Assembly: GCA_964407595.1 (NCBI GenBank) | Contig: CAYOWE010000001.1 | Span: 16,643 to 57,936 of the forward strand | Direction of reading: 5' to 3' | DNA length: 41,294 bases | Origin: an uncultured Candidatus Saccharibacteria bacterium | GTDB taxonomy: Bacteria > Patescibacteriota > Minisyncoccia > Portnoybacterales > UBA2143 | Shown: piece after piece, positions 1 through 41,294 of the stretch | Layout of the letters: every line of letters starts with the position of its first letter | How positions within the stretch are numbered: the first letter of the stretch is position 1 | Translations under genes and position numbers: made by a program | The notes under the pieces: generated by a model | The model's database searches: none | What the model was told of the DNA's origin: nothing | What the model saw: only the letters and a program-made list of their open reading frames with translations

Positions 1-670
1 CAGCTGTTTGATAACAAAAGCCATCTGGGCCTTTTTTAATACCCGGTTGGCCAAGGACAGCCATTGGTTCAATAGCTAAAACCGTGCCTAATTTCAACAC
101 TTCTCCTTTGTGCTGCTGACCAAAATTAGGAATATCTGGCTTTTCATGAAGTTGACGGCCAACGCCATGACCGCAAAGCTGTCGGACTACTTGAAAACCC
201 TGCGCCTGAACATATTTTTGAATAGTAAAAGAAATATCACCAATTGTCTTACTGGGTTTAGCGCAAGCAATAGCTCTTTTTAACGCTATTTGAGTCACTT
301 GGATTAATCGTCTAACTTCCGGAGAAACCGAACCAATGGCTAAAGTCACGGCCATATCAGAATAAAAATCCTTATAAATAAGACCTAAATCTAAACTCAA
401 AATATCTCCCTCTTTTAATTCTCTCTTTGAGGGAACACCATGAACAATTTGTTCATTAATGGAAGTACATAAACTAGCCGGGAAACCGCCATATCCCTTA
501 AAAGCTGGCTTGGCGCCGGATTTTAAAATAAGCTCTTCCGCGAGCTTATCTAATTCTTGAGTAGTCAGACCTGGCTTAACTTCGGCTTTTAATTTTCTGA
601 TAACTTTAGCCAGTTTTTGACCAGCTTGAGCCATAATGGCAATTTCTTCCGGAGTTTTGATAAATATCAT
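1..670 (-). CDS. map: Methionine aminopeptidase type I (C-terminal part runs off the window edge)
   Basis: My own minus-strand translation from the ATG at 668-670 gives MIFIKTPEEIAIMAQAGQKL...CGHGVGRQLHEKPDIPNF, which is MetAP-like. It sits downstream of adk, as in spc clusters. Confidence 0.85.
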   Translation of the reverse strand, partial: MIFIKTPEEIAIMAQAGQKLAKVIRKLKAEVKPGLTTQELDKLAEELILKSGAKPAFKGYGGFPASLCTSINEQIVHGVPSKRELKEGDILSLDLGLIYKDFYSDMAVTLAIGSVSPEVRRLIQVTQIALKRAIACAKPSKTIGDISFTIQKYVQAQGFQVVRQLCGHGVGRQLHEKPDIPNFGQQHKGEVLKLGTVLAIEPMAVLGQPGIKKGPDGFCYQTA

Positions 671-676
671 AAGAAA

Positions 677-1348
677 TTACTTTTTAATTAAAGCTTTTTT
701 AACCTCTTGACGAACATCCTCAATTGGCTGTTCGCCGCTAACCCTAATCAATTTTCCTTGCTTTTTATAATAATCAACGGCTGGTTGAACATCTTTTTCG
801 TAAAAATCCAAACGGGCTTTAATGGCCTCTGGTTTGTCATCAAAACGAGTTATTAATTCTCCGCCACATTGAGGGCATCTTTTTAATTTCTTAGACTGGC
901 CTATCCAGGGAATTTGTTGACCGCATTTTTTGCAAATTCGACGTTTAGTCAACCGGCCAAATGCCTCTTTATTGGAAATATCTAATAAAATAACTTTAAT
1001 GTTTGTCCATTCATACCATTCAAAAATATCATCCATTAATTCTGCTTCCAGTAAGGAACGAGGACTGCCATCAATAATCAATCCGCCTAAGTTTAATTTA
1101 TCCTTTTTTTCTCCTATTTTCTCGCTCCAGAGATGAGATATGAAAAAAGTTGGAGCCAGATCACCTTTACTGATAACCTTGTTTAGTTTTTTTCCGGAAA
1201 AATCATCTTTTTTTATTCTAGCTCGCAATAAATCTCCGCTGCTCAAATAATCAAAGCCGAACTCCTTTTGAATAAATTTAGCCTGGGTTCCTTTGCCGCA
1301 GCCGGACCGACCCATTAAAACAATAATTTGTGGTTGTTGATTGGACAT
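677..1348 (-). CDS. adk: Adenylate kinase with Cys4 zinc lid
   Basis: The 223-aa ORF has the P-loop GRSGCGKGTQ and a CKKCG...CPQCGG lid. It lies between secY and map. Confidence 0.9.
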   Translation of the reverse strand: MSNQQPQIIVLMGRSGCGKGTQAKFIQKEFGFDYLSSGDLLRARIKKDDFSGKKLNKVISKGDLAPTFFISHLWSEKIGEKKDKLNLGGLIIDGSPRSLLEAELMDDIFEWYEWTNIKVILLDISNKEAFGRLTKRRICKKCGQQIPWIGQSKKLKRCPQCGGELITRFDDKPEAIKARLDFYEKDVQPAVDYYKKQGKLIRVSGEQPIEDVRQEVKKALIKK

Positions 1349-1351
1349 AGA

Positions 1352-2635
1352 TTAAAATCCTTCGTAATCCCTCATGGTTAACTGGCTGCCAACTTGACGC
1401 ATCATTTCCAAAACCACTGAAACAATAATCAGCAGAGCCGTGCCGCCAATAGCAAAGCCGAAGGCAGTTATGCCAGTGGCCCCTTGAACAATGGAAGGCA
1501 AAACAGCGATGGTCCCCAAGAAAATAGCTCCGCAAAGCAAAACTCGGTTAAGAATAAAATAAAGAAAATCAGAAGTTGGTCGGCCTGGCCGAATACCGGG
1601 AATAAAACCACCCATTTTTTGTAAATTATTAGCTACATTCTTCGGGTCAAAAGTAACCGCTGTGTAAAAATAAGTAAAGAGAACAACTAAAGCAAAATAA
1701 GCCGCCCCGTAAAACCAGGCGTTCTGGAAAAGACGGCCTACTATTTGAGCCATATTGGCTAACCAGCCAATCTGGGAAGTGCCTAAAAAATTAGCCACCA
1801 TGCCCGGAAAAAGCATAATCGATAAAGCAAAAATAATTGGGATAACCCCGGCTGGATTAATATTCAAAGGCAAATAAGTAGAGACGCCGCCGTAGATACG
1901 ATGACCGCGGACTCGTTTAGCATAAGAAACTGGGATATTGCGTCGTCCTTCAGTAATAATAACTACCCCGCTAGTGATAACTAAAGCCAAAGCCAAAAAA
2001 GCAAGATAAGAAGGAATTTTAGAAGGGTCATAAGTCACGGCCATTTCTCTAATTGAAAGAGGCACCCGCGAAACAATTCCGGCAAAAATTAATAAGGAAA
2101 CCCCATTGCCAATACCTTTTTCAGAAATTAGCTCACCCAGCCACATTAAAAATAAAGCGCCGGCCATAATCACTGAAATAGAAGTGAACCATTGCATTGG
2201 CGAAAGCGAACCAATGATATTCTGCCGACTCAACAGAGTCAACATAGCATAGGACTGTAATCCGGCCAAAGGCACAGTCAACAGACGGCTATATTGATTA
2301 AACTTCTGCCGACCTCGCTCGCCTTCTTCCTTGTAAAGGGCTTCTAATTGGGGAAAAATCATAGTTAAAAGTTGCATAATAATCGTGGCCGTAATAAACG
2401 GTCCCAAACCCAACATGACAATTGATAAATTACTCATGGCCCCGCCGGTAAAAATATTTAAAAGACCAAATAATTGGTTATTGGCAAAAAAATGTTTTAA
2501 TTGCTCCGTATCAATACCAGGCACCGGAATATTAGCCGCCACCCGGAAAACAACCAAAATCATCAAAACAAAAAATATCTTCTTGCGCAGATCTTTAATT
2601 TTGAAGATTTGGATAATCTTATTTAACCATTTCAT
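1352..2635 (-). CDS. secY: Preprotein translocase subunit SecY
   Basis: The 427-aa polytopic membrane ORF follows rplO, which is the typical SecY position, and has the expected length. Confidence 0.95.
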   Translation of the reverse strand: MKWLNKIIQIFKIKDLRKKIFFVLMILVVFRVAANIPVPGIDTEQLKHFFANNQLFGLLNIFTGGAMSNLSIVMLGLGPFITATIIMQLLTMIFPQLEALYKEEGERGRQKFNQYSRLLTVPLAGLQSYAMLTLLSRQNIIGSLSPMQWFTSISVIMAGALFLMWLGELISEKGIGNGVSLLIFAGIVSRVPLSIREMAVTYDPSKIPSYLAFLALALVITSGVVIITEGRRNIPVSYAKRVRGHRIYGGVSTYLPLNINPAGVIPIIFALSIMLFPGMVANFLGTSQIGWLANMAQIVGRLFQNAWFYGAAYFALVVLFTYFYTAVTFDPKNVANNLQKMGGFIPGIRPGRPTSDFLYFILNRVLLCGAIFLGTIAVLPSIVQGATGITAFGFAIGGTALLIIVSVVLEMMRQVGSQLTMRDYEGF

Positions 2636-2693
2636 AATTTTAAATTAAAATTTATAAAAATCATTGAGCAGATAATTTTAAAAAGCATCAGGA

Positions 2694-2738
2694 GGCAAAA
2701 TTGTTTGGTTCCCCGCAGTACTGCGGGGAAATTTTGCC
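2694..2738 (-). promoter_or_regulatory. Nested hairpin in the rplO|secY spacer
   Basis: The arms ggcaaaatt / aattttgcc enclose tccccgcagtactgcgggga (2710-2729). Confidence 0.7.
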
Positions 2739-2788
2739 GGATACTGAGCAAATTTTTCCGCTGGAGAAAAATTTGTGTCTTTTAAAAA

Positions 2789-3262
2789 TTACTTGCCCAG
2801 TGATTTTTTAATTTTTTCCTGAACGCTTTTTGATAACTTAACACCTTTAAATTCTAATTTCTTTTTCATTTCACCTTCCCCTAAAATCTTTACTTGGGGA
2901 ATTCTGCCTCCTATCTTATCAATTAAACCCTTTTTCAACAAGCTTTGTTGAGAAACAATTTCTCCTGCTTTAAATTTTTTTTCGATATCTCTTAAATTAA
3001 GAACAAATGCCTTAACTCGGAATCTGGCCGATTTACTGCCTCGTCTTATTTTAACTTTGCCAACACTGCCTCTTTGCTTGGGGAATCGTTTGGATAAGGG
3101 AGTGTCGCCACCAGCAAAACCCTGTCGCGGTTTGCGACCAGCCCGTGATTTTTGTCCTTTAAGACCGCGACCAGAATAAGTCCCTTGTTTGCCGCCGCGA
3201 CCAACGCGTTTGCGAGATTTCTTTTTGTAGACAAGTTTTAGTTGATGTAATTGCATAGTCAA
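2789..3262 (-). CDS. rplO: 50S ribosomal protein L15
   Basis: The 157-aa ORF has the RVGRGGKQGTYSGRGLKGQKSRAG motif and sits after rpsE. Confidence 0.95.
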   Translation of the reverse strand: MTMQLHQLKLVYKKKSRKRVGRGGKQGTYSGRGLKGQKSRAGRKPRQGFAGGDTPLSKRFPKQRGSVGKVKIRRGSKSARFRVKAFVLNLRDIEKKFKAGEIVSQQSLLKKGLIDKIGGRIPQVKILGEGEMKKKLEFKGVKLSKSVQEKIKKSLGK

Positions 3263-3303
3263 ATTTCTAATAAATCCTACCTTAGATTGATAAAAATTAG
3301 AAA

Positions 3304-3765
3304 TTAAGATTTAGGAATTCTTAAACTTTTTAATGCTTTAATCGTTGCCTGAGCATTGTTAAGTTTATTACCGGTCCGACCAATTATCTTAGCTGAAATA
3401 TTTCCAATACCAGCTAAGTTACAAATTACCCGCACCGCTCCCCCGGCCACAATTCCTCGGCCAGGACGGCCTGGTTTTAATAAAACTTTGGCGCTGCTAT
3501 ACTTGGCCTCTACTTGATGGGGAATAGTCCCCTTTAATAAAGGTATCTTGATTAAATGTTTTTTTGCCTTGGCCGTCGCCTTTTCCACCGCTAAACTAAC
3601 ATCCTGGCCCTTAGCTACCCCCAAACCCACCTCACCCTTCTGATTACCAATGACCATGACGACCCGAAATCTAAAGCGCCGGCCGCCAGCCACTACCCGC
3701 ACTACCCGGGCCACATCAAGTAATTTTTGTTCGTATTCAGTTTTCTCTAGTTGTTGGTTAAACAT
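3304..3765 (-). CDS. rpsE: 30S ribosomal protein S5
   Basis: The 153-aa ORF has S5 dsRBD-like and C-terminal motifs (VVRVVAGGRRFRF, GRGIVAGG) and is in operon order. Confidence 0.95.
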   Translation of the reverse strand: MFNQQLEKTEYEQKLLDVARVVRVVAGGRRFRFRVVMVIGNQKGEVGLGVAKGQDVSLAVEKATAKAKKHLIKIPLLKGTIPHQVEAKYSSAKVLLKPGRPGRGIVAGGAVRVICNLAGIGNISAKIIGRTGNKLNNAQATIKALKSLRIPKS

Positions 3766-3804
3766 AGTAAATTTTTAGAAGTGACGCTCTCAAAAAATTA
3801 GTCA

Positions 3805-4155
3805 TTAAAACTTAAGTCCCTCTTCTCTGGCTCCTTCAGCCATTGCTTTGACTCGACCATGATATTTATAGCCGCCTCGGTCAAAAACAACCTTTTTAAT
3901 TTTTTTCTCCAGGGCTTTCTTAGCTACTAGCCGGCCAACTTCCTTAGCCAACTGCATTTTAGTTAATCCTTTCTTATTTTTAATCTTGAGGTCGTCAAAA
4001 CTAACCAAGGTTTCTCTTTTATTATCATCAACTAACTGAGCAGAGATATGCTGATTGCTTCGAAAAACAGAAAAACGAGGGCATTCTTTAGTCCCCTTTA
4101 CTTTTGCTCTCACTCGCCTATGTCGTCGATAAAGTTTGGCTTGTTTTAATTGCAT
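3805..4155 (-). CDS. rplR: 50S ribosomal protein L18
   Basis: The 116-aa ORF contains [12 protein letters not shown]...[14 protein letters not shown] and is in operon order. Confidence 0.95.
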
Positions 4156-4160
4156 AAAAT

Positions 4161-4730
4161 TTATTCAGTGGTAGCGGCCTTCTTTCCTGCCTTTCTTCTA
4201 ATAACTTCCCCGAGATAGTGAATCCCTTTGCCTTTATAGGGCTCGGGTTTGCGATAAGCCCTAATTTTAGCGGCTATTTGACCGACCATTTGTTTATCTA
4301 TGCCAGAAATCGTAATGACATTTTTATCTACTTTGAACTCAATTCCGGCTGGCGCGACCACCTCAATAGGATGAGAAAATCCTAAATTTAAAATCAATTT
4401 ATTGTCCTGAAGAGAAGCCCGATAACCAACTCCCTCAATCTCTAATTTTTTTTCGAATCCTTCAGTTACTCCTTTGACCATATTAAAAATTAAAGCTCTC
4501 GATAATCCCCATAAAGCTGAACTATTTTTTGATTTTTCTTGAGGAATAACTTGCAATTCTTTGCCTGGGGCAGCTTCCTTATCTGGTGAATCCCTTAAAA
4601 TCAACTTAATTTGAGGAGGAATAGATTGACTTAATTCCCCTTGGGGACCCTTTACTTTAATCTCCTGCTGATTAATTTTTATTTCTACGTTTTCTGGAAT
4701 GATAATTAATTGTTTACCGATTTTTGACAT
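4161..4730 (-). CDS. rplF: 50S ribosomal protein L6
   Basis: The 189-aa ORF begins [12 protein letters not shown] and contains PEPYKGKGI. It is in operon order. Confidence 0.95.
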
Positions 4731-4745
4731 AAATTTGACATAAAT

Positions 4746-5135
4746 TTACCAAATTTCACATAAAATTTCGCCGCCTAATCCTTTTTTCTTAGCTTCCTTG
4801 TTTGTCATTAACCCCTGAGAAGTAGAAATAATTGCTAAACCATATCCTTGCCTAACTGACTTGACCTGGCTCTTTTTGAGATAGATTCTCTGACCGGGTT
4901 TACTGATTCTCTTTAGCTCTTTGATGACTGGCTGACCTTCTTCGTATTTTAATTTAATTTCTATAATCTTTTTTATTTTTCTTCCCCGAGTAGTTATTGC
5001 CTCAATTAATCCTTCCTTTTCTAAAACCTTAGCTAAATTGAATTTTATTTTAGAAAAAGGAACATTAACTGTCTGATGAGAGACAGCTTGAGCATTTTTT
5101 ATTCTAATTAACATATCAGAGATTGGATCTACCAT
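4746..5135 (-). CDS. rpsH: 30S ribosomal protein S8
   Basis: The 129-aa ORF contains [13 protein letters not shown] and is in operon order. Confidence 0.95.
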
Positions 5136-5314
5136 GATGATTTTTTGACGCCAGGGATTTCTCCTTTCCTGGCTAATTCTCTAAAACATATACGACACAA
5201 ACCAAATTTTCGCGAATAAGCTCTTTTGCGGCCACAGCGAAAACAACGCCGAACAAGACGGGTAGAAAATTTTGGTTTTTTTTGAGCTCTGGCAATAACT
5301 GATTTTTTAGCCAT
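5129..5314 (-). CDS. rpsN: 30S ribosomal protein S14, zinc-binding type Z
   Basis: The 61-aa ORF has CFRCG...CRIC and overlaps rpsH and rplE by a few nt. Confidence 0.95.
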
Positions 5315-5849
5315 GTTTGATGGGAAATCCCAATAACTTAAATAATTCTACTCCCTGTTGATGATTCTTGGCCGTAGTGACCACGACCATTTCTAACCCA
5401 AAAATATTTTTAGTACTTTCCGCAGAAATTTCTGGAAAAATAATTTGTTCTTTAAGGCCAATATTTAAATTACCGGATTGGTCAATGTTCTTTTCAGGCA
5501 AACCATAGAAATCGCGACTGCGCGGTAAAACAATATGAACTAATCTATCTAAGAAATCATACATCCGTTGGCCACGCAAAGTAATCATTAAACCAACAAT
5601 CATCCCTTTTCTTGTCTTAAAAGCCGCTTCGGCTTTTTTAGCTGGACAAGGATTTGCTTTCTGGCCAGTAATCAAAGCTAAATCATGAGCCATTTCCTGA
5701 CGTATTTTCTCGTCTTTAGTATTCGGATTAAATCCAGTATTAACTACTACCTTAATAATTTTTGGCACCGCCAAATTATTACGATAGCCAAATCGTTCTT
5801 TCATCTTCGGGATAACTTCTTTTGTATATTTTTCTTTTAATGATAACAT
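5307..5849 (-). CDS. rplE: 50S ribosomal protein L5
   Basis: The 180-aa ORF is in operon order and has L5-like motifs. Confidence 0.95.
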
Positions 5850-5861
5850 AACTATCCAAAA

Positions 5862-6167
5862 TTATATTTCTTGATTACACTTCTTACAAATCCGATACTT
5901 CCCTTTTTCAGTCAATCGATAACCAAGGCGGGTTGGCTGACCGCATTTAGGACAAACTAATTTAACATTAGAAACATCGATTGGTTTTGGCACTTCTATA
6001 ATTTGACCTTTTTCTTTTTCTTGTCGAGGACGGCGATGTTTCTTAACAATATTAGCTCCCTCTACTATTACTTTATCCTGACGAGGAAAAGCTTCCAGGA
6101 CTTTAGCTTTTTTGCCTTTATCTTTGCCACTAATGATTAAAACTGTATCTCCTTTTTTTATTTTCAT
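5862..6167 (-). CDS. rplX: 50S ribosomal protein L24 (KOW domain) with C-terminal CxxC...CxxC
   Basis: The 101-aa ORF contains KIKKGDTVLIISGKDKGK and is in operon order. Confidence 0.95.
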   Translation of the reverse strand: MKIKKGDTVLIISGKDKGKKAKVLEAFPRQDKVIVEGANIVKKHRRPRQEKEKGQIIEVPKPIDVSNVKLVCPKCGQPTRLGYRLTEKGKYRICKKCNQEI

Positions 6168-6168
6168 A

Positions 6169-6534
6169 TTACAATACCTCCGGAGCTAACGAAACTATCT
6201 TATCAAACCCCTTTTCTTTTAATTCTCGGGGCACTGGTCCGAAAATGCGACCACCCTTAGGATTAAAGCCGTCAATAATTACTGCCGCATTGTCATCAAA
6301 ACGGATATAGGAACCGTCAGCCCGACGATAGGTCTTTTTTTGGCGAACAATGACTGCCCGAACAATATCTTTTTTCTTAACTGTCTTTCTTGGTTCAGCT
6401 TCTTTAACTGAAGCAACCACAATATCGCCAATTTGGGCATAGCGGCGACGGCTGCCGCCTAAAACCTTAAAACACTGGATGATTTTAGCTCCTGTATTAT
6501 CAGCTACTTTTAATCTTGTTCCTGCTTGAATCAT
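6169..6534 (-). CDS. rplN: 50S ribosomal protein L14
   Basis: The 121-aa ORF begins [17 protein letters not shown]. Confidence 0.97.
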
Positions 6535-6591
6535 GACTATTTTATCGAAATTTATGAGTGTAACGAAATAAATTTCGTTACAAAATTGTCA

Positions 6592-6693
6592 CCCCGCCCT
6601 CTAAGCTGTAACATAATAACAATAATAAAGGTTATTGATAAGTATAATTTACTTTTAACCTTATGCCTTACGGTTAAAGCACAGAGGGCGGGG
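6592..6693 (-). repeat. GC-clamped long hairpin element, copy 1 (rpsQ|rplN spacer)
   Basis: The inverted repeat is ccccgccctct (6592-6602) / agagggcgggg (6683-6693) around an 80-nt AT-rich interior. The interior is homologous to copies 2 to 4. Confidence 0.85.
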
Positions 6694-6726
6694 TAAAGGT
6701 TTGGCAACTAAAAATCCTACGGATTT

Positions 6727-7011
6727 TTAGGCCAAGCCCTTCACTGTCCATTTTTTATCCTTACTTACGGGCCGACATTCTCTAATAATTACCCGGTCAC
6801 CTATTTTAAATTCATTCTTCTCGTCATGCGCTTTATACTTTTTATTAACCCGATATCTTTTTTTATACCGCGGATGTTTTTTTAACCGGGAAACAGAAAC
6901 AACAATGGTTTTATCCATCTTATCACTAATGACCACACCTTTAAGTAGTCGACCTTTTGATTTTCCGCCAGAGGCGGACACGCCTTTGGCAGGTTTTTCC
7001 TCTTTAGTCAT
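6727..7011 (-). CDS. rpsQ: 30S ribosomal protein S17 with short N-terminal extension
   Basis: The 94-aa ORF contains [16 protein letters not shown] and is in operon order. Confidence 0.95.
6961..6993 (-). repeat. Same 33-nt module (encodes [11 protein letters not shown]) in the S17 N-terminal extension
   Basis: The sequence is ttttccgccagaggcggacacgcctttggcagg. Confidence 0.8.
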
Positions 7012-7195
7012 AAGCTTCTTTGCTTGAAATAGTTAAAATTCTGGCAATCTCTTTATGTAATTCTCTAATTTGTCTGTGATTTTTAAGTTTTTTGGAAGCC
7101 AAGTCAAATTTAAGCTGACCGAGTTTGTGACGGTCTTGCTCTAAAAGTTCTTTTAATTCTTTAGATGTTTTCTGACGCAATTCTTTTATTTTCAT
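7004..7195 (-). CDS. rpmC: 50S ribosomal protein L29
   Basis: The 63-aa ORF is in operon order between rplP and rpsQ. Confidence 0.92.
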
Positions 7196-7197
7196 AT

Positions 7198-7605
7198 TTA
7201 TCTACTAATGAACTTTGTTTTAATCGGTAATTTATGGCTGGCCCGGCGCATGGCTTCTTTAGCCATTTCTTCAGGCACACCATCCATTTCAAAGATAATC
7301 CGGCCTGGTTTTATGGGAACGACATAATGATCAACGCTGCCCTTGCCACCGCCCATAGGCACTTCCACTCCTTTTTTAGTCACTGGTTTATCTGGAAAAA
7401 TCCTAATCCAAATCTTGCCGCCTCGTTGAACATATCTGGTCATGGCCCGGCGGGCTGCTTCAATCTGTCGAGCAGTCAGCCAGCAACCATCCAAGGCCTT
7501 TAAACCATAGGAACCAAAAGCTAAATAGCTCCCCCGAGCTGTCTTTTTTCCTCTGGCCCGTCCTTTCTGCCATTTGCGATGTTTAACTTTTTTTGGAGAT
7601 AACAT
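7198..7605 (-). CDS. rplP: 50S ribosomal protein L16
   Basis: The 135-aa ORF begins [11 protein letters not shown] and contains RMGGGKG-like residues. Confidence 0.97.
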
Positions 7606-7672
7606 ACCAATTTTCTCAACGAGGCAAAGTCGCTTAAGGCGACCGCCCGCCGAGTTGTTAGAAAATTGAGTA

Positions 7673-7771
7673 CCCCGCCCTCTAAGCTATAACCTAGTAA
7701 TAATGAAGGTTATTAATAAGTATAATTTGCTTTTAGCCTTATACCTTGCAGTTAAAGCATAGAGGGCGGGG
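7673..7771 (-). repeat. GC-clamped long hairpin element, copy 2 (rpsC|rplP spacer)
   Basis: The inverted repeat lies at 7673-7683 / 7761-7771. The interior closely matches copy 1. Confidence 0.85.
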
Positions 7772-7827
7772 TTAAGGTTCTGTTACTAAAATTTATTCGC
7801 TATTACTCCAAATTTTAGACAGAATCC

Positions 7828-8478
7828 TTAAAAAACTTCTCCTTTATAAATCCAAACTTTTACGCCGATAGTGCCATAAGTAGTGTAAGCAGTCGCTTGA
7901 GCATAGTCAATATCAGAACGCAAGGTCTGTAAAGGAATTCTCCCCTTCTTTAGCCATTCTCTCCGGGCAATTTCTGCTCCGTTCAATCTTCCTTTAAGCA
8001 TAACTTTTATTCCCTGAACTTCCTTATTCTGCGTAACTTTACTCAAGGTCTGCTTCATTACTCGGCGATAAGGAAAACGTCTTTCTATCTGACTAACCAT
8101 ATCAGCCGCGACAATAGCTGCTTGCGAGCCAATTTGTTTGATTTCTTCGATTTCTAAACGAACTTCGAGATTAGCTGATTCAGGTTTGCATTTTTGAAGA
8201 ATCTTTTTTATTTCCTGTTTTAACTCTTCAGCACCACTGCCGCCTCGACCAATAACTAATCCGGGCCGAGCTGTTTGAATAATAATATTAATAGAATTAG
8301 CCGAGCGTTCTATTTTAATTGAATTAATTCCTGCTTTATCTACCTTTTTCACAATAAACTCCCGCAATTTAACATCTTGCTCTAAAAATTCCTTATACTT
8401 TCTCTTACTAAACCAGCAGGACTTCCAATCAGCCCCTAGGCCTATTCGAAAAGATAATGGATGAACTTTTTGTCCCAT
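7828..8478 (-). CDS. rpsC: 30S ribosomal protein S3
   Basis: The 216-aa ORF begins MGQKVHPLSFRIG and has a KH domain. Confidence 0.97.
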   Translation of the reverse strand: MGQKVHPLSFRIGLGADWKSCWFSKRKYKEFLEQDVKLREFIVKKVDKAGINSIKIERSANSINIIIQTARPGLVIGRGGSGAEELKQEIKKILQKCKPESANLEVRLEIEEIKQIGSQAAIVAADMVSQIERRFPYRRVMKQTLSKVTQNKEVQGIKVMLKGRLNGAEIARREWLKKGRIPLQTLRSDIDYAQATAYTTYGTIGVKVWIYKGEVF

Positions 8479-8485
8479 AATTGTT

Positions 8486-9106
8486 TTAGATACTTTTTCT
8501 CCTAAAATATTTTTTGATATTACCGAAAGTCTGACGGCTAAAAAACCTTTTCTTGGATTGAGAAGTAGTTGGATAAGGCCGGGGCGGCAAGACCGGTTTT
8601 GGTTTGGGTACCGGACCCTTTACTTCTTTTATTCTCTGAATCTCTTCTAATAATTCCGGTTCTTTTTTTTCTTCTTTGCCTTCAACAGTTTTAGCGGAGA
8701 AAGACTTGGCAACTAATGGCTTTTCCTCTTTGGCTGTTCTTGACTCAACTTCCTTAACTTCTTGAGAAACTGATGCTTCTTTTTCATTTAAAATTAAAGT
8801 AATATGACTGGTTCTTTTCATTATCGGCGTCGTCCGACCCATGGCTCGTGGTCGCCATCTTTTTAAAGTTGGCCCACTCTCAACAATAACATTACTGACG
8901 TAAAGATTCTCTTTGACTAAATTTGCTTTGTTTTTAGCATTAGCCACTGCCGAATTAAGCAGCTTTAAAACGGGCTTAGCTGCTTTCTTGGTCAAAAATT
9001 TTAATTGTCTTTCCGCTTCAATTACTGACAAACCCTTAATTAAATCAGTAACTAATCTGATTTTGCGAGATGAAATTCTTAAGTGACTTAATTTAGCCGT
9101 AATCAT
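8486..9106 (-). CDS. rplV: 50S ribosomal protein L22 with long charged/proline-rich C-terminal extension
   Basis: The 206-aa ORF has an L22 core in its first ~110 aa. It is in operon order. Confidence 0.93.
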   Translation of the reverse strand: MITAKLSHLRISSRKIRLVTDLIKGLSVIEAERQLKFLTKKAAKPVLKLLNSAVANAKNKANLVKENLYVSNVIVESGPTLKRWRPRAMGRTTPIMKRTSHITLILNEKEASVSQEVKEVESRTAKEEKPLVAKSFSAKTVEGKEEKKEPELLEEIQRIKEVKGPVPKPKPVLPPRPYPTTSQSKKRFFSRQTFGNIKKYFRRKSI

Positions 9107-9108
9107 AA

Positions 9109-9417
9109 TTATTTTTTAGTCGCCTCTTTTTGACGAGCAGTTATTTCCTGTTCTCGCTGCATTTTGCCGCCATGTCTGGTAAATTTCCTGGTGGAAGAAA
9201 ACTCGCCTAACTTGTGACCAACCATATCTTCAGAAATAAAAACTGGCAGATGCTCTTTGCCATTATGAACCCCGAAGGTAAAACCGACCATTTCTGGAGT
9301 AATAGTGCAATTTCTGGCCCAGGTTTTAATCACTGTTTTATCGCCCGACTTTAAATTGGCTATTTTCTTTAATAGCTTGGCGTCAACATAGGGACCTTTT
9401 TTAAGTGAACGTGACAT
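9109..9417 (-). CDS. rpsS: 30S ribosomal protein S19
   Basis: The 102-aa ORF begins [12 protein letters not shown]. Confidence 0.97.
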
Positions 9418-9422
9418 ATTTT

Positions 9423-10259
9423 TTATTTCCTTTTCTTAATTCTTCTTTTTAAAATAAGCTTATCACTTGGTTTCTTTTTACGAGTCTTGACTCCGTAAGC
9501 TAATTTGCCCCAAGGTGTCTTGGGTCCTTTTCTTAGACCAATTGACTGCCGGTTTTCTCCGCCACCGTGAGGATGGTCGCAAGGATTCATAGCTGAACCA
9601 CGGACAGTTGGCCGGCGTCCCAGCCAACGGCTGCGACCCGCCTTACCAATAACCACCGCGTTCTGTTCTAAATTACTTAATTGACCTAAACTGGCCAAAC
9701 AATCTTCTTTAATCATTCTGATTTCTCCAGAAGCTAATTTAAGATGAACGTAGCCGCCTTCCCGAGCCATCACCTGAGCGCTACTGCCAGCCGACCTAAT
9801 TAGCTGACCGCCTTTATTGGGGAAAAGTTCAATATTATAGACAGAGGTCCCGACTGGAATATTCTTTATTTTCATCCGATTACCAACTTTGAGAGGAGTT
9901 TCCTCCTGACAAATAATTTGTTCGCCAACTTTCAACCCATTCGGCGCTAAAACATATCTTTTTTCTCCATCAATATAATTTAAAAGAGCAATGAAGCAGC
10001 TTCGGTTAGGGTCATATTCAATAGCCGCCACTTTAGCCGAAACACCCTTTTTATCAAATCGCTTAAAATCAATTAAACGATATTTTCTTTTATGGCCACC
10101 ACCTTTGTGACGAGTTGTAATCCGACCCCCATAACCACGCCCAAAACTCCTGCTTAATTTTTTGGTCAGTTTTTTTGCCGGTTTCTTTTTAGTCAAAACA
10201 GAAAAATCTACTGAAGTCATTTTTCTCCTTGACGGGGTAGTTGGTTTATATCTTTTCAT
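9423..10259 (-). CDS. rplB: 50S ribosomal protein L2
   Basis: The 278-aa ORF contains [15 protein letters not shown]. Confidence 0.97.
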
Positions 10260-10267
10260 AATTTAAA

Positions 10268-10771
10268 TTATTTCGGCAATAACTCTATTTTTTCTCCTTT
10301 GGCTAAGGTAACAATCGCTTTTTTAAAACCCTTTTTTAACCCATGACGCCAACCTTCACTGCGACCCAAACGTCTTTTTTTGGGAGCTGAATGGATTAAA
10401 TGAACTTTTTCCACCTTAACGCCATAAAGTGTCTCAATAACCTTTTTAATCTCAACCTTATTGGCCTTGGGAAAGACCTTAAAAACGTATTTATTTTGGT
10501 TAGCTAAAAAATTAGCTTTTTCGGTAATATGCGGCTCTTTAATAATCCGATAGGCCTCTGGTACTTTTTTGCCAACGACTTTTTGGAGCTTTTCTTTCTT
10601 GGATTTCTCATTCTGGTCAGCCTTCTTATTTTCTTTTTTTTCGGGTTTCTTTATTATCTGGACTTTTTCTTTCTCACTAGAAGCGGATCTGCCCACGTCA
10701 GTCCGCTCTTGGCGGATTTGGCTGACTTTGGCAGATTTTATTTTCTTTTTAAATCTATCTAATAAAGCCAT
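10268..10771 (-). CDS. rplW: 50S ribosomal protein L23 with ~70-aa K/E-rich N-terminal extension
   Basis: The 167-aa ORF has an L23 core in its C-terminal ~95 aa (ITEKANFL...VFKV). It is in operon order. Confidence 0.92.
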   Translation of the reverse strand: MALLDRFKKKIKSAKVSQIRQERTDVGRSASSEKEKVQIIKKPEKKENKKADQNEKSKKEKLQKVVGKKVPEAYRIIKEPHITEKANFLANQNKYVFKVFPKANKVEIKKVIETLYGVKVEKVHLIHSAPKKRRLGRSEGWRHGLKKGFKKAIVTLAKGEKIELLPK

Positions 10772-10776
10772 ATTTT

Positions 10777-11445
10777 TTACTTAAGATAAGTTTCCTTAAT
10801 CACTTCAATCGCCTCTTGAGGCATCAATAAGTACCTGTACGATAAAATATCTAAAACATTCAAACTATCAGCTCTAATTGTTTTTATCTTAGGAATGTTT
10901 TTAACTGCTCTGATTATTTTTTGGTCACTGGCTCGCTTTGATTCATCAAGGCAAGCTGATAAAACAATTAAAGTTCCTTTAGTTAAATCTTTTTTAATCT
11001 TTGTTTTTAAATTATTAAATACTTCCATTATTTGCTTGGTTTTAGCTTGCGTCAATTCTAATTTGTCCAGCAAAACCATTTCTTTGTCTTTCGCCTTAGA
11101 AGATAAAACTATTAAGAGCGCCTGGCGCTTCATTTTCTTATTAATTTTCTTGGCAAAAACTCTTTCTTTGGTTGGTCCAAAAGTCACGCCGCCGCCCCGC
11201 CAAATTGGTGAACGAATAGAGCCATGTCTGGCCCGACCAGTTCCTTTTTGCCGCCAGGGCTTAGCCCCGCCGCCTCGCACTTCACTTCTATCTTTGGTAT
11301 GAGCCAACACTTGTCGAGCATTAGCCATTTGAGCAACCACTACTTGATGAACCAAATCCTTATTCATCTTCACATCAAAAATCTCAGCCGGCAACTTAGC
11401 TTGGCCAACTTCTTTTCCTTCTTGATTGTAAATTATTTCCGGCAT
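10777..11445 (-). CDS. rplD: 50S ribosomal protein L4
   Basis: The 222-aa ORF contains KPWRQKGTGRARHGSIRSPIWRGGG. Confidence 0.97.
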   Translation of the reverse strand: MPEIIYNQEGKEVGQAKLPAEIFDVKMNKDLVHQVVVAQMANARQVLAHTKDRSEVRGGGAKPWRQKGTGRARHGSIRSPIWRGGGVTFGPTKERVFAKKINKKMKRQALLIVLSSKAKDKEMVLLDKLELTQAKTKQIMEVFNNLKTKIKKDLTKGTLIVLSACLDESKRASDQKIIRAVKNIPKIKTIRADSLNVLDILSYRYLLMPQEAIEVIKETYLK

Positions 11446-11447
11446 TA

Positions 11448-12287
11448 TTATTTATTATCCTTAGATTCTCCTTTCTTTTCCTCTTCTTTCTCTTTCTTTT
11501 CTTCTTTGGCTGGCTCTTGCTTTCGGCTGCTTTTTTCTCCAGAGGCACGCTCCATAGGCGCGTCCGTCTTTAATGGAAATTCACCTTTGGCGGATTTCTC
11601 TCCTGCCTTGGCCTCTCTTTGCTTCAAATCAGCTACCAGTTTTTCCTGCCTTTCTTCCTTAACTGCTTCAATTTCTTTAGTCGCGACTATCTCCAAAAGA
11701 GTTCCTTTTTTGCCAGGGATGGCTCCTTTGACCGCTAATAGATTATTTTCCTTATCAATTTGAACTATTTTTAATCCTGAAGTAGTTATTCTCTCGTTAC
11801 CCATCCGACCAGCCATTTTCTTGCCTTTCCAGACCCGTTCAGGAAAAGAGGAACCGATTGAACCAGGCGCCCGTAAACCATGCTTAGTACCATGCGAAGC
11901 AGGAAAACCAGAAAAACCATGTCTTTTAACTACTCCCTGAAATCCTTTTCCTTTAGAAGTTCCCGCTACTTTGACTATCTCCCCTTGATTGAATATAGAA
12001 ACATCAATTTGTTCGCCAATTTTTAAATGACCATTAGGAAATTCTCTTAAATAACGAAATCCTTTTTTAAAACCAGCTTTTTTAAAATGACCCTTTTGCG
12101 GCTTTTTAACTTTCTTATCCTTAATCTCTTCAAAACCAATTTGCACGGCTGAATAGCCATCTTTTTCTTTATTCTTTAGTTGAACAACCGAACAGGGCCC
12201 TGCTTCAATTAAGGTAACTGGAACAACCTGACTTTTTTCATCAAAGAGCTGTGACATACCTAATTTTTTACCCAAAATAAATTTCAT
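11448..12287 (-). CDS. rplC: 50S ribosomal protein L3 with K/E-rich C-terminal extension
   Basis: The ORF track extends to 12374 from a TTG codon. The L3 homology starts at MKFILGKKLGMSQ (ATG at 12285-12287), and the upstream 29 aa overlap a hairpin. Confidence 0.9.
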   Translation of the reverse strand: MKFILGKKLGMSQLFDEKSQVVPVTLIEAGPCSVVQLKNKEKDGYSAVQIGFEEIKDKKVKKPQKGHFKKAGFKKGFRYLREFPNGHLKIGEQIDVSIFNQGEIVKVAGTSKGKGFQGVVKRHGFSGFPASHGTKHGLRAPGSIGSSFPERVWKGKKMAGRMGNERITTSGLKIVQIDKENNLLAVKGAIPGKKGTLLEIVATKEIEAVKEERQEKLVADLKQREAKAGEKSAKGEFPLKTDAPMERASGEKSSRKQEPAKEEKKEKEEEKKGESKDNK

Positions 12288-12311
12288 AGAATTAAGACAA
12301 TGGCTAATAAA

Positions 12312-12334
12312 ATACCGGGCACTAAACCCGGTAT
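12312..12334 (-). terminator. Hairpin plus U-run between rpsJ and rplC (possible attenuator)
   Basis: The minus strand reads ataccggg tttagtg cccggtat followed by tttatt. Confidence 0.45.
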
Positions 12335-12401
12335 TTAATCGACGGATAGCTGCCTTATAATTAAAACTTATCAACTTGTAAGAAAAACATATTCATAGAG
12401 A

Positions 12402-12731
12402 TTACATTTTTATTTCAATGTCAACACCAGCTGGTAAATTTAACCCCATTAAGGCATCAATCACTTTGGCCGTGGGATTAATAATATCAATCAGCCGTTT
12501 ATGAACTCGCATTTCATATTGTTCCCGGGAATCCTTATGAACAAAAGTAGAACGATTAACCGTATACTTATGAATTTGGGTCGGCAAGGGAACTGGCCCG
12601 CGAATCTCTGCTCCATAACGTTCCACTATTTCAACAATCTGCTTGATTGACTGGTCAATTAGCTTATGATCGTAGGCCTGTATTTTAATGCGAATTCGCT
12701 GCTTAACTTCTTCCTCTTTTTTAGGTGCCAT
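12402..12731 (-). CDS. rpsJ: 30S ribosomal protein S10
   Basis: The 109-aa ORF contains [15 protein letters not shown]. Confidence 0.97.
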
Positions 12732-12814
12732 CGTTAAAAATTAAAAATGAAAATTTCTAATTGTCATTATGAATAGAATCCTTCACTCTATTTAGTCGTT
12801 CAGGATGACTATTT

Positions 12815-12856
12815 TTTTATCCAAATACCTGCCACCGGGCAGGTATTTGGATAAAA
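12815..12856. repeat. 19-bp perfect hairpin immediately after the tuf stop codon
   Basis: The sequence reads tttatccaaatacctgcc accg ggcaggtatttggataaa. No U-run follows on the transcribed strand. Confidence 0.8.
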
Positions 12857-12859
12857 TGT

Positions 12860-14059
12860 TTACTTAGATATTTTAGTCACTACTCCAGCGCCTACTGTCT
12901 TACCGCCTTCTCGAAGGGCAAATCGCTGTTTTATTTCTAAGGCAACTGGTGACATTAGCTTAATCTTTAAATTGACCGTGTCGCCCGGCATAACCATCTC
13001 GGTCCCTTCAGGTAAAGTTACCTCGCCAGTTACATCAGTTGTCCTGATATAAAATTGAGGCTTATATCCACTAAAGAAAGGGGTATGGCGACCACCTTCC
13101 TCTTTAGATAGGATATAGACTTCTCCCTCAAACTCCTGATGAGGGGTAACACTGCCCGGCTTAGCTAAAACTTGACCTCTTTCAAGATTCTCTCTTTTGA
13201 CTCCTCGCAATAAAATACCAGCATTATCGCCGGCTCTTCCTTCATCAAGCGATTTATTAAACATTTCAATACCGGTAATGACTGTTTTTTGAGTATCGTG
13301 CAAGCCAATTACTTCCACTTCTTCATTGAGTTTGACTATTCCTCTTTCAATTCGACCAGTAGCCACCGTGCCTCGCCCTTCAATAGAAAAAATATCCTCA
13401 ATAGGCATTAAGAATGGCTTATCCACTTCACGAGTCGGTTCGGGAATATTTTCATCAATTGACTTCATTAATTCCCTAATCGGCCCACATTTTGGACAAT
13501 CTTCTTTACCGCAGCCGCATTCCAAGGCCTGAAGAGCCGAACCTCGAATAATCGGAATTTTATCTCCTTCAAATTCATACTTACTCAAAAGCTCTCTAAT
13601 TTCCTGTTCAACTAAATCAACCAACTCTGAATCATCGGTCTGGTCTGTTTTATTCAAAAAGACAACTAAGGCAGGCAAACCAACCTGACGAGCTAAAAGA
13701 ATGTGTTCTCGGGTTTGCGGCATTGGTCCATCAGGCGCTGAAACGACTAAAATAGCTCCGTCCATTTGAGCCGCTCCGGTAATCATATTTTTAATGTAAT
13801 CAGCGTGACCGGGACAATCAATGTGAGCATAATGCCGTTTCTCTGTCTCGTATTCAACGTGAGCTACGGCAATGGTCAAGCCACGCGCTTTTTCTTCCGG
13901 AGCATTGTCAATATCATTAACCCCTTTATCTTGGGACTTAAAACCAGCCGCTTTTAAACATTTTAAAATAGCCGCGGTTAAAGTGGTTTTACCATGGTCA
14001 ACGTGACCAATGGTTCCGATATTAAGGTGTGGCTTTGTTCTTTCAAATTTCTCAGCCAT
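12860..14059 (-). CDS. tuf: Elongation factor Tu
   Basis: The sequence is EF-Tu-like from [27 protein letters not shown] (ATG at 14057-14059). The 18 extra N-terminal residues in the ORF track come from an upstream repeat. Confidence 0.97.
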
Positions 14060-14162
14060 ATTAACAGCAAATAATGAACAATGAACAGCGAACAATAAAA
14101 AGTCGCTATTCAAAATTCTCTATTCACATATATTAAATTTAGTTTTTAACAACTTTATATAA

Positions 14163-14191
14163 AGTTTACAAAACATCCTCCAAATAGTCAA
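14163..14191 (-). promoter_or_regulatory. Internal promoter for tuf
   Basis: The minus strand reads TTGACT (14186-14191), 17 nt, then TAAACT (14163-14168). Confidence 0.6.
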
Positions 14192-14227
14192 TACCTCAAC
14201 GAACAATATTGTTCATTGTTCATTGAT

Positions 14228-14491
14228 TTAAAACGGTAAATCTTCTACTTTGACTTCCTGATTATCAGTAACTTCTTGATTATCCGGTTCAACCCCTTCG
14301 GTCTCTTCTTTTTCTTCGGCTTTCCATTCATCAATATCCCGATTAACTTTCTCTATCTCTGAAGATGACCGACCAGAACCTGCCTTTTCATAATCTTCCA
14401 GCCTCATAACTAAATAGGTCGGCCGGTTCTTTTCTACTATAATACACTTACCGCCTTCTTTTTGCAATATTTTTTTAATTCTTTCCCACAT
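14228..14491 (-). CDS. Small acidic hypothetical protein (Phd/YefM-like N-terminal pattern, acidic tail ending DLPF)
   Basis: The 87-aa ORF lies between fusA and tuf. Residues GKCIIVEKNRPTYLVMRLEDYEKA resemble the antitoxin-fold beta-strand plus EEY pattern. This is inferred from the pattern only. Confidence 0.55.
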   Translation of the reverse strand: MWERIKKILQKEGGKCIIVEKNRPTYLVMRLEDYEKAGSGRSSSEIEKVNRDIDEWKAEEKEETEGVEPDNQEVTDNQEVKVEDLPF

Positions 14492-14554
14492 GCTAATTTT
14501 CTCAACGAGACAAGCAAGCTTGCTTGCGACATCGAGTTGTTAGAAAATCGAGCA

Positions 14555-14653
14555 CCCAGCCCTCTAAGCTGTAATTTAAATAATAACAGATTACTATAAA
14601 TATGTAAATTACTTTTTGGCTCTATGTTTTAATCTAAGACATAGAGGGCTGGG
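14555..14653 (-). repeat. GC-clamped long hairpin element, copy 3 (fusA|small ORF spacer)
   Basis: The inverted repeat is cccagccctct (14555-14565) / agagggctggg (14643-14653). The flanks are identical to those of copy 2. Confidence 0.8.
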
Positions 14654-14683
14654 TAATGCTTCAGTCACCAAAAATCCGGTGTC

Positions 14684-16819
14684 TTACGACTTGGATTTTT
14701 GGTCTGAACCAATTATCTCTTCAAGCACATTCTTGGGCACTTCAGCATAATAGTCAAATTCCATGGTGAAAGTGGCTCGGCCTTGAGTCATTGACCTTAA
14801 TTGAGTAGCATAGCCAAACATACTAGCCAAAGGCACCTGGGCATCAATTACTTTAACCCGACTGGCCTCTTCTCCTCTGTCTTCCATTTTGGCAATCTTA
14901 CCTCGTTTAGCACTAATGTCACCGATAACATCTCCCATAAACTGCTCCGGAGTAACCACCTCTAATTTCATAACTGGCTCTAATAAAATCAAATCAGCCT
15001 GTTTAACTGCTCCCTGCAAAGCGATTGAACCAGCAATTTTAAAAGCGGCTTCCGAAGAATCTACATCATGATAAGAACCATCGTAAAGGGTGACTTTCAG
15101 GTCAACTAAAGGATAACCGGCTAAGACACCTTTATCCATCGCTTCTTTAACTCCCTTTCCCACAGCCGGAATAAATTCCTGGGGAATGACACCTCCTTTA
15201 ATCGTATTAATAAATTCAAAGCCCTGACCTCGTTCTTGCGGTTCAACTTTCAACCAAACATGACCATATTGGCCATGACCGCCAGTCTGACGAATGTATT
15301 TTCCTTCGGCTTCCGCCATCTCTTTAATTGTTTCCTTGTAAGCTACTTGGGGCTGACCAATATTGGCCCCTACTTTAAATTCCCTCAGCATTCGGTCAAC
15401 AATAACTTCCAGATGTAATTCGCCCATGCCGGAAATAATCGTTTGACCGGTCTCGGTATCACCTTTAATCTGGAAAGTTGGATCTTCATCGGCTAGCCGT
15501 TTTAGGGCCAGACCCATTTTTTCCTGGTCAGCTTTTGTCTTTGGCTCAATAGCAATAGAAATAACTGGTACGGGAAAAGTAATTTTTTCTAAAAGTATCG
15601 GCTGATTAGGATCAGCTAAGGTATCGCCAGTAGTCGTTTCCTTAAGGCCAATAGCTGCTCCGATGTCTCCGGCATAAAATTCTTTTACTTCTTCGCGTTG
15701 AGCCGCATGCATTCTCAAAAGGCGACCGATTCTTTCTTGTTTACCCGTGTTAGAGTTTAGCACATAAGAACCACTCGTCAAGATACCAGAATAAATTCTT
15801 AAATAGGCTAATTGACCAACAAAAGGGTCGGTAGCTATTTTAAAAACCAAAGCCGCCAAAGACGCCTCATCTTTGCTCTCTCTGGTCAATTTCTTTGTTT
15901 CATCTTTAAAGTCAAAACCCTCAACTGACGGCAAGTCAACTGGAGCAGGCAAGTAATCAATAATACCATCTAATAAAAGTTGGATTCCCTTATTTTTTAA
16001 AGCCGAACCGCAAAAAACCGGCACTAATTTATAATTAATAGTTGCTTGACGCAAAACCCGCTTCAAATCTTCTTCTTTTATTTCTTGGCCATCTAAATAT
16101 TTTTCAGTCAATTGGTCATCTTGTTCAACAATTTTTTCCAGCATCTTATTTTGATAATCCTTACTCTCCTCTTTCATTTCTTGAGGAATTTCCTCTTCAA
16201 CAACTTGCTCACCGTGATCGCCAATAAACTTATAGGCCTTCATCTTAACTAAATCAATTATTCCCTGATGTTTTTCTTCTAAGCCAATGGGGATTTGCAG
16301 AACGACCGCTTGAGGAGTTAATCGCTGCCAAATTGAATTTAAACTCTTTTTAAAATCAGCCCCGGTTCTGTCTAATTTGTTAATAAAACAAAGACGCGGC
16401 ACTTTAAATTTATCCGCCTGACGCCAGACCGTTTCCGACTGTGGTTCCACACCGGCTACTCCATCAAAAACAACTACGGCTCCGTCAAGCACTCTTAAGG
16501 AACGCTGCACTTCAACCGTAAAATCAATATGACCGGGCGTATCAATGATGTTAATAAGGTACTCTCCTGGTCCGCTTTCCTTAGATAAATATCCTCGAGC
16601 TGTCCAAAAACAAGTGGTCGCCGCCGCCGTAATAGTAATGCCTCTCTCTTTTTCTTGTTCCATCCAGTCCATGATTGCCTCACCTTCATGAACCTCGCCA
16701 ATTTTATGAGAAATACCAGTATAAAAAAGCACCCGTTCCGTAACGGTGGTCTTACCTGCATCAATATGAGCAATGATGCCGATGTCTCTTGTTTTTTTAA
16801 TTGGATATTGTCTGGGCAT
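14684..16819 (-). CDS. fusA: Elongation factor G
   Basis: The 711-aa ORF contains [15 protein letters not shown] and DTPGHIDF. Confidence 0.97.
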
Positions 16820-16826
16820 AAATCAA

Positions 16827-17315
16827 CTACCAGGCAAAATGAGCAAAGGCCTTATTAGCTTCGGCCATCCGATGGATGTCCTGTTTTTTCTTAACCGCTG
16901 TCCCGGTATTTTTGGAAGCGTCCAGCAATTCAGCAGCCAGTTTTTGAGCCATAGGTTTGCCTTTTTTAGCCCGCGCCGCCTGAATCAACCAGCGTATAGC
17001 TAAGGTAAGTCGTCTCTCGCCGCGCACTTCCCGAGGCACCTGATAATGAGCTCCGCCAATTCGACGCGACCTCACCTCAACTAAAGGAGAAGCATTTTTA
17101 ATCGCCTGGTCAAATATTTCCAAAGGGTCTTTGTCTTTTCCATCAGAGGCGGATCCAGTTGTTTTCTCTAATATTTCAAAAGCGCCATAAAACACTTTTT
17201 GGGCAACCGATTTTTTACCGTCTTTCATCAGATAATTAATAAATTGAGCCACTAAAGTATTATTATACCGAGGGTCAGGATCAATTATTCTTTTAAATTT
17301 TTTCTTTCTACGCAT
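16827..17315 (-). CDS. rpsG: 30S ribosomal protein S7
   Basis: S7 homology starts at MRRKKKFKRIIDPDPRYNN (ATG at 17313-17315). The longer ORF in the track would overlap rpsL. Confidence 0.93.
   Translation of the reverse strand: MRRKKKFKRIIDPDPRYNNTLVAQFINYLMKDGKKSVAQKVFYGAFEILEKTTGSASDGKDKDPLEIFDQAIKNASPLVEVRSRRIGGAHYQVPREVRGERRLTLAIRWLIQAARAKKGKPMAQKLAAELLDASKNTGTAVKKKQDIHRMAEANKAFAHFAW
17136..17158 (-). repeat. Partial copy of the module (encodes GSASDGK) inside S7
   Basis: The sequence is ttttccatcagaggcggatccag. Confidence 0.6.
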
Positions 17316-17325
17316 AAAATTTATT

Positions 17326-17862
17326 TTATTTACTCTCAGCTGGTTTAGTCTCCTCTTTTCCGCCTGAGGCGGATCCGCCTTTGGCGGGAATTTCTTCCGA
17401 GCCAACCGGAGCAGCTTCTGCTTCAGCAGCTTCGCTGGCTATTTTCTTTTCCTGGCCCGGCTTCTTAGTTCCATAGCGGCTTCTTTTTTGTTTACGATTT
17501 TCTACCCCCTCGCTATCTAAAACACCCCTGACAATATGGTAACGCACCCCGGGTAAGTCCTTAACCCGACCACCCCGCAGTAGAACTACTGAATGCTCCT
17601 GAAGATTATGACCAATGCCGGGAATGTAGGCAGTTACTTCCATGCCATTAGTTAATCTGACCCGAGCTACTTTACGCAAGGCGGAATTTGGTTTCTTGGG
17701 AGTAATTGTTTTGACACTTAGACAAACGCCTCGTTTAAAAGGTGAAGGAGACTTTTTCGGTTTGTTCTTAAGCAAATTAAAATTTCGCCAAAGAGCCGGC
17801 GCCTTTGGTTTTTTCCTCGTAATTTTTCTCGGTTTTTTAACTAATTGATGAATGGTCGGCAT
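17326..17862 (-). CDS. rpsL: 30S ribosomal protein S12 with ~40-aa C-terminal extension
   Basis: The 178-aa ORF begins [10 protein letters not shown] and contains [16 protein letters not shown]. Confidence 0.96.
17356..17388 (-). repeat. GC-rich 33-nt in-frame module (encodes [11 protein letters not shown]) in the S12 C-terminal extension
   Basis: The sequence is ttttccgcctgaggcggatccgcctttggcggg, and 29 of 33 nt are identical to 6961-6993. Confidence 0.8.
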
Positions 17863-17884
17863 AAAAAAAATAACCCACTTAATT

Positions 17885-17913
17885 AAAATAGCAGATTATT
17901 TTTTAAATGTCAA
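17885..17913 (-). promoter_or_regulatory. Sigma70-type promoter of the str operon
   Basis: The minus strand reads TTGACA (17908-17913), a 17-nt spacer, then TATTTT (17885-17890), about 25 nt upstream of the rpsL ATG. Confidence 0.6.
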
Positions 17914-18040
17914 ACTAAATAACCCATTGACTCGGTTATCTGTATCAATAACCCTAAATGGAAAAAATATTTATTTGCCTACTTTTATTCCAAGATTTAA
18001 AATAAGTATGCTATATACGCCTGCCTGTGTTAATATTTTT

Positions 18041-18070
18041 AAACAAAAATACCGCTAAAATCAGCGGTAT
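18041..18070 (-). terminator. Rho-independent terminator after tRNA-His (T-runs on both strands)
   Basis: The stem pairs ataccgct with agcggtat (18049-18056 / 18063-18070). It is followed on the minus strand by ttttgttt. Confidence 0.6.
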
Positions 18071-18078
18071 TTTTCTTG

Positions 18079-18151
18079 GGTAACCAGAGAGAATCGAACT
18101 CTCATTGCCAGGACCACAACCTGGAGTTCTAACCGTTGAACTATGGTTACC
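18079..18151 (-). tRNA. tRNA-His (GUG) with encoded G-1
   Basis: I folded the cloverleaf by hand. The acceptor is gtaacca/tggttac with an extra 5' G opposite the discriminator C, the anticodon loop is ttGTGgt, and the T-loop is ttcgatt. Confidence 0.9.
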
Positions 18152-18217
18152 ATCTGGTCCCATCATCCGACAGGACTAATATCTATTACTAAATCAAAGA
18201 TTTAGATAAATATTTAG

Positions 18218-18290
18218 CGCGCCTGGTAGGAGTCGGACCTACGACCTACTCTTTAGAAGAGAGTTGCTCTATCCGCTGAGCTACAGGCGC
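18218..18290 (-). tRNA. tRNA-Arg (UCU)
   Basis: Hand-folded cloverleaf. The acceptor is gcgcctg/caggcgc, the anticodon loop is ctTCTaa, and the T-loop is tccgact (C at position 55). Confidence 0.88.
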
Positions 18291-18301
18291 TCAATTATAA
18301 T

Positions 18302-18330
18302 ACTATAACGAAAAACATCCAAAAAGTCAA
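18302..18330 (-). promoter_or_regulatory. Promoter of the tRNA-Arg/tRNA-His unit
   Basis: The minus strand reads TTGACT (18325-18330), 17 nt, then TATAGT (18302-18307). The tRNA 5' end lies ~12 nt downstream. Confidence 0.65.
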
Positions 18331-18338
18331 AACATATA

Positions 18339-18617
18339 TTACCTAAAGGGGTCAGAGTAATTAGTTAGCCTGACTCGGACTAAATTATTTAGCCGGATAT
18401 CCAAATTGTTTAATACTTTTTCCAAGGTTTCCTGGTTAATAACAACTCTTTCAATAGTTGGCTCTGGCTGAGTTTTTATAGTTAAATAAACGTATTGATA
18501 ATAAATCAAAAGATTAAGACAAATTAACAAACCAAAAATTATTCCTAAAATTACCAGGTAATGTTTCTTTAAAAAATTATATACTGCGGTCAGGGATATT
18601 TTCTTAATCATCTTCAT
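18339..18617 (-). CDS. Hypothetical single-pass membrane protein, last gene of the pilMNO-like cluster
   Basis: The 92-aa ORF has one hydrophobic segment. Only its context supports a role. Confidence 0.5.
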   Translation of the reverse strand: MKMIKKISLTAVYNFLKKHYLVILGIIFGLLICLNLLIYYQYVYLTIKTQPEPTIERVVINQETLEKVLNNLDIRLNNLVRVRLTNYSDPFR

Positions 18618-18654
18618 GAGAGTCAGACCCTCGAGAAAGTCTAACTCTATTGTA

Positions 18655-19233
18655 TTATTGGGTATAAATTTTAATACTTAAAATAGTTTCTAAATCACCT
18701 TCTTCTAAGGGAAAATCAAATCTAACTAAATCCTTGGCGGCTAATCTTTTAATGGATAAATTCTCTATTTCTACTAAACGGTAAGGCGGATAAGGATTAT
18801 CTTCCAAATTAGCCAAAAAAATAAGTAAGCTGGAAAAATCACCCCAAAGATAAATCTGAACATCAAGAAAGGGCCTTTCTTTATCGGTTAAGGGAGTATA
18901 AGGACTAATTGCTTTAATTTTAAAAAAATTATTGGTTTGTTGAGCGATCGTTTCCAGATTAGAGATAAAACCAACGGTCTCTTCAGACCCAAGAAAAACC
19001 CTGGCTATTTCTTTCAAATCAACTTCTCTCTCTTGATAGTTCCTCTGCAACTCCTTGGCCAAAGATTCCCGTTGGTTTAACTTAATCAAGATTTCTTGAT
19101 TTGATAAATACTCTTGAGAGAGAGCTTTGATTTTATCTAACAAAGGGAAAATTCCCAACCAACCCAAAAGAAATAAGCTGATTAAACCCAAACAGGTAAA
19201 CAGAATGATTTTTTTTTGAAGAGAAAGATTCAT
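18655..19233 (-). CDS. PilO-like type IV pilus assembly protein
   Basis: The 192-aa ORF has an N-terminal TM segment followed by a coiled coil. It overlaps the upstream PilN-like gene by 4 nt and follows pilM. Confidence 0.55.
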   Translation of the reverse strand: MNLSLQKKIILFTCLGLISLFLLGWLGIFPLLDKIKALSQEYLSNQEILIKLNQRESLAKELQRNYQEREVDLKEIARVFLGSEETVGFISNLETIAQQTNNFFKIKAISPYTPLTDKERPFLDVQIYLWGDFSSLLIFLANLEDNPYPPYRLVEIENLSIKRLAAKDLVRFDFPLEEGDLETILSIKIYTQ

Positions 19234-19775
19234 GGCTGAATAACTAGTTTAAGGGTAAAACTAAAATCTATATCGCTTTGCTTAATTAAATTAGATAAGG
19301 GTGCTTCAACTTCTTTAAAAAAAGAATTCTTTTCTAATGATTCTTGGAAATAAAGCAGATTTTCCCGCTGGTCAGCCCACCCATTTAAAGTAATTTGATT
19401 GTCAGTTGTTTGATAAAAAAAGTTAGTTAAATAAATCCCCGAAGGAACAATTTTAGTCATTTTTTCCAAAAGCGGTGTCCAAAGAATCATTTCTTCCTGT
19501 TTCAAATAAACTTGTTTGATGAGTTGATTAGTTTGTTTAATTTTTTCTTCGATTTCCAATATTTCTTGTGTTTTAGGATCGCTTTGTCTAATTTCTATTA
19601 ATTTTTTTTGTTCTTCTGAAAGAATAGATAAAGAGAAATAAGTGCTGACTAAAAGTAAGATAAAAATAATTAAAAAAAATAAAAAACAAACAGCTAAAGA
19701 AGCTATGAGACGACTAAGCTCAGCTGATTCTAAATTTTTTTTGTCTTGGAAAGGCAAAAGATTTAATTTCAACAT
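19230..19775 (-). CDS. PilN-like type IV pilus assembly protein
   Basis: The 181-aa ORF has an N-terminal TM segment and lies immediately downstream of pilM. Confidence 0.55.
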   Translation of the reverse strand: MLKLNLLPFQDKKNLESAELSRLIASLAVCFLFFLIIFILLLVSTYFSLSILSEEQKKLIEIRQSDPKTQEILEIEEKIKQTNQLIKQVYLKQEEMILWTPLLEKMTKIVPSGIYLTNFFYQTTDNQITLNGWADQRENLLYFQESLEKNSFFKEVEAPLSNLIKQSDIDFSFTLKLVIQP

Positions 19776-19776
19776 T

Positions 19777-20853
19777 TTATCTTACTTCTCTTAAAGCCAA
19801 ACCTAAGGCAGTCGTATAAGTTAAGGTCTCTTTTTTAGGTAAAAGGGATGGCTGGACCAGAGATTTTTCTTTATCTGGAGGAAAAATATTAATCAGCGGA
19901 TTGCCCAGTTCAACTGGCAAATCCAATTTTTCCTCAAGGTAAGAAGGTAAATTAAGTAAAAGAGAATCACCGCCGCAAAGCAAAACTTGCCTAATAACGC
20001 CGTCAGGTCCAAAAATATGGGCGGCCTGGCCATGATAAAAAGTAATATAATCCTTAAGTTGTTTAGCTAAGTTATTAGCCAAAGGTTCTAAGGCCTGATA
20101 AACCTTTTCTTCTTTTTTATCTAAACCGATTTTGATTTTTGATTGATTAGCCTGTTTTTCGTCAACGGCTAAATTTTCCATAATAGCCCGATTAAAGAGC
20201 TGACCGGAAACGGCAATATGAGAAGTAAAGCAAATAGCGGAAGCAGAAAAAATTACAAAGTTAGTTCCGCTGGCTCCTAAATCAACAATAATTGTTGGCG
20301 TAAAATCATTGGGGTTGATTAAACTACGGACAACCGCCACCGATTCCGGCTCTAAGGCAATTGGTTCTAGACCAGCTTTTTTCAAAAAACTCAAATAACT
20401 ATCAACTAAAAAGCGAGGAGCGGCGGCAATTTGGATATTATAATGGTCAAAATGATTATTAGGCCGCTCGATAATCTGCCAATCTAAATAAACTTCGTCA
20501 ACACTTAAAGGGATATGCGCCTCGGTCTCCCACTTAACTGCTTGGTTGAGTTCTTCTTCTTTCATTAAAGGTAATTGAATAACTCGGGTAAAAACTTTCT
20601 CTTCGGGTAAATTGCAGATAACTTGTTTTTTTTGATAAAACTCTCCTTTAATTTTTTTTAAAGCTTCTTTTAAAATAGCGGTTAATTCTTTCTCATTCTT
20701 GATTTCTCCCCCTTTAATAAAACCAGCCGGAATATCTTCTTTAACAAAATCAACTAGAGATAGTCCTTGTTTTTTTCTCTTTAGCTGGACTATTTTAAGA
20801 GTCAGATCACTTAAATCCAAGCCAAGGGTTGGTTTTTTAAAAAATTCAAACAT
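19777..20853 (-). CDS. pilM: Type IV pilus assembly protein PilM (actin-like ATPase fold)
   Basis: The 358-aa ORF has a GLDLS...VDLGASGTN actin-fold phosphate motif pattern. Confidence 0.75.
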   Translation of the reverse strand: MFEFFKKPTLGLDLSDLTLKIVQLKRKKQGLSLVDFVKEDIPAGFIKGGEIKNEKELTAILKEALKKIKGEFYQKKQVICNLPEEKVFTRVIQLPLMKEEELNQAVKWETEAHIPLSVDEVYLDWQIIERPNNHFDHYNIQIAAAPRFLVDSYLSFLKKAGLEPIALEPESVAVVRSLINPNDFTPTIIVDLGASGTNFVIFSASAICFTSHIAVSGQLFNRAIMENLAVDEKQANQSKIKIGLDKKEEKVYQALEPLANNLAKQLKDYITFYHGQAAHIFGPDGVIRQVLLCGGDSLLLNLPSYLEEKLDLPVELGNPLINIFPPDKEKSLVQPSLLPKKETLTYTTALGLALREVR

Positions 20854-20861
20854 GTTTATTG

Positions 20862-21305
20862 TTATTTTATCATTTTTCTTTTAGCTAGCCAAGACTGGCG
20901 CCTTTTTAAAAAAAGCGCTGGGCCAGCAACCAGTAAAACTCCTGAACCATCAATAAGGACATCTCTTAAAGAAGCATTCCTCCCTAAAATAAAACTCTGA
21001 TGATATTCATCGGCCAAAGCATAGCCCATAGCTAAAATAACGGCTAAAATTAAAATCTTCTTTTTAGTTAATTGGTGTCCCCGGAGGGCTTGAATTAAAA
21101 GAAGAGTCAAAATAGCATATTCTAAAAAATGAGCTGATTTGGCCAAAACAAAATCCCATATTTTAGGCAGACCAGAGCTTAAATCTGGCTGATGAGAAAG
21201 AAAAAAAATTAAACCAGCCCAGAGGACTACTAATGACCACTTTCCAATAATTTTTATGGTGAGTTTTGTCGAATCCATTATAGTGAGTTTGCAAGTTACA
21301 TTCAT
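20862..21305 (-). CDS. VanZ-like membrane protein
   Basis: The 147-aa ORF has 4 TM segments and contains SAHFLEYAILT...DEYHQSFILGRNASLRDVLID. Confidence 0.7.
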   Translation of the reverse strand: MNVTCKLTIMDSTKLTIKIIGKWSLVVLWAGLIFFLSHQPDLSSGLPKIWDFVLAKSAHFLEYAILTLLLIQALRGHQLTKKKILILAVILAMGYALADEYHQSFILGRNASLRDVLIDGSGVLLVAGPALFLKRRQSWLAKRKMIK

Positions 21306-21356
21306 AGAAAAAGAAAAGCCGCTCTACGTTAATTAGTTTAACACAATGCGGCTTTT
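21306..21356 (-). terminator. Rho-independent terminator
   Basis: The stem pairs aaagccgc with gcggcttt (21315-21322 / 21348-21355). It is followed on the minus strand by tctttttc. Confidence 0.5.
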
Positions 21357-21376
21357 AAGAAAAACGATTAAGGCAT

Positions 21377-21643
21377 CTATTTGACAATTACCTTGTCTTG
21401 CAAGTCATGTAAATCTTTGATAATGCCTGGAATTTCTTGTTCTGCTCTGGACGAAGACAAAAGAGAGACAATTAGTTCATCTAAGATCTGGAAAAGTTCT
21501 TTTGGACTAAGTTGGTCATTATCTACCTTAATTCTGGTTTCTGTCAATTTCTGTCGCGCCTGATTAAGCATTTGAATCAGCAAGTCAATACTCGCCTGGG
21601 ATTCGTTTATACCCTTGATTAATTTTTTCTTGTAGTTCACCAT
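21377..21643 (-). CDS. Hypothetical helical protein
   Basis: The 88-aa ORF is preceded by a strong SD (aaggagggg). Confidence 0.5.
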   Translation of the reverse strand: MVNYKKKLIKGINESQASIDLLIQMLNQARQKLTETRIKVDNDQLSPKELFQILDELIVSLLSSSRAEQEIPGIIKDLHDLQDKVIVK

Positions 21644-21679
21644 CCCCTCCTTTATTTTTAGAGATTTTAAGACTAAAAA

Positions 21680-23395
21680 CTAAAAACTTTCCAAAAAATC
21701 CTTTAACGATTGACTGTTTAAAATGTTCTTTTTGGCGGCCCAGCCACGGCGGGCTTGGGCAATGCCTAATTCTATTAAAGATAAACCTACTTGAGAATGA
21801 GCATCGCTACTGATAACTAACTCAACTTCTGCTTTAATAGCTTTTCTAATATCAACATCCCTTAAGTCCAAACGTTCTGGTTGAGCATTAATCTCCAGAG
21901 CTGTCTTGGTTCTTTTAGCAGCTTTGAAGATTTGTTCAAAATCCAATTGATAGGCCTCTCTTTGAAAAATTCTGCGGCCAGTGGGATGACCAATAATATC
22001 TACATTAGGATTTTCCATGGCTCGAATAATCCGTTGAGTCATTTCTTTCTTAGGCATTTTGTATTTAGAATGAATCGCGGCCACCACGATATCCAATTTA
22101 GACAAAACTTCATCTCTAATATCTATTGCGCCGTTAGTCCTAATATTAGCTTCACATCCCTTAAGAATCTTGATTCCCCTTAAGCGACTGTTAATTTTAT
22201 CTATTTCTTCCATTTGACGCAAAAGTTTTTTTTCATCTAAACCATTAGCCACTTTTAAGTCCTTGGTATGGTCAGTAATAACTAAATATTGATAACCTAT
22301 TTTCTTAGCGGCCTTGGCCATTTCTTCTATGCTCTGCATTCCATCGCTCCAGTCAGTATGACAATGACAGTCACCTTTAATCTCGTCATAGCCAATTATT
22401 TTAGGCAATTGACCAGCCAGGGCTGCCTCAATTTCTCCCGTATTGTTTCTTAATTCCGGTTCAACATAGGGCAAGCCAATTGATTGATAAACTTTTTTTT
22501 CTGTTTGACCAGTTACTCTTTTTTTACCTCGCCAAACACCATATTCATTTAATTTTAATCCTTTTTGTTGAGCCAGCCGCCGAGTTAAAATATTATGGTC
22601 TTTGCTGCCTGTAAAATACTGGAGAGCCGCTCCAAAACTTTGTTTTTTAATTACCCGCAAGTCGCCATCAAAACCGCCTTTAAAACGAACAGATGATTTA
22701 GTTGACCCCTTGGCCCAAACCTTAACTATCTCAGGCATCTGGACAAAAAAATTCATTACTTTTTCCGGTTTTGGAGAAGTAACTAAAACATCAATATCAC
22801 CAATTGTTTCTTTCATGCGCCTGATTGAACCAGCCACGCTAACTTTTTCTACTTGAGGCAATTTATCCAGACGGCCAATAATTTGTCTGACTATTGGTAA
22901 AATCAAGCCAAGTAAAAAACGGCCTTTCCCCGTTTTGACAAAAGCAATGCTTTGTAAAATATTCTTTTCACTTTTTTCGCCAAAACCAGCCAATTTTTTT
23001 ATCTTGCCTGCCTGGGCAGCTTTTTCTAAATCATTTAAATTTCTAATCTTTAACTTTTTGTAAAGAATTTTTATCTTTCTTGGTCCTAAACTTTCAACTG
23101 ATGTCAATGAATCAAGGTCAACCGGAGATTCTTTTTTAAGTCTTTGATAGGCCTTTATTTGGCCGATTTTAATAAATTCTTCTATTTTTGAGGCAAGGCC
23201 CCGGCCAATCCCAGGAATCTTTTGTAAGGCCCCTAACCCACCCTCTTGATAAATCCCGCCCACATCTTTTTCCAAAGATTCTAAAACCCGAGCTGCCTTA
23301 CGGTAAGCTCGGGATTCAAAAAAAGTATCTTCCTCTTTCATCTCTAATAAATCAGCCATCTGGCCAAAAATTTGAGCTAACTCTAAATTTTTCAT
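21680..23395 (-). CDS. polX: DNA polymerase X family protein with C-terminal PHP domain
   Basis: The 571-aa ORF has an N-terminal HhH region, a GSIRR...GDIDVLV nucleotidyltransferase motif and an HCHTDWSDG PHP motif. Confidence 0.85.
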   Translation of the reverse strand: MKNLELAQIFGQMADLLEMKEEDTFFESRAYRKAARVLESLEKDVGGIYQEGGLGALQKIPGIGRGLASKIEEFIKIGQIKAYQRLKKESPVDLDSLTSVESLGPRKIKILYKKLKIRNLNDLEKAAQAGKIKKLAGFGEKSEKNILQSIAFVKTGKGRFLLGLILPIVRQIIGRLDKLPQVEKVSVAGSIRRMKETIGDIDVLVTSPKPEKVMNFFVQMPEIVKVWAKGSTKSSVRFKGGFDGDLRVIKKQSFGAALQYFTGSKDHNILTRRLAQQKGLKLNEYGVWRGKKRVTGQTEKKVYQSIGLPYVEPELRNNTGEIEAALAGQLPKIIGYDEIKGDCHCHTDWSDGMQSIEEMAKAAKKIGYQYLVITDHTKDLKVANGLDEKKLLRQMEEIDKINSRLRGIKILKGCEANIRTNGAIDIRDEVLSKLDIVVAAIHSKYKMPKKEMTQRIIRAMENPNVDIIGHPTGRRIFQREAYQLDFEQIFKAAKRTKTALEINAQPERLDLRDVDIRKAIKAEVELVISSDAHSQVGLSLIELGIAQARRGWAAKKNILNSQSLKDFLESF

Positions 23396-23404
23396 TCTTT
23401 TAAG

Positions 23405-23441
23405 GGACTGTATCTTAGGGACAGTCCCTGAGATACAGTCC
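23405..23441. repeat. Near-perfect 37-nt palindrome in the polX|6-TM gene spacer
   Basis: The arms are ggactgtatcttagggac and gtccctgagatacagtcc around a single central a. There is one G:T position. Confidence 0.85.
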
Positions 23442-23446
23442 TTCGG

Positions 23447-24088
23447 TCATTCTTTGGGATAAGGCGGACGAATACCTTTGCCTGGCAGTGTTCTGATTGT
23501 TTTTTTATCTTTAGGATATATCTGTTTATAAATAAAAAATGGCAGAAAGGCGCTGAACAAAATAAAGATTATTGCCAGAATAAAAAGAACATTAAAACCA
23601 AATCGATGTGCAATTATCCCTCCTAAGGCCCCGGCCATTCCTGCGCCAACGCCAATTAAAGCAGCCCTGATACTCCAATTGGATGCTTCTTTACCTTTGT
23701 CAATATGCCGAGTAAAGACAGCCGCATAAGCGGATACATTCATACCCATACCAATAGCGTAAAACACTTGTAGAAAATAAATATGCCAGGGCAAACGAGA
23801 AAAAATATAGGCAAAGACCACTGAAGCAGCTAAAATATTGCCAATAATAATAAAAAAAAGGTCATCTTTTTCTCCGTGATTTTTATCTAAATACCGACCA
23901 AAGGGAATAACCACTAAAGACATGACAATCCAATAAATAGCTGCGGCATAACCAACTACCTCCACATTGCCGCCTTGAATCCGTTCGGTTAAAAAAATAG
24001 CAAAGATAGGACTAATAAAACCAAACCCGCTAACCAAAGCCACATCAGAAAGAATTAAAATTTTAATCACTTTATTAATCAGTTTCAT
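23447..24088 (-). CDS. Six-TM membrane protein, MFS-like half-size
   Basis: The 213-aa hydrophobic ORF has an FGRYLDK-like loop. Confidence 0.45.
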   Translation of the reverse strand: MKLINKVIKILILSDVALVSGFGFISPIFAIFLTERIQGGNVEVVGYAAAIYWIVMSLVVIPFGRYLDKNHGEKDDLFFIIIGNILAASVVFAYIFSRLPWHIYFLQVFYAIGMGMNVSAYAAVFTRHIDKGKEASNWSIRAALIGVGAGMAGALGGIIAHRFGFNVLFILAIIFILFSAFLPFFIYKQIYPKDKKTIRTLPGKGIRPPYPKE

Positions 24089-24092
24089 AATC

Positions 24093-24326
24093 CTATAATA
24101 AATCCTTTGACCAAGGATGACAAGTAGCTATTCTCTTTATTCCCAGCCAAAGACCCTTAAAGACACCTTTTTCTTCTATAGCTTGATAGGTGTATTGAGA
24201 ACAAGTTGGATAATGACGGCATTGTCCTAAAAGTCGCAAAATTGGCAACCAGCCATGGTCCGGCGAAATAGTTTTCTGATAAATTTTAATTAAGAAGAGA
24301 ATAAAGAGTTTAAGCATTTTTCCCAA
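24093..24326 (-). CDS. yidD: Membrane protein insertion efficiency factor YidD
   Basis: The 77-aa ORF contains ISP...[19 protein letters not shown]...ATCHPW. The start may be the internal Met at 24315-24317. Confidence 0.85.
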
Positions 24327-24392
24327 CGAGTATAAGAAAAACCGCTTGTTCTATATAGAACTTGGGCATTTCTCTCATTATACCAATCAAAG

Positions 24393-24442
24393 GAAAATAA
24401 AAAAGGCCTGTGGAAATTGGTTTTTATTCAATCCAACAGACC
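24393..24442 (-). terminator. Rho-independent terminator after the zinc-ribbon gene
   Basis: The minus strand reads ggtctgttgga...tccacaggcc followed by ttttttatttt. Confidence 0.6.
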
Positions 24443-24453
24443 CTAAGTTAAAA

Positions 24454-24672
24454 TTACGGCGGTTTAGCCATTCCCTTTAAAGGATATCCTTGTTTCAAAA
24501 TAGCCACTAGATTGGGTAAATATTCTGCTCTCAAGCCGTTAATCCTGAATCTCTTTTTGCATAAATTACAGAAGAAAATAGCCTCTTCTGTAGGCATGCC
24601 TACATTTTCTATCCTTAAAAAAGAAATATCTTTTCCCTTACAGCCAGGGCATTGGTATTCATGTTCATTCAT
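24454..24672 (-). CDS. Small zinc-ribbon protein (CxxC...CxxC), function unknown
   Basis: The 72-aa ORF has its own promoter, a strong SD (aggagg) and a terminator. Confidence 0.6.
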   Translation of the reverse strand: MNEHEYQCPGCKGKDISFLRIENVGMPTEEAIFFCNLCKKRFRINGLRAEYLPNLVAILKQGYPLKGMAKPP

Positions 24673-24723
24673 TTCTTCCTCCTTCTTGCCGATTTCTTTT
24701 TTTTAAGGAGCTTCTTTCCCCGC

Positions 24724-24752
24724 AGATTAACAAATTGACTAATGACTGTCAA
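24724..24752 (-). promoter_or_regulatory. Promoter of the zinc-ribbon gene
   Basis: The minus strand reads TTGACA (24747-24752), 17 nt, then TAATCT (24724-24729). The -35 box lies within the palindrome ttgactaatgactgtcaa. Confidence 0.5.
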
Positions 24753-24819
24753 GTATATGTAATGAAGGGGATAAAATGGAAATAAATAAAATAAAGTCAG
24801 AGGAAATTATACATTTTTT

Positions 24820-26115
24820 TCAAAACAAACTGGCTTGTTTGGAAAAATTACCTCGTTCTTCGTCTTTAAAAATTTTAATCCGGCCATATTCACCATCATA
24901 ACCCGGTTCAATGCTGACTTTGCCCCGGCGAACCCGATTGACTCCTTCGGCAATTTCAGCGGAACTGGCCCGCTCTATTTGTTCTGGACTTATTTCTAAA
25001 AGTATTTTGAATTCTGAACCAAGGCGCTTAATCAAATTTTTATATTCCTCCCTAACCGCTTTACTAGCCACCCCCATTCCTTTGGCTTCAGCAATAATTT
25101 CTTCTAAAGGAATTGTCTTTCTAAAAGGAATAACTTGGACTGGGTTCTCTCCTTCTTTTCTATCAGCCAAATCATTAACCCTATGAAGCACGCCGATAGT
25201 CAAAGGCCGCTGGCATTGAGGACAGATATTCTTTATTTTTTTTGACTCTTGAGGAGTGAGACAAACCTGGCAATTACGATGTCCGTCATAATGATACCTA
25301 CCCTCTTCAGGAAAGAATTCAATTGTTTCTAAAAACTTTTGAGGGTCTCTATTTTTAATTGCCTCGACAACCCCAGCGTAACTCAAATCAGTATCAAAGA
25401 CATTAGCTTCCCGGCCGATTTTGCTGGGACTGTGGGCATCGGAATTGCTGACTAAAGTAATTTTGTCTAAAGATGAATTTAGCCAGCTCATCGGAGGATC
25501 GCTGGAAAGTCCTGTTTCTCCGGCATGAATATATTTTGAATATTCTTCAAAACATTCTTCCAAAGAGTCAAATCCTGAATTAGCTCCGAATAAACTAAAC
25601 CAAGGAGTATAGATATGAGCCGGAATAATAAAACAATCTTGAGAAGTATTTAAAACAATTTTAGCCAGTTCTTTGGCATCAAGGCCTAAAATAGGCCGAC
25701 CGTCAGATTTAAGATTGCCAATCCAGCCCAAACGGGTATTAATTTTCTCTACCGTTGAAAAGTCAGGCGCTAAAACAACAATGTGGATTTTCCGCGTCCG
25801 GTTGTTTTTTGAATAAATACAACTGATTTCGCTGCTTAATAAAAAACGTCCTCCTTCGTCTTGATGATTATTGGGCAACCAATCATTATTAACTAAAGAA
25901 GCGCGACTTTTCTTTTTTATCTTAAAAAGTCCTGGTTCAGCTGGCTCAAGCTTTTGTTTAAGTTCTTTTATCCAAAGCGGATGAGTAAAATCACCAGTTC
26001 CTAAAACTTTAATTCCCTTGATTTTAGCCCATTTATTTAAATTTTCCACATCCATATCCCGCGAGGTCGCCCGGGAATATTTGGAATGGATATGCAGATC
26101 AGCAATAAATCTCAT
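24820..26115 (-). CDS. PHP-domain protein with zinc finger, endonuclease Q-like
   Basis: The probable start is MRFIADLHIHSKYSRATS (ATG at 26113-26115). It has PHP His/Asp motifs and CPQCQRPL. The family assignment comes from my memory of EndoQ/TIGR00375-type sequences. Confidence 0.6.
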   Translation of the reverse strand: MRFIADLHIHSKYSRATSRDMDVENLNKWAKIKGIKVLGTGDFTHPLWIKELKQKLEPAEPGLFKIKKKSRASLVNNDWLPNNHQDEGGRFLLSSEISCIYSKNNRTRKIHIVVLAPDFSTVEKINTRLGWIGNLKSDGRPILGLDAKELAKIVLNTSQDCFIIPAHIYTPWFSLFGANSGFDSLEECFEEYSKYIHAGETGLSSDPPMSWLNSSLDKITLVSNSDAHSPSKIGREANVFDTDLSYAGVVEAIKNRDPQKFLETIEFFPEEGRYHYDGHRNCQVCLTPQESKKIKNICPQCQRPLTIGVLHRVNDLADRKEGENPVQVIPFRKTIPLEEIIAEAKGMGVASKAVREEYKNLIKRLGSEFKILLEISPEQIERASSAEIAEGVNRVRRGKVSIEPGYDGEYGRIKIFKDEERGNFSKQASLF

Positions 26116-26156
26116 AATTAACAGTGCCCCCAGAAGGAGCCGCCCCGTCATCCGAT

Positions 26157-26186
26157 GGTTCGCCCGGTCGAATGACCGGGCGAACC
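26157..26186. repeat. GC-rich perfect hairpin between tRNA-Arg(CCG) and the EndoQ-like gene
   Basis: The sequence reads ggttcgcccggtc gaat gaccgggcgaacc. Confidence 0.8.
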
Positions 26187-26205
26187 CTCCGTAATTTATT
26201 CAATA

Positions 26206-26277
26206 AACACCCCCCCTGATTCGAACAGGGATCTCATCCTCCGGAGGGATACGCTTTATCCATTAAGCTATAGGGAC
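26206..26277 (-). tRNA. tRNA-Arg (CCG)-like; acceptor stem does not close canonically
   Basis: The D-arm (gctt/aagc), anticodon arm (loop ctCCGga) and T-arm (ccctg ttcgaat caggg) are all good. However, the 5' strand gtcccta faces ggggtgt. Confidence 0.55.
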
Positions 26278-26321
26278 AATTGTTTTTATTTGCGCAACGA
26301 GCAAGTAAATATATCCTTTAT

Positions 26322-26349
26322 ATTATACTCTCTTAAAAACAAGGGTCAA
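26322..26349 (-). promoter_or_regulatory. Promoter upstream of tRNA-Arg(CCG)
   Basis: The minus strand reads TTGACC (26344-26349), 16 nt, then TATAAT (26322-26327). Confidence 0.6.
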
Positions 26350-27674
26350 ACAATGGATAAATTTCTATAACTTGCCGTAATCCCCAAGACCAACCAAAAC
26401 ATTATCTGTCCCTGCTGTAAGGTCCAAAAAAAATGGTCAAAGAGAGCAATAAACAAAAAAGAAAAAATAACAAATACTAAACAGTAATTAAACATAGGCC
26501 TTCGACTCGGGCTCTGCCCTCGTTCAGGCCATAACGCTTTAAGAATAAAAATTAAAAAGAAAACCAATCCGATTAGACCTGTTTCGCTGGCAATAAGCAG
26601 ATAAATATTATGAACTGGCTGATGAAGCCAAGCAGATAAAAGGTGAAGTATCTCTCTAATTTCCCAGACAAAATTACCCAAACCTATGCCCAGCCAAGGA
26701 TGTTCCTTGATTATAGAAAAAGCTGTTTGATTGTAGAAAGTGCGCAAACTGACTGATTGCTCAGTCAAAGAAATTGACCAGCGAGAAGAAATTTCCGGCC
26801 AGGCTAGAACAGTGAACAGACAACAGAAAACAATGAACAATAAAAAAACTGATACAATTCTTTTGAATAATTCTTTATCCGGCATCTGGATAACCCGCCA
26901 AAAAAGAAAAATAAAATAAATCAAACTAGCCAATAGAAAAGTAAAAATAATCAGGCGGGAAAAAGTCAGCCCGAGAGCAAACAACAATAAACAAAAAACA
27001 GTCAACAAAAAACAGTTTTTAATAAAGGAATGTTTTTTATTCAGCCAAAGAAAATAAAAACAAAAAATACTTAAGATAAAAAAAGCCGCTAAAAGATTAG
27101 GATGAGGCAAGCTGCCGTAAGGCCGAATCATCTTTATCCCTTCAATAACAATTTTAGCCACGCCGGCTGTTTCTGGACTTAAGGGACTCTCAAGTAAATA
27201 TCTTAAACCCAGGCTTTTTTGACTGGTATATTGACCAAAAGCGATAAAAGATTGAACCAAACCACTGGCCATTAAAATTTGGGCTACTCGCTCAAAATTG
27301 AATAATTGCCTGAAATTATATTTTAAATAAAAAAATAAACCGGCTAATTCCAGTAGTTTAAACCAATGATAAAAACCAAGCTGAATATTCTTAGCTTGGA
27401 CTAATGAAATTAAACTGATAATTAAAAAAATGACCAGCCAAAAATTGGGGCTTTTCATTATCTCTTGAAATCTTCCAATGGCTAATCCTTTTTTAAAAAA
27501 TCTATCTTTTCTTTTTCGCCAAAACCAAAACAGAAAAATCGATAAAATCAACAAGTCAGTCAAATAAAGATAAACACTGGACCATTCACTAAAATCACCT
27601 CCCCATTGATAAAGTATTTTCCGGGTCTGAAAAGGCAAGCAAAAAATCAACAGATAAAAGAAAAGTTTTTCCAT
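26346..27674 (-). CDS. O-antigen ligase/polymerase-like polytopic membrane protein
   Basis: The ORF is hydrophobic and contains HNIYLLIASETGLIGL. I chose the start at MEKLFFYLL (27672-27674) to avoid overlapping the Mur ligase gene. Confidence 0.65.
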   Translation of the reverse strand: MEKLFFYLLIFCLPFQTRKILYQWGGDFSEWSSVYLYLTDLLILSIFLFWFWRKRKDRFFKKGLAIGRFQEIMKSPNFWLVIFLIISLISLVQAKNIQLGFYHWFKLLELAGLFFYLKYNFRQLFNFERVAQILMASGLVQSFIAFGQYTSQKSLGLRYLLESPLSPETAGVAKIVIEGIKMIRPYGSLPHPNLLAAFFILSIFCFYFLWLNKKHSFIKNCFLLTVFCLLLFALGLTFSRLIIFTFLLASLIYFIFLFWRVIQMPDKELFKRIVSVFLLFIVFCCLFTVLAWPEISSRWSISLTEQSVSLRTFYNQTAFSIIKEHPWLGIGLGNFVWEIREILHLLSAWLHQPVHNIYLLIASETGLIGLVFFLIFILKALWPERGQSPSRRPMFNYCLVFVIFSFLFIALFDHFFWTLQQGQIMFWLVLGITASYRNLSIV

Positions 27675-27678
27675 AGCT

Positions 27679-28953
27679 TTAAAGATTAATGGACAGTCCC
27701 TTATAAGCTTCTCTAACCACTTGTCGGTCATCCCAAGGTATTTTCTTACCTCTAGTCACACACATCCAAGGTTCGCAACCCTTGCCCGTAATAATAACAA
27801 CATCGCTTTTTTGAGCTAATTTTAAAGCCCCTTGAATAGCTTGGCGCCGGTCAAGAATTCTCTCTGGCTGTTTTTGCTTTAAGCCAGCTGCCACCTCATC
27901 AATAATTGTCTGGGGATTTTCATCATAGGGATCTTCATTGGTAATAATAATCTTATCAAGATATTGTTCGGCGATTTTACCCAAGGCCGGCCGCTTCCAT
28001 CTGTCCCGGCCACCGCCAGTTGCTCCCAAGACGCCAATCAGCCGACCCTTAAAAACTTCTCTGATGGTTTGATAAACTTTTTCTAAAGCATCCGGCGTAT
28101 GAGCATAATCAACTATAACAGTAAATGGCTCCTTAATAACTATTTCCAACCGACCAGCCAGGCCCCTTACTTGTTCCAGGGCCAATTTGATTTTATTTAA
28201 AGAGATCTTTTCGGCTAAACCAACCGCGATAGCCGCTAAGGCATTAGAGATATTAAATCTGCCTAAAAGATTTAAATTAAAATTAGTCCCTTCAACTATA
28301 AAACTGATTCCATTTTGGCTAAACTGATAATTTTTGCCCTGGATTGATTGTTGAACCCTATCTAATGGTTGGTCAACTAGACTGTATCCCCATTTTTCTG
28401 CGGCGGGAAATTGTAAAAAATAATCACTATAGGGGTCATCTAAATTAATAATCATCTGGCCATTGGACCTAAGGGACTGGAAAAGCTTAGCCTTGGCTTT
28501 TTGGTAATTAGCAAATCCCCCATGGCTTTCCAAGTGTTCAGGGGTTAAATTAGTTAAAACCGCTGAATCAAAGCTAATAAACTTATGACGATATTGTTTA
28601 ATTCCTTCAGAAGTTACTTCTAAAACCGCATATTGACAGCCAGCTTGCACGGATTGTCGCAGAAATTTCTGCAATTTTAAACGACCGGGCATGGTCATTT
28701 TCAAATTATTCGGCCAAACTTGAGCTTTGATTTTAAATTGAATGGAAGAAAGAGCCGCTACCGAATAACCGGCCTCTTCCAAAATCCGGCTAATTAAAAA
28801 AACTACCGTGGATTTGCCATTAGTCCCGGTAACGCCAATCACTTTCAGTTTTTGTGCAGGAAAGCGATAAATAATTGCCCCTAAAAACCCCCAGCCAAAG
28901 TGATACCAACTAAAGATAAATTTAGGGATTATCTTTTTTAACAGATTTTTCAT
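27679..28953 (-). CDS. Mur ligase family protein (MurE-like)
   Basis: The 424-aa ORF contains GVTGTNGKST and DYAHTPDAL. Confidence 0.8.
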   Translation of the reverse strand: MKNLLKKIIPKFIFSWYHFGWGFLGAIIYRFPAQKLKVIGVTGTNGKSTVVFLISRILEEAGYSVAALSSIQFKIKAQVWPNNLKMTMPGRLKLQKFLRQSVQAGCQYAVLEVTSEGIKQYRHKFISFDSAVLTNLTPEHLESHGGFANYQKAKAKLFQSLRSNGQMIINLDDPYSDYFLQFPAAEKWGYSLVDQPLDRVQQSIQGKNYQFSQNGISFIVEGTNFNLNLLGRFNISNALAAIAVGLAEKISLNKIKLALEQVRGLAGRLEIVIKEPFTVIVDYAHTPDALEKVYQTIREVFKGRLIGVLGATGGGRDRWKRPALGKIAEQYLDKIIITNEDPYDENPQTIIDEVAAGLKQKQPERILDRRQAIQGALKLAQKSDVVIITGKGCEPWMCVTRGKKIPWDDRQVVREAYKGLSINL

Positions 28954-28980
28954 TACTTTAAAAATACCAGTTTAAGAAGA

Positions 28981-29020
28981 AAATTAAAAGAGCCGGTAAT
29001 CTTGATAATTTTTACCGGCT
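28981..29020 (-). terminator. Rho-independent terminator
   Basis: The stem pairs agccggtaa with ttaccggct (28991-28999 / 29012-29020). T-runs lie on both sides. Confidence 0.55.
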
Positions 29021-29036
29021 TCTTTTTTTATAACAT

Positions 29037-29306
29037 TTATAACAGTAATTCTTGAGGCATCACCTTTTTAATTATTACCATTCTGGCAACAGCTAAATCC
29101 CAGTTTTCCTTATTTGGAATGATGCCTTCTGCAAACTGAGTTACGATTTTAAATTTTCCGTCTATTAGCTCCATAATGGTAATCAGTTCGCCTTCTTCCC
29201 CAATTTTAATATCCCCTTTTTTATCTAATACCACCGACGAACCCAGCTTGGCTTTCCGAAATTTCTTGATTAATTTCTCAATTAACTTATCGACCTTGTT
29301 TTTCAT
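29037..29306 (-). CDS. Hypothetical protein
   Basis: 89-aa ORF with no motif I recognise. Confidence 0.45.
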   Translation of the reverse strand: MKNKVDKLIEKLIKKFRKAKLGSSVVLDKKGDIKIGEEGELITIMELIDGKFKIVTQFAEGIIPNKENWDLAVARMVIIKKVMPQELLL

Positions 29307-29395
29307 AATTCCCTCTGTTTAATGATTGTTAAGGAGCCTTTCTATCTCTGAAATTAATTCATAGAACTAATGATTCTTTGTCAATAATTGACTTG

Positions 29396-30385
29396 TCAGA
29401 CAATTTTTCTGGCTAAAAGATAAATCTGATACCAGAACGGCTGAAAAATTAAATCAAAGGCGCCTGGATAAGTGATTTCTTGACCATTAAATCCTTTTTT
29501 AAAACGGGTTACCCCGGGCCATTTTTTTTCGTCAATACCCCAAAAATCATAATATTTCAAGCCCTGACTTTTGGCTTGGCCAATGGCTCGCCACTGCAAA
29601 AAATGAGGAGCCATCAGCTGACGGAAGTTATAATCAGAAGCGCCGTGTAAATAAGTGGCTGTTTGACCAAAAAAACAAACCAGATTAGCCGCCACAATCT
29701 GGTTTTGATATTTAGCCAAAAATAGTTTAATCATCCCTTCTTGACCTAAAACCTCCAACATTTTTTGATAATATTCCTTAGGGTGAAGATAAAATTTATC
29801 CCGTTTAGCTGTTTGTTCTAATAAATCTAAAAAGGTATCTGCGGCTCCATTATCATTCGCTGGCTCAATTATTACTCCTTTGTGTTGAGCCAATCTAATG
29901 TTATATCTGGTTTTTTGATGCAGCTGGCTTAACAATTCTTTCTCTGATTTAGTGATATCTAAAATTAATGTCTTGGCTGGTTGGATTTGTTTGCTTGACC
30001 GAAACGAGGACAATCCTTCAGAGACAGTCCTTGGGACAAGGACTGTCTCTGAAGGACCCTCCCTGTCGTCCTTGCTATCTGGCTCAATTTTGAAAAAAAT
30101 ACTCTTCTCTTTTTTAGCTATTTTTTTTACTTCAGCTAAAAAATTTTGGAATCCGTCAGCCGAGATTTGACCAACTGGCCCGCGCGGACAATACAAATAA
30201 TTTTTTCCCAAGGGTAAATTATGTTTTATGACCAAAGCTTTTAATCCAGACATTTCCAGCCGCCAGATTCTTCGGCCTAATGACTCTTGGAATTCTCCCC
30301 ATGACCAAGATTGTAAAAAAGAACCATTGTTGGCAATAACAAATTGGTCCCATTCTTCCTTTTGATTAGCTGAAACTGTGCTCAT
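29396..30385 (-). CDS. FemAB-family peptidoglycan branch aminoacyltransferase
   Basis: The 329-aa ORF contains FLQSWSWGEF, HQKTRYNIR and ATYLHGAS. It lies next to the Mur ligase gene. Confidence 0.75.
   Translation of the reverse strand: MSTVSANQKEEWDQFVIANNGSFLQSWSWGEFQESLGRRIWRLEMSGLKALVIKHNLPLGKNYLYCPRGPVGQISADGFQNFLAEVKKIAKKEKSIFFKIEPDSKDDREGPSETVLVPRTVSEGLSSFRSSKQIQPAKTLILDITKSEKELLSQLHQKTRYNIRLAQHKGVIIEPANDNGAADTFLDLLEQTAKRDKFYLHPKEYYQKMLEVLGQEGMIKLFLAKYQNQIVAANLVCFFGQTATYLHGASDYNFRQLMAPHFLQWRAIGQAKSQGLKYYDFWGIDEKKWPGVTRFKKGFNGQEITYPGAFDLIFQPFWYQIYLLARKIV
30014..30056. repeat. Perfect 43-nt palindrome inside the FemAB-family CDS
   Basis: The 20-bp arms are tccttcagagacagtccttg / caaggactgtctctgaagga around the loop gga. 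Confidence 0.9.
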
Positions 30386-30954
30386 GTTTTCCCTAAAATC
30401 TTCAAGGCCTCTTTAATTCTATCAGTTGACCCCTTTATTTTCCCGGAAACCTGCTTAAGAGCTTCTCTGGCTTGACGATTGGTATAACCCAAACTGACCA
30501 AGGCGTCAATTACTTCATCATCGGCCATTAACTTATTCACTTCAGCTCCGGGCACCAAGATTTTACTGCCTAATTCTAAAATAACTCTTTCGGCTGTTTT
30601 CTTGCCAATCCCGGAAACCTTGGTTAACAAACTAACCTGGCCACTAGCAATAGAGGTCTTTAAATCCTTAAGTGAAGCAATTGATAAAACAGCCAAACCA
30701 GCTTTGGGACCAATACCACTGATGGAAATAAGCATTTCAAAAAATTCTAATTCTTCAAAGGATAAAAAGCCGTATAAATCTAAAATATTTTCTCGAGAAT
30801 AAAGATGGATAAACAATTTTGCCTCTTCTCCTTTATCAGCTATACTTTTCAGGGTAGCTGCTGAACAAAAAACCTTATAACCAACTCCCTCAATATTCAA
30901 GATAACAAACTTATCTGTCTTTAATTCAATTTTACCTTGAAGTAAAGCGATCAT
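30382..30954 (-). CDS. ruvA: Holliday junction DNA helicase RuvA
   Basis: The 190-aa ORF begins MIALLQGKI and has GYKVF and two HhH motifs (ISGIGPK, VSGIGKKTAERV). Confidence 0.9.
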   Translation of the reverse strand: MIALLQGKIELKTDKFVILNIEGVGYKVFCSAATLKSIADKGEEAKLFIHLYSRENILDLYGFLSFEELEFFEMLISISGIGPKAGLAVLSIASLKDLKTSIASGQVSLLTKVSGIGKKTAERVILELGSKILVPGAEVNKLMADDEVIDALVSLGYTNRQAREALKQVSGKIKGSTDRIKEALKILGKT

Positions 30955-31013
30955 ATTAAAAATCCTATCATAAACTTGCCTAAATTGAAAGAATAAGATA
31001 AACTCTATTTATT

Positions 31014-31277
31014 ATGCCTATAACTAAATCAGCTGAAAAAGCTCTACGCCAAAGCCGCCGAAAACGGCTCTTTAATCTTCGCCGGATTAAAAAGATGAGA
31101 TCTCTGGTTAAACAGGTCAATGATCTACTTAAGGAGAAAAAAAGAGAAGAAGCTCTTAAAATTTTACCTCAAGTTTATAAGGCCATTGACAAAGCGGCTA
31201 AACGAGGAGTGATAAAAAAAAATACGGCCAGCCGAAAGAAATCACGCCTGACTAAAGCTATTGAAAAAAATAAATAG
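31014..31277 (+). CDS. rpsT: 30S ribosomal protein S20
   Basis: The 87-aa ORF begins MPITKSAEKALRQSRRKR. Confidence 0.9.
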   Translation: MPITKSAEKALRQSRRKRLFNLRRIKKMRSLVKQVNDLLKEKKREEALKILPQVYKAIDKAAKRGVIKKNTASRKKSRLTKAIEKNK

Positions 31278-31374
31278 CTTAGGAAATATTTCTGAGAATG
31301 ACACTCCTAAATTACTCCTGAATTTATAATGTGGATAATTTCCGCTTGACAGCGAAGGGCAACTTTGATAGCCT

Positions 31375-32499
31375 ATGATTGTGCCTATGGGTACAATTGA
31401 ACAATATTTTAAGGCAGGCCTTAAGCGCCTTAAAACCAAGATAGAACAAAGTAATAGAAAACTGCTCTTAGCGGCAGTTATTTTATTTGGTTTAATTTTC
31501 TCTTTAGTTAACCCGGTTAAAGGAATGGAGCAATTTCTTTTTTTCCGCTTCAACCAAGACAAATCATCTCTTGTTGAAGAAATCAAACAAGAAGCAAATT
31601 TTACTCAAGAAAGTTTTTCAGTTGACCGAACTTATCTGACGGCTAACTCTTTAGCCAGTTTAGTCAGCCAACCAGACTCTCCGGCCACATCTGAAGAAAA
31701 TTCATCTGACCAAGAAATTTCTTTAATTCTTCTTCAAGCCAACGCTCTCTTAGCTCAAAACTCTCCGACTACCTTTATCAGTCAGGACCCGCGCAGCGGT
31801 CTGATTACATATATTGTCCAGGAAGGTGATACTCCTTCCAGTATTGCCGCTTCCTTTGGCGTTACCACCTATACTCTGCTCTGGGCCAATGACCTTAAAG
31901 AAACTAGCATTATCCGACCAGGTGATGAATTAACTGTTTTACCAGTCACTGGCGTTCTCCATCGAGTTAAAAGCGGCGAGACAATTGGCGGCATTGCTAA
32001 ATATTACCAAGCTGATGAAGAAGAGATTATAGTTTTCAATGCCTTGTTGGCTGACGGAACAATACAAATTGGTCAAAAATTAGTCATTCCCGACGGCCAG
32101 ATGCCGGCTCCTAAACCAAGCTACAGTTATGTCGCCCAACCAAGTTATAACGGAGCGGGTACCGGTCAGAGTCGCTCTTTTCCTTATGGCCAATGTACTT
32201 GGTATGTAGCCCAAAAGAGAATTGTTACCTGGAGCGGCCATGCTAAATATTGGTTAGCTAATGCCAAAGCGGCCGGCTATGCCACTTGCCAAGGATCTAA
32301 TTGTCAGCCCCAAGTAGGCGCCATTGTCAGTTTAAAAGACGGCGGATGGCTGGCTATAACATATGGTCATGTTGCTTACGTGATTAAAGTAGAAAAGAAC
32401 CGCTTCCTTATTTCGGAAATGAACCGCATTGGCTGGGGAGTGGAAAGCGTCCGCTGGATCCCTTTGGGCAGTTCTTTAATTAAGGGATTTATTTATTAA
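31375..32499 (+). CDS. Secreted or membrane-anchored peptidoglycan hydrolase with two LysM repeats and a C-terminal CHAP domain
   Basis: The 374-aa ORF has LysM-like YIVQEGDTPSSIA and HRVKSGETIGGIA. The CHAP domain is marked by GQCTWYV...GHVAYV. Confidence 0.75.
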   Translation: MIVPMGTIEQYFKAGLKRLKTKIEQSNRKLLLAAVILFGLIFSLVNPVKGMEQFLFFRFNQDKSSLVEEIKQEANFTQESFSVDRTYLTANSLASLVSQPDSPATSEENSSDQEISLILLQANALLAQNSPTTFISQDPRSGLITYIVQEGDTPSSIAASFGVTTYTLLWANDLKETSIIRPGDELTVLPVTGVLHRVKSGETIGGIAKYYQADEEEIIVFNALLADGTIQIGQKLVIPDGQMPAPKPSYSYVAQPSYNGAGTGQSRSFPYGQCTWYVAQKRIVTWSGHAKYWLANAKAAGYATCQGSNCQPQVGAIVSLKDGGWLAITYGHVAYVIKVEKNRFLISEMNRIGWGVESVRWIPLGSSLIKGFIY

Positions 32500-32525
32500 A
32501 AAATAAAAAAATTGAAACTTGAAAT

Positions 32526-32556
32526 TAAAAATCACCACTTGAGCTGGTGATTTTTA
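32526..32556. terminator. Bidirectional terminator between convergent genes
   Basis: The stem pairs atcacca with tggtgat (32531-32537 / 32545-32551). An A-run precedes it and a T-run follows. Confidence 0.6.
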
Positions 32557-34092
32557 TATCTCTTCCTGCTTGGGCCGATATTGAATTGCTTCAGCCAAGT
32601 GGGCCGGCTGGATATGCTCAAGCCCGGCTAAATCAGCAATGGTCCGGGCTAATTTTAATAAGTGGAAATAGGAACGAGCCGATAAATGGAGCTGGCTCAT
32701 AGCGCTTCTTAATAAACTTTGGCTGGCCAAGTCAATCCGGCAGTATTTCTTGATTTGTTCCAAGGCCATTTCGCTATTAGTGAACATATCTTTTTCATTG
32801 AAAAATCTTTTCCTTTGGATTTGTCTGGCTTTTTGGATTCGTTTTTTAATTATTTTTGAAGATTCAGCTACTTTCTGACTGGCTAATTTTTCGTAAGTCA
32901 AACGGGGCACCTCAATATGTAGATCAATTCTATCCAAAAGCGGTCCGGAAATCTTTCTTTGGTATTTAGAAACTTGAGCAGGAAGACAAATACATTGCTG
33001 CTGGGGGTCGCCTAACTTACCGCAAGGACATGGATTCATGGCGCCAATTAAAATAAACTTAGCTGGAAAAGTTAAACTGCCGCTCGCCCGAGAAATCATA
33101 ACCAAACCATCTTCTAAGGGTTGACGCAAACTTTCCAGAACAGGCCGGCTGAATTCGGGAAATTCGTCTAAAAAAAGAACTCCCCGATGAGCCAAAGTAA
33201 TCTCACCGGGCCGCGGATAGGAGCCACCGCCGATTAAAGAAACAGCTGAAGCAGTGTGATGAGGCGACCGAAAGGGCCGTTCGGTCATGAGCGGCTGATT
33301 ATCGGGCAAATGGCCGGCTACACTGAAAATCATGGTTACCTCTAAGGCCTCTTCTATGGTTAAGGAAGGCAAAATAGAAGAAAAGCTACGCGCTAAAAGC
33401 GTTTTACCGGCGCCGGGCGGCCCATGCATGAGAAGATTATGCGCGCCGGCCGCGGCAATCTCCAAAGCGCGCTTAGCTTGTTCCTGCCCTTTAATATAGG
33501 CCATATCAGATAAAGATTCTCTTACTTGCTTAAATTGTTTAATTTTTAAATGAGGACACGAAGGAATTATCTCTTCTCCTTTTAAATGAACAACTAATTG
33601 AGATAAGGATTTAACGGGGATAATTTCTAATCCCTTAATTAAAGCCGCTTCTTGAGCATTTTCCTGAGGGACAAATAAGGTCTGAAATCTTTCTTCTTTA
33701 GCCATTAAAGCAACAGCCAAAAGACCATTGACGCGGCGGAGCTTGCCCTCTAAAGAAAGTTCGCCAAGAAAAAGTTTGTCTTCTAAATTTTCAGCATTTA
33801 TTTGATTAGAAGCCAAAAGAAAAGCCACAGCCATAGGTAAATCATAAGCTGGGCCTTGTTTTTTTAAATGAGCTGGCGCTAAATTAACAATCACTCGGCG
33901 CCGGCTATGCTCTGGCGGACTGGCTCCGCTGTTTTTAATAGCTGAAGAAACCCTCTCTTTTGATTCATTAACTGCCTGATCAGGCAAACCAACAATATGA
34001 AAAGAATGGAGTCCCGTCGATAAATCAACTTCCACTTCAATTGGTTGAGCTTTCAAGCCAACCAGAGCGGCTGAATAAACTTTAGCCAGCAT
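32554..34092 (-). CDS. comM: Mg-chelatase-like AAA+ protein ComM/YifB
   Basis: The 512-aa ORF has a Lon-like N-terminal domain, GPPGAGKT and the VLFLDEFPEF Walker B motif. Confidence 0.9.
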   Translation of the reverse strand: MLAKVYSAALVGLKAQPIEVEVDLSTGLHSFHIVGLPDQAVNESKERVSSAIKNSGASPPEHSRRRVIVNLAPAHLKKQGPAYDLPMAVAFLLASNQINAENLEDKLFLGELSLEGKLRRVNGLLAVALMAKEERFQTLFVPQENAQEAALIKGLEIIPVKSLSQLVVHLKGEEIIPSCPHLKIKQFKQVRESLSDMAYIKGQEQAKRALEIAAAGAHNLLMHGPPGAGKTLLARSFSSILPSLTIEEALEVTMIFSVAGHLPDNQPLMTERPFRSPHHTASAVSLIGGGSYPRPGEITLAHRGVLFLDEFPEFSRPVLESLRQPLEDGLVMISRASGSLTFPAKFILIGAMNPCPCGKLGDPQQQCICLPAQVSKYQRKISGPLLDRIDLHIEVPRLTYEKLASQKVAESSKIIKKRIQKARQIQRKRFFNEKDMFTNSEMALEQIKKYCRIDLASQSLLRSAMSQLHLSARSYFHLLKLARTIADLAGLEHIQPAHLAEAIQYRPKQEEI

Positions 34093-34105
34093 AAATCCCT
34101 CCTAA

Positions 34106-34137
34106 TTTAAAAACCTGCTTTATTCTAACAGGTTTTT
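34106..34137 (-). terminator. Rho-independent terminator after the dksA-like gene
   Basis: The stem pairs aaacctg with caggttt (34111-34117 / 34129-34135). A T-run follows on the minus strand. Confidence 0.5.
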
Positions 34138-34176
34138 GTCTCCCTAGAAAGCGCCGGGTCCCTATTAATTTATTAA

Positions 34177-34551
34177 TCAAAGATTTTCCTCTTTACTGCA
34201 TTTCATGCATAATCTTGCCTCAGGGACAACTTCCAGGCGTTTTGGTTCAATCTTTTTTTGACACTTCTCGCATTTACCATAATCACCTTTTTTAATTTTA
34301 ATTAATGCATCTTCAATATCCTCAAGCCGCAATTCTAAAGTATGTTCAACTGGTAATAAATTTTCGTATCCTTCTATTTCTTCAGCGTTTTCATCTTTAC
34401 GGGAACGATTTAAACCAAAGAAAGGAAAACGGGTCAGCCAATTCCCTTTTAATAGAGGGTCTTTTTTAGCAAAAAATCCGAGATCCTTGATTAATCTCTT
34501 TTTTTCTGCTTCTAATTTCTTTTGGAGATTTTTTTGTAAATCCTTATCCAT
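34177..34551 (-). CDS. DksA/TraR-family C4 zinc-finger protein
   Basis: The 124-aa ORF has a coiled-coil N-terminus and CEKCQKKI...CMKCS. Confidence 0.7.
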   Translation of the reverse strand: MDKDLQKNLQKKLEAEKKRLIKDLGFFAKKDPLLKGNWLTRFPFFGLNRSRKDENAEEIEGYENLLPVEHTLELRLEDIEDALIKIKKGDYGKCEKCQKKIEPKRLEVVPEARLCMKCSKEENL

Positions 34552-34621
34552 GCCAATGTTGTCTAAATTTATAAGCTGAGCTCAATGCGAAGCGTAATGA
34601 ATTTAGCCACAACATTGAGCA

Positions 34622-34719
34622 CCCCGCCCTCTATGCTTTAACTGTAAGGCATAGGGTTAAAAGTAATTTATATTATCAATAACCTTAATAATTGCTAGGT
34701 TACAACTTAGAGGGCGGGG
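34622..34719 (+). repeat. GC-clamped long hairpin element, copy 4 (leader of the dksA-like gene), core inverted
   Basis: The inverted repeat lies at 34622-34632 / 34709-34719. The interior matches the reverse complement of copies 1 and 2. Confidence 0.85.
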
Positions 34720-34764
34720 TAAGGGTTTTCTAACTCCGCATTACTGCGTAGAGAAAGCCCTTTA

Positions 34765-34793
34765 ATTTTAGCACAAAAATATGATGTCAACAA
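34765..34793 (-). promoter_or_regulatory. Extended -10 promoter for the dksA-like gene and its long leader
   Basis: The minus strand reads TTGTTG, 17 nt, then TGcTAAAAT (-10 at 34765-34770). A perfect TTGACA also lies at 34785-34790, but only 14 nt away. Confidence 0.45.
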
Positions 34794-34827
34794 GGTTTTG
34801 TGAAAATAAAAAAAGGCCACTTTAATA

Positions 34828-34856
34828 TTGACTCTTTTAGAAAATTATGATATTAT
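34828..34856 (+). promoter_or_regulatory. Strong plus-strand promoter with no downstream ORF
   Basis: It reads TTGACT (34828-34833), a 17-nt spacer ending in TGa, then TATTAT (34851-34856). Confidence 0.6.
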
Positions 34857-34862
34857 AGAGGG

Positions 34863-35136
34863 ACCTTGTGACCAAAATTAATTACTTCAAGGGCCCAAGG
34901 TCCCTCTTTGTTTTTCTACAATCAAGGCGTTATCACGCTATTTTTTTATAATAATTGCCTCCTGCGCAATAAACAGCCATTTACAGAAAAACATTTTTTA
35001 TCTTCTGCTAATCACCGGTCCTTTTTAGGACCTTGATATAACTGTTAAAAATTAAAGAACTAATAAATTCTATTTGCAATCAGCAAAAGATGTCCCCTGA
35101 TAAGTTTCAGTAAATTTGCGGGGACATTTTTATTTT
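34863..35136 (+). ncRNA. Candidate non-coding transcript bounded by a promoter and a terminator
   Basis: The predicted TSS is ~34863. One hairpin with a U-run lies at 34857-34916 and a second lies at 35090-35136. No ATG-initiated ORF is longer than 3 codons. I recognise no known RNA family. Confidence 0.3.
35090..35136 (+). terminator. Rho-independent terminator (also usable on the minus strand after 35190..35882)
   Basis: The stem pairs atgtcccc with ggggacat (35090-35097 / 35120-35127). It is followed by tttttatttt and preceded by aaaag. Confidence 0.6.
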
Positions 35137-35189
35137 ATCAATCAGGGACCATCTTTGTCAAGTCCTGTTTATCCACAGCTTATAAACAA

Positions 35190-35882
35190 TTATTTATCAA
35201 TGATTAAATCAATCGTTTTTTCTAAGGATTCTTGAGAATTACTAATAATAAAGTAATCGCCTACTTGACTATAAAGATAATTAATTGTCGAAGAAAGAGG
35301 TCTTAAAATAGTTATTTCAATCTGACGGTAAATTTGAGAGGAAAGATCATAATCCTCTTTAAGTTTTGACTCAATTTTATCTAATATCTGGCTTATTTGA
35401 GCCGTTGAACTTTTTTTCTCTAAAAGCAAAGTAAAAGGAAGGGATATTTCCGAATTAGCGGGCAATAGGATAAAAGCCATTTCTGGCTTAAAAAGCGGCT
35501 GGATATCTTCTTGAAAACTCAATTGCGACTGAATGAAATAATCATTGAGTTTGTCCATAGCTCCCGGCCCATAGAAATTATTTTCTCTTAAAAATTGATT
35601 TAAAGGAGCCATCTGTGGATAAAGTTCTTGCTGATTAATTAGCCCAAAAATAACGGTTTCTTCAGGAATTAAATCAGCAAAAGCCATTTTTTGAGAAGAG
35701 AAAAACCAGCAACCCAGGATTGAAAAAATAATTATTAGAAATAAACCAATGCCTAAAAACAGCCATTTTCTTGATGGCTGTTTTTGCTTTGCTTCTGGCC
35801 TATCCCGCAAATCCACTTTCATTTCTTCAGCAATCTCATCAGCCGAATCACCTTTTTTAATTTGAATGGGAATTTTGGGCAT
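35190..35882 (-). CDS. Membrane-anchored hypothetical protein
   Basis: The 230-aa ORF has one TM segment. Its C-terminal domain resembles the central domain of the upstream 628-aa protein (YFIISNSQESLEKTIDLI versus KLVMTTSRESMYATIDAL). Confidence 0.55.
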   Translation of the reverse strand: MPKIPIQIKKGDSADEIAEEMKVDLRDRPEAKQKQPSRKWLFLGIGLFLIIIFSILGCWFFSSQKMAFADLIPEETVIFGLINQQELYPQMAPLNQFLRENNFYGPGAMDKLNDYFIQSQLSFQEDIQPLFKPEMAFILLPANSEISLPFTLLLEKKSSTAQISQILDKIESKLKEDYDLSSQIYRQIEITILRPLSSTINYLYSQVGDYFIISNSQESLEKTIDLIIDK

Positions 35883-35887
35883 TTGAA

Positions 35888-37774
35888 TTATTCAATAAAT
35901 TTGAAAGTGGAGAGAATATTTCTATAAAATTCTTCAGGATTTTCGCCATAGAAACCTCTAAATAAAAACCTATAGGTACCAATTTCATCAATTGCAAAAA
36001 AGACAATTATCTCTTCGTCAAGCTCATCAAACCCATAAGTAGATCTATAAAAATTAATATTATTTATTTTAACATTATTTGCATCCTCAATTGGAATATT
36101 CACAGCAAGAGGAATATCAACACTAACCCAATTAAGCGCACTGTTTACGTCATCAACAAAATTAATAGTTTCTTCATCTCCTGTTGGCTGTATAAACTCA
36201 AATCCATACGTAGTCTGCCAACCGTTCGGATATCTAATTTCGTATTTATATTTTTCGTTTGTATACGTCTGCCAGTCGGAAGTATCTATTCCAGTTTCGG
36301 GTTCCACTTCACTTTCCGGTTCGCTTTCCGCCTTCAACAAAGCATCAATAGTGGCATACATGCTTTCCCGGGAAGTAGTCATGACTAATTTATTGCCAAC
36401 AATGGCATAATCAATACTTAAGTCAGGGCTAGGGAAATTAAGGTAGCGGATGACGATATCCTGATAAAGATTATCCTGGAATTCTTCCGTAGCGGTTGGC
36501 TGGACTTCTATATCTAAACCGAGGAAAAACGACTCCAGGTCAGTTTTGATACTGGTTTCCCAATTACGCAATTCTTGGCTTAAATCAACGCCCTCAACTA
36601 AAGCAATAACTATAGCCAAACGGTTGCCTTCTGGCTGGCTGTAGAAATATAAAGTATAATTCCCTCCTTTAATATCACTGTTCGCGGCAGTGAAAAGAAT
36701 ACTATTCGGCAAACTTATTCCTAAAGATGAAACAAGCGTATCTAAATCAGCATATTTTTTCTCTGTTTGACTGATTAATTTGGCTAAAATTCGTTTAAAA
36801 GTATTAAGGGTCTGTTCTTGGGCAGCCACTAATTTCAAATCATCAAGGAGCAAATTTTCCTGACCGATAGTCAATTCAATGGTTCTGGTCTCATCTACTG
36901 GAATAAGCGGTTCGGGCACAGTCGGCTCAACTGGCTGGCAATCTTCGTCAGCGAGACATTGGTCTTCTCCTTCTCCTTCAATACTGACGCATTGAAAGTC
37001 CTGGCATTGATAATACATGGCTACTGGCAGAATTACTCGCAAATAATTCCACCAATAAAAAAACCCTCCAATTCCTCCAATAATTAAGATAACTGCTAAG
37101 CCAACAAAAACAAATTTTAAACGACTCTTTTTGATGGCTGGCTTAACTTCTTTCTTGAGAGGCAATTCTTTCTTGAAAAGAACTGGCTTAGGCGGAATCG
37201 GTTTAGGCAATGTTGACATCTTAGGAGAAAATGGTTTAGGCAAAACTGGCGCTTTGACAACAGCTGGTTTAGGAAGCTTAACCGACCGACTAGGCCGAAA
37301 GAGATGAAAAAATCGAGAAATAAAAGAAGGTTTTTTCTTGGGAAGAACTGGTTTCGTCTTCTCGACTTCTTTTCTTCCTTCTTTTACTTCTTCCCGTTCT
37401 ATTTTCTGACGAGATATTTCAGCCCTCATTCTTTCTTCTTCTAATCTTTTTTGTGTTTCTTCAATCCTCTTTTTAATCTCGGTTTCCTTCATAAGTCTCT
37501 CCGCCGATTTTAAACGAAAAGGAGAAGGAGAAGGAAAAGCCGGTCTTTCATCTGGTTTAACTACCGGCAGTTCGGCTGGCGGAGCGGCTTTTTTAACATG
37601 GTCAGCCTTTGGTAATAAAGGTCTGGCAGAGTGACCCTTCTTTAAGGATTCAATATCTCCCTGCATAGTCCGAATAAATTGCTTTTTTGACGATTCCAAA
37701 ACTTCGGCCAGCTTAAGCGGCTTTCTTTCTTTAGTTAATTGAGTAGATTCTTTTATATCCGCAATAGTCGTCAT
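35888..37774 (-). CDS. Large membrane-anchored hypothetical protein with a K/P-rich linker
   Basis: The ORF track gives 637 aa. I chose the start at MTTIADIKEST (37772-37774) because the upstream 9 codons lie in a GC-rich repeat. Confidence 0.55.
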   Translation of the reverse strand: MTTIADIKESTQLTKERKPLKLAEVLESSKKQFIRTMQGDIESLKKGHSARPLLPKADHVKKAAPPAELPVVKPDERPAFPSPSPFRLKSAERLMKETEIKKRIEETQKRLEEERMRAEISRQKIEREEVKEGRKEVEKTKPVLPKKKPSFISRFFHLFRPSRSVKLPKPAVVKAPVLPKPFSPKMSTLPKPIPPKPVLFKKELPLKKEVKPAIKKSRLKFVFVGLAVILIIGGIGGFFYWWNYLRVILPVAMYYQCQDFQCVSIEGEGEDQCLADEDCQPVEPTVPEPLIPVDETRTIELTIGQENLLLDDLKLVAAQEQTLNTFKRILAKLISQTEKKYADLDTLVSSLGISLPNSILFTAANSDIKGGNYTLYFYSQPEGNRLAIVIALVEGVDLSQELRNWETSIKTDLESFFLGLDIEVQPTATEEFQDNLYQDIVIRYLNFPSPDLSIDYAIVGNKLVMTTSRESMYATIDALLKAESEPESEVEPETGIDTSDWQTYTNEKYKYEIRYPNGWQTTYGFEFIQPTGDEETINFVDDVNSALNWVSVDIPLAVNIPIEDANNVKINNINFYRSTYGFDELDEEIIVFFAIDEIGTYRFLFRGFYGENPEEFYRNILSTFKFIE

Positions 37775-37797
37775 TGCAAGCAAATAAAGTGAGCGCG

Positions 37798-37827
37798 GCA
37801 ATCCCGACCGATATTCTGCGGGATTGC
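37798..37827. repeat. GC-rich hairpin in the pnp-downstream spacer
   Basis: The arms are gcaatcccg / cgggattgc (37798-37806 / 37819-37827), inside a GC-rich island. Confidence 0.7.
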
Positions 37828-37910
37828 GGAGCCTGTCCTGAGCATTAGCGAAGAATCTTCTTCGTTCCTCATAATAATATGAGTGGCTTCCAGGTTTTAA
37901 GTCTTATGAT

Positions 37911-40031
37911 TCAGGATTTAATTTTGCCCAAAGATAAACCAATCCGACCCTGCTCATCAATTTTTTTTACTTTAACCGGAATGATTTGACCAACTTCAAT
38001 TATATCTTCAACCCGTTGGACATGATGAGGAGCTAATTCAGAAATATGAAGCAATCCATCCTGTCCAGGCAAGATTTCTACAAAAGCGCCGAAGTCGGTA
38101 ATTTTCATTACTCGGCCTTGAAAAGTCTCGCCTATTTCAACTTCCCGGGTTAAATTCTTAATCCATTCCAGGGCTTTTTGGCCACCTTCTTCATCAAGGG
38201 AAGTAATATTAACCAAACCATCATCTTCAACATCAATCTTGGCCCCGGTTTTCTCAATAATCTCATTGATCATTTTCCCGCCTGGTCCAATAACATCCCG
38301 AATTTTTTCCCGATTAATCCTAAGACTTAAAACACGAGGCGCTAAGGCAGAAAGCTCAGAACGCGGCTGAGCAATCAGCTTATCCATTTCTTTTAAAATG
38401 AATAGCCGGCCTTGTTTGGCTTGCTCAAAAACTTTCTTAAGGATTTCCAGAGTAACTCCTTCTATTTTAACATCCATCTGACAGGCTGTCACTCCTTCTT
38501 TAGTCCCGGCGATCTTACAATCCATATCACCATGATGGTCTTCCGGTCCTTGAATATCAGTTAAGACCCGGTAATGCTCAGTTGATTCCATCATTAAACC
38601 CATAGCTACTCCGCTGACATTTCTTTTGATAGGCACCCCGGCATCCATTAAAGCCAAACTGGAACCACTGACTGAAGCCATAGAAGAAGAACCATTAGAA
38701 GAGAGAATTTCCGAAACCAAACGGATGGTATAAGGAAAGTCCTCTTTAGGGGGAATCAGCGGCGAAAGGGCCCTTTCCGCTAAGGCGCCGTGTCCAATTT
38801 CCCGGCGACCCGGACCGCCCAGCCGACCGGTCTCACCAGTGCAAAAAGGAGGAAAATTATAATGGTGCATAAAATGCTTTTTGTATTCAACTTCCATCCC
38901 TTCAATGGTTTGTTCATCACCAGGCGCTCCTAAGGTAATTACGGAAAGGGCCTGGGTGGCCCCTCTTTGAAATAATCCAGAACCATGGGTCCGCGGTAAA
39001 AGGCCGAGTTGGCACTTAATCGGCCGGACTTCATCTAATTGGCGGCCATCAGCCCTCTTTTCCTGACCAGCCGATGCTTTTAAAATATTTCGGTGAACAA
39101 GCTGATTAACTTCCTCTTCAAGAATCTCCTTTATTTGGATTTCTTTCTCCCTTAAATCATCATCTTTGCTTAAGACAGAAAGCAATTCTCTCTCTAACTC
39201 TTTTAATTCTTCAAAGCGCTCTTTCTTGGTTGACTGAAAGATTGCTTTTTCTAATTTACCATCTAACCAATCTTTAACTTGTTTTAGCAATTCCGGCTCT
39301 GGTTCTTTAATGGCTAAAACCGCCTTGGTTGGTTCATTTTCTTTAATAATCTTTTTTTGCCACTGAACAATTTCTTTGAGATGCGGCTGAACAAATTCCA
39401 TGGCTGATAATAATACTTCTTCAGAAACCTGATTAGCTCCCCCTTCTAACATATTAATTTTATCTTCTTTGCCAGCCACAACCAAATCAAAATCACTTTT
39501 TTGTCTGGCTTCATAAGTAGGATTTAAAACCCATTCCTGCTTAGAGCCGTTTTCTCCTGTTGAAGTACGACCTATTCTTAATCCAGCCATAGGACCATCC
39601 CAGGGAATATCAGAAATAGCTAAAGCTAAAGAAACAGCTATTAAGGCGGGGATATCCGGATCGTTTTCTTTATCAAAAGAAAGAACAGTCAGAATTACTT
39701 GAATATCATTTCTAATTTTTTGATTAAAGCCGGGCCGAATAATTCGGTCAATCATCCGACCGGTTAAAACCGCTTCATCAGAAGCCCGACCTTCCCTTTT
39801 CATAAAACGGCCGCTTTTGATTTTGCCCGCCGCATAAAGCTTTTCTTCGTAATCAACAGTTAAGGGAAGATAATCAACTTCCCTGACTTGACTATCCATC
39901 ACGCAAGTAGCTAAAACAACCGTCTCTCCGTAAGTAAGCAAAACTGCTCCATTGGCTTGTTCAGCCAATTGACCGATTTCCACTTTTAATTCCCGGCCAG
40001 CCCAGTCCATCTTAAATTGTTTAGGATTCAT
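37911..40031 (-). CDS. pnp: Polyribonucleotide nucleotidyltransferase (PNPase)
   Basis: The 706-aa ORF has two RNase PH domains, a KH domain and an S1 domain (GETFQGRVMKITDFGAFVEI). Confidence 0.96.
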   Translation of the reverse strand: MNPKQFKMDWAGRELKVEIGQLAEQANGAVLLTYGETVVLATCVMDSQVREVDYLPLTVDYEEKLYAAGKIKSGRFMKREGRASDEAVLTGRMIDRIIRPGFNQKIRNDIQVILTVLSFDKENDPDIPALIAVSLALAISDIPWDGPMAGLRIGRTSTGENGSKQEWVLNPTYEARQKSDFDLVVAGKEDKINMLEGGANQVSEEVLLSAMEFVQPHLKEIVQWQKKIIKENEPTKAVLAIKEPEPELLKQVKDWLDGKLEKAIFQSTKKERFEELKELERELLSVLSKDDDLREKEIQIKEILEEEVNQLVHRNILKASAGQEKRADGRQLDEVRPIKCQLGLLPRTHGSGLFQRGATQALSVITLGAPGDEQTIEGMEVEYKKHFMHHYNFPPFCTGETGRLGGPGRREIGHGALAERALSPLIPPKEDFPYTIRLVSEILSSNGSSSMASVSGSSLALMDAGVPIKRNVSGVAMGLMMESTEHYRVLTDIQGPEDHHGDMDCKIAGTKEGVTACQMDVKIEGVTLEILKKVFEQAKQGRLFILKEMDKLIAQPRSELSALAPRVLSLRINREKIRDVIGPGGKMINEIIEKTGAKIDVEDDGLVNITSLDEEGGQKALEWIKNLTREVEIGETFQGRVMKITDFGAFVEILPGQDGLLHISELAPHHVQRVEDIIEVGQIIPVKVKKIDEQGRIGLSLGKIKS

Positions 40032-40111
40032 AAGATTTAATTCCTGCTCTCCAGACTTTAGACTAGATCAGTAGCCTACCTGTCTGAAGACCAGAAAAAG
40101 TTAGTTATTTA

Positions 40112-40624
40112 TTATTTTTTAATTAAATATCTATTTTTGTTTTTACTTAAATCAATAAAATCATCAGCTGCTTCTTGTAACTTAGCTGAAGCGCTCCGGC
40201 TAAAGGCAATTACCTCTGTTTGGATGCCCTTAGTTATTTTAAGATATTCCACCAAAGGGATAAAATCTCCATCGCCAGTTACCAGAATAATCGCATCAAC
40301 TAAATCAGAAAATTTAATCGCATCAACAGTTATGCCAACATCCCAATCGCCTTTTTTCATCCCCCCGGGAAAAATCTGCAAGTCTTTCGTTTTTACTTCA
40401 AGACCTGATTTGCCCAAAGCGTCAAAAAAGGATTTTTCTTCTGGAGTTTCTGTCTGGGTAGCATAAGCAATGGCCCGAATGAGCTTGCGATCAGCCACGG
40501 CCGCTTTAAGAACCTCTTTAAAATTCACCCGGGCGCCATAAAGATTCTTAGCTGAATGATACATATTCTGAACATCTATTAAAACGGCTACTCGTTGTTC
40601 TTTGTGTTTGATAATAGGCATCAT
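40112..40624 (-). CDS. NYN/LabA-like domain protein (predicted ribonuclease fold)
   Basis: The 170-aa ORF contains [12 protein letters not shown]...[12 protein letters not shown]. Its start overlaps the rpsO stop (ATGA). Confidence 0.75.
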
Positions 40625-40887
40625 TTTTTCAATCCTAATTTTTTAATTACTTTCTTATACTTCTTTTCATCGTTTTCTTTTAGATAATCTAAAAGACGTT
40701 TTCGTTTAGTAACCATTTTCAAAAGACCCCGCCGGGAATGATTATCCTTGGGGTGTTTTTTGAGATGCCTAGCTAATTCCTCAATTTGTTTGGTAAAAAT
40801 AGCAATCTGCACTTCCGAAGAACCAGTATCTTTTTGATGTCTTTTATACTCTTTAATTACCTTAGATTTTTTATTTGGTTTAAGCAT
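40621..40887 (-). CDS. rpsO: 30S ribosomal protein S15
   Basis: The S15-like sequence contains [35 protein letters not shown]. The ATG is at 40885-40887. Confidence 0.93.
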
Positions 40888-40963
40888 TATTTTTATTGTA
40901 TCAAGAAAAATAAAAAAAGGCAACTGGGGAAAATGAAAACCGCTTCAAAGTAGTTTTATTTAG

Positions 40964-41036
40964 TGCGCCCACTAGGAGTCGGACCTAGAACCTTATCCTT
41001 AAGAGGGATCTGCTCTGCCAATTGAGCTATGGGCGC
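40964..41036 (-). tRNA. tRNA-Lys (CUU)
   Basis: Hand-folded cloverleaf. The acceptor is gcgccca/tgggcgc, the anticodon loop is ctCTTaa, and the T-loop is tccgact (C at position 55). Confidence 0.88.
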
Positions 41037-41048
41037 ATTAAAGTTTTC

Positions 41049-41123
41049 TGGCGCCCTCGCCAGGATTCGAACCCGGAACAACGGTTCCGAAGACCATTGT
41101 GATATCCATTTCACCACGAGGGC
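41049..41123 (-). tRNA. tRNA-Arg (UCG) with encoded CCA
   Basis: Hand-folded cloverleaf. The acceptor is gccctcg/cgagggc, the anticodon loop is ctTCGga, the T-loop is ttcgaat, and the 3' end is gcca. Confidence 0.88.
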
Positions 41124-41143
41124 TTATTACTTATTAATAAGAT

Positions 41144-41172
41144 ATTTTATCCTAAAATAGAAACTTCGTCAA
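41144..41172 (-). promoter_or_regulatory. Promoter of the tRNA-Arg/tRNA-Lys unit
   Basis: The minus strand reads TTGACG (41167-41172), 17 nt, then TAAAAT (41144-41149). Confidence 0.6.
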
Positions 41173-41201
41173 TTGCCAAAAAGGGGATTTTGGATTATGA
41201 T
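41173..41201 (+). promoter_or_regulatory. Promoter of the cca-like gene, abutting the divergent tRNA promoter
   Basis: It reads TTGCCA (41173-41178), 17 nt, then TATGAT (41196-41201). The ATG at 41208 falls at the expected +1. Confidence 0.55.
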
Positions 41202-41207
41202 TAAATC

Positions 41208-41294
41208 ATGAAGCTTCCTCAAGAAATTAAAACTGTTTTGAATAAATTGGACAAAGCCGGCTTTGAGGCTTATGCGGTTGGCGGTTGCGTCCGC
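41208..41294 (+). CDS. tRNA nucleotidyltransferase (CCA-adding)/poly(A) polymerase family, N-terminal 29 codons only
   Basis: My own translation gives MKLPQEIKTVLNKLDKAGFEAYAVGGCVR, the typical GG.VRD head-domain start. The ORF is open at the window end. Confidence 0.6.
   Translation, partial: MKLPQEIKTVLNKLDKAGFEAYAVGGCVR

Follow-up and report, generated by a model that had tools for sequence, protein, structure and literature searches.

A polymorphic hairpin insertion between rpsQ and rplN, probably one of a family of small mobile palindromic elements in Patescibacteria

Introduction

Several described classes of short bacterial insert resemble the element reported here. The CREE/NEMIS (Correia) elements of Neisseria duplicate a TA target, have inverted repeats of 26 bp that come with an IHF site, and can give rise to promoters at their ends. 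They are transcribed together with their neighbours and form a long hairpin, which RNase III binds or cuts (PMC2649163). Our element shares with them the plan of a non-autonomous insert of about 100-150 bp, bounded by inverted repeats, variable between strains, cotranscribed and forming a long hairpin. It differs in having no target duplication, a clamp of 13+3 bp, an unconserved interior, two extra flank hairpins and an exact span from stop codon to start codon. The extragenic palindromes of the REP, REPIN and BIME type are also non-autonomous mobile DNA (PMC3116915, PMC3337134). A REP is a palindrome of 20-40 nt with a GTAG or CGTC tag on one of its ends (PMC3733652); two inverted REPs make up a REPIN (PMC3116915). 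Our element resembles REP and BIME in occupying transcribed operon spacers, in being oriented with transcription and in forming mosaics in which hairpin modules alternate in their arrangement. Unlike a REP, however, the clamp of our element (ACCCCGCCCTCTATGC) is not itself a palindrome and is without the GTAG or CGTC tag, and no RAYT (Y1 HUH) gene was seen in the window (the whole stretch of 41,294 nucleotides that we analysed) or in the 8-kb loci from other genomes.

Tsurumaki et al. described many short (<200 bp) rRNA insertions in the candidate phyla radiation (CPR, Patescibacteria), which are not introns and contain no ORF, and suggested that they are RNase III-type intervening sequences (IVS) (PMC11270868). 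Our element can likewise be a hairpin insert that replaces the loop of an rRNA helix and, as with the 23S IVS, which is thought to be mobile, its occurrence is sporadic between lineages. The loop replacement applies to the copy at locus L051, a short CPR rRNA insert of the Tsurumaki type, and not to the copy between rpsQ and rplN. To our knowledge, the IVS has not been described as a repeat family that also fills intercistronic junctions and tRNA-adjacent spacers. Our literature search found no description of the element's sequence or of MITE-like repeats in CPR operons, the nearest being the survey of CPR rRNA insertions.

The ERIC/IRU elements of enterobacteria and the Rickettsia palindromic elements (RPE) are imperfect palindromes of about 100-150 bp in transcribed regions that are tolerated in essential loci, and our element is like them in each of these respects. 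ERIC occurs in both orientations relative to transcription and RPE lies in-frame within coding sequences and is translated, unlike our element, whose flanks are fixed in orientation and whose core is not crossed by any conserved reading frame. In the ribosome shunting of the CaMV 35S leader, which is a eukaryotic 40S mechanism, an ORF ends at the foot of a stable stem and the next start lies just past the other foot. The stop and start codons at the feet of our structure recall this geometry, as well as termination-reinitiation coupling, by analogy only; the element here is bacterial, and a passage of ribosomes across its hairpin bases would be hypothetical. In common with MITEs it is short, non-coding and multicopy (4 in 41 kb, about 90 in other genomes), has a 13+3 bp inverted repeat and is polymorphic for presence or absence at orthologous sites; a target-site duplication was found neither at the core, nor at the whole unit, nor at two empty/filled pairs. 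As for the attC sites of integrons, no GTTRRRY/RYYYAAC pair is visible by eye; the ends are ACC...GGT with flanks CCTTT and GCTCA, and the place of neighbouring cassettes is taken by essential ribosomal genes.

Results

An insertion between rpsQ and rplN

The spacer between rpsQ and rplN is an insertion, and it is polymorphic between relatives. It spans positions 6535-6726 (192 nt), between S17 at 6727-7011 and L14 at 6169-6534, both on the minus strand. In two relatives (L002 and L004), whose L14 protein is identical to that of the window, rpsQ and rplN overlap (ATGA) and the site is empty. The site between rpsC and rplP is empty in L002 too, with a TAA-ATT-ATG junction, the spacer measuring 222 nt in the window versus 3 nt in the empty allele. 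Across 4.4 kb, 140 evenly spread SNPs separate these relatives from the window (a divergence of about 3.2%).

The insert between rpsQ and rplN (copy 1) takes the place of 9 nt (TAATAAATT) at the overlapping junction. It runs into the last rpsQ codons and supplies S17 with a new C-terminus and a new stop codon, the protein ending ...KKWTVKGLA* in the window versus ...KKWRVNNKL* in the empty allele. At both empty/filled pairs the target bases (3 and 9 nt) were replaced, not duplicated, the junctions showing replacement with 2-3 nt of shared bases; this comparison comprises two pairs, with the empty allele taken from a lineage about 3% diverged. Replacement without duplication is not what classical cut-and-paste transposition predicts. 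There is no direct repeat flanking the core or the whole unit, and at both polymorphic sites of the window the core and its flanks occur together or are missing together. The parts of copy 1 are as follows.

6535..6739, minus strand: whole inserted segment of copy 1, 205 nt relative to the empty allele, from alignment with the empty sites of L002 and L004
6695..6741, minus strand: HP1, the 5' hairpin (AAGGgcTTGGCCTAAAAATCC-gta-GGATTTTTAGtTGCCAAaCCTTt), from sequence, fold and the HP1 module in other copies
6591..6694, minus strand: core, a clamp of 16 positions closing an AT-rich interior
6535..6590, minus strand: HP3, the 3' hairpin (GACaATTTTgTaaCGAAATTTAT...ATAAATTTCGAtAAAATaGTC), from the fold with the ATG included

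A sequence-only reading had described this spacer as a structured insert of 192 nt, and both its extent and its structure stand. The hairpin ctaaaaatcc-tac-ggatttttag, which that reading placed over the rpsQ stop codon, does span it (hairpin at 6708-6730), the codon itself (6727-6729) lying within HP1. The GC-rich inverted repeat was located correctly, but it is longer than the 11 bp first read: the clamp consists of 13 bp, a U·U (in DNA, T·T) mismatch and 3 bp, as ACCCCGCCCTCT-(G/A)TGC ... GCTT-AGAGGGCGGGGT at 6591-6694. The two alternative hairpins proposed just before rplN are both present, and the one that is family-wide is the longer HP3 helix (GACaATTTTgT...AtAAAATaGTC), which includes the pairing cgaaattta/taaatttcg and terminates at the ATG. 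The final base pair of HP3 touches the rplN ATG (6532-6534), and the HP3 base of copy 1 recurs in another organism (L132:205-290). Three further homologous cores had been reported, and they were found again at 7672-7772, 14554-14654 and 34621-34720. The statement that the other ribosomal genes are separated by 0-40 nt or overlap does not hold, since further ribosomal spacers of 114, 128, 153 and 168 nt occur in the window.

Four copies with a common architecture

The window contains four copies of a hairpin of about 100 nt closed by ACCCCGCCCTCT/AGAGGGCGGGGT, each between HP1 on the 5' side and HP3 on the 3' side, the latter ending at an ATG. The sequence CCCNGCCCTCT occurs 8 times (4 pairs), versus 1.6 +/- 1.3 in shuffled sequence, and none of 100 shuffles reached 8. 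All four units fold far better than shuffled sequence (z = -6.3, -8.9, -5.0 and -5.8). The other three copies are the following.

7606..7830, minus strand: copy 2, between rpsC and rplP (HP1 7773-7830, core 7672-7772, HP3 7606-7671)
14492..14702, minus strand: copy 3, between fusA and orf87 (HP1 about 14655-14702, core 14554-14654, HP3 14492-14553)
34552..34764, minus strand: copy 4, in the 5' leader of a DksA/TraR-type zinc-finger gene, TAAAGGGC... (HP1 34721-34764, core 34621-34720, HP3 34552-34620)

HP1 of copy 2 includes the rpsC stop codon TAA (7828-7830), and its HP3 ends at the rplP ATG (7603-7605). In copy 3, HP1 covers the fusA stop codon (14684-14686), HP3 ends at the ATG of an 87-aa ORF and the core has a compensatory clamp variant, CCCAGCC/GGCTGGG; its sequence is identical in 3 further assemblies. 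HP3 of copy 4 ends at an ATG as well (34549-34551). Compared with copies 1-3, copy 4 has an inverted interior between flanks that are not inverted, the identity of the interior being 84% when flipped versus 59% unflipped. Flank modules appear shuffled among the four copies. A promoter-like TTGACA...TGcTAAAAT was noticed by eye just upstream of copy 4 (about 34765-34790), with a spacer of only 14 nt; it is missing from our promoter scan because this hexamer spacing is shorter than 16-18 nt.

A full unit is made of three abutting hairpins. HP1 typically starts with TAA(A)GG; the core is a GC-rich clamp of about 16 positions around an AT-rich interior of about 76 nt; HP3 typically starts with GCTCA and ends with ...GGC or ...CGC directly 5' of the ATG. 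The unit occupies the entire gap from a stop codon to the next start codon and often provides the stop codon. Across 41 co-directional cases, the distance from the last HP3 base pair to the ATG is 0 nt in 22 of 35 and at most 2 nt in 30 of 35, and the first HP1 base pair falls inside the stop codon in 21 of 27. Positions -1 to -5 are A/T-rich for ordinary genes of the window and read GGC, GGT, AGC or GTC for genes behind an element. The orientation of the flanks is biased towards transcription: the GCTC-type flank is the 3' one in 29 cases and the 5' one in 2. The termini stay constant across contexts, TAAAG following a tRNA gene at L047 and the promoter-like site at copy 4.

The family in other genomes

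A genome scan gave about 87 matches with AT-rich interiors and a narrow length range (96-104 nt). Nearly all of them come from MAGs of Patescibacteria, with a small number from MAGs labelled Omnitrophota or Planctomycetia. The HP1-core-HP3 architecture is found at about 90 loci overall. The family was gathered by an exact clamp pattern, so the conservation of the clamp is partly by construction. A subsequent search with a covariance model brought up further copies, which have the same flanks and different but still complementary clamps. A universal clamp sequence was accordingly rejected as an artefact of the search pattern, at least 5 other clamps having been found beside the same flanks by the covariance model. 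We also tried TTGGCATG as a genome-wide 3' signature and dropped it; the motif is too loose and has many matches inside genes. A metagenome scan with a subfamily-specific pattern added little on orientation, because its only two loci are one element in two samples.

Nine lineages carry the element, each at different S10/spc junctions, and in L030 five of about 16 junctions are filled. Some junctions are used repeatedly across lineages, namely S3-L16, S17-L14, S19-L22, L2-S19 and L14-L24, and other host operons include nusG-rplK, S6-SSB-S18 and EF operons. Of the 61 downstream genes at least 11 code for ribosomal proteins, as do at least 10 of the 57 upstream genes. The element also lies outside protein-coding operons. 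At L051, a 221-nt HP1-core-HP3 unit sits in a domain I hairpin loop of a Jorgensenbacteria 23S rRNA gene, where it replaces a loop of 2 nt (about positions 229-230 in the Rfam LSU model). Elements adjoin tRNA genes too, and the unit at L047 begins right after a tRNA gene, still with cTAAAGAG. Some copies depart from the full plan: a core or mini-core is nested in another core (L023), another lies in an HP3 loop (L132:222-272), and in minimal copies the flanks are no longer than about 10-15 nt. Two sites that at first seemed to be HP3 without a core (L046:2183 and L056:2211) carry a core with a variant clamp, and no clean flank-only site was found among the loci examined.

At the gathering thresholds of Rfam (release 15) the window gives 5 tRNAs only, in agreement with the sequence-only reading, which saw no named RNA family here; at E<=10 there are only weak matches of the miRNA-precursor type (long hairpins), far below threshold. 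The phage, plasmid and viral collections gave no match to the element. That reading had also seen no target-site duplication and no transposase, which our two empty/filled pairs and the window bear out: no transposase, reverse transcriptase or recombinase was found in the window, and none was seen beside the copies. The 650 kb of loci contained no lone or distant half-sites around a gene, as an autonomous parent might show, and no longer autonomous version with the same ends.

The core and its pairing

The interior of the core is poorly conserved, and conservation does not extend past ATGC(T)...GCTT. Folding stronger than in shuffled sequence (z<-2) was seen for only 15 of 90 interiors, including those of the window copies, and the median z is -0.26; a structured interior as a feature of the family was thus ruled out. 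Copy 1 has a promoter-like match on the sense strand of its interior (TTATCA-17-TATTAT). Such matches are at chance level in the interiors (4 versus 3.0 +/- 1.7 in shuffled sequence), and together with the non-conserved positions this rules out a conserved interior promoter. A coding role of the core was rejected as well; the 3' arm can be read as ...LEGGV... in a few copies, and no frame is systematically open (median 9-12 codons in every frame).

The pairing itself is maintained. The single clamp position that the search pattern left free covaries, with 17 double changes in 63 sequences, and HP3 has compensatory changes at 5 of 17 pairs. On the sense strand, the ratio of G·T to A·C mismatches is 18:12 in HP1, 22:19 in HP3 and 39:52 in the core. 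The excess of G·U over A·C that would be a signature specific to RNA is absent from the stems, and the palindromes therefore look DNA-level rather than selected as RNA. The mismatch in the core reads T·T in 32 and A·A in 14 members of the family on the sense strand, the core occurring in both orientations; in co-directional transcripts it is U·U in 20 and A·A in 12. Between pairs with related interiors, 1 of 21 is flipped. There is no orientation polymorphism across assemblies, which show the majority state: copy 4 is identical in sequence and orientation in at least 7 independent samples, as is copy 3, and copy 1 is identical in 4.

Discussion

The explanation that we favour, and hold to be probable, is that the spacer represents one member of a family of small palindromic insertions, mobile but non-autonomous, MITE/REP/IVS-like in kind and found mostly in the CPR (Patescibacteria). 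The occupied junctions differ by lineage and copies lie next to tRNA genes and in 23S rRNA, which is the behaviour of a mobile insertion and not of a dedicated regulator of rplN. The sequence-only reading had set a transposon-derived (MITE) origin aside; the empty sites in a relative about 3.2% diverged, the scattered junctions and the copies beside tRNA genes and in 23S rRNA speak against it on this point. Once transcribed with both flank hairpins, the insert would fold away, bringing the stop codon next to the start codon at the feet of the stacked helices. Such self-folding may be the reason why it is tolerated in tightly coupled ribosomal-protein operons that lack Shine-Dalgarno sequences, beside tRNA genes and in an rRNA loop. 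The tolerance could come about through folding out, through preserved termination-reinitiation or through removal by RNase III. In the rRNA, the element would act like a 23S 'intervening sequence', perhaps trimmed by RNase III. The clamp could serve as the terminal inverted repeat for a putative mobilising machinery.

A function for the host would account equally well for the strict orientation with transcription and for the enrichment in translation operons. The family would then be a host-useful RNA element, a portable intercistronic or leader device (for instance a processing site for RNase III, a structure that insulates or stabilises the mRNA, or a platform that presents the start codon or supports reinitiation) that has spread by its benefit to highly expressed genes. 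RNA roles of this kind (RNase III processing, insulation, translational control) were suggested from the sequence alone and may apply. Several observations fit such a device: the 29 to 2 orientation, a unit that starts at a stop codon and finishes exactly at an ATG, the enrichment in ribosomal-protein, nusG-rplK, S6-SSB-S18 and EF operons, the reuse of the same junctions in different lineages, the compensatory changes in HP3, and copies 3 and 4, which are fixed and identical in all sampled populations. There is also the precedent of the Correia elements, which RNase III binds or cuts once they are cotranscribed (PMC2649163). However, copies 1 and 2 are absent from close relatives, the occupied junctions differ in every lineage, the core can lie either way round in the transcript (U·U 20, A·A 12), the interior is unconserved and unstructured (median z -0.26), the stems have no G·U excess over A·C, and copies occur in rRNA and beside tRNA genes, where a translational role would be senseless; we consider this explanation unlikely. 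A stepwise mosaic like the BIMEs of E. coli is another way to read the unit. Here the clamped core would be its own small MITE, inserting either way round into hairpin modules that were already there or into hairpin loops, and HP1 and HP3 would be separate repeat modules. This would suit the core in both orientations between flanks of fixed orientation, the nested core or mini-core (L023) and the core inside an HP3 loop (L132:222-272), identical flank types with quite different clamps, the shuffled flank modules of the window and the minimal copies with flanks of about 10-15 nt. It is nevertheless quite unlikely in our judgement, given the joint presence or absence of flanks and core at both polymorphic sites of the window, the variant-clamp cores at the apparently core-less HP3 sites (L046:2183, L056:2211) and the lack of a clean flank-only site.

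The choice of targets could also reflect spread through an RNA intermediate, in which a processed RNA of defined ends (5'-UAAAGG...GGCAU-3') is inserted into abundant transcripts or reverse-transcribed into DNA, with microhomology at TAA and ATG. The targets are indeed the most abundant transcripts (rRNA, tRNA-adjacent, ribosomal-protein, EF, nusG and ssb operons), the insert lies strictly in the sense direction, the termini are constant whatever the context, and there is replacement with 2-3 nt of shared bases instead of duplication. We find this very unlikely all the same, as no reverse transcriptase was seen in the window or the loci, there is no poly-A or other hallmark of a retro-element, the core in both orientations would need an extra step at the DNA level, and selection alone could yield the target spectrum, with only two junction pairs to go by. 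A programmed inversion switch (inverton) would use the 12-16 bp inverted repeats as recombinase sites and toggle the downstream gene by flipping the interior of about 76 bp. In its favour are the inverted repeats around a segment that occurs in both orientations across the family (T·T 32, A·A 14), the flipped interior of copy 4 between unflipped flanks and the promoter-like TTATCA-17-TATTAT on the sense strand of copy 1. The idea of a DNA-level recombination site, raised from the sequence alone, holds to the extent that the core is found in both orientations, but not at any one locus: copies 3 and 4 have one orientation and sequence in at least 7 independent samples and copy 1 in 4, as seen in assemblies that show the majority state. 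Only 1 of 21 related-interior pairs is flipped, the window has no recombinase gene, promoter-like matches are no commoner than in shuffles (4 versus 3.0 +/- 1.7) and the interior is unconserved. An interior of 76 bp is also very short for the synapsis of two sites in duplex DNA, given the stiffness of DNA, and this counts against a switch. A fast invertible switch is ruled out by the single orientation across samples and by the 20 of 21 related pairs that are unflipped, and an inverton of any kind is extremely unlikely.

A more speculative reading, to which we give a small chance, is that of a 'stop-start cassette', in which a mobile element brings along a stop codon at one end and provides a start codon at the other. 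By means of its three stacked hairpins, a ribosome that ends at the foot of the structure would reinitiate at the ATG on the far side, which would be a bacterial counterpart of ribosome shunting, and the insert might also spread via processed RNA into the most abundant transcripts (rRNA, tRNA-adjacent and ribosomal-protein mRNAs).

In CPR genomes, which are very small and gene-dense and whose operons are tightly coupled, even the most conserved operon in biology has inserts of 110-290 nt. The family shows what a selfish element needs in such a place, namely its own stop codon, an end at a start codon and a fold that would take it out of the message. It connects the unexplained short insertions of CPR rRNA with a repeat family that colonises mRNAs and tRNA-adjacent spacers, and it offers a natural test case for the translation of downstream cistrons without Shine-Dalgarno sequences. 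There are practical consequences as well, since these repeats can change the C-termini of annotated ribosomal proteins and break metagenome assemblies in the ribosomal operons that serve as markers for CPR phylogeny. Signs of mobility and decay are seen in the nested, miniature and variant-clamp copies of the family and in assemblies that break inside the element.

Insertion of the element at ribosomal gene junctions

The spacer between rpsQ and rplN is indeed 192 nt long (6535-6726), and the GC-rich inverted repeat within it is real: the window has eight occurrences of CCCNGCCCTCT, forming four pairs, where shuffled sequence has 1.6 ± 1.3. The sequence-only reading held that ribosomal genes here are otherwise 0 to 40 nt apart, which is only roughly so, since spacers of 114, 128, 153 and 168 nt are also present. 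Every gene around the four copies lies on the minus strand.

Genes (Pfam) and cores of the four copies in the window
6169-6534, minus, L14 (rplN)
6591-6694, minus, core of copy 1
6727-7011, minus, S17 (rpsQ)
7198-7605, minus, L16 (rplP)
7672-7772, minus, core of copy 2
7828-8478, minus, S3 (rpsC)
12860-14059, minus, EF-Tu (tuf)
14554-14654, minus, core of copy 3
14684-16819, minus, EF-G (fusA)
34177-34551, minus, DksA/TraR-type zinc-finger protein
34621-34720, minus, core of copy 4

Contigs from other samples were found through the exact L14 protein. Among these loci L001, L003 and L005 match the window. In L002 and L004 the L14 is identical to that of the window, yet rpsQ and rplN overlap (…TTATGATT…), and in L002 rpsC and rplP are separated by TAA-ATT-ATG only. 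Compared with the empty site, copy 1 is a 205-nt segment (6535-6739) in place of 9 nt, and the S17 C-terminus reads ...WTVKGLA* instead of ...WRVNNKL* at equal length; copy 2 replaces 3 nt. As had been noted from the window alone, there is no target-site duplication, here at either copy against its empty allele. Between L002 and the window there are 140 SNPs in 4.4 kb (about 3.2%), evenly spread, so the comparison is between related lineages and not clones. It is implausible that a loss would restore an overlapping stop and start exactly, and the filled state is thus the derived one. Judged from these alignments, copies 1 and 2 are insertions. The earlier view against a transposon-derived (MITE) element is not supported, given the empty sites of L002 and L004, and the rpsQ-rplN spacer belongs to a family of mobile, non-autonomous, palindromic insertions.

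Anatomy of a unit

Read in gene sense, every copy in the window consists of three abutting hairpins, a 5' hairpin (HP1), the clamped core and a 3' hairpin (HP3), and the full units fold with z between -5.0 and -8.9 relative to shuffles. HP1 starts at or within the upstream stop codon (copy 2, TAAGGATTCTGTC...GAACCTTA; copy 4, TTAAAGGGCTTTCTC...GAAAACCCTT) and the core follows directly 3' of it. Each core in the window has 13 bp, one T·T mismatch and 3 more bp, a 16-position clamp around an AT-rich interior, with 72-76 nt between the 13+3 arms (76-80 nt if counted from the 11-bp repeat). HP3 starts with G/ACTCAAT and ends in ATTGGT, TTAGC, TTGGC or ATAGTC, with the ATG next. Two alternative hairpins had been proposed before rplN; the one shared by the family is the longer HP3 helix, which contains cgaaattta/taaatttcg and ends at the ATG. 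Ordinary window genes are A/T-rich just 5' of the ATG, so the G-rich ending is a mark of the element.

Reverse-complemented, the interior of copy 4 matches that of copy 1 at 84% identity, against 59% in direct orientation. The asymmetric flanks of copy 4 (...CCCTT, core, GCTCAAT...) are oriented as in the other copies, and only the core is flipped. In many loci (e.g. L012, L026, L088, L066, L110; window 34585-34600) the flank hairpins often have GAGCGAAGCGA at the 5' side of the tip and the complementary TCGCTTCGCTC at its 3' side; these contain a GCGAAGC/GCTTCGC mini-hairpin motif.

Distribution in other genomes

The family occurs widely in Patescibacteria. Scanning one genome per species for ACCCNGCCCTCT-N65-95-AGAGGGCNGGGT gave at least 112 stretches. 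Among the matches listed, about 25 are chance matches in GC-rich genomes and about 87 have an AT-rich interior and a narrow length of 96-104 nt, the latter almost all from Patescibacteria MAGs. Carriers among the matches listed are Taga-, Staskawicz-, Campbell-, Harrison-, Jorgensen-, Nealson- and Brennerbacteria, Paceibacterota and bins labelled Saccharibacteria, with a few copies in bins labelled Omnitrophota or Planctomycetia. The best protein matches of the window mark it, too, as patescibacterial.

The clamp was fixed by the search pattern and its invariance is partly an artefact. Beyond it only ATGC(T)...GCTT is conserved, and the interior is unalignable across subfamilies and mostly unstructured (median z -0.26, below -2 in 15 of 90). 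The sequence-only reading had proposed a covariance-model search; run with 63 cores over 650 kb of loci, it found further copies, with the same HP1/HP3 flanks and other, still complementary clamps (ACCCCCTCTTTTAAC..., ACCGAGCACATAAATTT..., ACCCCGCCCTTTTGG... and ACCCCGCCCCAATTCC..., the last in L030 as ACCCCGCCCCAATTCC...GGAATTGGAGCGGGGT). Because the same flanks carry other clamps, it is the architecture and not one sequence that defines the family.

Miniature forms, in which about 25-40 nt separate the repeats, and nested ones both exist (L023 255-362; L132 222-272 and 9021-9064; L033 991-1039 and 5692-5739). These include a core within a core, a mini-core in an HP3 loop with compensatory CCGTCT/AGACGG arms, and clamps closing 25-40 nt loops, and they suggest insertion into hairpin loops or internal deletion.

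Position between genes

Copies are oriented with transcription and span the interval from stop to start. In 41 distinct co-directional cases the unit occupies the entire gap (median 180 nt, range 113-286). The last pair of HP3 directly abuts the ATG (0 nt) in 22 of 35 and lies within 2 nt of it in 30, and in 21 of 27 cases the stop codon contains the first pair of HP1. A GCTC-type flank lies on the 3' side of 29 units and on the 5' side of 2; as its sense-strand mismatch the core shows U·U 20 times and A·A 12 times. The 5' TAAAG(G/A)G is kept where no ORF precedes it, after a tRNA gene in L047 and after a promoter-like site in copy 4, so in this subfamily the stop codon is part of the element.

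The neighbours are housekeeping genes, many for translation. Ribosomal-protein genes make up at least 11 of 61 downstream and at least 10 of 57 upstream neighbours; others include three nusG-rplK junctions, S6/SSB/S18 junctions, EF-Tu and RNA polymerase. When the ribosomal genes were mapped in the loci, the occupied junctions of the same S10/spc operon differed among nine lineages.

Occupied junctions by lineage
Window: S3-L16, S17-L14, EF-G-orf87
L014: L14-L24, L18-S5
L025: S3-L16
L033: EF-Tu-S10; miniature copies S10-L3, S3-L16
L090: S17-L14
L070: L2-S19, S19-L22
L017: L2-S19, L4-L23
L056: three sites
L030/L096: S19-L22; four variant-clamp copies S3-L16, L14-L24, L5-S14, L15-secY

The variant-clamp units of L030 (1566-1887, 3163-3379, 4216-4446, 7087-7344) have a GC-richer, structured interior; with the S19-L22 copy, 5 of about 16 S10/spc junctions are occupied there.

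Copies also occur outside mRNA junctions. In L051, a Jorgensenbacteria MAG, a core lies within the 23S rRNA gene, where a 221-nt HP1-core-HP3 unit stands in place of a 2-nt hairpin loop at about positions 229-230 of the Rfam LSU model; copies adjoin tRNA genes in L047, L040, L027 and L068. The same 23S gene (2045-6016) also has a group I intron (2766-3067) and, in another domain-I loop (~5714-5853), a separate AT-rich hairpin of 139 nt whose GC clamp differs (CCGCCGCG/CGCCGCGG). A survey of CPR rRNA reported many short non-intron insertions without ORFs, left uncharacterised, and suggested RNase III-type intervening sequences (PMC11270868).

Host function, tolerance and mobility

The main rival explanation is that the element serves a host function. 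Its strict orientation with transcription and its enrichment in translation operons speak for this, but relatives have empty sites, occupancy is lineage-specific, the core has two orientations, and copies sit in rRNA and beside tRNA genes. The mobile insertion that we prefer is probably tolerated in a transcript because the unit is predicted to fold as three stacked hairpins that would place the stop codon right beside the next ATG. Termination-reinitiation coupling would thereby survive the insertion; most window genes are without a Shine-Dalgarno sequence. Alternatively, RNase III may trim the hairpins, by analogy with rRNA intervening sequences.

Orientation is non-polymorphic, with copy 4 identical in at least 7 samples and copies 3 and 1 each in 3 further assemblies. 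Only 1 of 21 pairs with related interiors is flipped, so flips are evolutionarily rare, as occasional recombination or template switching between repeat arms would produce; this and the constant orientation across assembled samples speak against a working switch.

At the single clamp position that the pattern did not fix, 17 double changes occur among 63 sequences, and HP3 has compensatory changes in 5 of 17 pairs; at the level of sequence, pairing is maintained in both. A strong G·U excess is usual in RNA helices that have long been under selection. Sense-strand stem mismatches (G·T:A·C) number 18:12 in HP1, 22:19 in HP3 and 39:52 in the core, with no G·T excess. Since both strands fold equally well and this excess is missing, the stems could be DNA-level palindromes or young copies, which at these small counts is suggestive only.

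An Rfam search of the window gave no family for the element, in line with the sequence-only reading, and phage and plasmid collections and 2.9 million viral contigs gave no match. No conserved reading frame runs through the core. The window holds no transposase, as had been remarked, nor a reverse transcriptase or recombinase, and a search of the loci for distant half-sites that could delimit an autonomous element found none. Classical cut-and-paste transposition does not fit, since there is no duplication and a few bases from TAA to ATG are replaced. Movement by microhomology-guided copying or by a ssDNA- or RNA-based route would fit.

Relation to known elements

In the way it works the element resembles Correia/NEMIS elements, REP/BIME/REPIN repeats, ERIC and 23S intervening sequences, but it bears the defining marks of none. 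It has no TA or other target duplication; unlike REP/REPIN it has no GTAG or CGTC tag and no REP doublet, and no RAYT gene was seen in the window or loci; and RNase III excision, as in 23S intervening sequences, is putative in its case. In the literature searched four features are not described together, nor are they otherwise known to be: the three-hairpin unit; an own stop codon with an end at the start codon; an interior conserved in length and not in sequence; and one family in mRNA junctions, tRNA-adjacent spacers and rRNA loops.

Additional observations

Several independent assemblies stop inside copy 4 (contig ends of L123, L124 and L127; window 34552-34720), so the repeat fragments metagenome assemblies beside marker genes. 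Copy 4 lies in a 638-nt gap 5' of the DksA-like gene. The rest of this gap (34765-35189) has several hairpins and a strong promoter-like match, TTGACA-18-TAAAAT with TG (35161-35132, minus), with no ORF of at least 50 aa and no Rfam match.

The 153-nt rplO-secY spacer (2636-2788) has two unrelated hairpins, ttttctccagcggaaaaa and ttccccgcagtactgcgggga, which are not family members. There is no L30 gene between rpsE and rplO (2789-3765; 47-nt gap), an absence typical of candidate-phyla-radiation bacteria. L22 (206 aa; 8486-9106) and L23 (167 aa; 10268-10771) are unusually long. In the fusA-tuf interval, orf87 (14228-14491, minus) encodes a very acidic protein of 87 aa (MWERIKKILQKEGGKCIIVEKNRPTYLVMRLEDYEKAG...) with no Pfam match; the exact protein is on at least 24 contigs from many samples, in constant position in all. 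The orf87-tuf spacer (14060-14227) has an AT-rich stretch bracketed by inverted AATGAACAATGAACA... / ...TGTTCATTGTTCATT repeats, and related AACA(A/G)TGAACA repeats (family D3) recur at 26808-26846 and 26976-27028.

Follow-up and report, generated by a model that had tools for sequence, protein, structure and literature searches.

The helix directly upstream of the rplP start codon, here called D3, is very probably the start-codon-proximal terminal hairpin of a composite, mobile and palindromic insert of ~200-230 nt. The helix is real, and its pairing is maintained by compensatory substitutions across genomes. Relative to a genome of the same genus (G001), the insert is an insertion that replaces an AT-rich spacer of 3-16 nt exactly from stop to start codon. 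The element is a palindromic intergenic mobile repeat, unusual in its three-hairpin plan, in its ends, which coincide with stop and start codons, and in its GIY-YIG passenger. The reading as a whole, in which D3 terminates a mobile stop-to-start insert that has a fold-away role, is put forward tentatively.

CPR bacteria have genomes of ~0.5 Mb with almost no non-coding DNA. The source genome (G000; 498,530 bp in 48 contigs, 37% G+C, estimated to be 90% complete) accommodates no fewer than 16 inserts of ~200 nt, among them several within ribosomal-protein operons; 12 full copies were found in it, together with shorter and longer variants. The window, i.e. the whole stretch of 41,294 nt that was analysed (C1:16643-57936 of G000), carries a ribosomal-protein operon on its minus strand, in which copy 2 of the insert separates rpsC from rplP. 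An RNase III is also encoded in G000 (C22:5760-6155, 138 bits).

Structure of the rpsC-rplP insert

Both rpsC and rplP have canonical termini, and the whole of the 222-nt gap between them is taken up by the insert. The coordinates of the genes, of the hairpins of copy 2 and of D3 in the other copies of the window are given in Table 1.

Table 1. Positions of the rpsC-rplP region and of the insert hairpins in the window
Feature	Position	Strand	Basis and remarks
rpsC (ribosomal protein S3) CDS	7828..8478	-	ORF list; translation ends ...KVWIYKGEVF*; stop TAA at 7828-7830
rplP (ribosomal protein L16) CDS	7198..7605	-	ATG at 7603-7605
Ancestral Shine-Dalgarno sequence (SD; GGAG) of rplP within the last rpsC codons (AAAGGAGAAGTTTTTTAA)	7839..7842	-	Sequence; 8 nt upstream of the rpsC stop
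D1, left-hand hairpin	7773..7830	-	MFE fold; stop UAA and GG paired with CCUUA just 5' of D2; stem holds a variable hairpin
D2, central 99-nt hairpin (the core of the original prediction)	7673..7771	-	GC clamp CCCCGCCCTCTATGC / GCTTAGAGGGCGGGG with one U.U mismatch; AT-rich interior
D3, whole (the helix of the original prediction)	7606-7672	-	MFE fold
D3, 5' arm UACUCAAUUUUCUAACAACUCG	7651..7672	-	Includes the 16-mer at 7651-7666
D3, variable apical hairpin	7624..7650	-	GGUCGC-CUUAA-GCGACU and GGC/GCC stem; differs in every relative of this D3 type
D3, 3' arm CUCGUUGAGAAAAUUGGU and A of AUG	7605..7623	-	Includes the 15-mer at 7609-7623
D3 of copy 3, upstream of an 87-aa ORF	14492..14554	-	Arms as in copy 2, apical palindrome CAAGCAAGCTTGCTTG instead
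D3 of copy 1, upstream of rplN	6535..6591	-	Another D3 type; weak AU-rich outer helix
D3 of copy 4	34552..34621	-	TGCTCAATGTTGT...ACAACATTGGCATG type; behind a promoter, not a gene

Six promoter-like sites were found in the region, compared to 4.5 expected, and copy 2 holds none of them. Since neither a promoter nor a terminator signal was predicted inside copy 2, rplP would be read through from rpsC. Folded as sense-strand RNA, the 222-nt spacer gave three closed hairpins, D1, D2 and D3, with a minimum free energy (MFE) of -88.7 kcal/mol (z -8.95), a stability reached by none of 200 shuffled sequences, and with about 5 unpaired nucleotides left between stop and start. The z value for the fold of copy 3 was -4.75.

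The helix shared by copies 2 and 3 was recovered in this fold of the minus-strand RNA, and the strings of its arms, as originally read together with their coordinates, proved exact to the base. The 15-mer arm aattttctcaacgag is found at 7609-7623 and 14495-14509 and the 16-mer arm cgagttgttagaaaat at 7651-7666 and 14533-14548, the arms of copy 2 thus recurring in copy 3 at a distance of 6.9 kb; each string occurs at these two places only in the window, and they occur 2 and 3 times in the whole 498,530-bp genome. The segments enclosed by the arms differ, as 7624-7650 contains gtcgc-ttaag-gcgac and 14510-14532 contains caagcaagcttgcttg. The 3' arm had been described as ending 4 to 6 nt before the start codon, whereas that of copy 2 ends 3 nt before the ATG. 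Beyond this arm the helix of copy 2 continues, after a one-base bulge, with three more pairs (C:G, A:U and U:A) that reach the start codon. The closing U:A pair, between the U that follows D2 and the A of the AUG, comes from the consensus model and is present in all 24 aligned copies. The D1 module, TAAAGGGCTTTGT..ACAAAACCTTTA, likewise has compensatory variants in other copies and genomes.

In gene orientation, the copies share the plan stop, AGGGCTTTGT..hairpin..ACAAAACCTTTA, CCCCGCCCTCTATGC..AT-rich..GCTTAGAGGGCGGGG, TGCTCAATTTT..hairpin..AAAATTGGC, ATG, and the composite as a whole is pseudo-palindromic. D1 lies at the stop side and D3 at the start side in every copy of G000. The interior of D2 is flipped in 2 of the 12 copies, while D1 and D3 keep the gene orientation. 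The copies are mosaics, in which identical arms enclose different apices and an identical apex is found in different arms.

Insertion sites and distribution

The same-genus genome G001 has a median nucleotide identity of ~92% to G000, as measured with 400-nt fragments. Fourteen orthologous junctions could be mapped in the 490 kb of G001 that were fetched, and all 14 are free of the element. The rpsC-rplP junction of G001 reads AAAGGGGAGGTGTTC-TAA-GTT-ATG, and the other empty junctions include TAA-AAT-ATG, TAA-TTAATT-ATG, TAA-TTTT-ATG and TAG-AATTTTTT-ATG. No target-site duplication was visible when the 14 filled sites of G000 were compared to the empty sites of G001. An import of the filled alleles from distant donors was rejected, as their flanks are 87-97% identical to G001 (82% for one flank), like the genome median of 92%. 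Derivation of the 3' arm of D3 from the ancestral spacer, whether as a remnant or as an inverted copy, was discarded as well, because the sequences differ.

Among the 30 rpsC-rplP loci retrieved from relatives, the spacer measures 2-18 nt at 17, and a negative estimate, which stands for an overlap or for imprecise mapping, was obtained at 4. Besides G000, only one genome (G010), which has many copies of the element, carries a related element at this junction; in other relatives the junction is occupied by unrelated palindromic inserts. No copy was found anywhere in G001, G015, G002 or G023. The exact clamp is present in 5 of 61 relatives, and the exact D2-D3-ATG pattern in none of 400 genomes sampled across the phylum. 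A GTDB-wide scan of 185,579 species genomes detected the clamp in many scattered Patescibacteria/CPR metagenome-assembled genomes (MAGs), and the D2 clamp surrounds unrelated interiors in many CPR MAGs. The genes that follow the module are many and unrelated, rplN, mreB and rplX among them, and D2-type hairpins are located inside the RNase P RNA genes of two CPR MAGs.

One long copy in G000 (C13:11186-11424) has the same arms and contains, in its D2 loop, a 70-aa GIY-YIG ORF (PF01541, E 8.7e-11), the product of which has a nuclease fold and is not a known transposase. Two traits associated with homing endonucleases are present, namely a nuclease ORF within the element and presence/absence polymorphism at identical sites.

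Several other origins were considered and abandoned. A phage origin found no match in viral contigs, and Rfam searches, both at the gathering threshold and at E<=10, returned only chance matches of hairpins (miRNA precursors). Neither an Rfam family nor, in the papers searched, a description of such repeats in CPR/Patescibacteria was found. A Y1_Tnp-like gene is present in G000 (C29:2163-2891) between rpoB and rpoC. A link to RAYT/REPIN systems was nevertheless rejected, as this gene is not flanked by the element arms and does not co-occur with the element: it is found in 35 of 61 relatives and in 32 of the 56 element-free genomes, and is lacking in 2 of the 5 element bearers (G044 and G052).

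Covariation in the D3 helix

Each D3 sequence extended from the end of the D2 clamp as far as the first ATG with an ORF of at least 50 codons behind it; pairing was not required, and the alignment was anchored on the three outermost positions only. The resulting set contained 24 distinct copies, 6 from G000 and 18 from other CPR MAGs. Paired cells amounted to 93.1%, compared to 74.1% in shuffles, and changes on both sides were observed for 10 of the 12 pairs (44 cells), a result reached by none of 500 shuffles. When the alignment was slid to other registers, all of them gave less than 50% paired cells. Typical swaps replace CAATTTT/AAAATTG by CGGTTTT/AAAACCG, CATTGTT/AACAATG, CAAATTT/AAATTTG, CAAAAAT/ATTTTTG or GAATTTT/AAAATTC. 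Copy 2 has a compensated change of its own, from G-C to A-U, beside the start codon (TACT...GGTATG versus the consensus TGCT...GGCATG). In G010, the sole orthologous carrier, CAATTTT/AAAATTG has become CCATTTT/AAAATGG, i.e. the arms of the orthologous spacer do change with compensation.

The D3 subtype of copies 2 and 3 (..TTCTAACAACTCG...CTCGTTGAGAA..) was also found in two more copies of G000, in G010 and in four other MAGs, with an apex that may be as small as a 4-nt loop or as large as a 34-nt hairpin. RNAalifold analysis of 8 members of this subtype gave 20 pairs, 6 of them compensated, together with an AA bulge and a UC/UC internal loop, both of them invariant. In the 928 kb of CPR loci that were fetched, the signature TGC plus 7 nt ... 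complementary 7 nt plus GCATG occurs at 32 sites, as compared to 0, 5 and 1 sites for three controls with scrambled anchors. The view that a conserved helix enclosing a variable hairpin denotes a selected structure is borne out by this covariation, and the pattern is wider than the window alone showed.

The mismatches in D3 comprise 6 G.U and 7 A.C, some of the A.C cells being register artefacts. Wobble pairs were therefore uninformative as a signature of the RNA strand and, because G.U and A.C are equally frequent, sense RNA rather than DNA is not marked as the selected strand.

Closure on stop and start codons

A wider set comprised 73 junctions. All three bases of the stop codon are paired in 24 of them, compared to 7.0 expected, and in 21, compared to 9.7 expected, the 4 nt that directly follow D2 form pairs with the last 4 nt up to and including the A of the ATG. 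MFE folds with at most 6 exterior unpaired nucleotides were obtained for 18% of the junctions and for 4% of slid windows. The MFE folds of three G000 copies (copies 1, 3 and C7) have 32-45 unpaired nucleotides. The idea that every copy closes in this manner was weakened, since the MFE folds show closure for a minority only. Short-form composites in other MAGs (TAA-GCGAG..D2..TGCTCAnnnnnTTCGC-ATG) appear, from their sequences, to achieve stop-to-start closure by a different pairing.

The last codons of rpsC contain the SD of rplP in G001 as in most relatives, and in G001 this SD is a GGAGG located 11 nt from the ATG. G000 has kept a GGAG at this place, which is now ~230 nt from the AUG in sequence, so that the layout GGAG-AAGUUUUU-[UAA...insert...]-AUG stands against GGAGG-N11-AUG in G001. 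The geometry of a split ribosome-binding site, with an SD, closed hairpins and a restored spacing of 5-11 nt, is found in copy 2 only. An SD in the tail of the upstream gene is clear for rpsC and for the C7 copy, and most other copies have no obvious one. Copy 4 has no upstream gene and is preceded by a promoter only. For two other copies, the empty G001 site has a -10 box 8-10 nt before the ATG, and these two genes probably had almost no leader before the insertion.

Possible roles of the insert

A fold-away or bridging role of the insert, derived from its predicted structure, is possible, and we propose it with reserve. D1 closes on the upstream stop codon, D2 is a long GC-clamped hairpin, which in the full-length form carries the tiny GIY-YIG nuclease gene in its loop, and D3 closes on the A of the start codon downstream. 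With all three helices closed, the insert would become a compact side-branch of the rpsC-rplP transcript, and the rpsC stop, the ancestral SD and the rplP AUG would then meet at one junction with an effective SD-AUG spacing of ~8 nt. The insert would act in a manner akin to a very large split ribosome-binding site or to structure-assisted termination-reinitiation. The helices would be kept by selection, as an unfolded insert would uncouple an essential gene, and D3 would serve the insert as a tolerance or insulation device rather than being a regulator evolved for rplP. That the element is self-insulating, its fold standing in for the deleted spacer and enabling reinitiation or the use of the SD 230 nt upstream across a 220-nt insertion, is a rather doubtful extension of this model; if true, the element could colonise the stop/start junctions of essential operons, and even genes with short leaders. 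Against this role stand the lack of an obvious upstream SD in most copies, the closure seen in a minority of the MFE folds only, the position of copy 4 with no gene before it, the weak outer D3 helices of several G000 copies, the equal numbers of G.U and A.C mismatches and the simulated ribosome at the stop codon, which did not consistently open D3.

Cleavage of the D2 and D3 duplexes by RNase III, or by another RNase, might instead separate the rpsC and rplP cistrons, although we regard this as unlikely. According to this model, rplP would be left with a short, A-rich and unstructured leader (..GUUGAGAAAAUUGGU-AUG) behind a protective 5' hairpin remnant, and the helix would be selected as cleavage activates or stabilises the downstream message. 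An RNase III is indeed encoded in the genome, the D2 duplex is ~16 bp long, and the ~20-bp duplex of D3 is interrupted by the conserved bulge and internal loop, long duplexes with such bulges and loops being typical of RNase III substrates. Once unfolded, the 3' arm of D3 resembles the native AT-rich, SD-less leaders of G000, and D2-type hairpins inside RNase P RNA genes are what would be expected of inserts tolerated or removed at the RNA level. RNase III has also been reported to target the Correia elements of Neisseria in co-transcribed mRNAs (PMC2229807). However, processing offers no reason for the stop codon and the A of the ATG to be the exact points of closure, and the outer helix of D3 is weak and AU-rich in several copies of G000. 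The same exact closure weighs against a function in DNA only, to which we assign a low probability. D1 and D3 would then be subterminal hairpins needed as single-stranded or cruciform DNA for excision and insertion by the GIY-YIG nuclease, by a host enzyme or by one acting in trans, the RNA fold would be a neutral by-product, and the stop/start position would reflect target choice and survivorship in a gene-dense genome. The clean gain/loss polymorphism at 14 of 14 junctions, the GIY-YIG ORF in the D2 loop, the reshuffled arms and apices and the two orientations of the D2 interior are all in line with such a function, as are the equal numbers of G.U and A.C mismatches, which give no RNA-strand signature, and the unrelated palindromic inserts hosted by the rpsC-rplP junction of other relatives. 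On the other hand, the composite invariably follows the direction of transcription, with D1 on the stop side and D3 on the start side, the filled and empty sites show no visible target-site duplication, and there is no association with Y1 transposases of the IS200/RAYT type.

The original prediction was that the helix could gate translation initiation. Spelled out further, D3 would sequester the initiation region of rplP and so reduce its translation or make it conditional, until temperature, a protein, an upstream ribosome or some other trigger opened the helix; we consider this quite improbable. The initiation region is indeed buried: opening positions -18 to +13 of rplP costs 18.9 kcal/mol, the 4th highest value of 43 window genes (median ~7), the helix covers positions -1 to about -20 as well as the A of the AUG, and the conserved unpaired AA bulge and the UC/UC loop could serve as a binding site. 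A gate specific to rplP does not fit with a module that precedes many unrelated genes in many genomes, nor with the 92%-identical sister genome, which is devoid of the insert at all 14 junctions. Moreover, occlusion differs between copies, with opening costs from 4.9 to 18.9 kcal/mol, no Rfam match was obtained, and rplP is essential and must match its operon neighbours in stoichiometric expression. Strand exchange triggered by the ribosome, by which the opening of D1 at termination would free the AUG, was also rejected, since constrained folding with a ribosome parked on the stop codon did not consistently open D3. The opening cost fell from 5.7 to 1.7 in the C7 copy and, modestly, from 12.4 to 9.9 in the C23a copy, whereas in copy 2 the ribosome was of no help (18.1 versus 18.9). 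D3 as a dedicated rplP switch is thus not supported as stated.

Should it be the flanking hairpins that render the insert harmless, as the fold-away model supposes, by keeping stop, SD and start in proximity, selfish DNA would have a novel means of persisting within essential operons. A discontinuous ribosome-binding site, or translational coupling mediated by structure, would moreover be seen here in an extreme natural form.

Relation to known repeats and insertions

Among the closest described elements are the Correia elements (CREE/NEMIS) of Neisseria and the ERIC/IRU elements of enterobacteria, which are palindromic repeats of ~100-150 bp with terminal inverted repeats that are transcribed within intergenic regions, together with the genes on either side, and form long RNA stem-loops. 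Both have been reported to affect the processing or stability of mRNA, Correia through RNase III (PMC2229807) and ERIC through orientation-dependent exposure to RNase E (PMC10969869). The insert described here differs by its three hairpins instead of one stem-loop and by its ends, which are the stop codon and the A of the start codon. In addition, its full-length relative carries a GIY-YIG ORF and not a DDE transposase, its hosts belong to the CPR phylum, and it has no similarity in Rfam. The inverted arms of D2, of 15-16 nt, are reminiscent of MITEs, but the TA target duplication of these elements is absent from the G000/G001 pairs. REP/REPIN sequences (mobilised by the Y1 protein RAYT) and the ends of IS200/IS605 are likewise intergenic repeats that form hairpins, with stems that are conserved and loops that vary; in contrast to these, the Y1 gene of G000 is not flanked by element arms, and its presence does not track the element in the 61 relatives. 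Known cis-regulatory RNAs (ribosomal-protein leaders, riboswitches or thermometers) would be expected to match a covariance model and to be specific for a single gene family, and the insert shows neither feature.

For the proposed bridging, the nearest precedent is provided by genes 38 and 25 of phage T4, in which a hairpin between SD and AUG shortens a spacing of 22 nt to 5 nt and one of 27 nt to 11 nt, respectively, with a stem that is conserved among related phages (PMC3014915). In a similar manner, the GGAG embedded in rpsC would sit 8 nt from the AUG with the insert looped out. The T4 hairpins, however, are 22-27 nt long and immobile, as opposed to a 222-nt insert with three helices, most other copies of which have no obvious upstream SD. 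Located between SD and AUG, a 220-nt branch with three helices is tenfold larger than in T4, and the 30S platform may lack room for it.

Insertions in the rRNA genes of CPR bacteria are a further point of comparison. None of the GIY-YIG proteins found there is reported to reside in a group I or a group II intron, all of them lying in insertions of another kind, and many short (<200 bp), ORF-less insertions of these rRNA genes are uncharacterised (PMC11270868). The D2-type hairpins in RNase P RNA genes and the G000 copy with a GIY-YIG ORF resemble these insertions, but that study deals with rRNA genes only, and the three-hairpin composite, its position between protein genes and the start-codon helix are absent from it.

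The D3 signature (GGGG-UGCU-helix...helix-GGC-AUG) marks true start codons and accounts for odd long operon spacers in CPR genomes that would otherwise be taken as regulatory leaders or assembly errors. The insert-free counterpart of the copy 2 spacer is the G001-type junction, TAAGTTATG.

Hairpins of the D2 and D3 type at other loci

The GC-clamped hairpin of the element (D2) has counterparts in RNase P RNA genes of other CPR MAGs. These genes, bacterial in type and confirmed with Rfam, contain hairpins of ~100 nt whose clamp, CCCCGCCCTCT/AGAGGGCGGGG, is the same as that of the element, and in both loci (L081 and L090) the conserved GGAAAGUCCGAAC adjoins the clamp hairpins within the gene. 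The RNase P RNA of the source genome, G000, has a short P3 without an insert.

The third hairpin (D3), which ends at the ATG in the element, was found without a D2 hairpin in four retrieved loci. Only a G-rich, SD-like half-clamp (AAAAGGAGGGGG, GGAGCGGGG, TAGGCGGGG) precedes these modules, which results in an SD-hairpin-AUG arrangement. An unpaired loop motif, ACUCGCUUCGCUCG, recurs in many D3 apices from different genomes (e.g. L024, L055, L075, L095 and L098), and the flanks of other copies contain its reverse complement, GAGCGAAGCGA. At three separate loci, the D3 is directly followed by a perfect DnaA box, TTATCCACA, in place of the ATG. Clusters of the TGTGGATAA box lie upstream of the copy on contig C14, and one is found in the window immediately downstream of the ORF at 35190-35882.

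Coordinates of the features (G000, source genome; G001, genome of the same genus; L numbers, loci of CPR MAGs or relatives)
Feature	Location	Position	Strand
RNase P RNA gene with ~100-nt hairpin	L081	7212-7704	
RNase P RNA gene with ~100-nt hairpin	L090	2386-2762	
RNase P RNA	G000 C18	~9347	minus
D3 without D2	L095	3075	
D3 without D2	L033	3316 and 7269	
D3 without D2	L086	4606	
D3 without D2	L024	5552	minus
D3, then DnaA box	G000 C26	~1640	
D3, then DnaA box	G000 C13	~11140	
D3, then DnaA box	L088	~6922	minus
TGTGGATAA occurrence	window	~35160-35190	
ORF at rplV position	window	8486-9106	
ORF at rplW position	window	10268-10771	
fusA 3' end	window	14684-14716	
Compared fusA region	G001 C9	~16340-16372	
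Y1_Tnp ORF	G000 C29 (outside window)	2163-2891	

Neighbouring genes and junctions

Comparison of the fusA 3' ends showed that, in G000, copy 3 now supplies the final codons of the gene through its left hairpin arm; the protein ends in ..EIIGEEKK* in G001 and otherwise in G000. The 87-aa ORF between fusA and tuf is kept in G001, where a TATAAT box lies after fusA, 8 nt upstream of the ATG of this ORF.

Six other relatives carry unrelated palindromic inserts of 45-161 nt at the rpsC-rplP junction (L125, L126, L130, L135, L141 and L149). In one of them (L126, genome G017), the first ~11 codons of rplP are seen twice, flanking an insert on both sides.

The ORFs at the rplV and rplW positions encode 206 and 167 aa, respectively. 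Both exceed the usual length of the L22 and L23 proteins and may contain in-frame insertions or extensions.

Flanked by rpoB and rpoC, an ORF of ~230 aa in G000 encodes a Y1_Tnp (IS200/RAYT-like) HUH domain, with motifs including ..LMPNHFHLLL.. and ..YIHLNPL... No homologue was present in the 490 kb fetched of G001. In G000, the ORF is followed by a CTGAGGAGTGGCACTCCTCAG hairpin.

Follow-up and report, generated by a model that had tools for sequence, protein, structure and literature searches.

Several kinds of short palindromic DNA repeat have been described that spread within genomes and can lie inside genes. The Rickettsia palindromic elements (RPEs), of ~100-150 bp and restricted to the Rickettsiales, are found in frame in unrelated and even essential genes as well as in non-coding genes, and the peptides they encode occupy tolerated surface positions. 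The cyanobacterial SDRs and HIP1 are ultra-short palindromic repeats (8-27 nt), found inside coding regions too and sometimes nested. REP/REPIN sequences are GC-rich imperfect palindromes of 20-40 nt with many dispersed and often paired copies; they are mobilised by RAYT (Y1 HUH) transposases, keep the hairpin, not its sequence, constant within a family and cause no duplication, while MITEs are ~50-500 bp long, have IS-derived ends and are accompanied by a target-site duplication. In mitochondria, the double-hairpin elements (DHEs) of Allomyces, the GC clusters of yeast and the hairpin elements of sponges consist of two GC-rich hairpins located within or between genes; they lack flanking duplications, are reportedly retained in transcripts and differ in presence between close relatives (PMC2800124).

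The 30-nt element described here belongs to the same kind, i.e. ultra-short palindromic insertion elements able to live inside genes. On our best reading it works like REPs, RPEs and the mitochondrial double-hairpin elements, yet it fails a defining feature of each. The mitochondrial DHEs and GC clusters are closest to it in architecture and behaviour, sharing the adjacent pair of GC-rich hairpins in AT-rich genomes, the dispersal, the presence also in genes, the variation in presence between close relatives and the lack of duplication. These mitochondrial elements, however, are found only in fungal and sponge organelle genomes, and their sequence is family-specific, whereas the present element is bacterial (it lies on contigs with ribosomal operons), has nearly the same sequence in many phyla and combines a fixed 15+15-nt format with a strong frame filter. 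An earlier note on this DNA had likened it to the RPEs. This comparison is apt for the palindromic, in-frame insertion into unrelated ORFs, but, compared by description, the element is not an RPE in size (30 nt; 60-63 nt in compound copies) or taxa. From the REP/REPIN class, it differs in that its flanks are T-rich on the 5' and A-rich on the 3' side instead of bearing a GTAG/CGTC head, its hairpins abut directly, and its sequence is common to many phyla instead of species-specific; REP/REPIN are moreover mostly extragenic, whereas ~60% of the element copies lie inside ORFs. Unlike MITEs, it has only 30 nt, no parent IS in the loci retrieved, and pairs of empty and filled sites without duplication. 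SDRs and HIP1, compared by description, belong to other taxa and have other sequences. Searches by DNA string, peptide or keyword found no published description of the element and returned as analogies REP/REPIN, Coxiella MITEs and mitochondrial hairpin elements; the Minerva preprint proved to be unrelated. As far as this literature search went, the element is undescribed, and it ranks among the smallest DNA elements that appear to be mobile.

Insertions in the ribosomal-protein gene cluster

The window, i.e. the whole stretch of 41,294 nt that was analysed, carries the str/S10/spc ribosomal-protein gene cluster of a Patescibacteria (CPR) bacterium on the minus strand, as judged from the ORF list and the gene order of same-species contigs, and has a GC content of 38%. 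Named homologues of its S12 protein are labelled 'Patescibacteria group' or 'Parcubacteria'. The main comparison was made with contig L001 from a related species, which has ~80% nucleotide identity and 20 kb of common gene order with the window. The features of interest are the following:

6727-7011, minus strand: rpsQ gene encoding S17 (PF00366), with the element 18 nt past the start codon
6964-6993, minus strand: S17 copy, a 30-nt double hairpin in the N-terminal tail; empty site in L260
8681-8710, minus strand: in-frame insertion of 30 nt (AKSFSAKTVE) in L22, relative to L001
10673-10735, minus strand: N-terminal tail of L23 with 63 nt that L001 and L253 lack, read as a compound copy
11537-11596, minus strand: insertion of 60 nt in the C-terminal tail of L3, relative to L001, read as a compound decayed copy
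17139-17156, minus strand: insertion of 18 nt in S7, relative to L001, read as a partial copy
17326-17862, minus strand: rpsL gene encoding S12 (PF00164), with the element in the acidic C-terminal extension
17359-17388, minus strand: S12 copy, an intact 30-nt double hairpin in the C-terminal tail; insertion relative to L001

The earlier note had pointed to a palindromic module of 33 nt in S12 and S17, a shorter version in S7 and a probable copy in L3. All sequences and translations that it quoted are present, and the genes are on the minus strand. The S12 and S17 33-mers differ at 4/33 positions and are hence 29/33 identical, whereas the highest identity to the S12 33-mer obtained by chance was 18-21/33 in 20 shuffles; in dinucleotide shuffles of the window, no match within 3 mismatches occurred. 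While the shared segment is real, its length needs correction, for the exact gain is 30 nt in both genes (17359-17388 and 6964-6993), and the additional TTT of the plus strand (AAA when read as coding) is part of the target's A-run.

On the coding strand, the S12 copy reads CCCGCC-AAA-GGCGGA abutting TCCGCC-TCA-GGCGGA, which amounts to 10 codons, followed by the target A-run at 17356-17358, and it is the same in the independent assemblies L005-L008. The S17 copy likewise spans 10 codons and consists of CCTGCC-AAA-GGCGTG abutting TCCGCC-TCT-GGCGGA, with a partly decayed left hairpin. In S7, the shorter version corresponds to the right hairpin preceded by the final 3 nt of its left partner (GGA abutting TCCGCC-TCT-GATGGA, translated as GSASDG, within the protein context EKTTGSASDGKDKDP), and its 3' arm is decayed. 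In an alignment with the S7 of Thermotoga (3gty_S) the insertion falls into a gapped loop between helices. The suspected copy in L3, whose C-terminal protein sequence contains EKSAKGEFPLKTDAPMERASGEK / SAKGEFPLKTDAPMERASGEK, could be parsed by eye into four hairpin-like 15-nt units, namely TCCGCC-AAA-GGTGAA, TCCATT-AAA-GACGGA, CGCGCC-TAT-GGAGCG and (T)GCC-TCT-GGAG; its fold is weak (z = -1.6). Judged by their sequences, the S7 and L3 insertions are decayed or compound copies, and L23 contributes a further copy. Given their positions in protein tails and, for S7, in an inter-helix loop, the insertions in S12, S17, L3, L23 and S7 are probably all surface-located.

The N-terminal tail of L23 (10673-10735) constitutes a fifth target that is missing from the earlier note. 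In this insertion, a long nested hairpin (TCTGCC..GTCAG..TCCGC-CAAGA-GCGGA..CTGAC..GGCAGA) precedes a right hairpin in decayed form (TCCGCT-TCT-AGTGAG). The insertion is translated as SAKVSQIRQERTDVGRSASSE, matches TCCGCCNNNGGCGGA with 1 mismatch at 10702-10716 and has a predicted fold of -27.1 kcal/mol (z = -4.7). The L22 insertion may be a copy in an advanced state of decay, of uncertain relation to the family. By eye, only ~12/30 positions are identical to the element, and at this site L253 carries another insert.

Empty and filled sites among relatives

Whether these segments are discrete indels, a question raised by the earlier note, can be read from the related contigs. Relative to L001, the window has gained 30 nt in S12, 18 nt in S7, 60 nt in L3 and 63 nt in L23, in each case in frame. 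The S12 copy is missing in L001, L248, L250 and L253 as well as in >100 other S12 homologues; the S7 copy is missing in the same four contigs, the L3 copy in L001, L250 and L253, and the L23 copy in L001 and L253. The insertions in S12, S7, L3 and L23 are therefore derived in the lineage of the window. For S17, an exact empty site is provided by the homologue P0142 of L260, in which ATGACTAAAGAGGAAAA directly joins AAAACCAAAAAG (AAAACC after the junction), compared with ATGACTAAAGAGGAAAAA, 30 nt and AAATCAAAAGG at the filled site of the window. Other S17 genes are occupied in different ways: a 90%-identical relative (L261) is filled, with a left arm that decayed differently from the window copy, L263 harbors an expanded form with three hairpins, and a single in-frame 15-nt hairpin (EKSASGGKE) is present in the distant S17 of L262.

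At six sites (S12, S7, L3, L23, S17 and a tRNA-Leu fragment in L040) the insertion is located directly 5' of AAA(A), which on the other strand is 3' of TTT(T); the target is of low complexity and the element nearly symmetric. None of these six sites displays a target-site duplication. From this pattern of presence and absence among relatives we infer movement of the element, and we give a probability of roughly 80% to the reading of the module as one copy of a palindromic insertion element that is very short and non-autonomous. The proposal of the earlier note that a palindromic element spread into coding sequence, rather than low-complexity evolution, is supported by the empty sites, by the many further copies described below and by orthologues that do not have the peptide in common.

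An alternative origin would be a selected peptide module of ribosomal-protein extensions in CPR bacteria, whose DNA likeness results from ancestry, gene conversion or codon choice. Related peptides indeed occur in five ribosomal proteins of one operon cluster, and Gly/Ser/Ala-rich bits are found in distant S12 tails too. Yet, the nearest orthologues are devoid of the peptide, and similar Gly/Ser/Ala peptides in distant S12 tails are encoded by DNA without the palindrome; GGSASAGG, GGASAKG and APAKGG were thus rejected as copies, since they are not the element at the DNA level. Furthermore, this DNA is also present between genes and in other frames (reading PPKADPPLAE or RQRRIRLWR), and its stems covary at the nucleotide level. 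The GC-rich codons are atypical for a genome of 38% GC and are not explained by composition, because the window itself has only this GC content. The peptide-module explanation is already contradicted by these data and must be considered very improbable.

Fold, dispersal and hosts of the family

The family consensus is (T)TCCGCC-RAA-GGCGGA abutting TCCGCC-TCT-GGCGGA-AAA, i.e. a 30-nt unit of two directly adjacent 15-nt hairpins, each with a GC-rich 6-bp stem and a 3-nt loop. The pattern YCNGCC-NNN-GGCNGR, twice in succession, is kept across phyla. The unit is nearly symmetric, so that each strand presents a purine-loop hairpin followed by a pyrimidine-loop hairpin (AAA/TCT on one strand and AGA/TTT on the other), and some copies (L104) form perfect palindromes of 36 nt with GGATCC at the centre. 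The palindrome is lengthened by the flanks, in which T often predominates 5' and A 3' of the element.

The earlier note had described the module as two tandem mini-hairpins, and the folding of single copies did not fully agree with this description. RNA energy parameters favour one long hairpin for a single copy, which is also the minimum-energy fold for the consensus and for copies with identical stems, whereas with DNA parameters the S12 copy folds into two hairpins. The family as a whole nevertheless argues for the two mini-hairpins. In 120 copies ascertained by their right half, the left stem has 80 two-sided changed cells, compared with 25.8 +/- 4.5 in shuffles, none of which (0/500) reached the observed value. 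Compensated left stems include TCAGCC/GGCTGA, TCTGCC/GGCAGA, CCAGCC/GGCTGG and TCCACC/GGTGGA, and the right stem varies with the same compensation in copies ascertained by the left half. These compensatory changes in both stems indicate that a single-stranded fold, of ssDNA or RNA, is conserved. Where the two stems differ, each pairs with itself, and the conserved fold must therefore be the two mini-hairpins; the long hairpin as conserved form was rejected, as the covariation does not support it. To judge from these substitution patterns, the two-hairpin fold is under selection.

Further copies, for which the earlier note had suggested a genome-wide search, are abundant. A first scan of one genome per GTDB species with the right half TCCGCCTCWGGCGGAAAA returned at least 119 loci with unrelated flanks throughout. 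Among the 123 matches listed, the second hairpin was located directly 5' of the queried half in ~95; 72 had a hairpin with a 6-bp stem and 3-nt loop in the 15 nt directly upstream, 8 more had an enlarged loop in the left hairpin, and ~15 represented a GTCATGCC...GGCAGA sub-type. A second scan of metagenome contigs with the left half TTCCGCCAAAGGCGGA yielded at least 120 loci, likewise with unrelated flanks, and the second hairpin was found directly 3' in 56/123 matches listed and 5' in 0/123. In ~1 Mb of retrieved loci, there are 97 strict double hairpins compared with 0 in shuffled sequence. The ascertained string is absent from twenty of the 97, including two lineage-specific copies in L001; the density of such non-ascertained copies is ~20 per Mb.

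Among the matches listed, the hosts according to their GTDB records comprise ~54 CPR genomes from many classes, in addition to Omnitrophota, Planctomycetota, Verrucomicrobiota/Kiritimatiellota/Lentisphaerota, Elusimicrobiota and Zixibacteria, as well as uncultured Gammaproteobacteria, Bacteroidota/Ignavibacteria and one archaeal MAG. In several genomes, two or three contigs matched, with multiple exact copies. The GC content of copy-bearing contigs ranges from 31% to 63%; some MAG taxon labels may be wrong, yet copies are present in contigs of 56-63% GC and in AT-rich ones. IMG/VR viral contigs gave just 3 matches to the 21-nt core pattern, and no match was obtained in PLSDB plasmids or INPHARED phages. 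The element thus forms a large family that is dispersed through CPR and other uncultivated phyla and is both intergenic and genic.

In four lake-water metagenomes that contain this organism, the contig depth over 17355-17391 is 13-125x that of the flanks, and many metagenome contigs match 17356-17387 only, with unrelated sequence on both sides. A look for RNA runs containing the organism gave none. Such depth far above the flanks, along with the position of some matches close to locus ends, might be taken as signs of an assembly or sequencing artefact, i.e. an adapter, a chimera or a collapsed repeat. However, a depth spike is also the expected product of a dispersed repeat, and the same in-frame insertion recurs across independent assemblies from ENA, JGI and Logan. 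There are also diverged and decayed copies, of which some show compensatory changes, and the plasmid and phage collections remained without a match. The probability of an artefact is therefore negligible in our view.

A more serious competitor of the mobile-element reading is a functional cis-acting signal that is not selfish, such as a protein-binding site, a DNA-uptake or segregation signal, or a hairpin for RNA stability or processing. In this case, selection would keep the element genome-wide, with coding copies placed where they are least harmful. The strong cross-phylum conservation and the covarying stems are in line with such a role, as are the flanks that lengthen the palindrome, the multiple exact copies in several genomes and an enrichment of copies by tRNA genes that is no more than modest. 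On the other hand, every examined site varies in presence between close relatives, and the stems are decayed in 3/5 window copies. When the strand is defined by the loops, T-runs precede the hairpins and A-runs, not U-runs, follow them, so that intrinsic terminators were rejected. The ~20 non-ascertained copies per Mb of unselected sequence represent a low density; uptake sequences occur roughly once per kb. Rfam at gathering thresholds returned only tRNA, rRNA and group I intron for the window and 18 loci, and a permissive scan around copies only chance miRNA-like matches. Hence, a cis-acting signal appears unlikely, though it deserves consideration.

Reading frame and possible mode of spread

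The length of the consensus is a multiple of three, and all six of its frames are free of stop codons; FRQRRIRLWRK is one frame reading on each strand. Double hairpins lie in ORFs of >=150 codons in 52/87 cases of the GTDB set and 35/57 of the metagenome set. Of these copies, 42/52 (GTDB) and 29/35 (metagenome) use the frame that starts on TCC and reads Ser-Ala-Lys/Arg-Gly-Gly-Ser-Ala-Ser/Phe-Gly-Gly, a strong bias compared with the one third expected (p = 3e-12 and 2e-9, respectively). Non-coding copies do not exhibit a frame bias. Host genes confirmed by Pfam encode topoisomerase I (TopA), Mfd, the beta' (RpoC) and beta (RpoB) subunits of RNA polymerase, RecJ, glutamine synthetase (GlnA), a DNA methylase, a class I aminoacyl-tRNA synthetase and LepA.

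These figures bear on a further possibility, according to which the encoded peptide is missing from the proteins, owing to removal or skipping at the RNA level. The element would then be a mini-intron, or it would be bypassed in translation by a 'hop', for which the byps in mitochondria of yeast relatives and gene 60 of T4 provide examples. Its compact, GC-rich hairpins within AT-rich genes could point in this direction, just as the GGA codon that ends each hairpin might offer take-off and landing sites; in L040, a copy is located between C34 and A35 in the anticodon loop of tRNA-Leu. Nonetheless, neither the multiple-of-three length, nor the stop-free used frame, nor the very strong frame bias would be needed if the element were untranslated, and the tRNA copies in L040 are truncated 5' halves beside an intact gene. 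The analogous double-hairpin elements of mitochondria are reported to be kept in transcripts (PMC2800124). We consequently consider RNA-level removal highly improbable.

Within the insertion-element reading, a scenario of blind insertion can be outlined. Insertion may be indifferent to the reading frame, with selection acting as the filter. The surviving copies in genes would be those that add a small flexible Gly/Ser/Ala linker, a decapeptide, in a tolerant loop or tail, which would account for the location of the window copies, four of them in protein tails (S12, S17, L3 and L23) and one in a loop (S7). Once inserted, copies probably decay in place, as suggested by those in S7, L3 and L23 and by the left arm of the S17 copy; such decay argues against a required function at these sites.

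Mobilisation could occur in trans by a candidate enzyme that reads the hairpins on single-stranded DNA. HUH/Y1 enzymes, as in IS200/IS605 and REP/RAYT, catalyze hairpin-dependent insertion beside a short target without duplication, and by analogy a HUH/Y1 transposase of the RAYT or IS200-IS605 kind may be regarded as the best precedent. This is the weakest step of the proposal, because no such gene could be linked to the element in the loci examined. All-against-all clustering of 4,234 ORFs from ~240 loci revealed no linked gene family in >10 loci, the recurring ones being housekeeping genes, and neither a transposase consistently tied to copies nor a cognate RAYT was found in these ~240 loci. 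A motif scan for Y1 transposases gave no match, and the only RAYT-like ORF in ~240 loci (L123) is 6 kb away from a copy. A search for an autonomous 'master' copy with a gene between the hairpins delivered only left hairpins with enlarged loops of 4-21 nt. The near-identity across distant phyla and the kept pairing could equally reflect a host function.

Conceivably, the 30-nt double hairpin, or perhaps a 15-nt single hairpin, is the substrate of a hairpin-recognising enzyme that is passed horizontally among CPR, Omnitrophota, PVC and other uncultivated lineages. We put this forward tentatively, as a minority possibility. If true, it would make the element the smallest known cross-phylum mobile DNA. 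Gly/Ser/Ala linkers would then be continually written into ribosomal proteins, RpoB, RpoC and TopA, and the process would represent a real source of lineage-specific insertions and extensions in CPR proteins.

More generally, if the insertion-element reading is correct, 30 nt suffice for dispersed and probably mobile DNA across phyla that are known almost only from metagenomes, and a concrete mutational source is at hand for insertions and terminal extensions that have lacked an explanation in ribosomal proteins and other core proteins of CPR bacteria. The copies would then represent a natural experiment on the tolerance of individual loops and tails of essential proteins for a flexible linker of 10 residues. 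As a practical nuisance, they would break or inflate assemblies (depth spikes) and mislead alignments of phylogenetic marker proteins; as a presence/absence character, they would be usable for the tracking of strains and lineages. The strict conservation of structure and sequence would also render the hunt for the recognising enzyme directly testable.

One candidate partner in the scenario of horizontal passage is provided by small GIY-YIG nuclease genes beside copies. Of six small GIY-YIG ORFs, 4 lie within ~300 nt of a copy, often by tRNA genes or fragments. This proximity is a weak lead and could be due merely to common intergenic space. A protein search with the GIY-YIG sequence recovered the query and one relative only.

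Double-hairpin copies in reading frames and at tRNA genes

The S7 reading frame, as called mechanically, spans 16827-17405 of the window and runs upstream across the double-hairpin element of S12 in another frame, the latter thus being free of stop codons in that frame as well; S7 itself actually begins at an ATG near position 17315. Two copies can also occur in one protein, as in Mfd of a Giovannonibacteria genome (L029), where one copy is intact and the decayed one lies within the helicase core (KFSAIGGSASSGKK).

Outside coding sequence, a Lentisphaerales MAG (L040, 600-900) harbors two tandem partial 5' halves of tRNA-Leu(CAA) followed by one intact tRNA-Leu, and both partial copies hold the element in the anticodon loop, between C34 and A35. 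At another locus (L045, 3760-4050), three copies with differing stem combinations are packed into 300 nt of a single intergenic region adjoining a tRNA, which demonstrates that copies can cluster. Small ORFs for GIY-YIG nucleases (PF01541 type) are located at most about 300 nt from double-hairpin copies in three further loci:

L128 5180-5640, GIY-YIG nuclease ORF
L128 6540-7100, GIY-YIG nuclease ORF
L077 6600-6960, GIY-YIG nuclease ORF, apparently frameshifted
L010 4440-5130, GIY-YIG nuclease ORF

Those of L128 are flanked by tRNA genes and by tRNA fragments that are interrupted by hairpins.

A second repeat family in intergenic spacers

A second repeat family, unrelated to the double-hairpin element, resides in the intergenic spacers of the ribosomal operons. 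Its members are inserts some 150-220 nt in length that form long hairpins, and their arms include ACCCCGCCCTCTAAGC / GCTTAGAGGGCGGGGT:

Window 6547-6742, long-hairpin insert
Window 7609-7827, long-hairpin insert
Window 14492-14673, long-hairpin insert
Window 34600-34735, long-hairpin insert

The inserts have a very strong structure, with z = -9 for window 7606-7830. The contig of a related species, L001, is devoid of the inserts at all three sites that fall within the stretch it shares with the window, and among all loci retrieved the family is confined to contigs of the same species. These inserts could represent MITE-like elements or structured RNAs.

Further insertions relative to related contigs

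Compared with L001, the window displays additional differences, three of which are in-frame insertions in ribosomal proteins:

Window 8681-8710, 30 nt in L22, in frame (AKSFSAKTVE)
Window 10934-10957, 24 nt in L4, in frame (ACLDESKR)
Window 11491-11511, 21 nt in L3, in-frame Lys/Glu expansion
Window 12820-12857, short perfect hairpin ATCCAAATACCTGCCCGGTGGCAGGTATTTGGA upstream of S10, missing in L001
Window 18046-18073, short perfect hairpin AAAATACCGCTGATTTTAGCGGTATTTT adjoining tRNA-His, missing in L001
Window 21268-21676, 409-nt insertion between PHP/PolX-like and VanZ-like genes

The L4 insertion is also missing in L253, a second related contig, which bears a different insert at the L22 site. 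Both short hairpins look like terminators. The 409-nt insertion contains an ORF of 88 amino acids (21377-21643), for which no Pfam match was found. Two related contigs have an interrupted str operon, in which S7 and EF-G are separated by an inserted HicB/HicA toxin-antitoxin gene pair:

L252 11024-11545, HicB/HicA pair
L253 1327-1848, HicB/HicA pair

What the first reader, a model, noticed from the sequence alone, without database searches (positions are those of the whole stretch)
30014..30056. Perfect 43-nt palindrome translated in frame inside the FemAB-family gene
The sequence tccttcagagacagtccttg gga caaggactgtctctgaagga forms a perfect 20-bp stem with a 3-nt loop inside the CDS 29396..30385. 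The reading frame stays open through it, giving ...GPSETVLVPRTVSEGLSS.... Because it is a palindrome, the opposite strand encodes almost the same peptide, PSETVLGTRTVSEGPS (see the + strand ORF 29952..30170). It lies in what appears to be a variable linker (DSKDDREGPSETVLVPRTVSEGLSSFRSS) before the conserved QPAKTLILD...HQKTRYNIR block. One arm contains AGAGACAGTCC, which differs by one base from the AGATACAGTCC arm of the intergenic palindrome at 23405-23441. A perfect palindrome this long inside a gene is very unlikely by chance. It suggests a recently inserted palindromic element, a recombination or protein-binding site, or an mRNA structure that pauses ribosomes.
Basis: seen in the sequence. 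Interest (0 to 1): 0.62.

Follow-up and report, generated by a model that had tools for sequence, protein, structure and literature searches.

The report
Selfish palindromic repeat inside FemX gene
The perfect palindrome is real: it is an old, in-frame copy of a previously undescribed 60-base hairpin repeat that is scattered through the tiny genomes of CPR (Patescibacteria) bacteria, here tolerated in a floppy surface loop of a cell-wall enzyme, much like the palindromic elements found inside Rickettsia genes.

Summary
Bases 30014-30056 are a perfect 20+3+20 palindrome, with 9e-7 expected by chance, and four independent metagenome assemblies contain it. It is in frame in a FemX/FemAB gene.

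It is the core of a 61-nt element (30005-65) belonging to a dispersed repeat family. The family architecture is X-Y-X:
- X = GGGACWGTCCC
- Y = AGATACAGTCCTTG-loop-CAAGGACTGTATCT

The intergenic palindrome at 23405-41 belongs to the same family in a permuted form (halfY-X-halfY). That type runs at about 30 copies per genome in the source samples.

Family copies occur in many low-GC CPR contigs. About 70% are intergenic. About 30% are in frame inside unrelated housekeeping genes (RpoC, LepA, GltX, KsgA, MiaA, YraN, glycosyltransferases), in all three frames.

The arms covary strongly: 98% of cells are paired and 11 of 29 pairs show double changes.

FemX orthologues at 63-88% identity carry the element at the same codon, with compensatory and partly non-synonymous changes. 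Some copies have decayed, and other orthologues lack it or carry unrelated palindromes at that site. The insertion is therefore old, not recent.

The encoded 20 residues are the only internal low-confidence stretch of the AF2 model.

Best reading: an RPE/REP-like selfish hairpin repeat in a permissive loop. How it moves, and why the arms stay paired, are not known.

The parts
30014..30056 (.). Perfect 20+3+20 palindrome. It is the inner (Y) module of the element: TCCTTCAGAGACAGTCCTTG gga CAAGGACTGTCTCTGAAGGA.
   Evidence: Present unchanged in 4 independent runs.
30005..30065 (-). Full-length 61-nt family copy (X-Y-X) whose outer X modules have decayed (AGGGAGGGTCC / GGATTGTCCTC in gene orientation). 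It encodes residues 108-127 (REGPSETVLVPRTVSEGLSS) of the FemX-like protein.
   Evidence: The covariance model R1 scores 68.9 bits (E 4e-15) on the sense strand and 59.5 bits on the antisense strand. Aligned with orthologous and dispersed copies. AF2 pLDDT is below 50 for residues 106-124.
29396..30385 (-). Host gene: FemX/FemAB-family aminoacyl-tRNA-dependent peptidoglycan bridge transferase, 329 aa, in a RuvA-FemX-MurE-Wzy_C cluster.
   Evidence: Pfam. AF2 model with pLDDT 85.9 and Foldseek hits to FemX 6snr/1ne9/4ii9, TM 0.73-0.79. Profile hits to FemX chains. Synteny.
23402..23444 (.). Second family copy in permuted arrangement (halfY-X-halfY): GGACTGTATCTTAGGGAC a GTCCCTGAGATACAGTCC. It fills the 51-nt spacer between the MFS-like gene (23447..24088-) and the PolX gene (21680..23395-).
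   Evidence: R1 scores 36.2 bits, E 8e-7. The orthologous spacer in L148 is 10 nt and has no element. About 30-fold excess depth and 23-32 contigs per run in the source metagenomes.

Best explanation
The palindrome is the surviving core of one copy of a dispersed, non-autonomous palindromic repeat family of CPR/Patescibacteria genomes.

Family anatomy:
- The canonical element is about 59-61 nt: CAGGGACWGTCCC-TNAGAT-ACAGTCCTTG-(loop)-CAAGGACTGT-ATCTNA-GGGACWGTCCCTG.
- Each arm is two related 14-nt units.
- Because both the X and Y modules are self-complementary, the same units also occur in a permuted form (halfY-X-halfY), as at 23405-41.

Shown:
- The family is multi-copy, at about 30 copies per genome for the 23405 type in the source samples.
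- It is mostly intergenic, but roughly a third of copies lie in frame and free of stop codons inside unrelated housekeeping genes, in any of three reading frames.
- The arms covary, also at positions whose sequence is free.
- The FemX copy sits at the same codon in orthologues down to about 63% identity. It has evolved there by paired changes that alter the amino acids, and it has decayed in some lineages.
- The encoded 20 residues are the one internal segment of the FemX model predicted with low confidence.
- Unrelated palindromic repeats and a microsatellite occupy the same linker in other lineages.

Inferred:
- An ancestor of this clade acquired the element in a loop that tolerates extra residues. 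It persists because it is in frame and harmless to the enzyme, not because FemX needs it.
- Arm complementarity is kept by the DNA or RNA hairpin itself. Either the hairpin is what an unidentified mobilising or host protein recognises, or intrastrand template switching on the hairpin copies a change from one arm to the other.
- The peptide is a by-product.
For: Family and architecture:
- Orthologous FemX linkers carry perfect 28-31-bp stems (L004, L007, L001, L145, L146).
- One MAG has at least 9 copies, 4 of them inside long ORFs.
- Three identical 53-nt copies lie in consecutive spacers of L126.

Copy number: the summed depth over 23405-41 is 1031, 1495 and 388 against flank depths of 33, 52 and 12.8 in three runs, a constant ratio of about 30. 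Each run has 23-32 contigs with different flanks.

Coding context:
- 21 of 68 copies lie inside long ORFs, against 70% of random windows.
- Hosts are LepA, a ComF-like PRTase, GT4 glycosyltransferases, GltX, KsgA, RpoC, MiaA, YraN and FemAB.
- Three peptide frames are used.

Covariation: 98.3% of cells are paired. 11 of 29 pairs show double changes, in 56 cells. The score is 0.229 against 0.072 for shuffles (0 of 500 as high), and slid controls reach at most 0.051.

Old age at this site: same position and phase in proteins of 63-88% identity. The stepwise paired changes CCCTTAGAT/ATCTAAGGG -> CCTTCAGAT/ATCTGAAGG -> CCTTCAGAG/CTCTGAAGG change L->S, D->E and K->E. The left arm is lost in L002, L005 has an internal deletion, and L006 has no element. 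The window copy is unique at >=80% identity.

Permissive loop: pLDDT is below 50 only at residues 1-3 and 106-124. Different palindromes occupy the same linker in L148 and L149, and (TTTTCAA)4 does so in L006.
Against: - No transposase or other candidate mobilising gene was found among 150 neighbouring ORFs. Only the 25 commonest families are shown, and such a gene could be single-copy elsewhere.
- No target-site duplication was seen.
- No empty site was found in a very close relative, so movement itself is not demonstrated.
- The near-perfect stems of most copies, including old intragenic ones, are more than simple neutral decay predicts, so some active constraint exists whose nature is unknown.
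- Three unrelated palindromes at the same FemX linker could also mean that a hairpin is favoured there.
- In the window copy the decayed outer stem keeps G.U pairs on the mRNA strand (68.9 against 59.5 bits). This hints weakly at RNA-level pairing.
Confidence: 0.72

Rival explanations
1. The hairpin is a functional mRNA structure selected in FemX. It might be a translational pause before the strand that leads into the second domain, or an RNA processing or stability signal. On this view different CPR lineages recruited different palindromes to the same place for that purpose.
For: - Arm covariation includes non-synonymous compensatory changes.
- The predicted sense-strand hairpin is very stable, at -52 kcal/mol.
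- Three unrelated palindromic sequences lie at the same linker in L148, L149 and this clade.
- The mismatches of the decayed outer stem are G.U on the sense strand.
Against: - Many orthologues have no hairpin at all at this site (P0012, P0016, P0018, P0020, P0099 and others; L006 folds to 0 kcal/mol).
- The same element is mostly intergenic and occurs in unrelated genes in three frames.
- Across in-gene copies the mismatches are not biased towards sense-strand G.U: 2 G.U-type, 5 A.C-type and 5 other.
- No RNA data were available.
Confidence: 0.1
2. The element is a double-stranded DNA binding site, or an array of sites, for a dimeric CPR protein such as a nucleoid-associated or regulatory protein, or a recombinase. 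That protein would recognise GGGAC-N-GTCCC and GGACTGT/ACAGTCC half-sites. On this view intragenic copies are tolerated bystanders of a genome-wide site.
For: - The modules are strongly conserved and dyad-symmetric (GGGACWGTCCC, ACAGTCC), with fixed spacing between units of about 14-15 nt, across distant lineages.
- X-module dyads also form arrays in high-GC, non-CPR contigs.
Against: - Positions with no sequence conservation still covary between the arms. Column pair 15/47 is CG 9, AU 8, UA 7, GC 1. Independent half-site recognition does not require this.
- No candidate protein was identified.
- The density of about 1 copy per 15-30 kb is low for a nucleoid or uptake signal.
Confidence: 0.1
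3. The palindrome is an assembly or foldback artefact, or a chance event.
For: None was found. Palindromes are a known failure mode of some library preparations.
Against: - The sequence is identical in contigs of four independent runs at 7-52x depth, with no joints.
- Homologous palindromes occur at the same codon in independently assembled orthologues from JGI, ENA, NCBI and Logan.
- The chance expectation is 8.8e-7.
Confidence: 0.01
4. The peptide is the selected object, for example a small beta-hairpin or interaction motif (RDxPxxTVLxxRTVxxGxSL) added to many proteins. On this view the DNA palindrome is a by-product of a symmetric peptide.
For: The frame-a peptide recurs with similar sequence in FemX, GltX, KsgA, a GT4 glycosyltransferase and others.
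Against: - The same DNA is read in two other frames in other hosts, giving unrelated peptides: GTVPxIQSLxQGLYxRDSP in MiaA and QGQSLGYSPCFKDCIRGTVP in a GT4 glycosyltransferase.
- Most copies are intergenic.
- Compensatory changes alter residues freely.
- AF2 gives the segment pLDDT below 50.
Confidence: 0.05

Closest known systems
Rickettsia palindromic elements (RPEs; Ogata et al. 2000, as summarised in PMC10969869)
   Same: Both are dispersed palindromic repeats in a small, reduced genome. In both, a large fraction of copies is inserted in frame into unrelated housekeeping genes, adding a short peptide at positions compatible with the protein fold. In both, no transposase is encoded and copies are inherited and decay in orthologues.
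   Different: There is no relationship of lineage (CPR against Alphaproteobacteria) or, as far as can be seen, of sequence. The element here is about 60 nt rather than 100-150 bp. It is modular (X and Y palindromes, two permuted arrangements). The stems are far more perfect, with strong arm covariation. It is read in three frames rather than giving one conserved peptide per family.
REP / REPIN elements mobilised by RAYT (Y1) transposases
   Same: Both are short, hairpin-forming repeats that are mostly extragenic and sit in operon spacers. In both, inverted pairs of units form a longer hairpin, copy number is in the tens to hundreds, and sequence and pairing are both conserved.
   Different: There is no GTAG-type 5' tetranucleotide. 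No RAYT gene was found near 150 neighbouring ORFs. A third of the copies here are intragenic and in frame, which is unusual for REPs.
MITEs with intragenic in-frame copies (ERIC, Correia, BOX; PMC10969869)
   Same: Both are small non-autonomous inverted-repeat elements that can fuse in frame with host ORFs.
   Different: No target-site duplication and no parent IS with matching ends were found. The whole element is a single hairpin rather than terminal inverted repeats flanking a core.
[quoted passage not shown]
   Same: Both are coding DNA with dyad symmetry, so both strands encode similar peptides.
   Different: PARCELs are tandem 25-residue amphipathic domains in dedicated surface proteins. 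Here single copies are scattered in unrelated enzymes and in spacers.
Quasipalindrome template-switch correction (established mutational mechanism in E. coli; from my own knowledge)
   Same: It would explain how a change in one arm is copied to the other without any selection, giving the perfect stems and paired changes seen here.
   Different: It is a mechanism, not an element family. It was not tested here.

Membership tests
FemAB/FemX family (host gene) | Sequence match to Pfam FemAB, and a tandem GNAT-like fold as in FemX. | tested here: met
   PF02388 E 2.6e-48 and PF13480 E 5.7e-18. AF2 pLDDT 85.9. Foldseek hits to 6snr, 1ne9 and 4ii9, TM 0.73-0.79. Profile hits to FemX chains.
RPE-like intragenic palindromic repeats | Dispersed multi-copy repeat within one genome. 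| tested here: met
   At least 9 copies in one MAG. Up to 4-5 copies per contig. About 30-fold depth excess in three runs.
RPE-like intragenic palindromic repeats | In-frame, stop-free insertion in unrelated protein-coding genes. | tested here: met
   21 of 68 copies are inside long ORFs. Hosts are RpoC, LepA, GltX, KsgA, MiaA, YraN, GT4, a ComF-like protein and FemAB.
RPE-like intragenic palindromic repeats | Insertion at a site compatible with the host fold (surface or loop). | tested here: met
   Tested for FemX only. The inserted residues are the sole internal stretch with pLDDT below 50, in a length-variable linker. Other hosts were not modelled.
RPE-like intragenic palindromic repeats | Homology to a described RPE family: Rickettsia, about 100-150 bp, conserved peptide per family. 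| tested here: not met
   The length is 59-61 nt, the host is CPR, and three peptide frames are used. No sequence comparison with RPEs was run. It works like an RPE but is not a member of the RPE families.
REP/REPIN-RAYT | An associated RAYT (Y1 transposase) gene, typically flanked by REPs. | tested here: inconclusive
   No transposase family was among the 25 commonest Pfam families of 150 neighbouring ORFs. No whole genomes were available.
REP/REPIN-RAYT | A conserved 5' GTAG-type tetranucleotide next to an imperfect hairpin. | tested here: not met
   The consensus starts CAGGGAC and ends GTCCCTG, with no GTAG.
MITE | Target-site duplication and a parent IS with matching terminal repeats. | tested here: inconclusive
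   No duplication is visible in the flanks of about 25 full copies. The inverted repeats containing a similar motif in L086, L088 and L111 bracket DNA without a transposase ORF.
Intrinsic terminator | A GC-rich hairpin followed directly by a U tract. | tested here: not met
   The sense strand continues ...GGAUUGUCCUCGUUUCGG and the antisense strand ...GGACCCUCCCUG. Neither has a U run. The copy is inside a CDS.
Known RNA families (Rfam 15) | A match at or near a family's gathering score. | tested here: not met
   The window gave only tRNAs. At E<=10 the site matched only generic miRNA-precursor hairpins, far below threshold.
CRISPR array | Regularly spaced direct repeats with unique spacers. 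| tested here: not met
   The copies in the window are single and 6.6 kb apart, and the arms are inverted rather than direct.

The most novel reading that the evidence does not exclude
The GGGACWGTCCC/ACAGTCC hairpin is not junk. It would be a CPR-wide element that is actively recognised and kept perfectly paired by an unknown protein, either a hairpin-specific transposase or nuclease or a host factor. Its repeated colonisation of the same loops of essential enzymes (FemX, MiaA, YraN, GT4) would then be a regular way in which these minimal genomes gain new surface loops or place strong translational pauses at domain boundaries. X-module dyad arrays in high-GC contigs would then point to a much wider, cross-phylum system.
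Probability: 0.12. Interest if true: 0.75.

Novelty: new member of a known kind. Interest (0 to 1): 0.5.

Why it matters
CPR/Patescibacteria genomes are among the smallest and most streamlined known, yet they carry tens of copies of a 60-nt hairpin repeat that has entered essential genes (RNA polymerase beta', LepA, GltX, KsgA, MiaA, FemX) without breaking them. This would be a second, independent case of the Rickettsia RPE phenomenon in a very different reduced-genome lineage.

Practical consequences:
- These repeats break assemblies. Several contigs end in them.
- They create spurious antisense ORFs and odd 'GTVP/GQSL/RDSP' peptides.
- They inflate linker variability in protein alignments.

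The very clean arm covariation, with non-synonymous compensatory changes inside genes, offers a natural system for studying how hairpin DNA is kept perfect. I found no description of this family in the searchable literature or in Rfam.

Tried and rejected
- RNA evidence: no RNA-seq run holding the gene could be listed, so transcript-level effects were not tested.
- Rfam at gathering score and at E<=10 gave only tRNAs and generic hairpin noise.
- Sense-strand G.U bias in in-gene copies as a test for mRNA pairing gave no signal: 2 against 5 against 5, and the counts are too small.
- Neighbour-gene enrichment for a transposase or RAYT found none among the top 25 families.
- A profile of the three element-encoded peptides searched against 5.8 billion proteins gave only 2 hits at E<=1 among 656 word-sharing candidates. 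A 20-residue match cannot reach significance in that database, and my E-value ceiling was too low. Host families were instead identified from the DNA loci.
The window's own copies were used instead.
- The IS-like inverted repeats with a similar motif in L086, L088 and L111 contain no transposase ORF and look unrelated.
- Literature searches for the motifs, and for non-CRISPR palindromic repeats in CPR, found nothing relevant.
- DNA-uptake-sequence and terminator readings were considered and set aside. The density is too low for an uptake sequence, and there is no U tract for a terminator.
- Presence or absence of the 23405 copy could only be compared with a distant relative (L148).

Full report
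**Observation.**
Window bases 30014-30033 and 30037-30056 are perfectly complementary 20-nt arms separated by 3 nt. This is the longest perfect hairpin in the window. Thirty dinucleotide-preserving shuffles gave longest stems of 8-12 bp, and the expected number of perfect stems of 20 bp or more is 8.8e-7.

The site lies in ORF 29396..30385(-), 329 aa. That ORF hits Pfam FemAB and Acetyltransf_6, and its model folds like FemX (AF2 mean pLDDT 85.9; Foldseek to 6snr, 1ne9 and 4ii9 with TM 0.73-0.79).

Contigs from four independent lake-water metagenome runs cover the site at 7-52x depth with no differences, indels or joints. The palindrome is real DNA.

**What it is.**
An alignment of 33 homologues shows that the palindrome-encoded residues sit in a length-variable linker between the conserved FFKIEP and IQPxKT blocks. 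I fetched the DNA of syntenic orthologues in the RuvA-FemX-MurE-Wzy_C cluster.

- L004 and L007 carry, at the same codon, a perfect 28+3+28 palindrome: AGGGACTGTCCCTTAGATACAGTCCTTG-AAG-CAAGGACTGTATCTAAGGGACAGTCCCT.
- L001, L145 and L146 carry equally long perfect stems with different sequences.
- L008 has one mismatch.
- L147 has arms of two different variants.
- L002/L003 have lost the left arm.
- L005 has an internal deletion.
- L006 has no element, but a (TTTTCAA)4 microsatellite instead.

The window's 43-nt palindrome is therefore the inner part of a 61-nt element (30005-30065) whose outer modules have decayed (AGGGAGGGTCC and GGATTGTCCTC).

The element is modular. X is GGGACWGTCCC. Y is AGATACAGTCCTTG-loop-CAAGGACTGTATCT. 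Full copies are X-Y-X.

A covariance model built from 25 copies finds exactly these two sites in the window: 68.9/59.5 bits and 36.2/32.9 bits.

**A dispersed family.**
An exact-pattern scan of species-representative genomes found at least 9 full copies on different contigs of one MAG labelled Ca. Saccharibacteria, 4 of them inside long ORFs.

The low-GC loci (0.35-0.42, CPR-like) carry 78 copy clusters, with up to 4-5 per contig. Three identical 53-nt copies lie in consecutive spacers of one operon in L126.

In the window's own source samples, contigs matching 23405-41 at >=80% identity number 23-32 per run and have different flanks. The summed depth over the element is 1031, 1495 and 388, against flank depths of 33, 52 and 12.8. 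This ratio of about 30 is constant across samples, so I read it as about 30 copies in this genome.

The FemX copy, in contrast, is single-copy at >=80% identity.

**Coding context.**
Of 68 copies with enough context, 21 (31%) lie inside long ORFs, in frame and without stop codons, against 70% of random windows in the same loci. The family thus prefers spacers but is often intragenic.

Hosts include RNA polymerase beta', LepA, glutamyl-tRNA synthetase, KsgA, MiaA, YraN/UPF0102, a ComF-like phosphoribosyltransferase, three GT4 glycosyltransferases (one with three insertions) and FemAB.

Three reading frames are used, giving unrelated peptides:
- RDxPxxTVLxxRTVxxGxSL
- GTVPxIQSLxQGLYxRDSP
- QGQSLGYSPCFKDCIRGTVP

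The conserved object is therefore the nucleic acid, not the peptide.

In the FemX model the only internal stretch with pLDDT below 50 is residues 106-124, and the palindrome encodes residues 110-124.

**Pairing is constrained.**
On 25 distinct copies, 98.3% of cells form standard pairs. Eleven of 29 pairs show changes on both sides, in 56 cells. The covariation score is 0.229 against 0.072 for shuffles (0 of 500 as high), and slid controls reach at most 0.051. The freely varying column pair 15/47 takes all four Watson-Crick types.

Part of this alignment was ascertained with a pattern that fixes the X and half-Y cores. The covarying positions were unconstrained N's, or came from orthologues found through the protein.

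Within the FemX lineage the arms changed in step: CCCTTAGAT/ATCTAAGGG -> CCTTCAGAT/ATCTGAAGG -> CCTTCAGAG/CTCTGAAGG. These steps altered L->S, D->E and K->E. Pairing therefore outranks the protein sequence.

Mismatches in in-gene copies show no excess of sense-strand G.U: 2 G.U-type, 5 A.C-type and 5 other. There is thus no evidence that mRNA is the level at which pairing matters, although the window copy itself scores better on the sense strand.

**Age and permissiveness.**
Orthologues of 63-88% identity carry the element in the same position and phase. Together with its decay in the window, L002 and L005, and its uniqueness in the source metagenomes, this makes it an old, vertically inherited insertion rather than a recent one.

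Other CPR lineages have different palindromes in the same linker. L148 has CAAGGTCAGACCTTTTTGAAAAAGGTCTGACCTTT. L149 has a ~95-nt GTCATTCTGAG...CTCAGAATGAC element that recurs elsewhere on its contig. Many lineages have none.

The 23405 copy is an insertion relative to L148, where the MFS-PolX spacer is 10 nt.

**Mechanism.**
Shown: the sequence is a multi-copy hairpin repeat that is mostly extragenic, is frequently fused in frame into unrelated genes, and has covarying arms. Here it occupies a disordered, indel-tolerant loop.

Inferred: it is a selfish or at least gene-indifferent element that spread by an unknown route, and it is retained in FemX because it does no harm. The arms stay complementary either because the hairpin is the recognised form or because template switching on the hairpin copies changes between the arms.

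No transposase was found among 150 neighbouring ORFs. No target duplication was seen, and no close empty site was available. Mobility is therefore inferred from copy number, from identical copies at different loci, and from the L148 empty spacer.

**Comparison with known systems.**
It works like the Rickettsia palindromic elements, which are dispersed palindromic repeats inserted in frame in unrelated genes of a reduced genome (PMC10969869). It also resembles REP/REPIN elements in its spacer copies.

It is not a member of either:
- The lineage and the length (about 60 nt) differ.
- The architecture is modular and permutable.
- There is no GTAG tetranucleotide, and no RAYT gene was found.
- Three frames are used.

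PARCELs (PMC2996958) share only the idea of dyad-symmetric coding DNA.

Rfam has no matching family. Full-text searches for the motifs, or for such repeats in CPR, found nothing.

**Verdict.**
I rate it a new member of a known kind (RPE/REP-like palindromic repeats) in a new lineage. It is of moderate interest for CPR genome biology and annotation.

Noticed in passing
window 27691-27699: An X-module-like GGACTGTCC forms the last codons of MurE (...YKGLSINL*). It is conserved with small changes in the orthologues L001 and L002 (GGGGATTGTCCCTTAATC, AATGGACTGTCCCTTAATC). It may be the remnant of a family copy at the 3' end of the gene.
   Followed up: partly
window 12815-12856: A perfect 19+4+19 palindrome (TTTTATCCAAATACCTGCC / GGCAGGTATTTGGATAAAA) lies in the spacer between EF-Tu (12860..14113-) and ribosomal protein S10 (12402..12731-). 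Its sequence is unrelated to the family. It is flanked by T and A runs and looks like a terminator or attenuator.
   Followed up: no
L148 10292-10322; L149 1617-1724 and 4540-4670; L006 FemAB linker: Unrelated palindromic repeats occupy the same FemX linker in other CPR lineages: AGGTCAGACC...GGTCTGACCT in L148 and a ~95-nt GTCATTCTGAG...CTCAGAATGAC element in L149. The L149 element recurs elsewhere on its contig. L006 has a (TTTTCAA)4 microsatellite encoding NFQFSIFNFQ at that site.
   Followed up: partly
L099 (GT4 glycosyltransferase, element at 810-866) and L063 (LepA, 2058-2082 and 3030-3066): Single proteins carry several element-derived peptides. The L099 glycosyltransferase has three (GTVPEGQSFREGLSLRNSP, QGLSLKDNLVSRTVPRKQSL, QGQSLGYSPCFKDCIRGTVP). 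The L063 LepA has two, plus a segment from another repeat family (VIASERSERGNLVEDHGIASS...).
   Followed up: no
L104, L049, L114, L059, L091, L072, L136 (GC 0.55-0.63): High-GC metagenome contigs carry arrays of GGGGACWGTCCC-N3-4-GGGACWGTCCCC dyads at spacings of about 70-130 nt. The X module is thus the building block of repeat families outside CPR as well. Their hosts and nature were not examined.
   Followed up: no
L086 356-2942, L088 7250-9207, L111 4852-6315: Inverted terminal repeats of about 60 nt, containing GGGACAGTCCCCAACCCACAGTCCC, bracket 1.4-2.6 kb of ORF-poor DNA with no transposase ORF. This is possibly an unrelated (eukaryotic?) TIR element picked up by the pattern.
   Followed up: partly
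L147 425-485: This FemX copy has a left arm of the L004 type (TTAGATACAGTCC) and a right arm of the L146 type (GGACTGTCCCTAA). That gives three mismatches and looks like recombination or conversion between element variants.
   Followed up: no
L002 14028-16877 / L003 13728-16577 versus window 24820-26151: The orthologue of the window's 443-aa protein is 949 aa in L002 and L003, where it carries Pfam MJ0043_C and contains an intein with a LAGLIDADG endonuclease. The window, L005, L006 and L148 versions lack the intein.
   Followed up: no
L008 1-40; L139 1-70; L141 1-60; L115 1-60: Several contigs begin or end inside a family copy. In the source runs many 39-55-nt unitigs consist of the repeat alone. 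The family therefore breaks short-read assemblies of these genomes.
   Followed up: partly

What the first reader, a model, noticed from the sequence alone, without database searches (positions are those of the whole stretch)
34552..34770. Copy 4: the core is flipped between co-oriented junctions, as in an invertible DNA segment
The few nucleotides just outside the clamp are not palindromic, and on the + strand they are co-oriented in all copies. The left junctions are aattgagta|CCCC (copy 2), aatcgagca|CCCA (copy 3) and cattgagca|CCCC (copy 4). The right junctions are GGGG|taaaggtt (copy 1), GGGG|ttaaggtt (copy 2) and GGGG|taagggtt (copy 4). In contrast, the 76-nt interior of copy 4 (34633-34708) aligns only with the reverse complement of the other interiors. 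For example, copy 1 on the + strand reads aaggttattgataagtataatttacttttaaccttatgccttacggttaaagca. The reverse complement of copy 4 reads aaggttattgataatataaattacttttaaccctatgccttacagttaaagca. The simplest reading is that the segment between the 11-bp inverted repeats has inverted in place. This could occur by site-specific or hairpin-mediated recombination or by template switching. If inversion is ongoing, this would be a multi-locus flip-flop switch embedded in translation operons and in the leader of a dksA-like regulator. One caveat applies: the outer flanking hairpins are themselves near-palindromic, so only about 8 nt per side inform orientation.
Basis: partly seen in the sequence, partly recalled or inferred. 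Interest (0 to 1): 0.8.

Follow-up and report, generated by a model that had tools for sequence, protein, structure and literature searches.

The report
Flipped core in CPR hairpin repeat
One of four copies of a ~200-bp hairpin-forming repeat in this candidate-phyla-radiation bacterium carries its central 76-bp core back to front between two identical 12-bp inverted repeats. The flip is real, but it looks like an evolutionary recombination product of a widespread and apparently undescribed mosaic repeat family, not a working genetic switch.

Summary
Copy 4 (34552-34763) has the same junction motifs and arm layout as copies 1-3: TTGAGCA|clamp...clamp|TAAGGG on the + strand, with the gene-proximal arm ending TTGGC-ATG at the dksA start. 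Yet its 76-nt core (34633-34708) matches only the reverse complement of the other cores (83-84% against 61-69%). The breakpoints fall inside a perfect 12-bp inverted repeat.

No switching was seen. All 17 informative metagenome contigs show one orientation at copies 1, 2 and 4. None of 30 window ORFs scanned against Pfam is a recombinase. Cores show no promoter enrichment.

The copies are lineage-specific insertions of a three-hairpin repeat: relatives have empty sites at copies 1, 2 and 4 (copy 3 was not checked). The same clamp, CCCCGCCCTCT-AAGC...GCAT-AGAGGGCGGGG, recurs in most of >113 loci from roughly 60 Patescibacteria and Omnitrophota MAGs, including RNase P RNA helices P3 and P12.

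Family-wide, arm polarity follows the host gene (27:4) but core polarity does not (20:16), and 8 of 35 copies are flipped. Arms group by subtype across genomes; cores group by genome. The core therefore behaves as a cassette inverted or exchanged by recombination at the clamp. Closest precedent: Neisseria Correia elements. I found no description of this family.

The parts
34552..34763 (-). Copy 4, complete composite element (~212 nt). It forms the whole 5' leader of the dksA-like gene and consists of three directly abutting hairpins.
   Evidence: It is absent from orthologous loci of relatives with 94, 85 and 80% DksA identity, which have only TAAACATAY between the -10 box and ATG. The RNA fold shows three hairpins, z = -4.9.
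34552..34621 (-). Copy 4 gene-proximal (downstream) arm, UGCUCAAUGUUGUGG...AACAUUGGC, ending directly at the AUG. This is the 'B' arm subtype.
   Evidence: It is 82-85% identical to the arms of L035 and L059 from other genomes, but only 60-65% identical to window copies 1-3; shuffled 40-mers give a mean of 55% and a maximum of 72%. The terminal TTGGC|ATG motif is shown.
34622..34632 (.). Copy 4 left clamp CCCCGCCCTCT. With A34621 it is one arm of the 12-bp inverted repeat.
34633..34708 (.). Copy 4 core, 76 nt, in inverted polarity. The + strand reads ATGC..ACTT, whereas copies 1-3 read AAGC..GCAY on the + strand.
34709..34719 (.). Copy 4 right clamp AGAGGGCGGGG (plus T34720).
34720..34763 (-). 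Copy 4 promoter-proximal (upstream) arm hairpin AAAGGGCUUUCUC...GAAAACCCUUA.
34765..34790 (-). Conserved extended -10 promoter-like sequence of dksA (TTGACA, 14-nt spacer, TGCTAAAAT), immediately upstream of the insertion.
   Evidence: It is conserved in L204-L207. My reading; the scan tool did not list it because the spacer is 14 nt.
34177..34551 (-). dksA/traR-type zinc-finger gene downstream of copy 4.
   Evidence: Pfam PF01258, E = 1.4e-9.
6535..6741 (-). Copy 1, between S17 and L14. Clamps 6592-6602/6683-6693, core 6603-6682. Its upstream arm supplies the last four codons and the stop codon of S17.
   Evidence: Relative L124 has S17 and L14 overlapping by ATGA, and S17 aligns only over residues 1-90.
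7606..7827 (-). Copy 2. It fills the S3 stop to L16 start spacer. Clamps 7673-7683/7761-7771, core 7684-7760.
   Evidence: Relative L124 has a 13-nt spacer here.
14492..14690 (-). Copy 3, between EF-G and an 87-aa ORF. Clamps 14555-14565/14643-14653 carry the compensated variant (C>A paired with G>T). Core 14566-14642. No orthologous site in a relative was examined for this copy.

Best explanation
Copy 4 is a recently inserted member of a mosaic, non-coding palindromic repeat family found across Patescibacteria (CPR). Each window copy has three modules: an upstream arm hairpin, a central ~100-nt hairpin, and a downstream arm hairpin that ends at the start codon of the next gene. The base of the central hairpin is the invariant clamp (A)CCCCGCCCUCU-AAGC...GCAU-AGAGGGCGGGG(U).

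The two clamp halves are perfect inverted repeats of each other and are identical in every copy. The core between them therefore behaves as a cassette. Recombination, gene conversion or replication template switching at the clamp can invert it in situ, or replace it from another copy in parallel or antiparallel register.

Copy 4 carries such a cassette in the minority polarity. The event is evolutionary: rare, fixed in the population, and probably inherited from the donor copy that seeded the dksA insertion. It is not a regulated phase switch.

Shown: the inversion relative to the junctions, the breakpoints inside the clamp, the insertion status of copies 1, 2 and 4, the mosaic histories of arms and cores, and a single orientation in all assemblies. 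Inferred: the recombination mechanism and the timing.
For: 1. The core is inverted while the junctions and the start-codon-abutting arm are canonical.
2. Similarity in the inverted sense runs right up to both clamps and stops there.
3. Across the family, arm polarity follows the host gene 27:4 while core polarity is 20:16. Relative to the arms, 27 copies are canonical and 8 are flipped. These include several genomes, plus a second genome (MAG E14_metabat.bin.167) with both layouts.
4. Histories are mosaic. The copy 4 arm is 82-85% identical to arms in two other genomes whose cores are unrelated. Its core is 83-84% identical to the inverted cores of copies 1 and 2, whose arms are unrelated. The arms of L100 and L051 are 95% identical, yet their cores are unrelated and of opposite polarity, and they precede different genes.
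5. Empty sites in relatives show that copies 1, 2 and 4 are insertions. Copy 4's insertion is younger than about 4-5% divergence, but its core is 16-17% diverged from copies 1 and 2.
6. All 17 informative contigs show one orientation.
7. Compensated clamp variants (CCCAGCCC/GGGCTGGG) are consistent with maintenance of the palindrome.
8. Precedents exist. In-situ inversion has been reported for Correia elements, and small inversions in chloroplast DNA are thought to be facilitated by hairpins.
Against: No recombination intermediate and no orthologous locus with two orientations was observed, so the mechanism is inferred.

Among intragenomic pairs with related cores, 12 are co-oriented with their arms. 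The only 3 flipped pairs all involve copy 4, so direct evidence for a flip at low core divergence rests on this one copy.

All three genomes with the B arm subtype have the same core polarity. This could mean that polarity is selected per subtype rather than random.

The extreme conservation of the clamp and of the A.A mismatch across phylum-level lineages hints at a dedicated protein partner that I could not identify.

Consensus assemblies cannot exclude a minority orientation.
Confidence: 0.6

Rival explanations
1. Nested insertion. The clamp hairpin (~100 nt) is itself the mobile unit. It integrates separately, in either orientation, into a preferred target between pre-existing arm hairpins. 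Copy 4 simply received it the other way round.
For: About half of family members lack the GAGCA/TAAAGG arms. The bare hairpin occupies RNase P RNA helices P3 and P12 and abuts a tRNA. In the window, cores 1, 2 and 4 are much more alike than their arms. Clamp hairpins with other interior lengths exist.
Against: No arms-only (empty) junction was found in 1.49 Mb of fetched loci. The empty sites at dksA and in the S3-L14 region lack arms and hairpin together. No target-site duplication is visible.
Confidence: 0.2
2. Programmed, ongoing site-specific inversion: a phase-variable switch acting on translation operons and the dksA leader.
For: Perfect inverted repeats flank the segment. The clamp is invariant across many lineages, as a recombinase site would be. 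Both layouts coexist within genomes. Promoter-like sites lie in the sense direction in the cores of copies 1 and 3. Inversion of Correia elements has been reported.
Against: All 17 informative contigs show a single orientation. None of 30 window ORFs scanned against Pfam is a recombinase. Promoter-like sites in cores are at the shuffled expectation and unbiased by strand, and there are none in copy 4. Core sequence is not conserved between genomes. From my own knowledge, a 76-bp segment is very short for synapsis by known invertases. In RNase P RNA genes the polarity is constant, 5 of 5.
Confidence: 0.07
3. Whole-element reverse insertion. Copy 4 is entirely inverted, and the apparent co-orientation of the junctions is an artefact of palindromic arms.
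For: With the junction 7-mers removed, copy 4's arms align slightly better to the reverse complements of the opposite arms of copies 2 and 3 (z 1.8-2.4). The 9-mer GTTAGAAAA is shared in the inverted sense. Gapped flank scores are similar in both orientations against copy 2.
Against: The junction motifs are non-palindromic and match the family consensus only when co-oriented: 7/7 for TTGAGCA| and 7/8 for |TAAAGGTT. The arm that ends ..ATTGGC|ATG is on the gene side, as in copies 2 and 3 and most of the family. Copy 4's arm aligns at 82-85% in the co-oriented sense with L035 and L059. Against copy 1, co-orientation is favoured.
Confidence: 0.05
4. Assembly artefact: the core orientation at copy 4 is a misassembly across a repeat.
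For: Many contigs break inside the element (L006, L007, L010, L205, L211-L215). The repeat therefore does disturb assembly.
Against: At least three pipelines (ENA MEGAHIT k141, JGI and Logan) on different samples give the identical sequence through the element with 0 mismatches. From my own knowledge, a 12-bp inverted repeat is far shorter than a read or the assembly k-mer, so junctions are spanned directly.
Confidence: 0.02

Closest known systems
Correia repeat-enclosed elements (CREE / nemis) of Neisseria
   Same: Both are small (~100-200 bp), non-coding and multi-copy. Both are bounded by inverted repeats, sit next to or between genes and are co-transcribed. The inverted repeats form a long hairpin in RNA; in Neisseria this hairpin is an RNase III substrate. 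In-situ inversion of the enclosed core has been reported for CREE (PMC10969869, citing Elbeyioglu 2017 and De Gregorio 2002).
   Different: There is no sequence relation. No TA target duplication was seen here. The conserved inverted repeat is internal, with further arm hairpins outside it. The core sequence is not conserved between genomes. The element abuts start codons and also occupies helices of RNase P RNA. It spans many phylum-level CPR lineages rather than one genus.
REP / BIME mosaic elements of Enterobacteria
   Same: Both are intergenic palindromic units combined in mosaics in which units occur in either orientation between conserved linker motifs. Both lie inside operons (my own knowledge).
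   Different: REP units are 20-40 nt and are associated with RAYT transposases. Here the unit is ~100 nt with an 11-16-bp GC clamp. No RAYT was seen in the window, and association was not testable.
Hairpin-associated small inversions in chloroplast DNA
   Same: The inverted segment is the interior of a hairpin bounded by inverted repeats, and both orientations recur across lineages (here). The chloroplast inversions are thought to be facilitated by hairpin secondary structures (PMC12371153).
   Different: Chloroplast cases are 4-50 bp at single-copy sites. Here the inverted segment is 76 bp, inside a dispersed repeat whose copies can also donate cores to each other.
Invertons / phase-variable promoter switches (fimS, hin, Bacteroides invertons)
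   Same: A segment flanked by short inverted repeats, upstream of genes.
   Different: No population heterogeneity, no recombinase among the ORFs tested and no orientation-dependent promoter were found. From my own knowledge, the segment is much shorter than known invertons.
Rickettsia palindromic elements and rRNA intervening sequences
   Same: These are palindromic insertions tolerated inside essential genes of reduced genomes. From my own knowledge, they include RNA genes, and the intervening sequences sit at helix tips.
   Different: Rickettsia palindromic elements mostly lie in frame inside protein-coding genes (PMC10969869). Intervening sequences are known from 23S rRNA. Here the structural-RNA hosts seen are RNase P RNA helices P3 and P12, and excision is untested.

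Membership tests
Invertible DNA switch (inverton) | Segment flanked by inverted repeats | tested here: met
   A 12-bp perfect inverted repeat flanks a 76-nt core.
Invertible DNA switch (inverton) | Both orientations present in one population | tested here: not met
   9 contigs for copy 4 and 8 for copies 1 and 2, from independent samples and pipelines, all show one orientation. This is at consensus level only; reads were not available.
Invertible DNA switch (inverton) | Cognate site-specific recombinase | tested here: not met
   30 ORFs of the 41-kb window were scanned against Pfam and none matches a recombinase or transposase family. The rest of the genome is unseen.
Invertible DNA switch (inverton) | Orientation-dependent functional element (promoter) inside the segment | tested here: not met
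   No promoter-like site in copy 4's core. Family cores have 10 and 7 of 70 with a site, against 10.9 expected.
MITE (for example Correia) | Short, non-coding, multi-copy, with presence/absence polymorphism between relatives | tested here: met
   Four copies in the window. Multiple copies in several MAGs. Empty sites in L124 and L204-L207.
MITE (for example Correia) | Terminal inverted repeats at the element ends | tested here: inconclusive
   The conserved inverted repeat (the clamp) is internal in the window copies, with arm hairpins outside it. It is terminal only in arm-less copies such as those in RNase P RNA.
MITE (for example Correia) | Target-site duplication | tested here: not met
   At dksA the element replaces 9 native nucleotides and no direct repeat flanks it. 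The same holds for the S3/L16 spacer.
MITE (for example Correia) | Parent IS or transposase recognising the ends | not testable with these tools
   No ORF-bearing version was found between clamps in the fetched loci. Whole genomes could not be scanned.
REP/BIME | Mosaic of palindromic units in variable relative orientation with separate histories | tested here: met
   Arms and cores group differently, and core polarity varies relative to the arms.
REP/BIME | 20-40-nt REP unit and RAYT association | tested here: not met
   The unit is ~100 nt. None of the 30 window ORFs scanned against Pfam matches a transposase family.
Hairpin-associated small inversion | The inverted segment equals the interior of a hairpin, with breakpoints in the stem repeats; both orientations recur in different lineages | tested here: met
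Integron attC site | R''/R' core sites (RYYYAAC / GTTRRRY) and an adjacent integrase | tested here: not met
   TGTAAC...GTTAAAG in the window cores resembles these sites but is not shared by the family. None of the 30 window ORFs scanned against Pfam matches an integrase family.
Any Rfam RNA family | Covariance-model match | tested here: not met
   Only tRNAs at the gathering threshold. Nothing plausible at E <= 10 over copy 4.

The most novel reading that the evidence does not exclude
The invariant clamp is the crossover site of a dedicated, still unidentified recombination system conserved across CPR bacteria. This system moves, swaps and inverts genome-specific core cassettes among dozens of loci. 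The cassettes sit exactly at translation start sites of housekeeping genes and inside RNase P RNA. That would amount to a hairpin 'shufflon' that tunes expression.
Probability: 0.08. Interest if true: 0.85.

Novelty: new variant of a known kind. Interest (0 to 1): 0.6.

Why it matters
CPR/Patescibacteria genomes are small and tightly packed. Here, ~200-nt structured insertions sit inside ribosomal-protein operons, in the leader of a DksA-type regulator and, in other genomes, inside RNase P RNA helices P3 and P12. All share one 11-16-bp clamp across phylum-level lineages.

If the family is truly undescribed, three things follow:
- It explains some of the 'helix extensions' that make CPR RNase P RNAs hard to detect.
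- It is a source of contig breaks in CPR assemblies.
- It offers a natural system for studying how short perfect inverted repeats drive cassette inversion and exchange.

The arms end precisely at start codons and replace the native ribosome-binding region. This also raises a testable question about how translation starts on these mRNAs.

Tried and rejected
1. Rfam on the window, on copy 4 at E <= 10 and on 18 related loci: no family covers the element. Only RNase P RNA and tRNAs were found as hosts or neighbours.
2. Strand of function from G.U asymmetry. Copy 4 folds 16.7 kcal/mol better on the + strand. This is not general: family-wide the sense strand is slightly better (36 vs 17, p = 0.009), and flipped and canonical copies do not differ. 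Dropped.
3. Core polarity tracking replication direction. GC skew is negative across the whole window, so no origin or terminus lies between the copies. Rejected.
4. Invertible promoter. No enrichment of promoter-like sites.
5. Arms-only 'empty target' junctions. None in 1.49 Mb.
6. An autonomous version with an ORF between clamps. None in the fetched loci; only shorter (27-41 nt) and longer (126-230 nt) interiors.
7. Phage carriage. 0 hits in IMG/VR.
8. Orthologous copies in relatives, to compare orientation. All 80 S17-relative loci lack the clamp pair, and all four dksA relatives examined are empty.
9. Distal-arm alignments within the window are uninformative.
10. Literature searches for CPR palindromic repeats, MITEs, RNase P insertions and the clamp string itself found nothing relevant. 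PMC8172020 only notes large helix extensions in CPR RNase P RNA.

Full report
OBSERVATION. The window holds exactly four copies of a repeat built around the inverted pair CCC[C/A]GCCCTCT ... AGAGGGC[G/T]GGG. The clamps lie at 6592/6683, 7673/7761, 14555/14643 and 34622/34709. A 2-mismatch search finds no further copies. With the flanking A and T, the perfect inverted repeat is 12 bp.

Copy 4's 76-nt core (34633-34708) aligns with the other cores only as its reverse complement. Alignment scores are 52/50/24 inverted against 9/13/1 direct. Identities are 84/83/73% against 61/69/57%, with a shuffle maximum of 65%.

The nucleotides just outside the clamp are co-oriented with the other copies. Matches are 11/16 and 12/16, against 6/16 and 2-4/16 if the whole element were inverted.

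ANATOMY AND CONTEXT. Nearly all genes in the window, and all those flanking the four copies, are on the - strand.
- Copy 1 lies between S17 and L14.
- Copy 2 lies between S3 and L16.
- Copy 3 lies between EF-G and an 87-aa ORF that precedes EF-Tu.
- Copy 4 lies between a conserved extended -10 promoter-like sequence and the start codon of a DksA/TraR-type gene.

In the mRNA sense each copy folds into three directly abutting hairpins: an upstream arm, the clamp hairpin and a downstream arm. The AUG of the next gene follows within 0-3 nt (copy 4 z = -4.9).

THE COPIES ARE INSERTIONS. The closest relative of the ribosomal operon is L124 (S17 80% identical). It has a 13-nt S3-L16 spacer and overlapping S17/L14 genes (ATGA). 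None of 80 S17-relative loci carries the clamp pair. Copy 1 rewrote the last four codons and the stop codon of S17.

At dksA, relatives with 94, 85 and 80% protein identity have only TAAACATAY between the -10 box and the ATG. The flanking DNA of the closest relative is 96% identical to the window. The window has ~212 nt there instead. Copy 4 is therefore a recent insertion of the complete three-hairpin composite. There is no orthologous core in relatives whose orientation could be compared. No orthologous site was examined for copy 3.

A LARGE FAMILY. After discarding GC-rich chance palindromes, 95 hairpins remain. They come from roughly 60 MAG assemblies (my count of contig prefixes). Most are Patescibacteria of many classes, and a few are Omnitrophota.

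Family members share features that the search did not require:
- A-U next to the clamp.
- An invariant A.A mismatch, which gives the hairpin a polarity: AAGC...GCAT.
- G-C and C-G pairs, then covarying pairs.
- An interior whose length peaks at 75-80 nt but whose sequence is not conserved between genomes.

In five genomes the hairpin sits inside RNase P RNA. Rfam aligns the clamp to the native P3 stem in L077 and to the P12 stem in L040. The consensus of both stems is itself C-run/G-run. In one locus the hairpin abuts a tRNA. No Rfam family, no IMG/VR contig and no paper I could find covers it.

POLARITY STATISTICS. About half of the copies carry the arm junction motifs ..AAAATTGAGCA| and |TAAAGGTTTTGT... 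In co-directional gene contexts these arms are strongly polar: 27 of 31 read ..ACAAAACCUUUA|hairpin|UGCUCAAUUUU.. in the mRNA sense. The downstream arm ends ..TT(C/G)GC directly at the start codon. TTCGC occurs 11 times, TTGGC 6 times and other GC-ending variants at least 7 times, out of 37.

Core polarity is 20:16 relative to the genes. Relative to the arms it is 27 canonical against 8 flipped. Flipped copies occur in several genomes. MAG E14_metabat.bin.167, like the window, has both layouts. Copy 4 has canonical arms (TTGAGCA|, |TAAGGG..ATTGGC-ATG) and a flipped core.

MOSAIC HISTORIES. Copy 4's downstream arm is 82-85% identical to the arms of L035 and L059. Both come from other genomes and both are flipped, but their cores are unrelated to copy 4's. 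The same arm is at background similarity (60-65%) to the arms of window copies 1-3, whose cores are 83-84% identical to copy 4's when inverted.

In E14_metabat.bin.167, three copies in front of different genes have downstream arms 90-95% identical. Yet two of the cores are unrelated and of opposite polarity. Arms thus group by subtype across genomes and cores group by genome. The core is a cassette that has been exchanged between copies, and the only shared sequence at its edges is the universal clamp.

Copy 4's core is 16-17% diverged from copies 1 and 2, although its insertion postdates about 4-5% divergence. The inversion therefore most likely predates this insertion and came in with the donor copy.

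IS IT A SWITCH? The tests I could run say no.
- For copy 4, six contigs span the element with 0 mismatches and three partial contigs agree, across ENA, JGI and Logan assemblies of different samples.
- For copies 1 and 2, eight further contigs all have the window orientation.
- None of 30 window ORFs scanned against Pfam matches a recombinase or transposase family.
- Promoter-like sites occur in the cores of copies 1 and 3, but family-wide they are at the shuffled expectation and unbiased by strand. Copy 4's core has none.
- GC skew shows that all copies lie in one replichore.
- Among intragenomic pairs with related cores, 12 are co-oriented with their arms. The only 3 flipped pairs all involve copy 4, so flips are rare relative to core divergence.

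Consensus assemblies cannot exclude a minority orientation. Only read mapping can.

MECHANISM. The best-supported reading is recombination at the clamp, acting over evolutionary time. This could be intramolecular inversion, replication template switching within the hairpin, or gene conversion from another copy in antiparallel register. The two clamp halves are reverse complements of each other, so a donor aligns equally well either way.

Shown: the breakpoints inside the clamp, the mosaic histories, and fixation in the assemblies. Inferred: the enzymology.

Rivals are separate nested insertion of the hairpin (0.2), a programmed switch (0.07), whole-element reversal (0.05) and misassembly (0.02).

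COMPARISON WITH KNOWN SYSTEMS. Functionally the nearest known case is the Correia element of Neisseria. It is similar in size, has inverted repeats that form RNase III-sensitive hairpins in transcripts, sits beside genes, and has been reported to undergo in-situ inversion (PMC10969869). The inversion itself resembles the hairpin-associated small inversions of chloroplast DNA (PMC12371153). The modular make-up resembles BIMEs.

It fails membership tests for invertons: no heterogeneity, no recombinase among the ORFs tested and no promoter. For classical MITEs, no target duplication was seen and the conserved repeat is internal. For attC sites, the defining core sites are absent. I therefore file it as a new variant of the palindromic repeat-element kind.

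The distinctive features are the phylum-spanning invariant clamp, its occupation of RNase P RNA helices, the arms that end exactly at start codons, and the cassette-like core.

LIMITS. Function at the RNA level (processing, translation control) is untested.

Noticed in passing
L077 7583-7685 (RNase P RNA 7212-7704, - strand); L040 1935-2032 (RNase P RNA 1774-2189, - strand); also L045, L057, L080: The same clamp hairpin forms helix P3 (L077, L045, L057) or P12 (L040, L080) of bacterial class A RNase P RNA in five CPR genomes. In all five the RNA reads AAGC..GCAU. L045 has a second, short clamp hairpin about 180 nt downstream. The Rfam consensus stems of P3 and P12 are themselves similar to the clamp.
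   Followed up: partly
window 34552-34556, 7606-7610, 14492-14496; family loci: The gene-proximal arm ends ..AAAAUU(G/C)GC directly at the AUG of the downstream gene in most arm-bearing copies (L11, L20, MreB, MetK, MraZ, FtsX and others). It replaces the native spacer and any Shine-Dalgarno sequence. How translation starts there is unexplained.
   Followed up: partly
window 34800-35135 (- strand), promoter-like site 35161-35132: A ~330-nt conserved, highly structured non-coding region lies between the DUF3352 gene and the dksA promoter (fold z = -6.65). It is preceded by a TTGACA-18-TAAAAT site matching 11/12 with a TG. In an alignment with three relatives, 6 of 90 predicted pairs show compensatory changes. 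There is no Rfam match. This is a candidate unannotated ncRNA.
   Followed up: partly
window 6727-6741: The copy 1 insertion replaced the last four codons and the stop codon of S17. It also abolished the S17/L14 ATGA overlap seen in the relative L124.
   Followed up: yes
window 14228-14491 (- strand): An 87-aa ORF between fusA and tuf has no Pfam hit. By eye, its N-terminus resembles Phd/YefM antitoxins, and its acidic tail ends DLPF, like an SSB C-terminal tip. A protein upstream of the element in L109 also ends DIPF.
   Followed up: no
window 14555-14565/14643-14653; L018 2950; L096 1525-1573; L100 339-470: The compensated clamp variant CCCAGCCCTCT/AGAGGGCTGGG recurs in at least four genomes. 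This suggests a sub-lineage of the clamp rather than independent double mutations. In L100 the left half carries one further mismatch.
   Followed up: no
L006, L007, L010, L205, L211-L215 (contig ends): Many metagenome contigs of this organism and of a close relative end inside or at the edge of the element. The repeat is a practical cause of assembly fragmentation in this lineage.
   Followed up: partly
window 6641-6613 and 14608-14580 (- strand): Promoter-like sites with an extended -10 (9/12 and 10/12 matches) lie inside the cores of copies 1 and 3 and point toward the downstream genes. The homologous positions in copies 2 and 4 are degenerate.
   Followed up: yes
arms of many family members, e.g. 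window 34583-34593 (TGCGAAGCGTA), L056, L072, L095: The motif GAGCGAAGCGA recurs in the arm loops. On the strand antisense to the genes it contains GCGAAGC, which from my own knowledge forms a very stable DNA mini-hairpin. Its significance is unknown.
   Followed up: no
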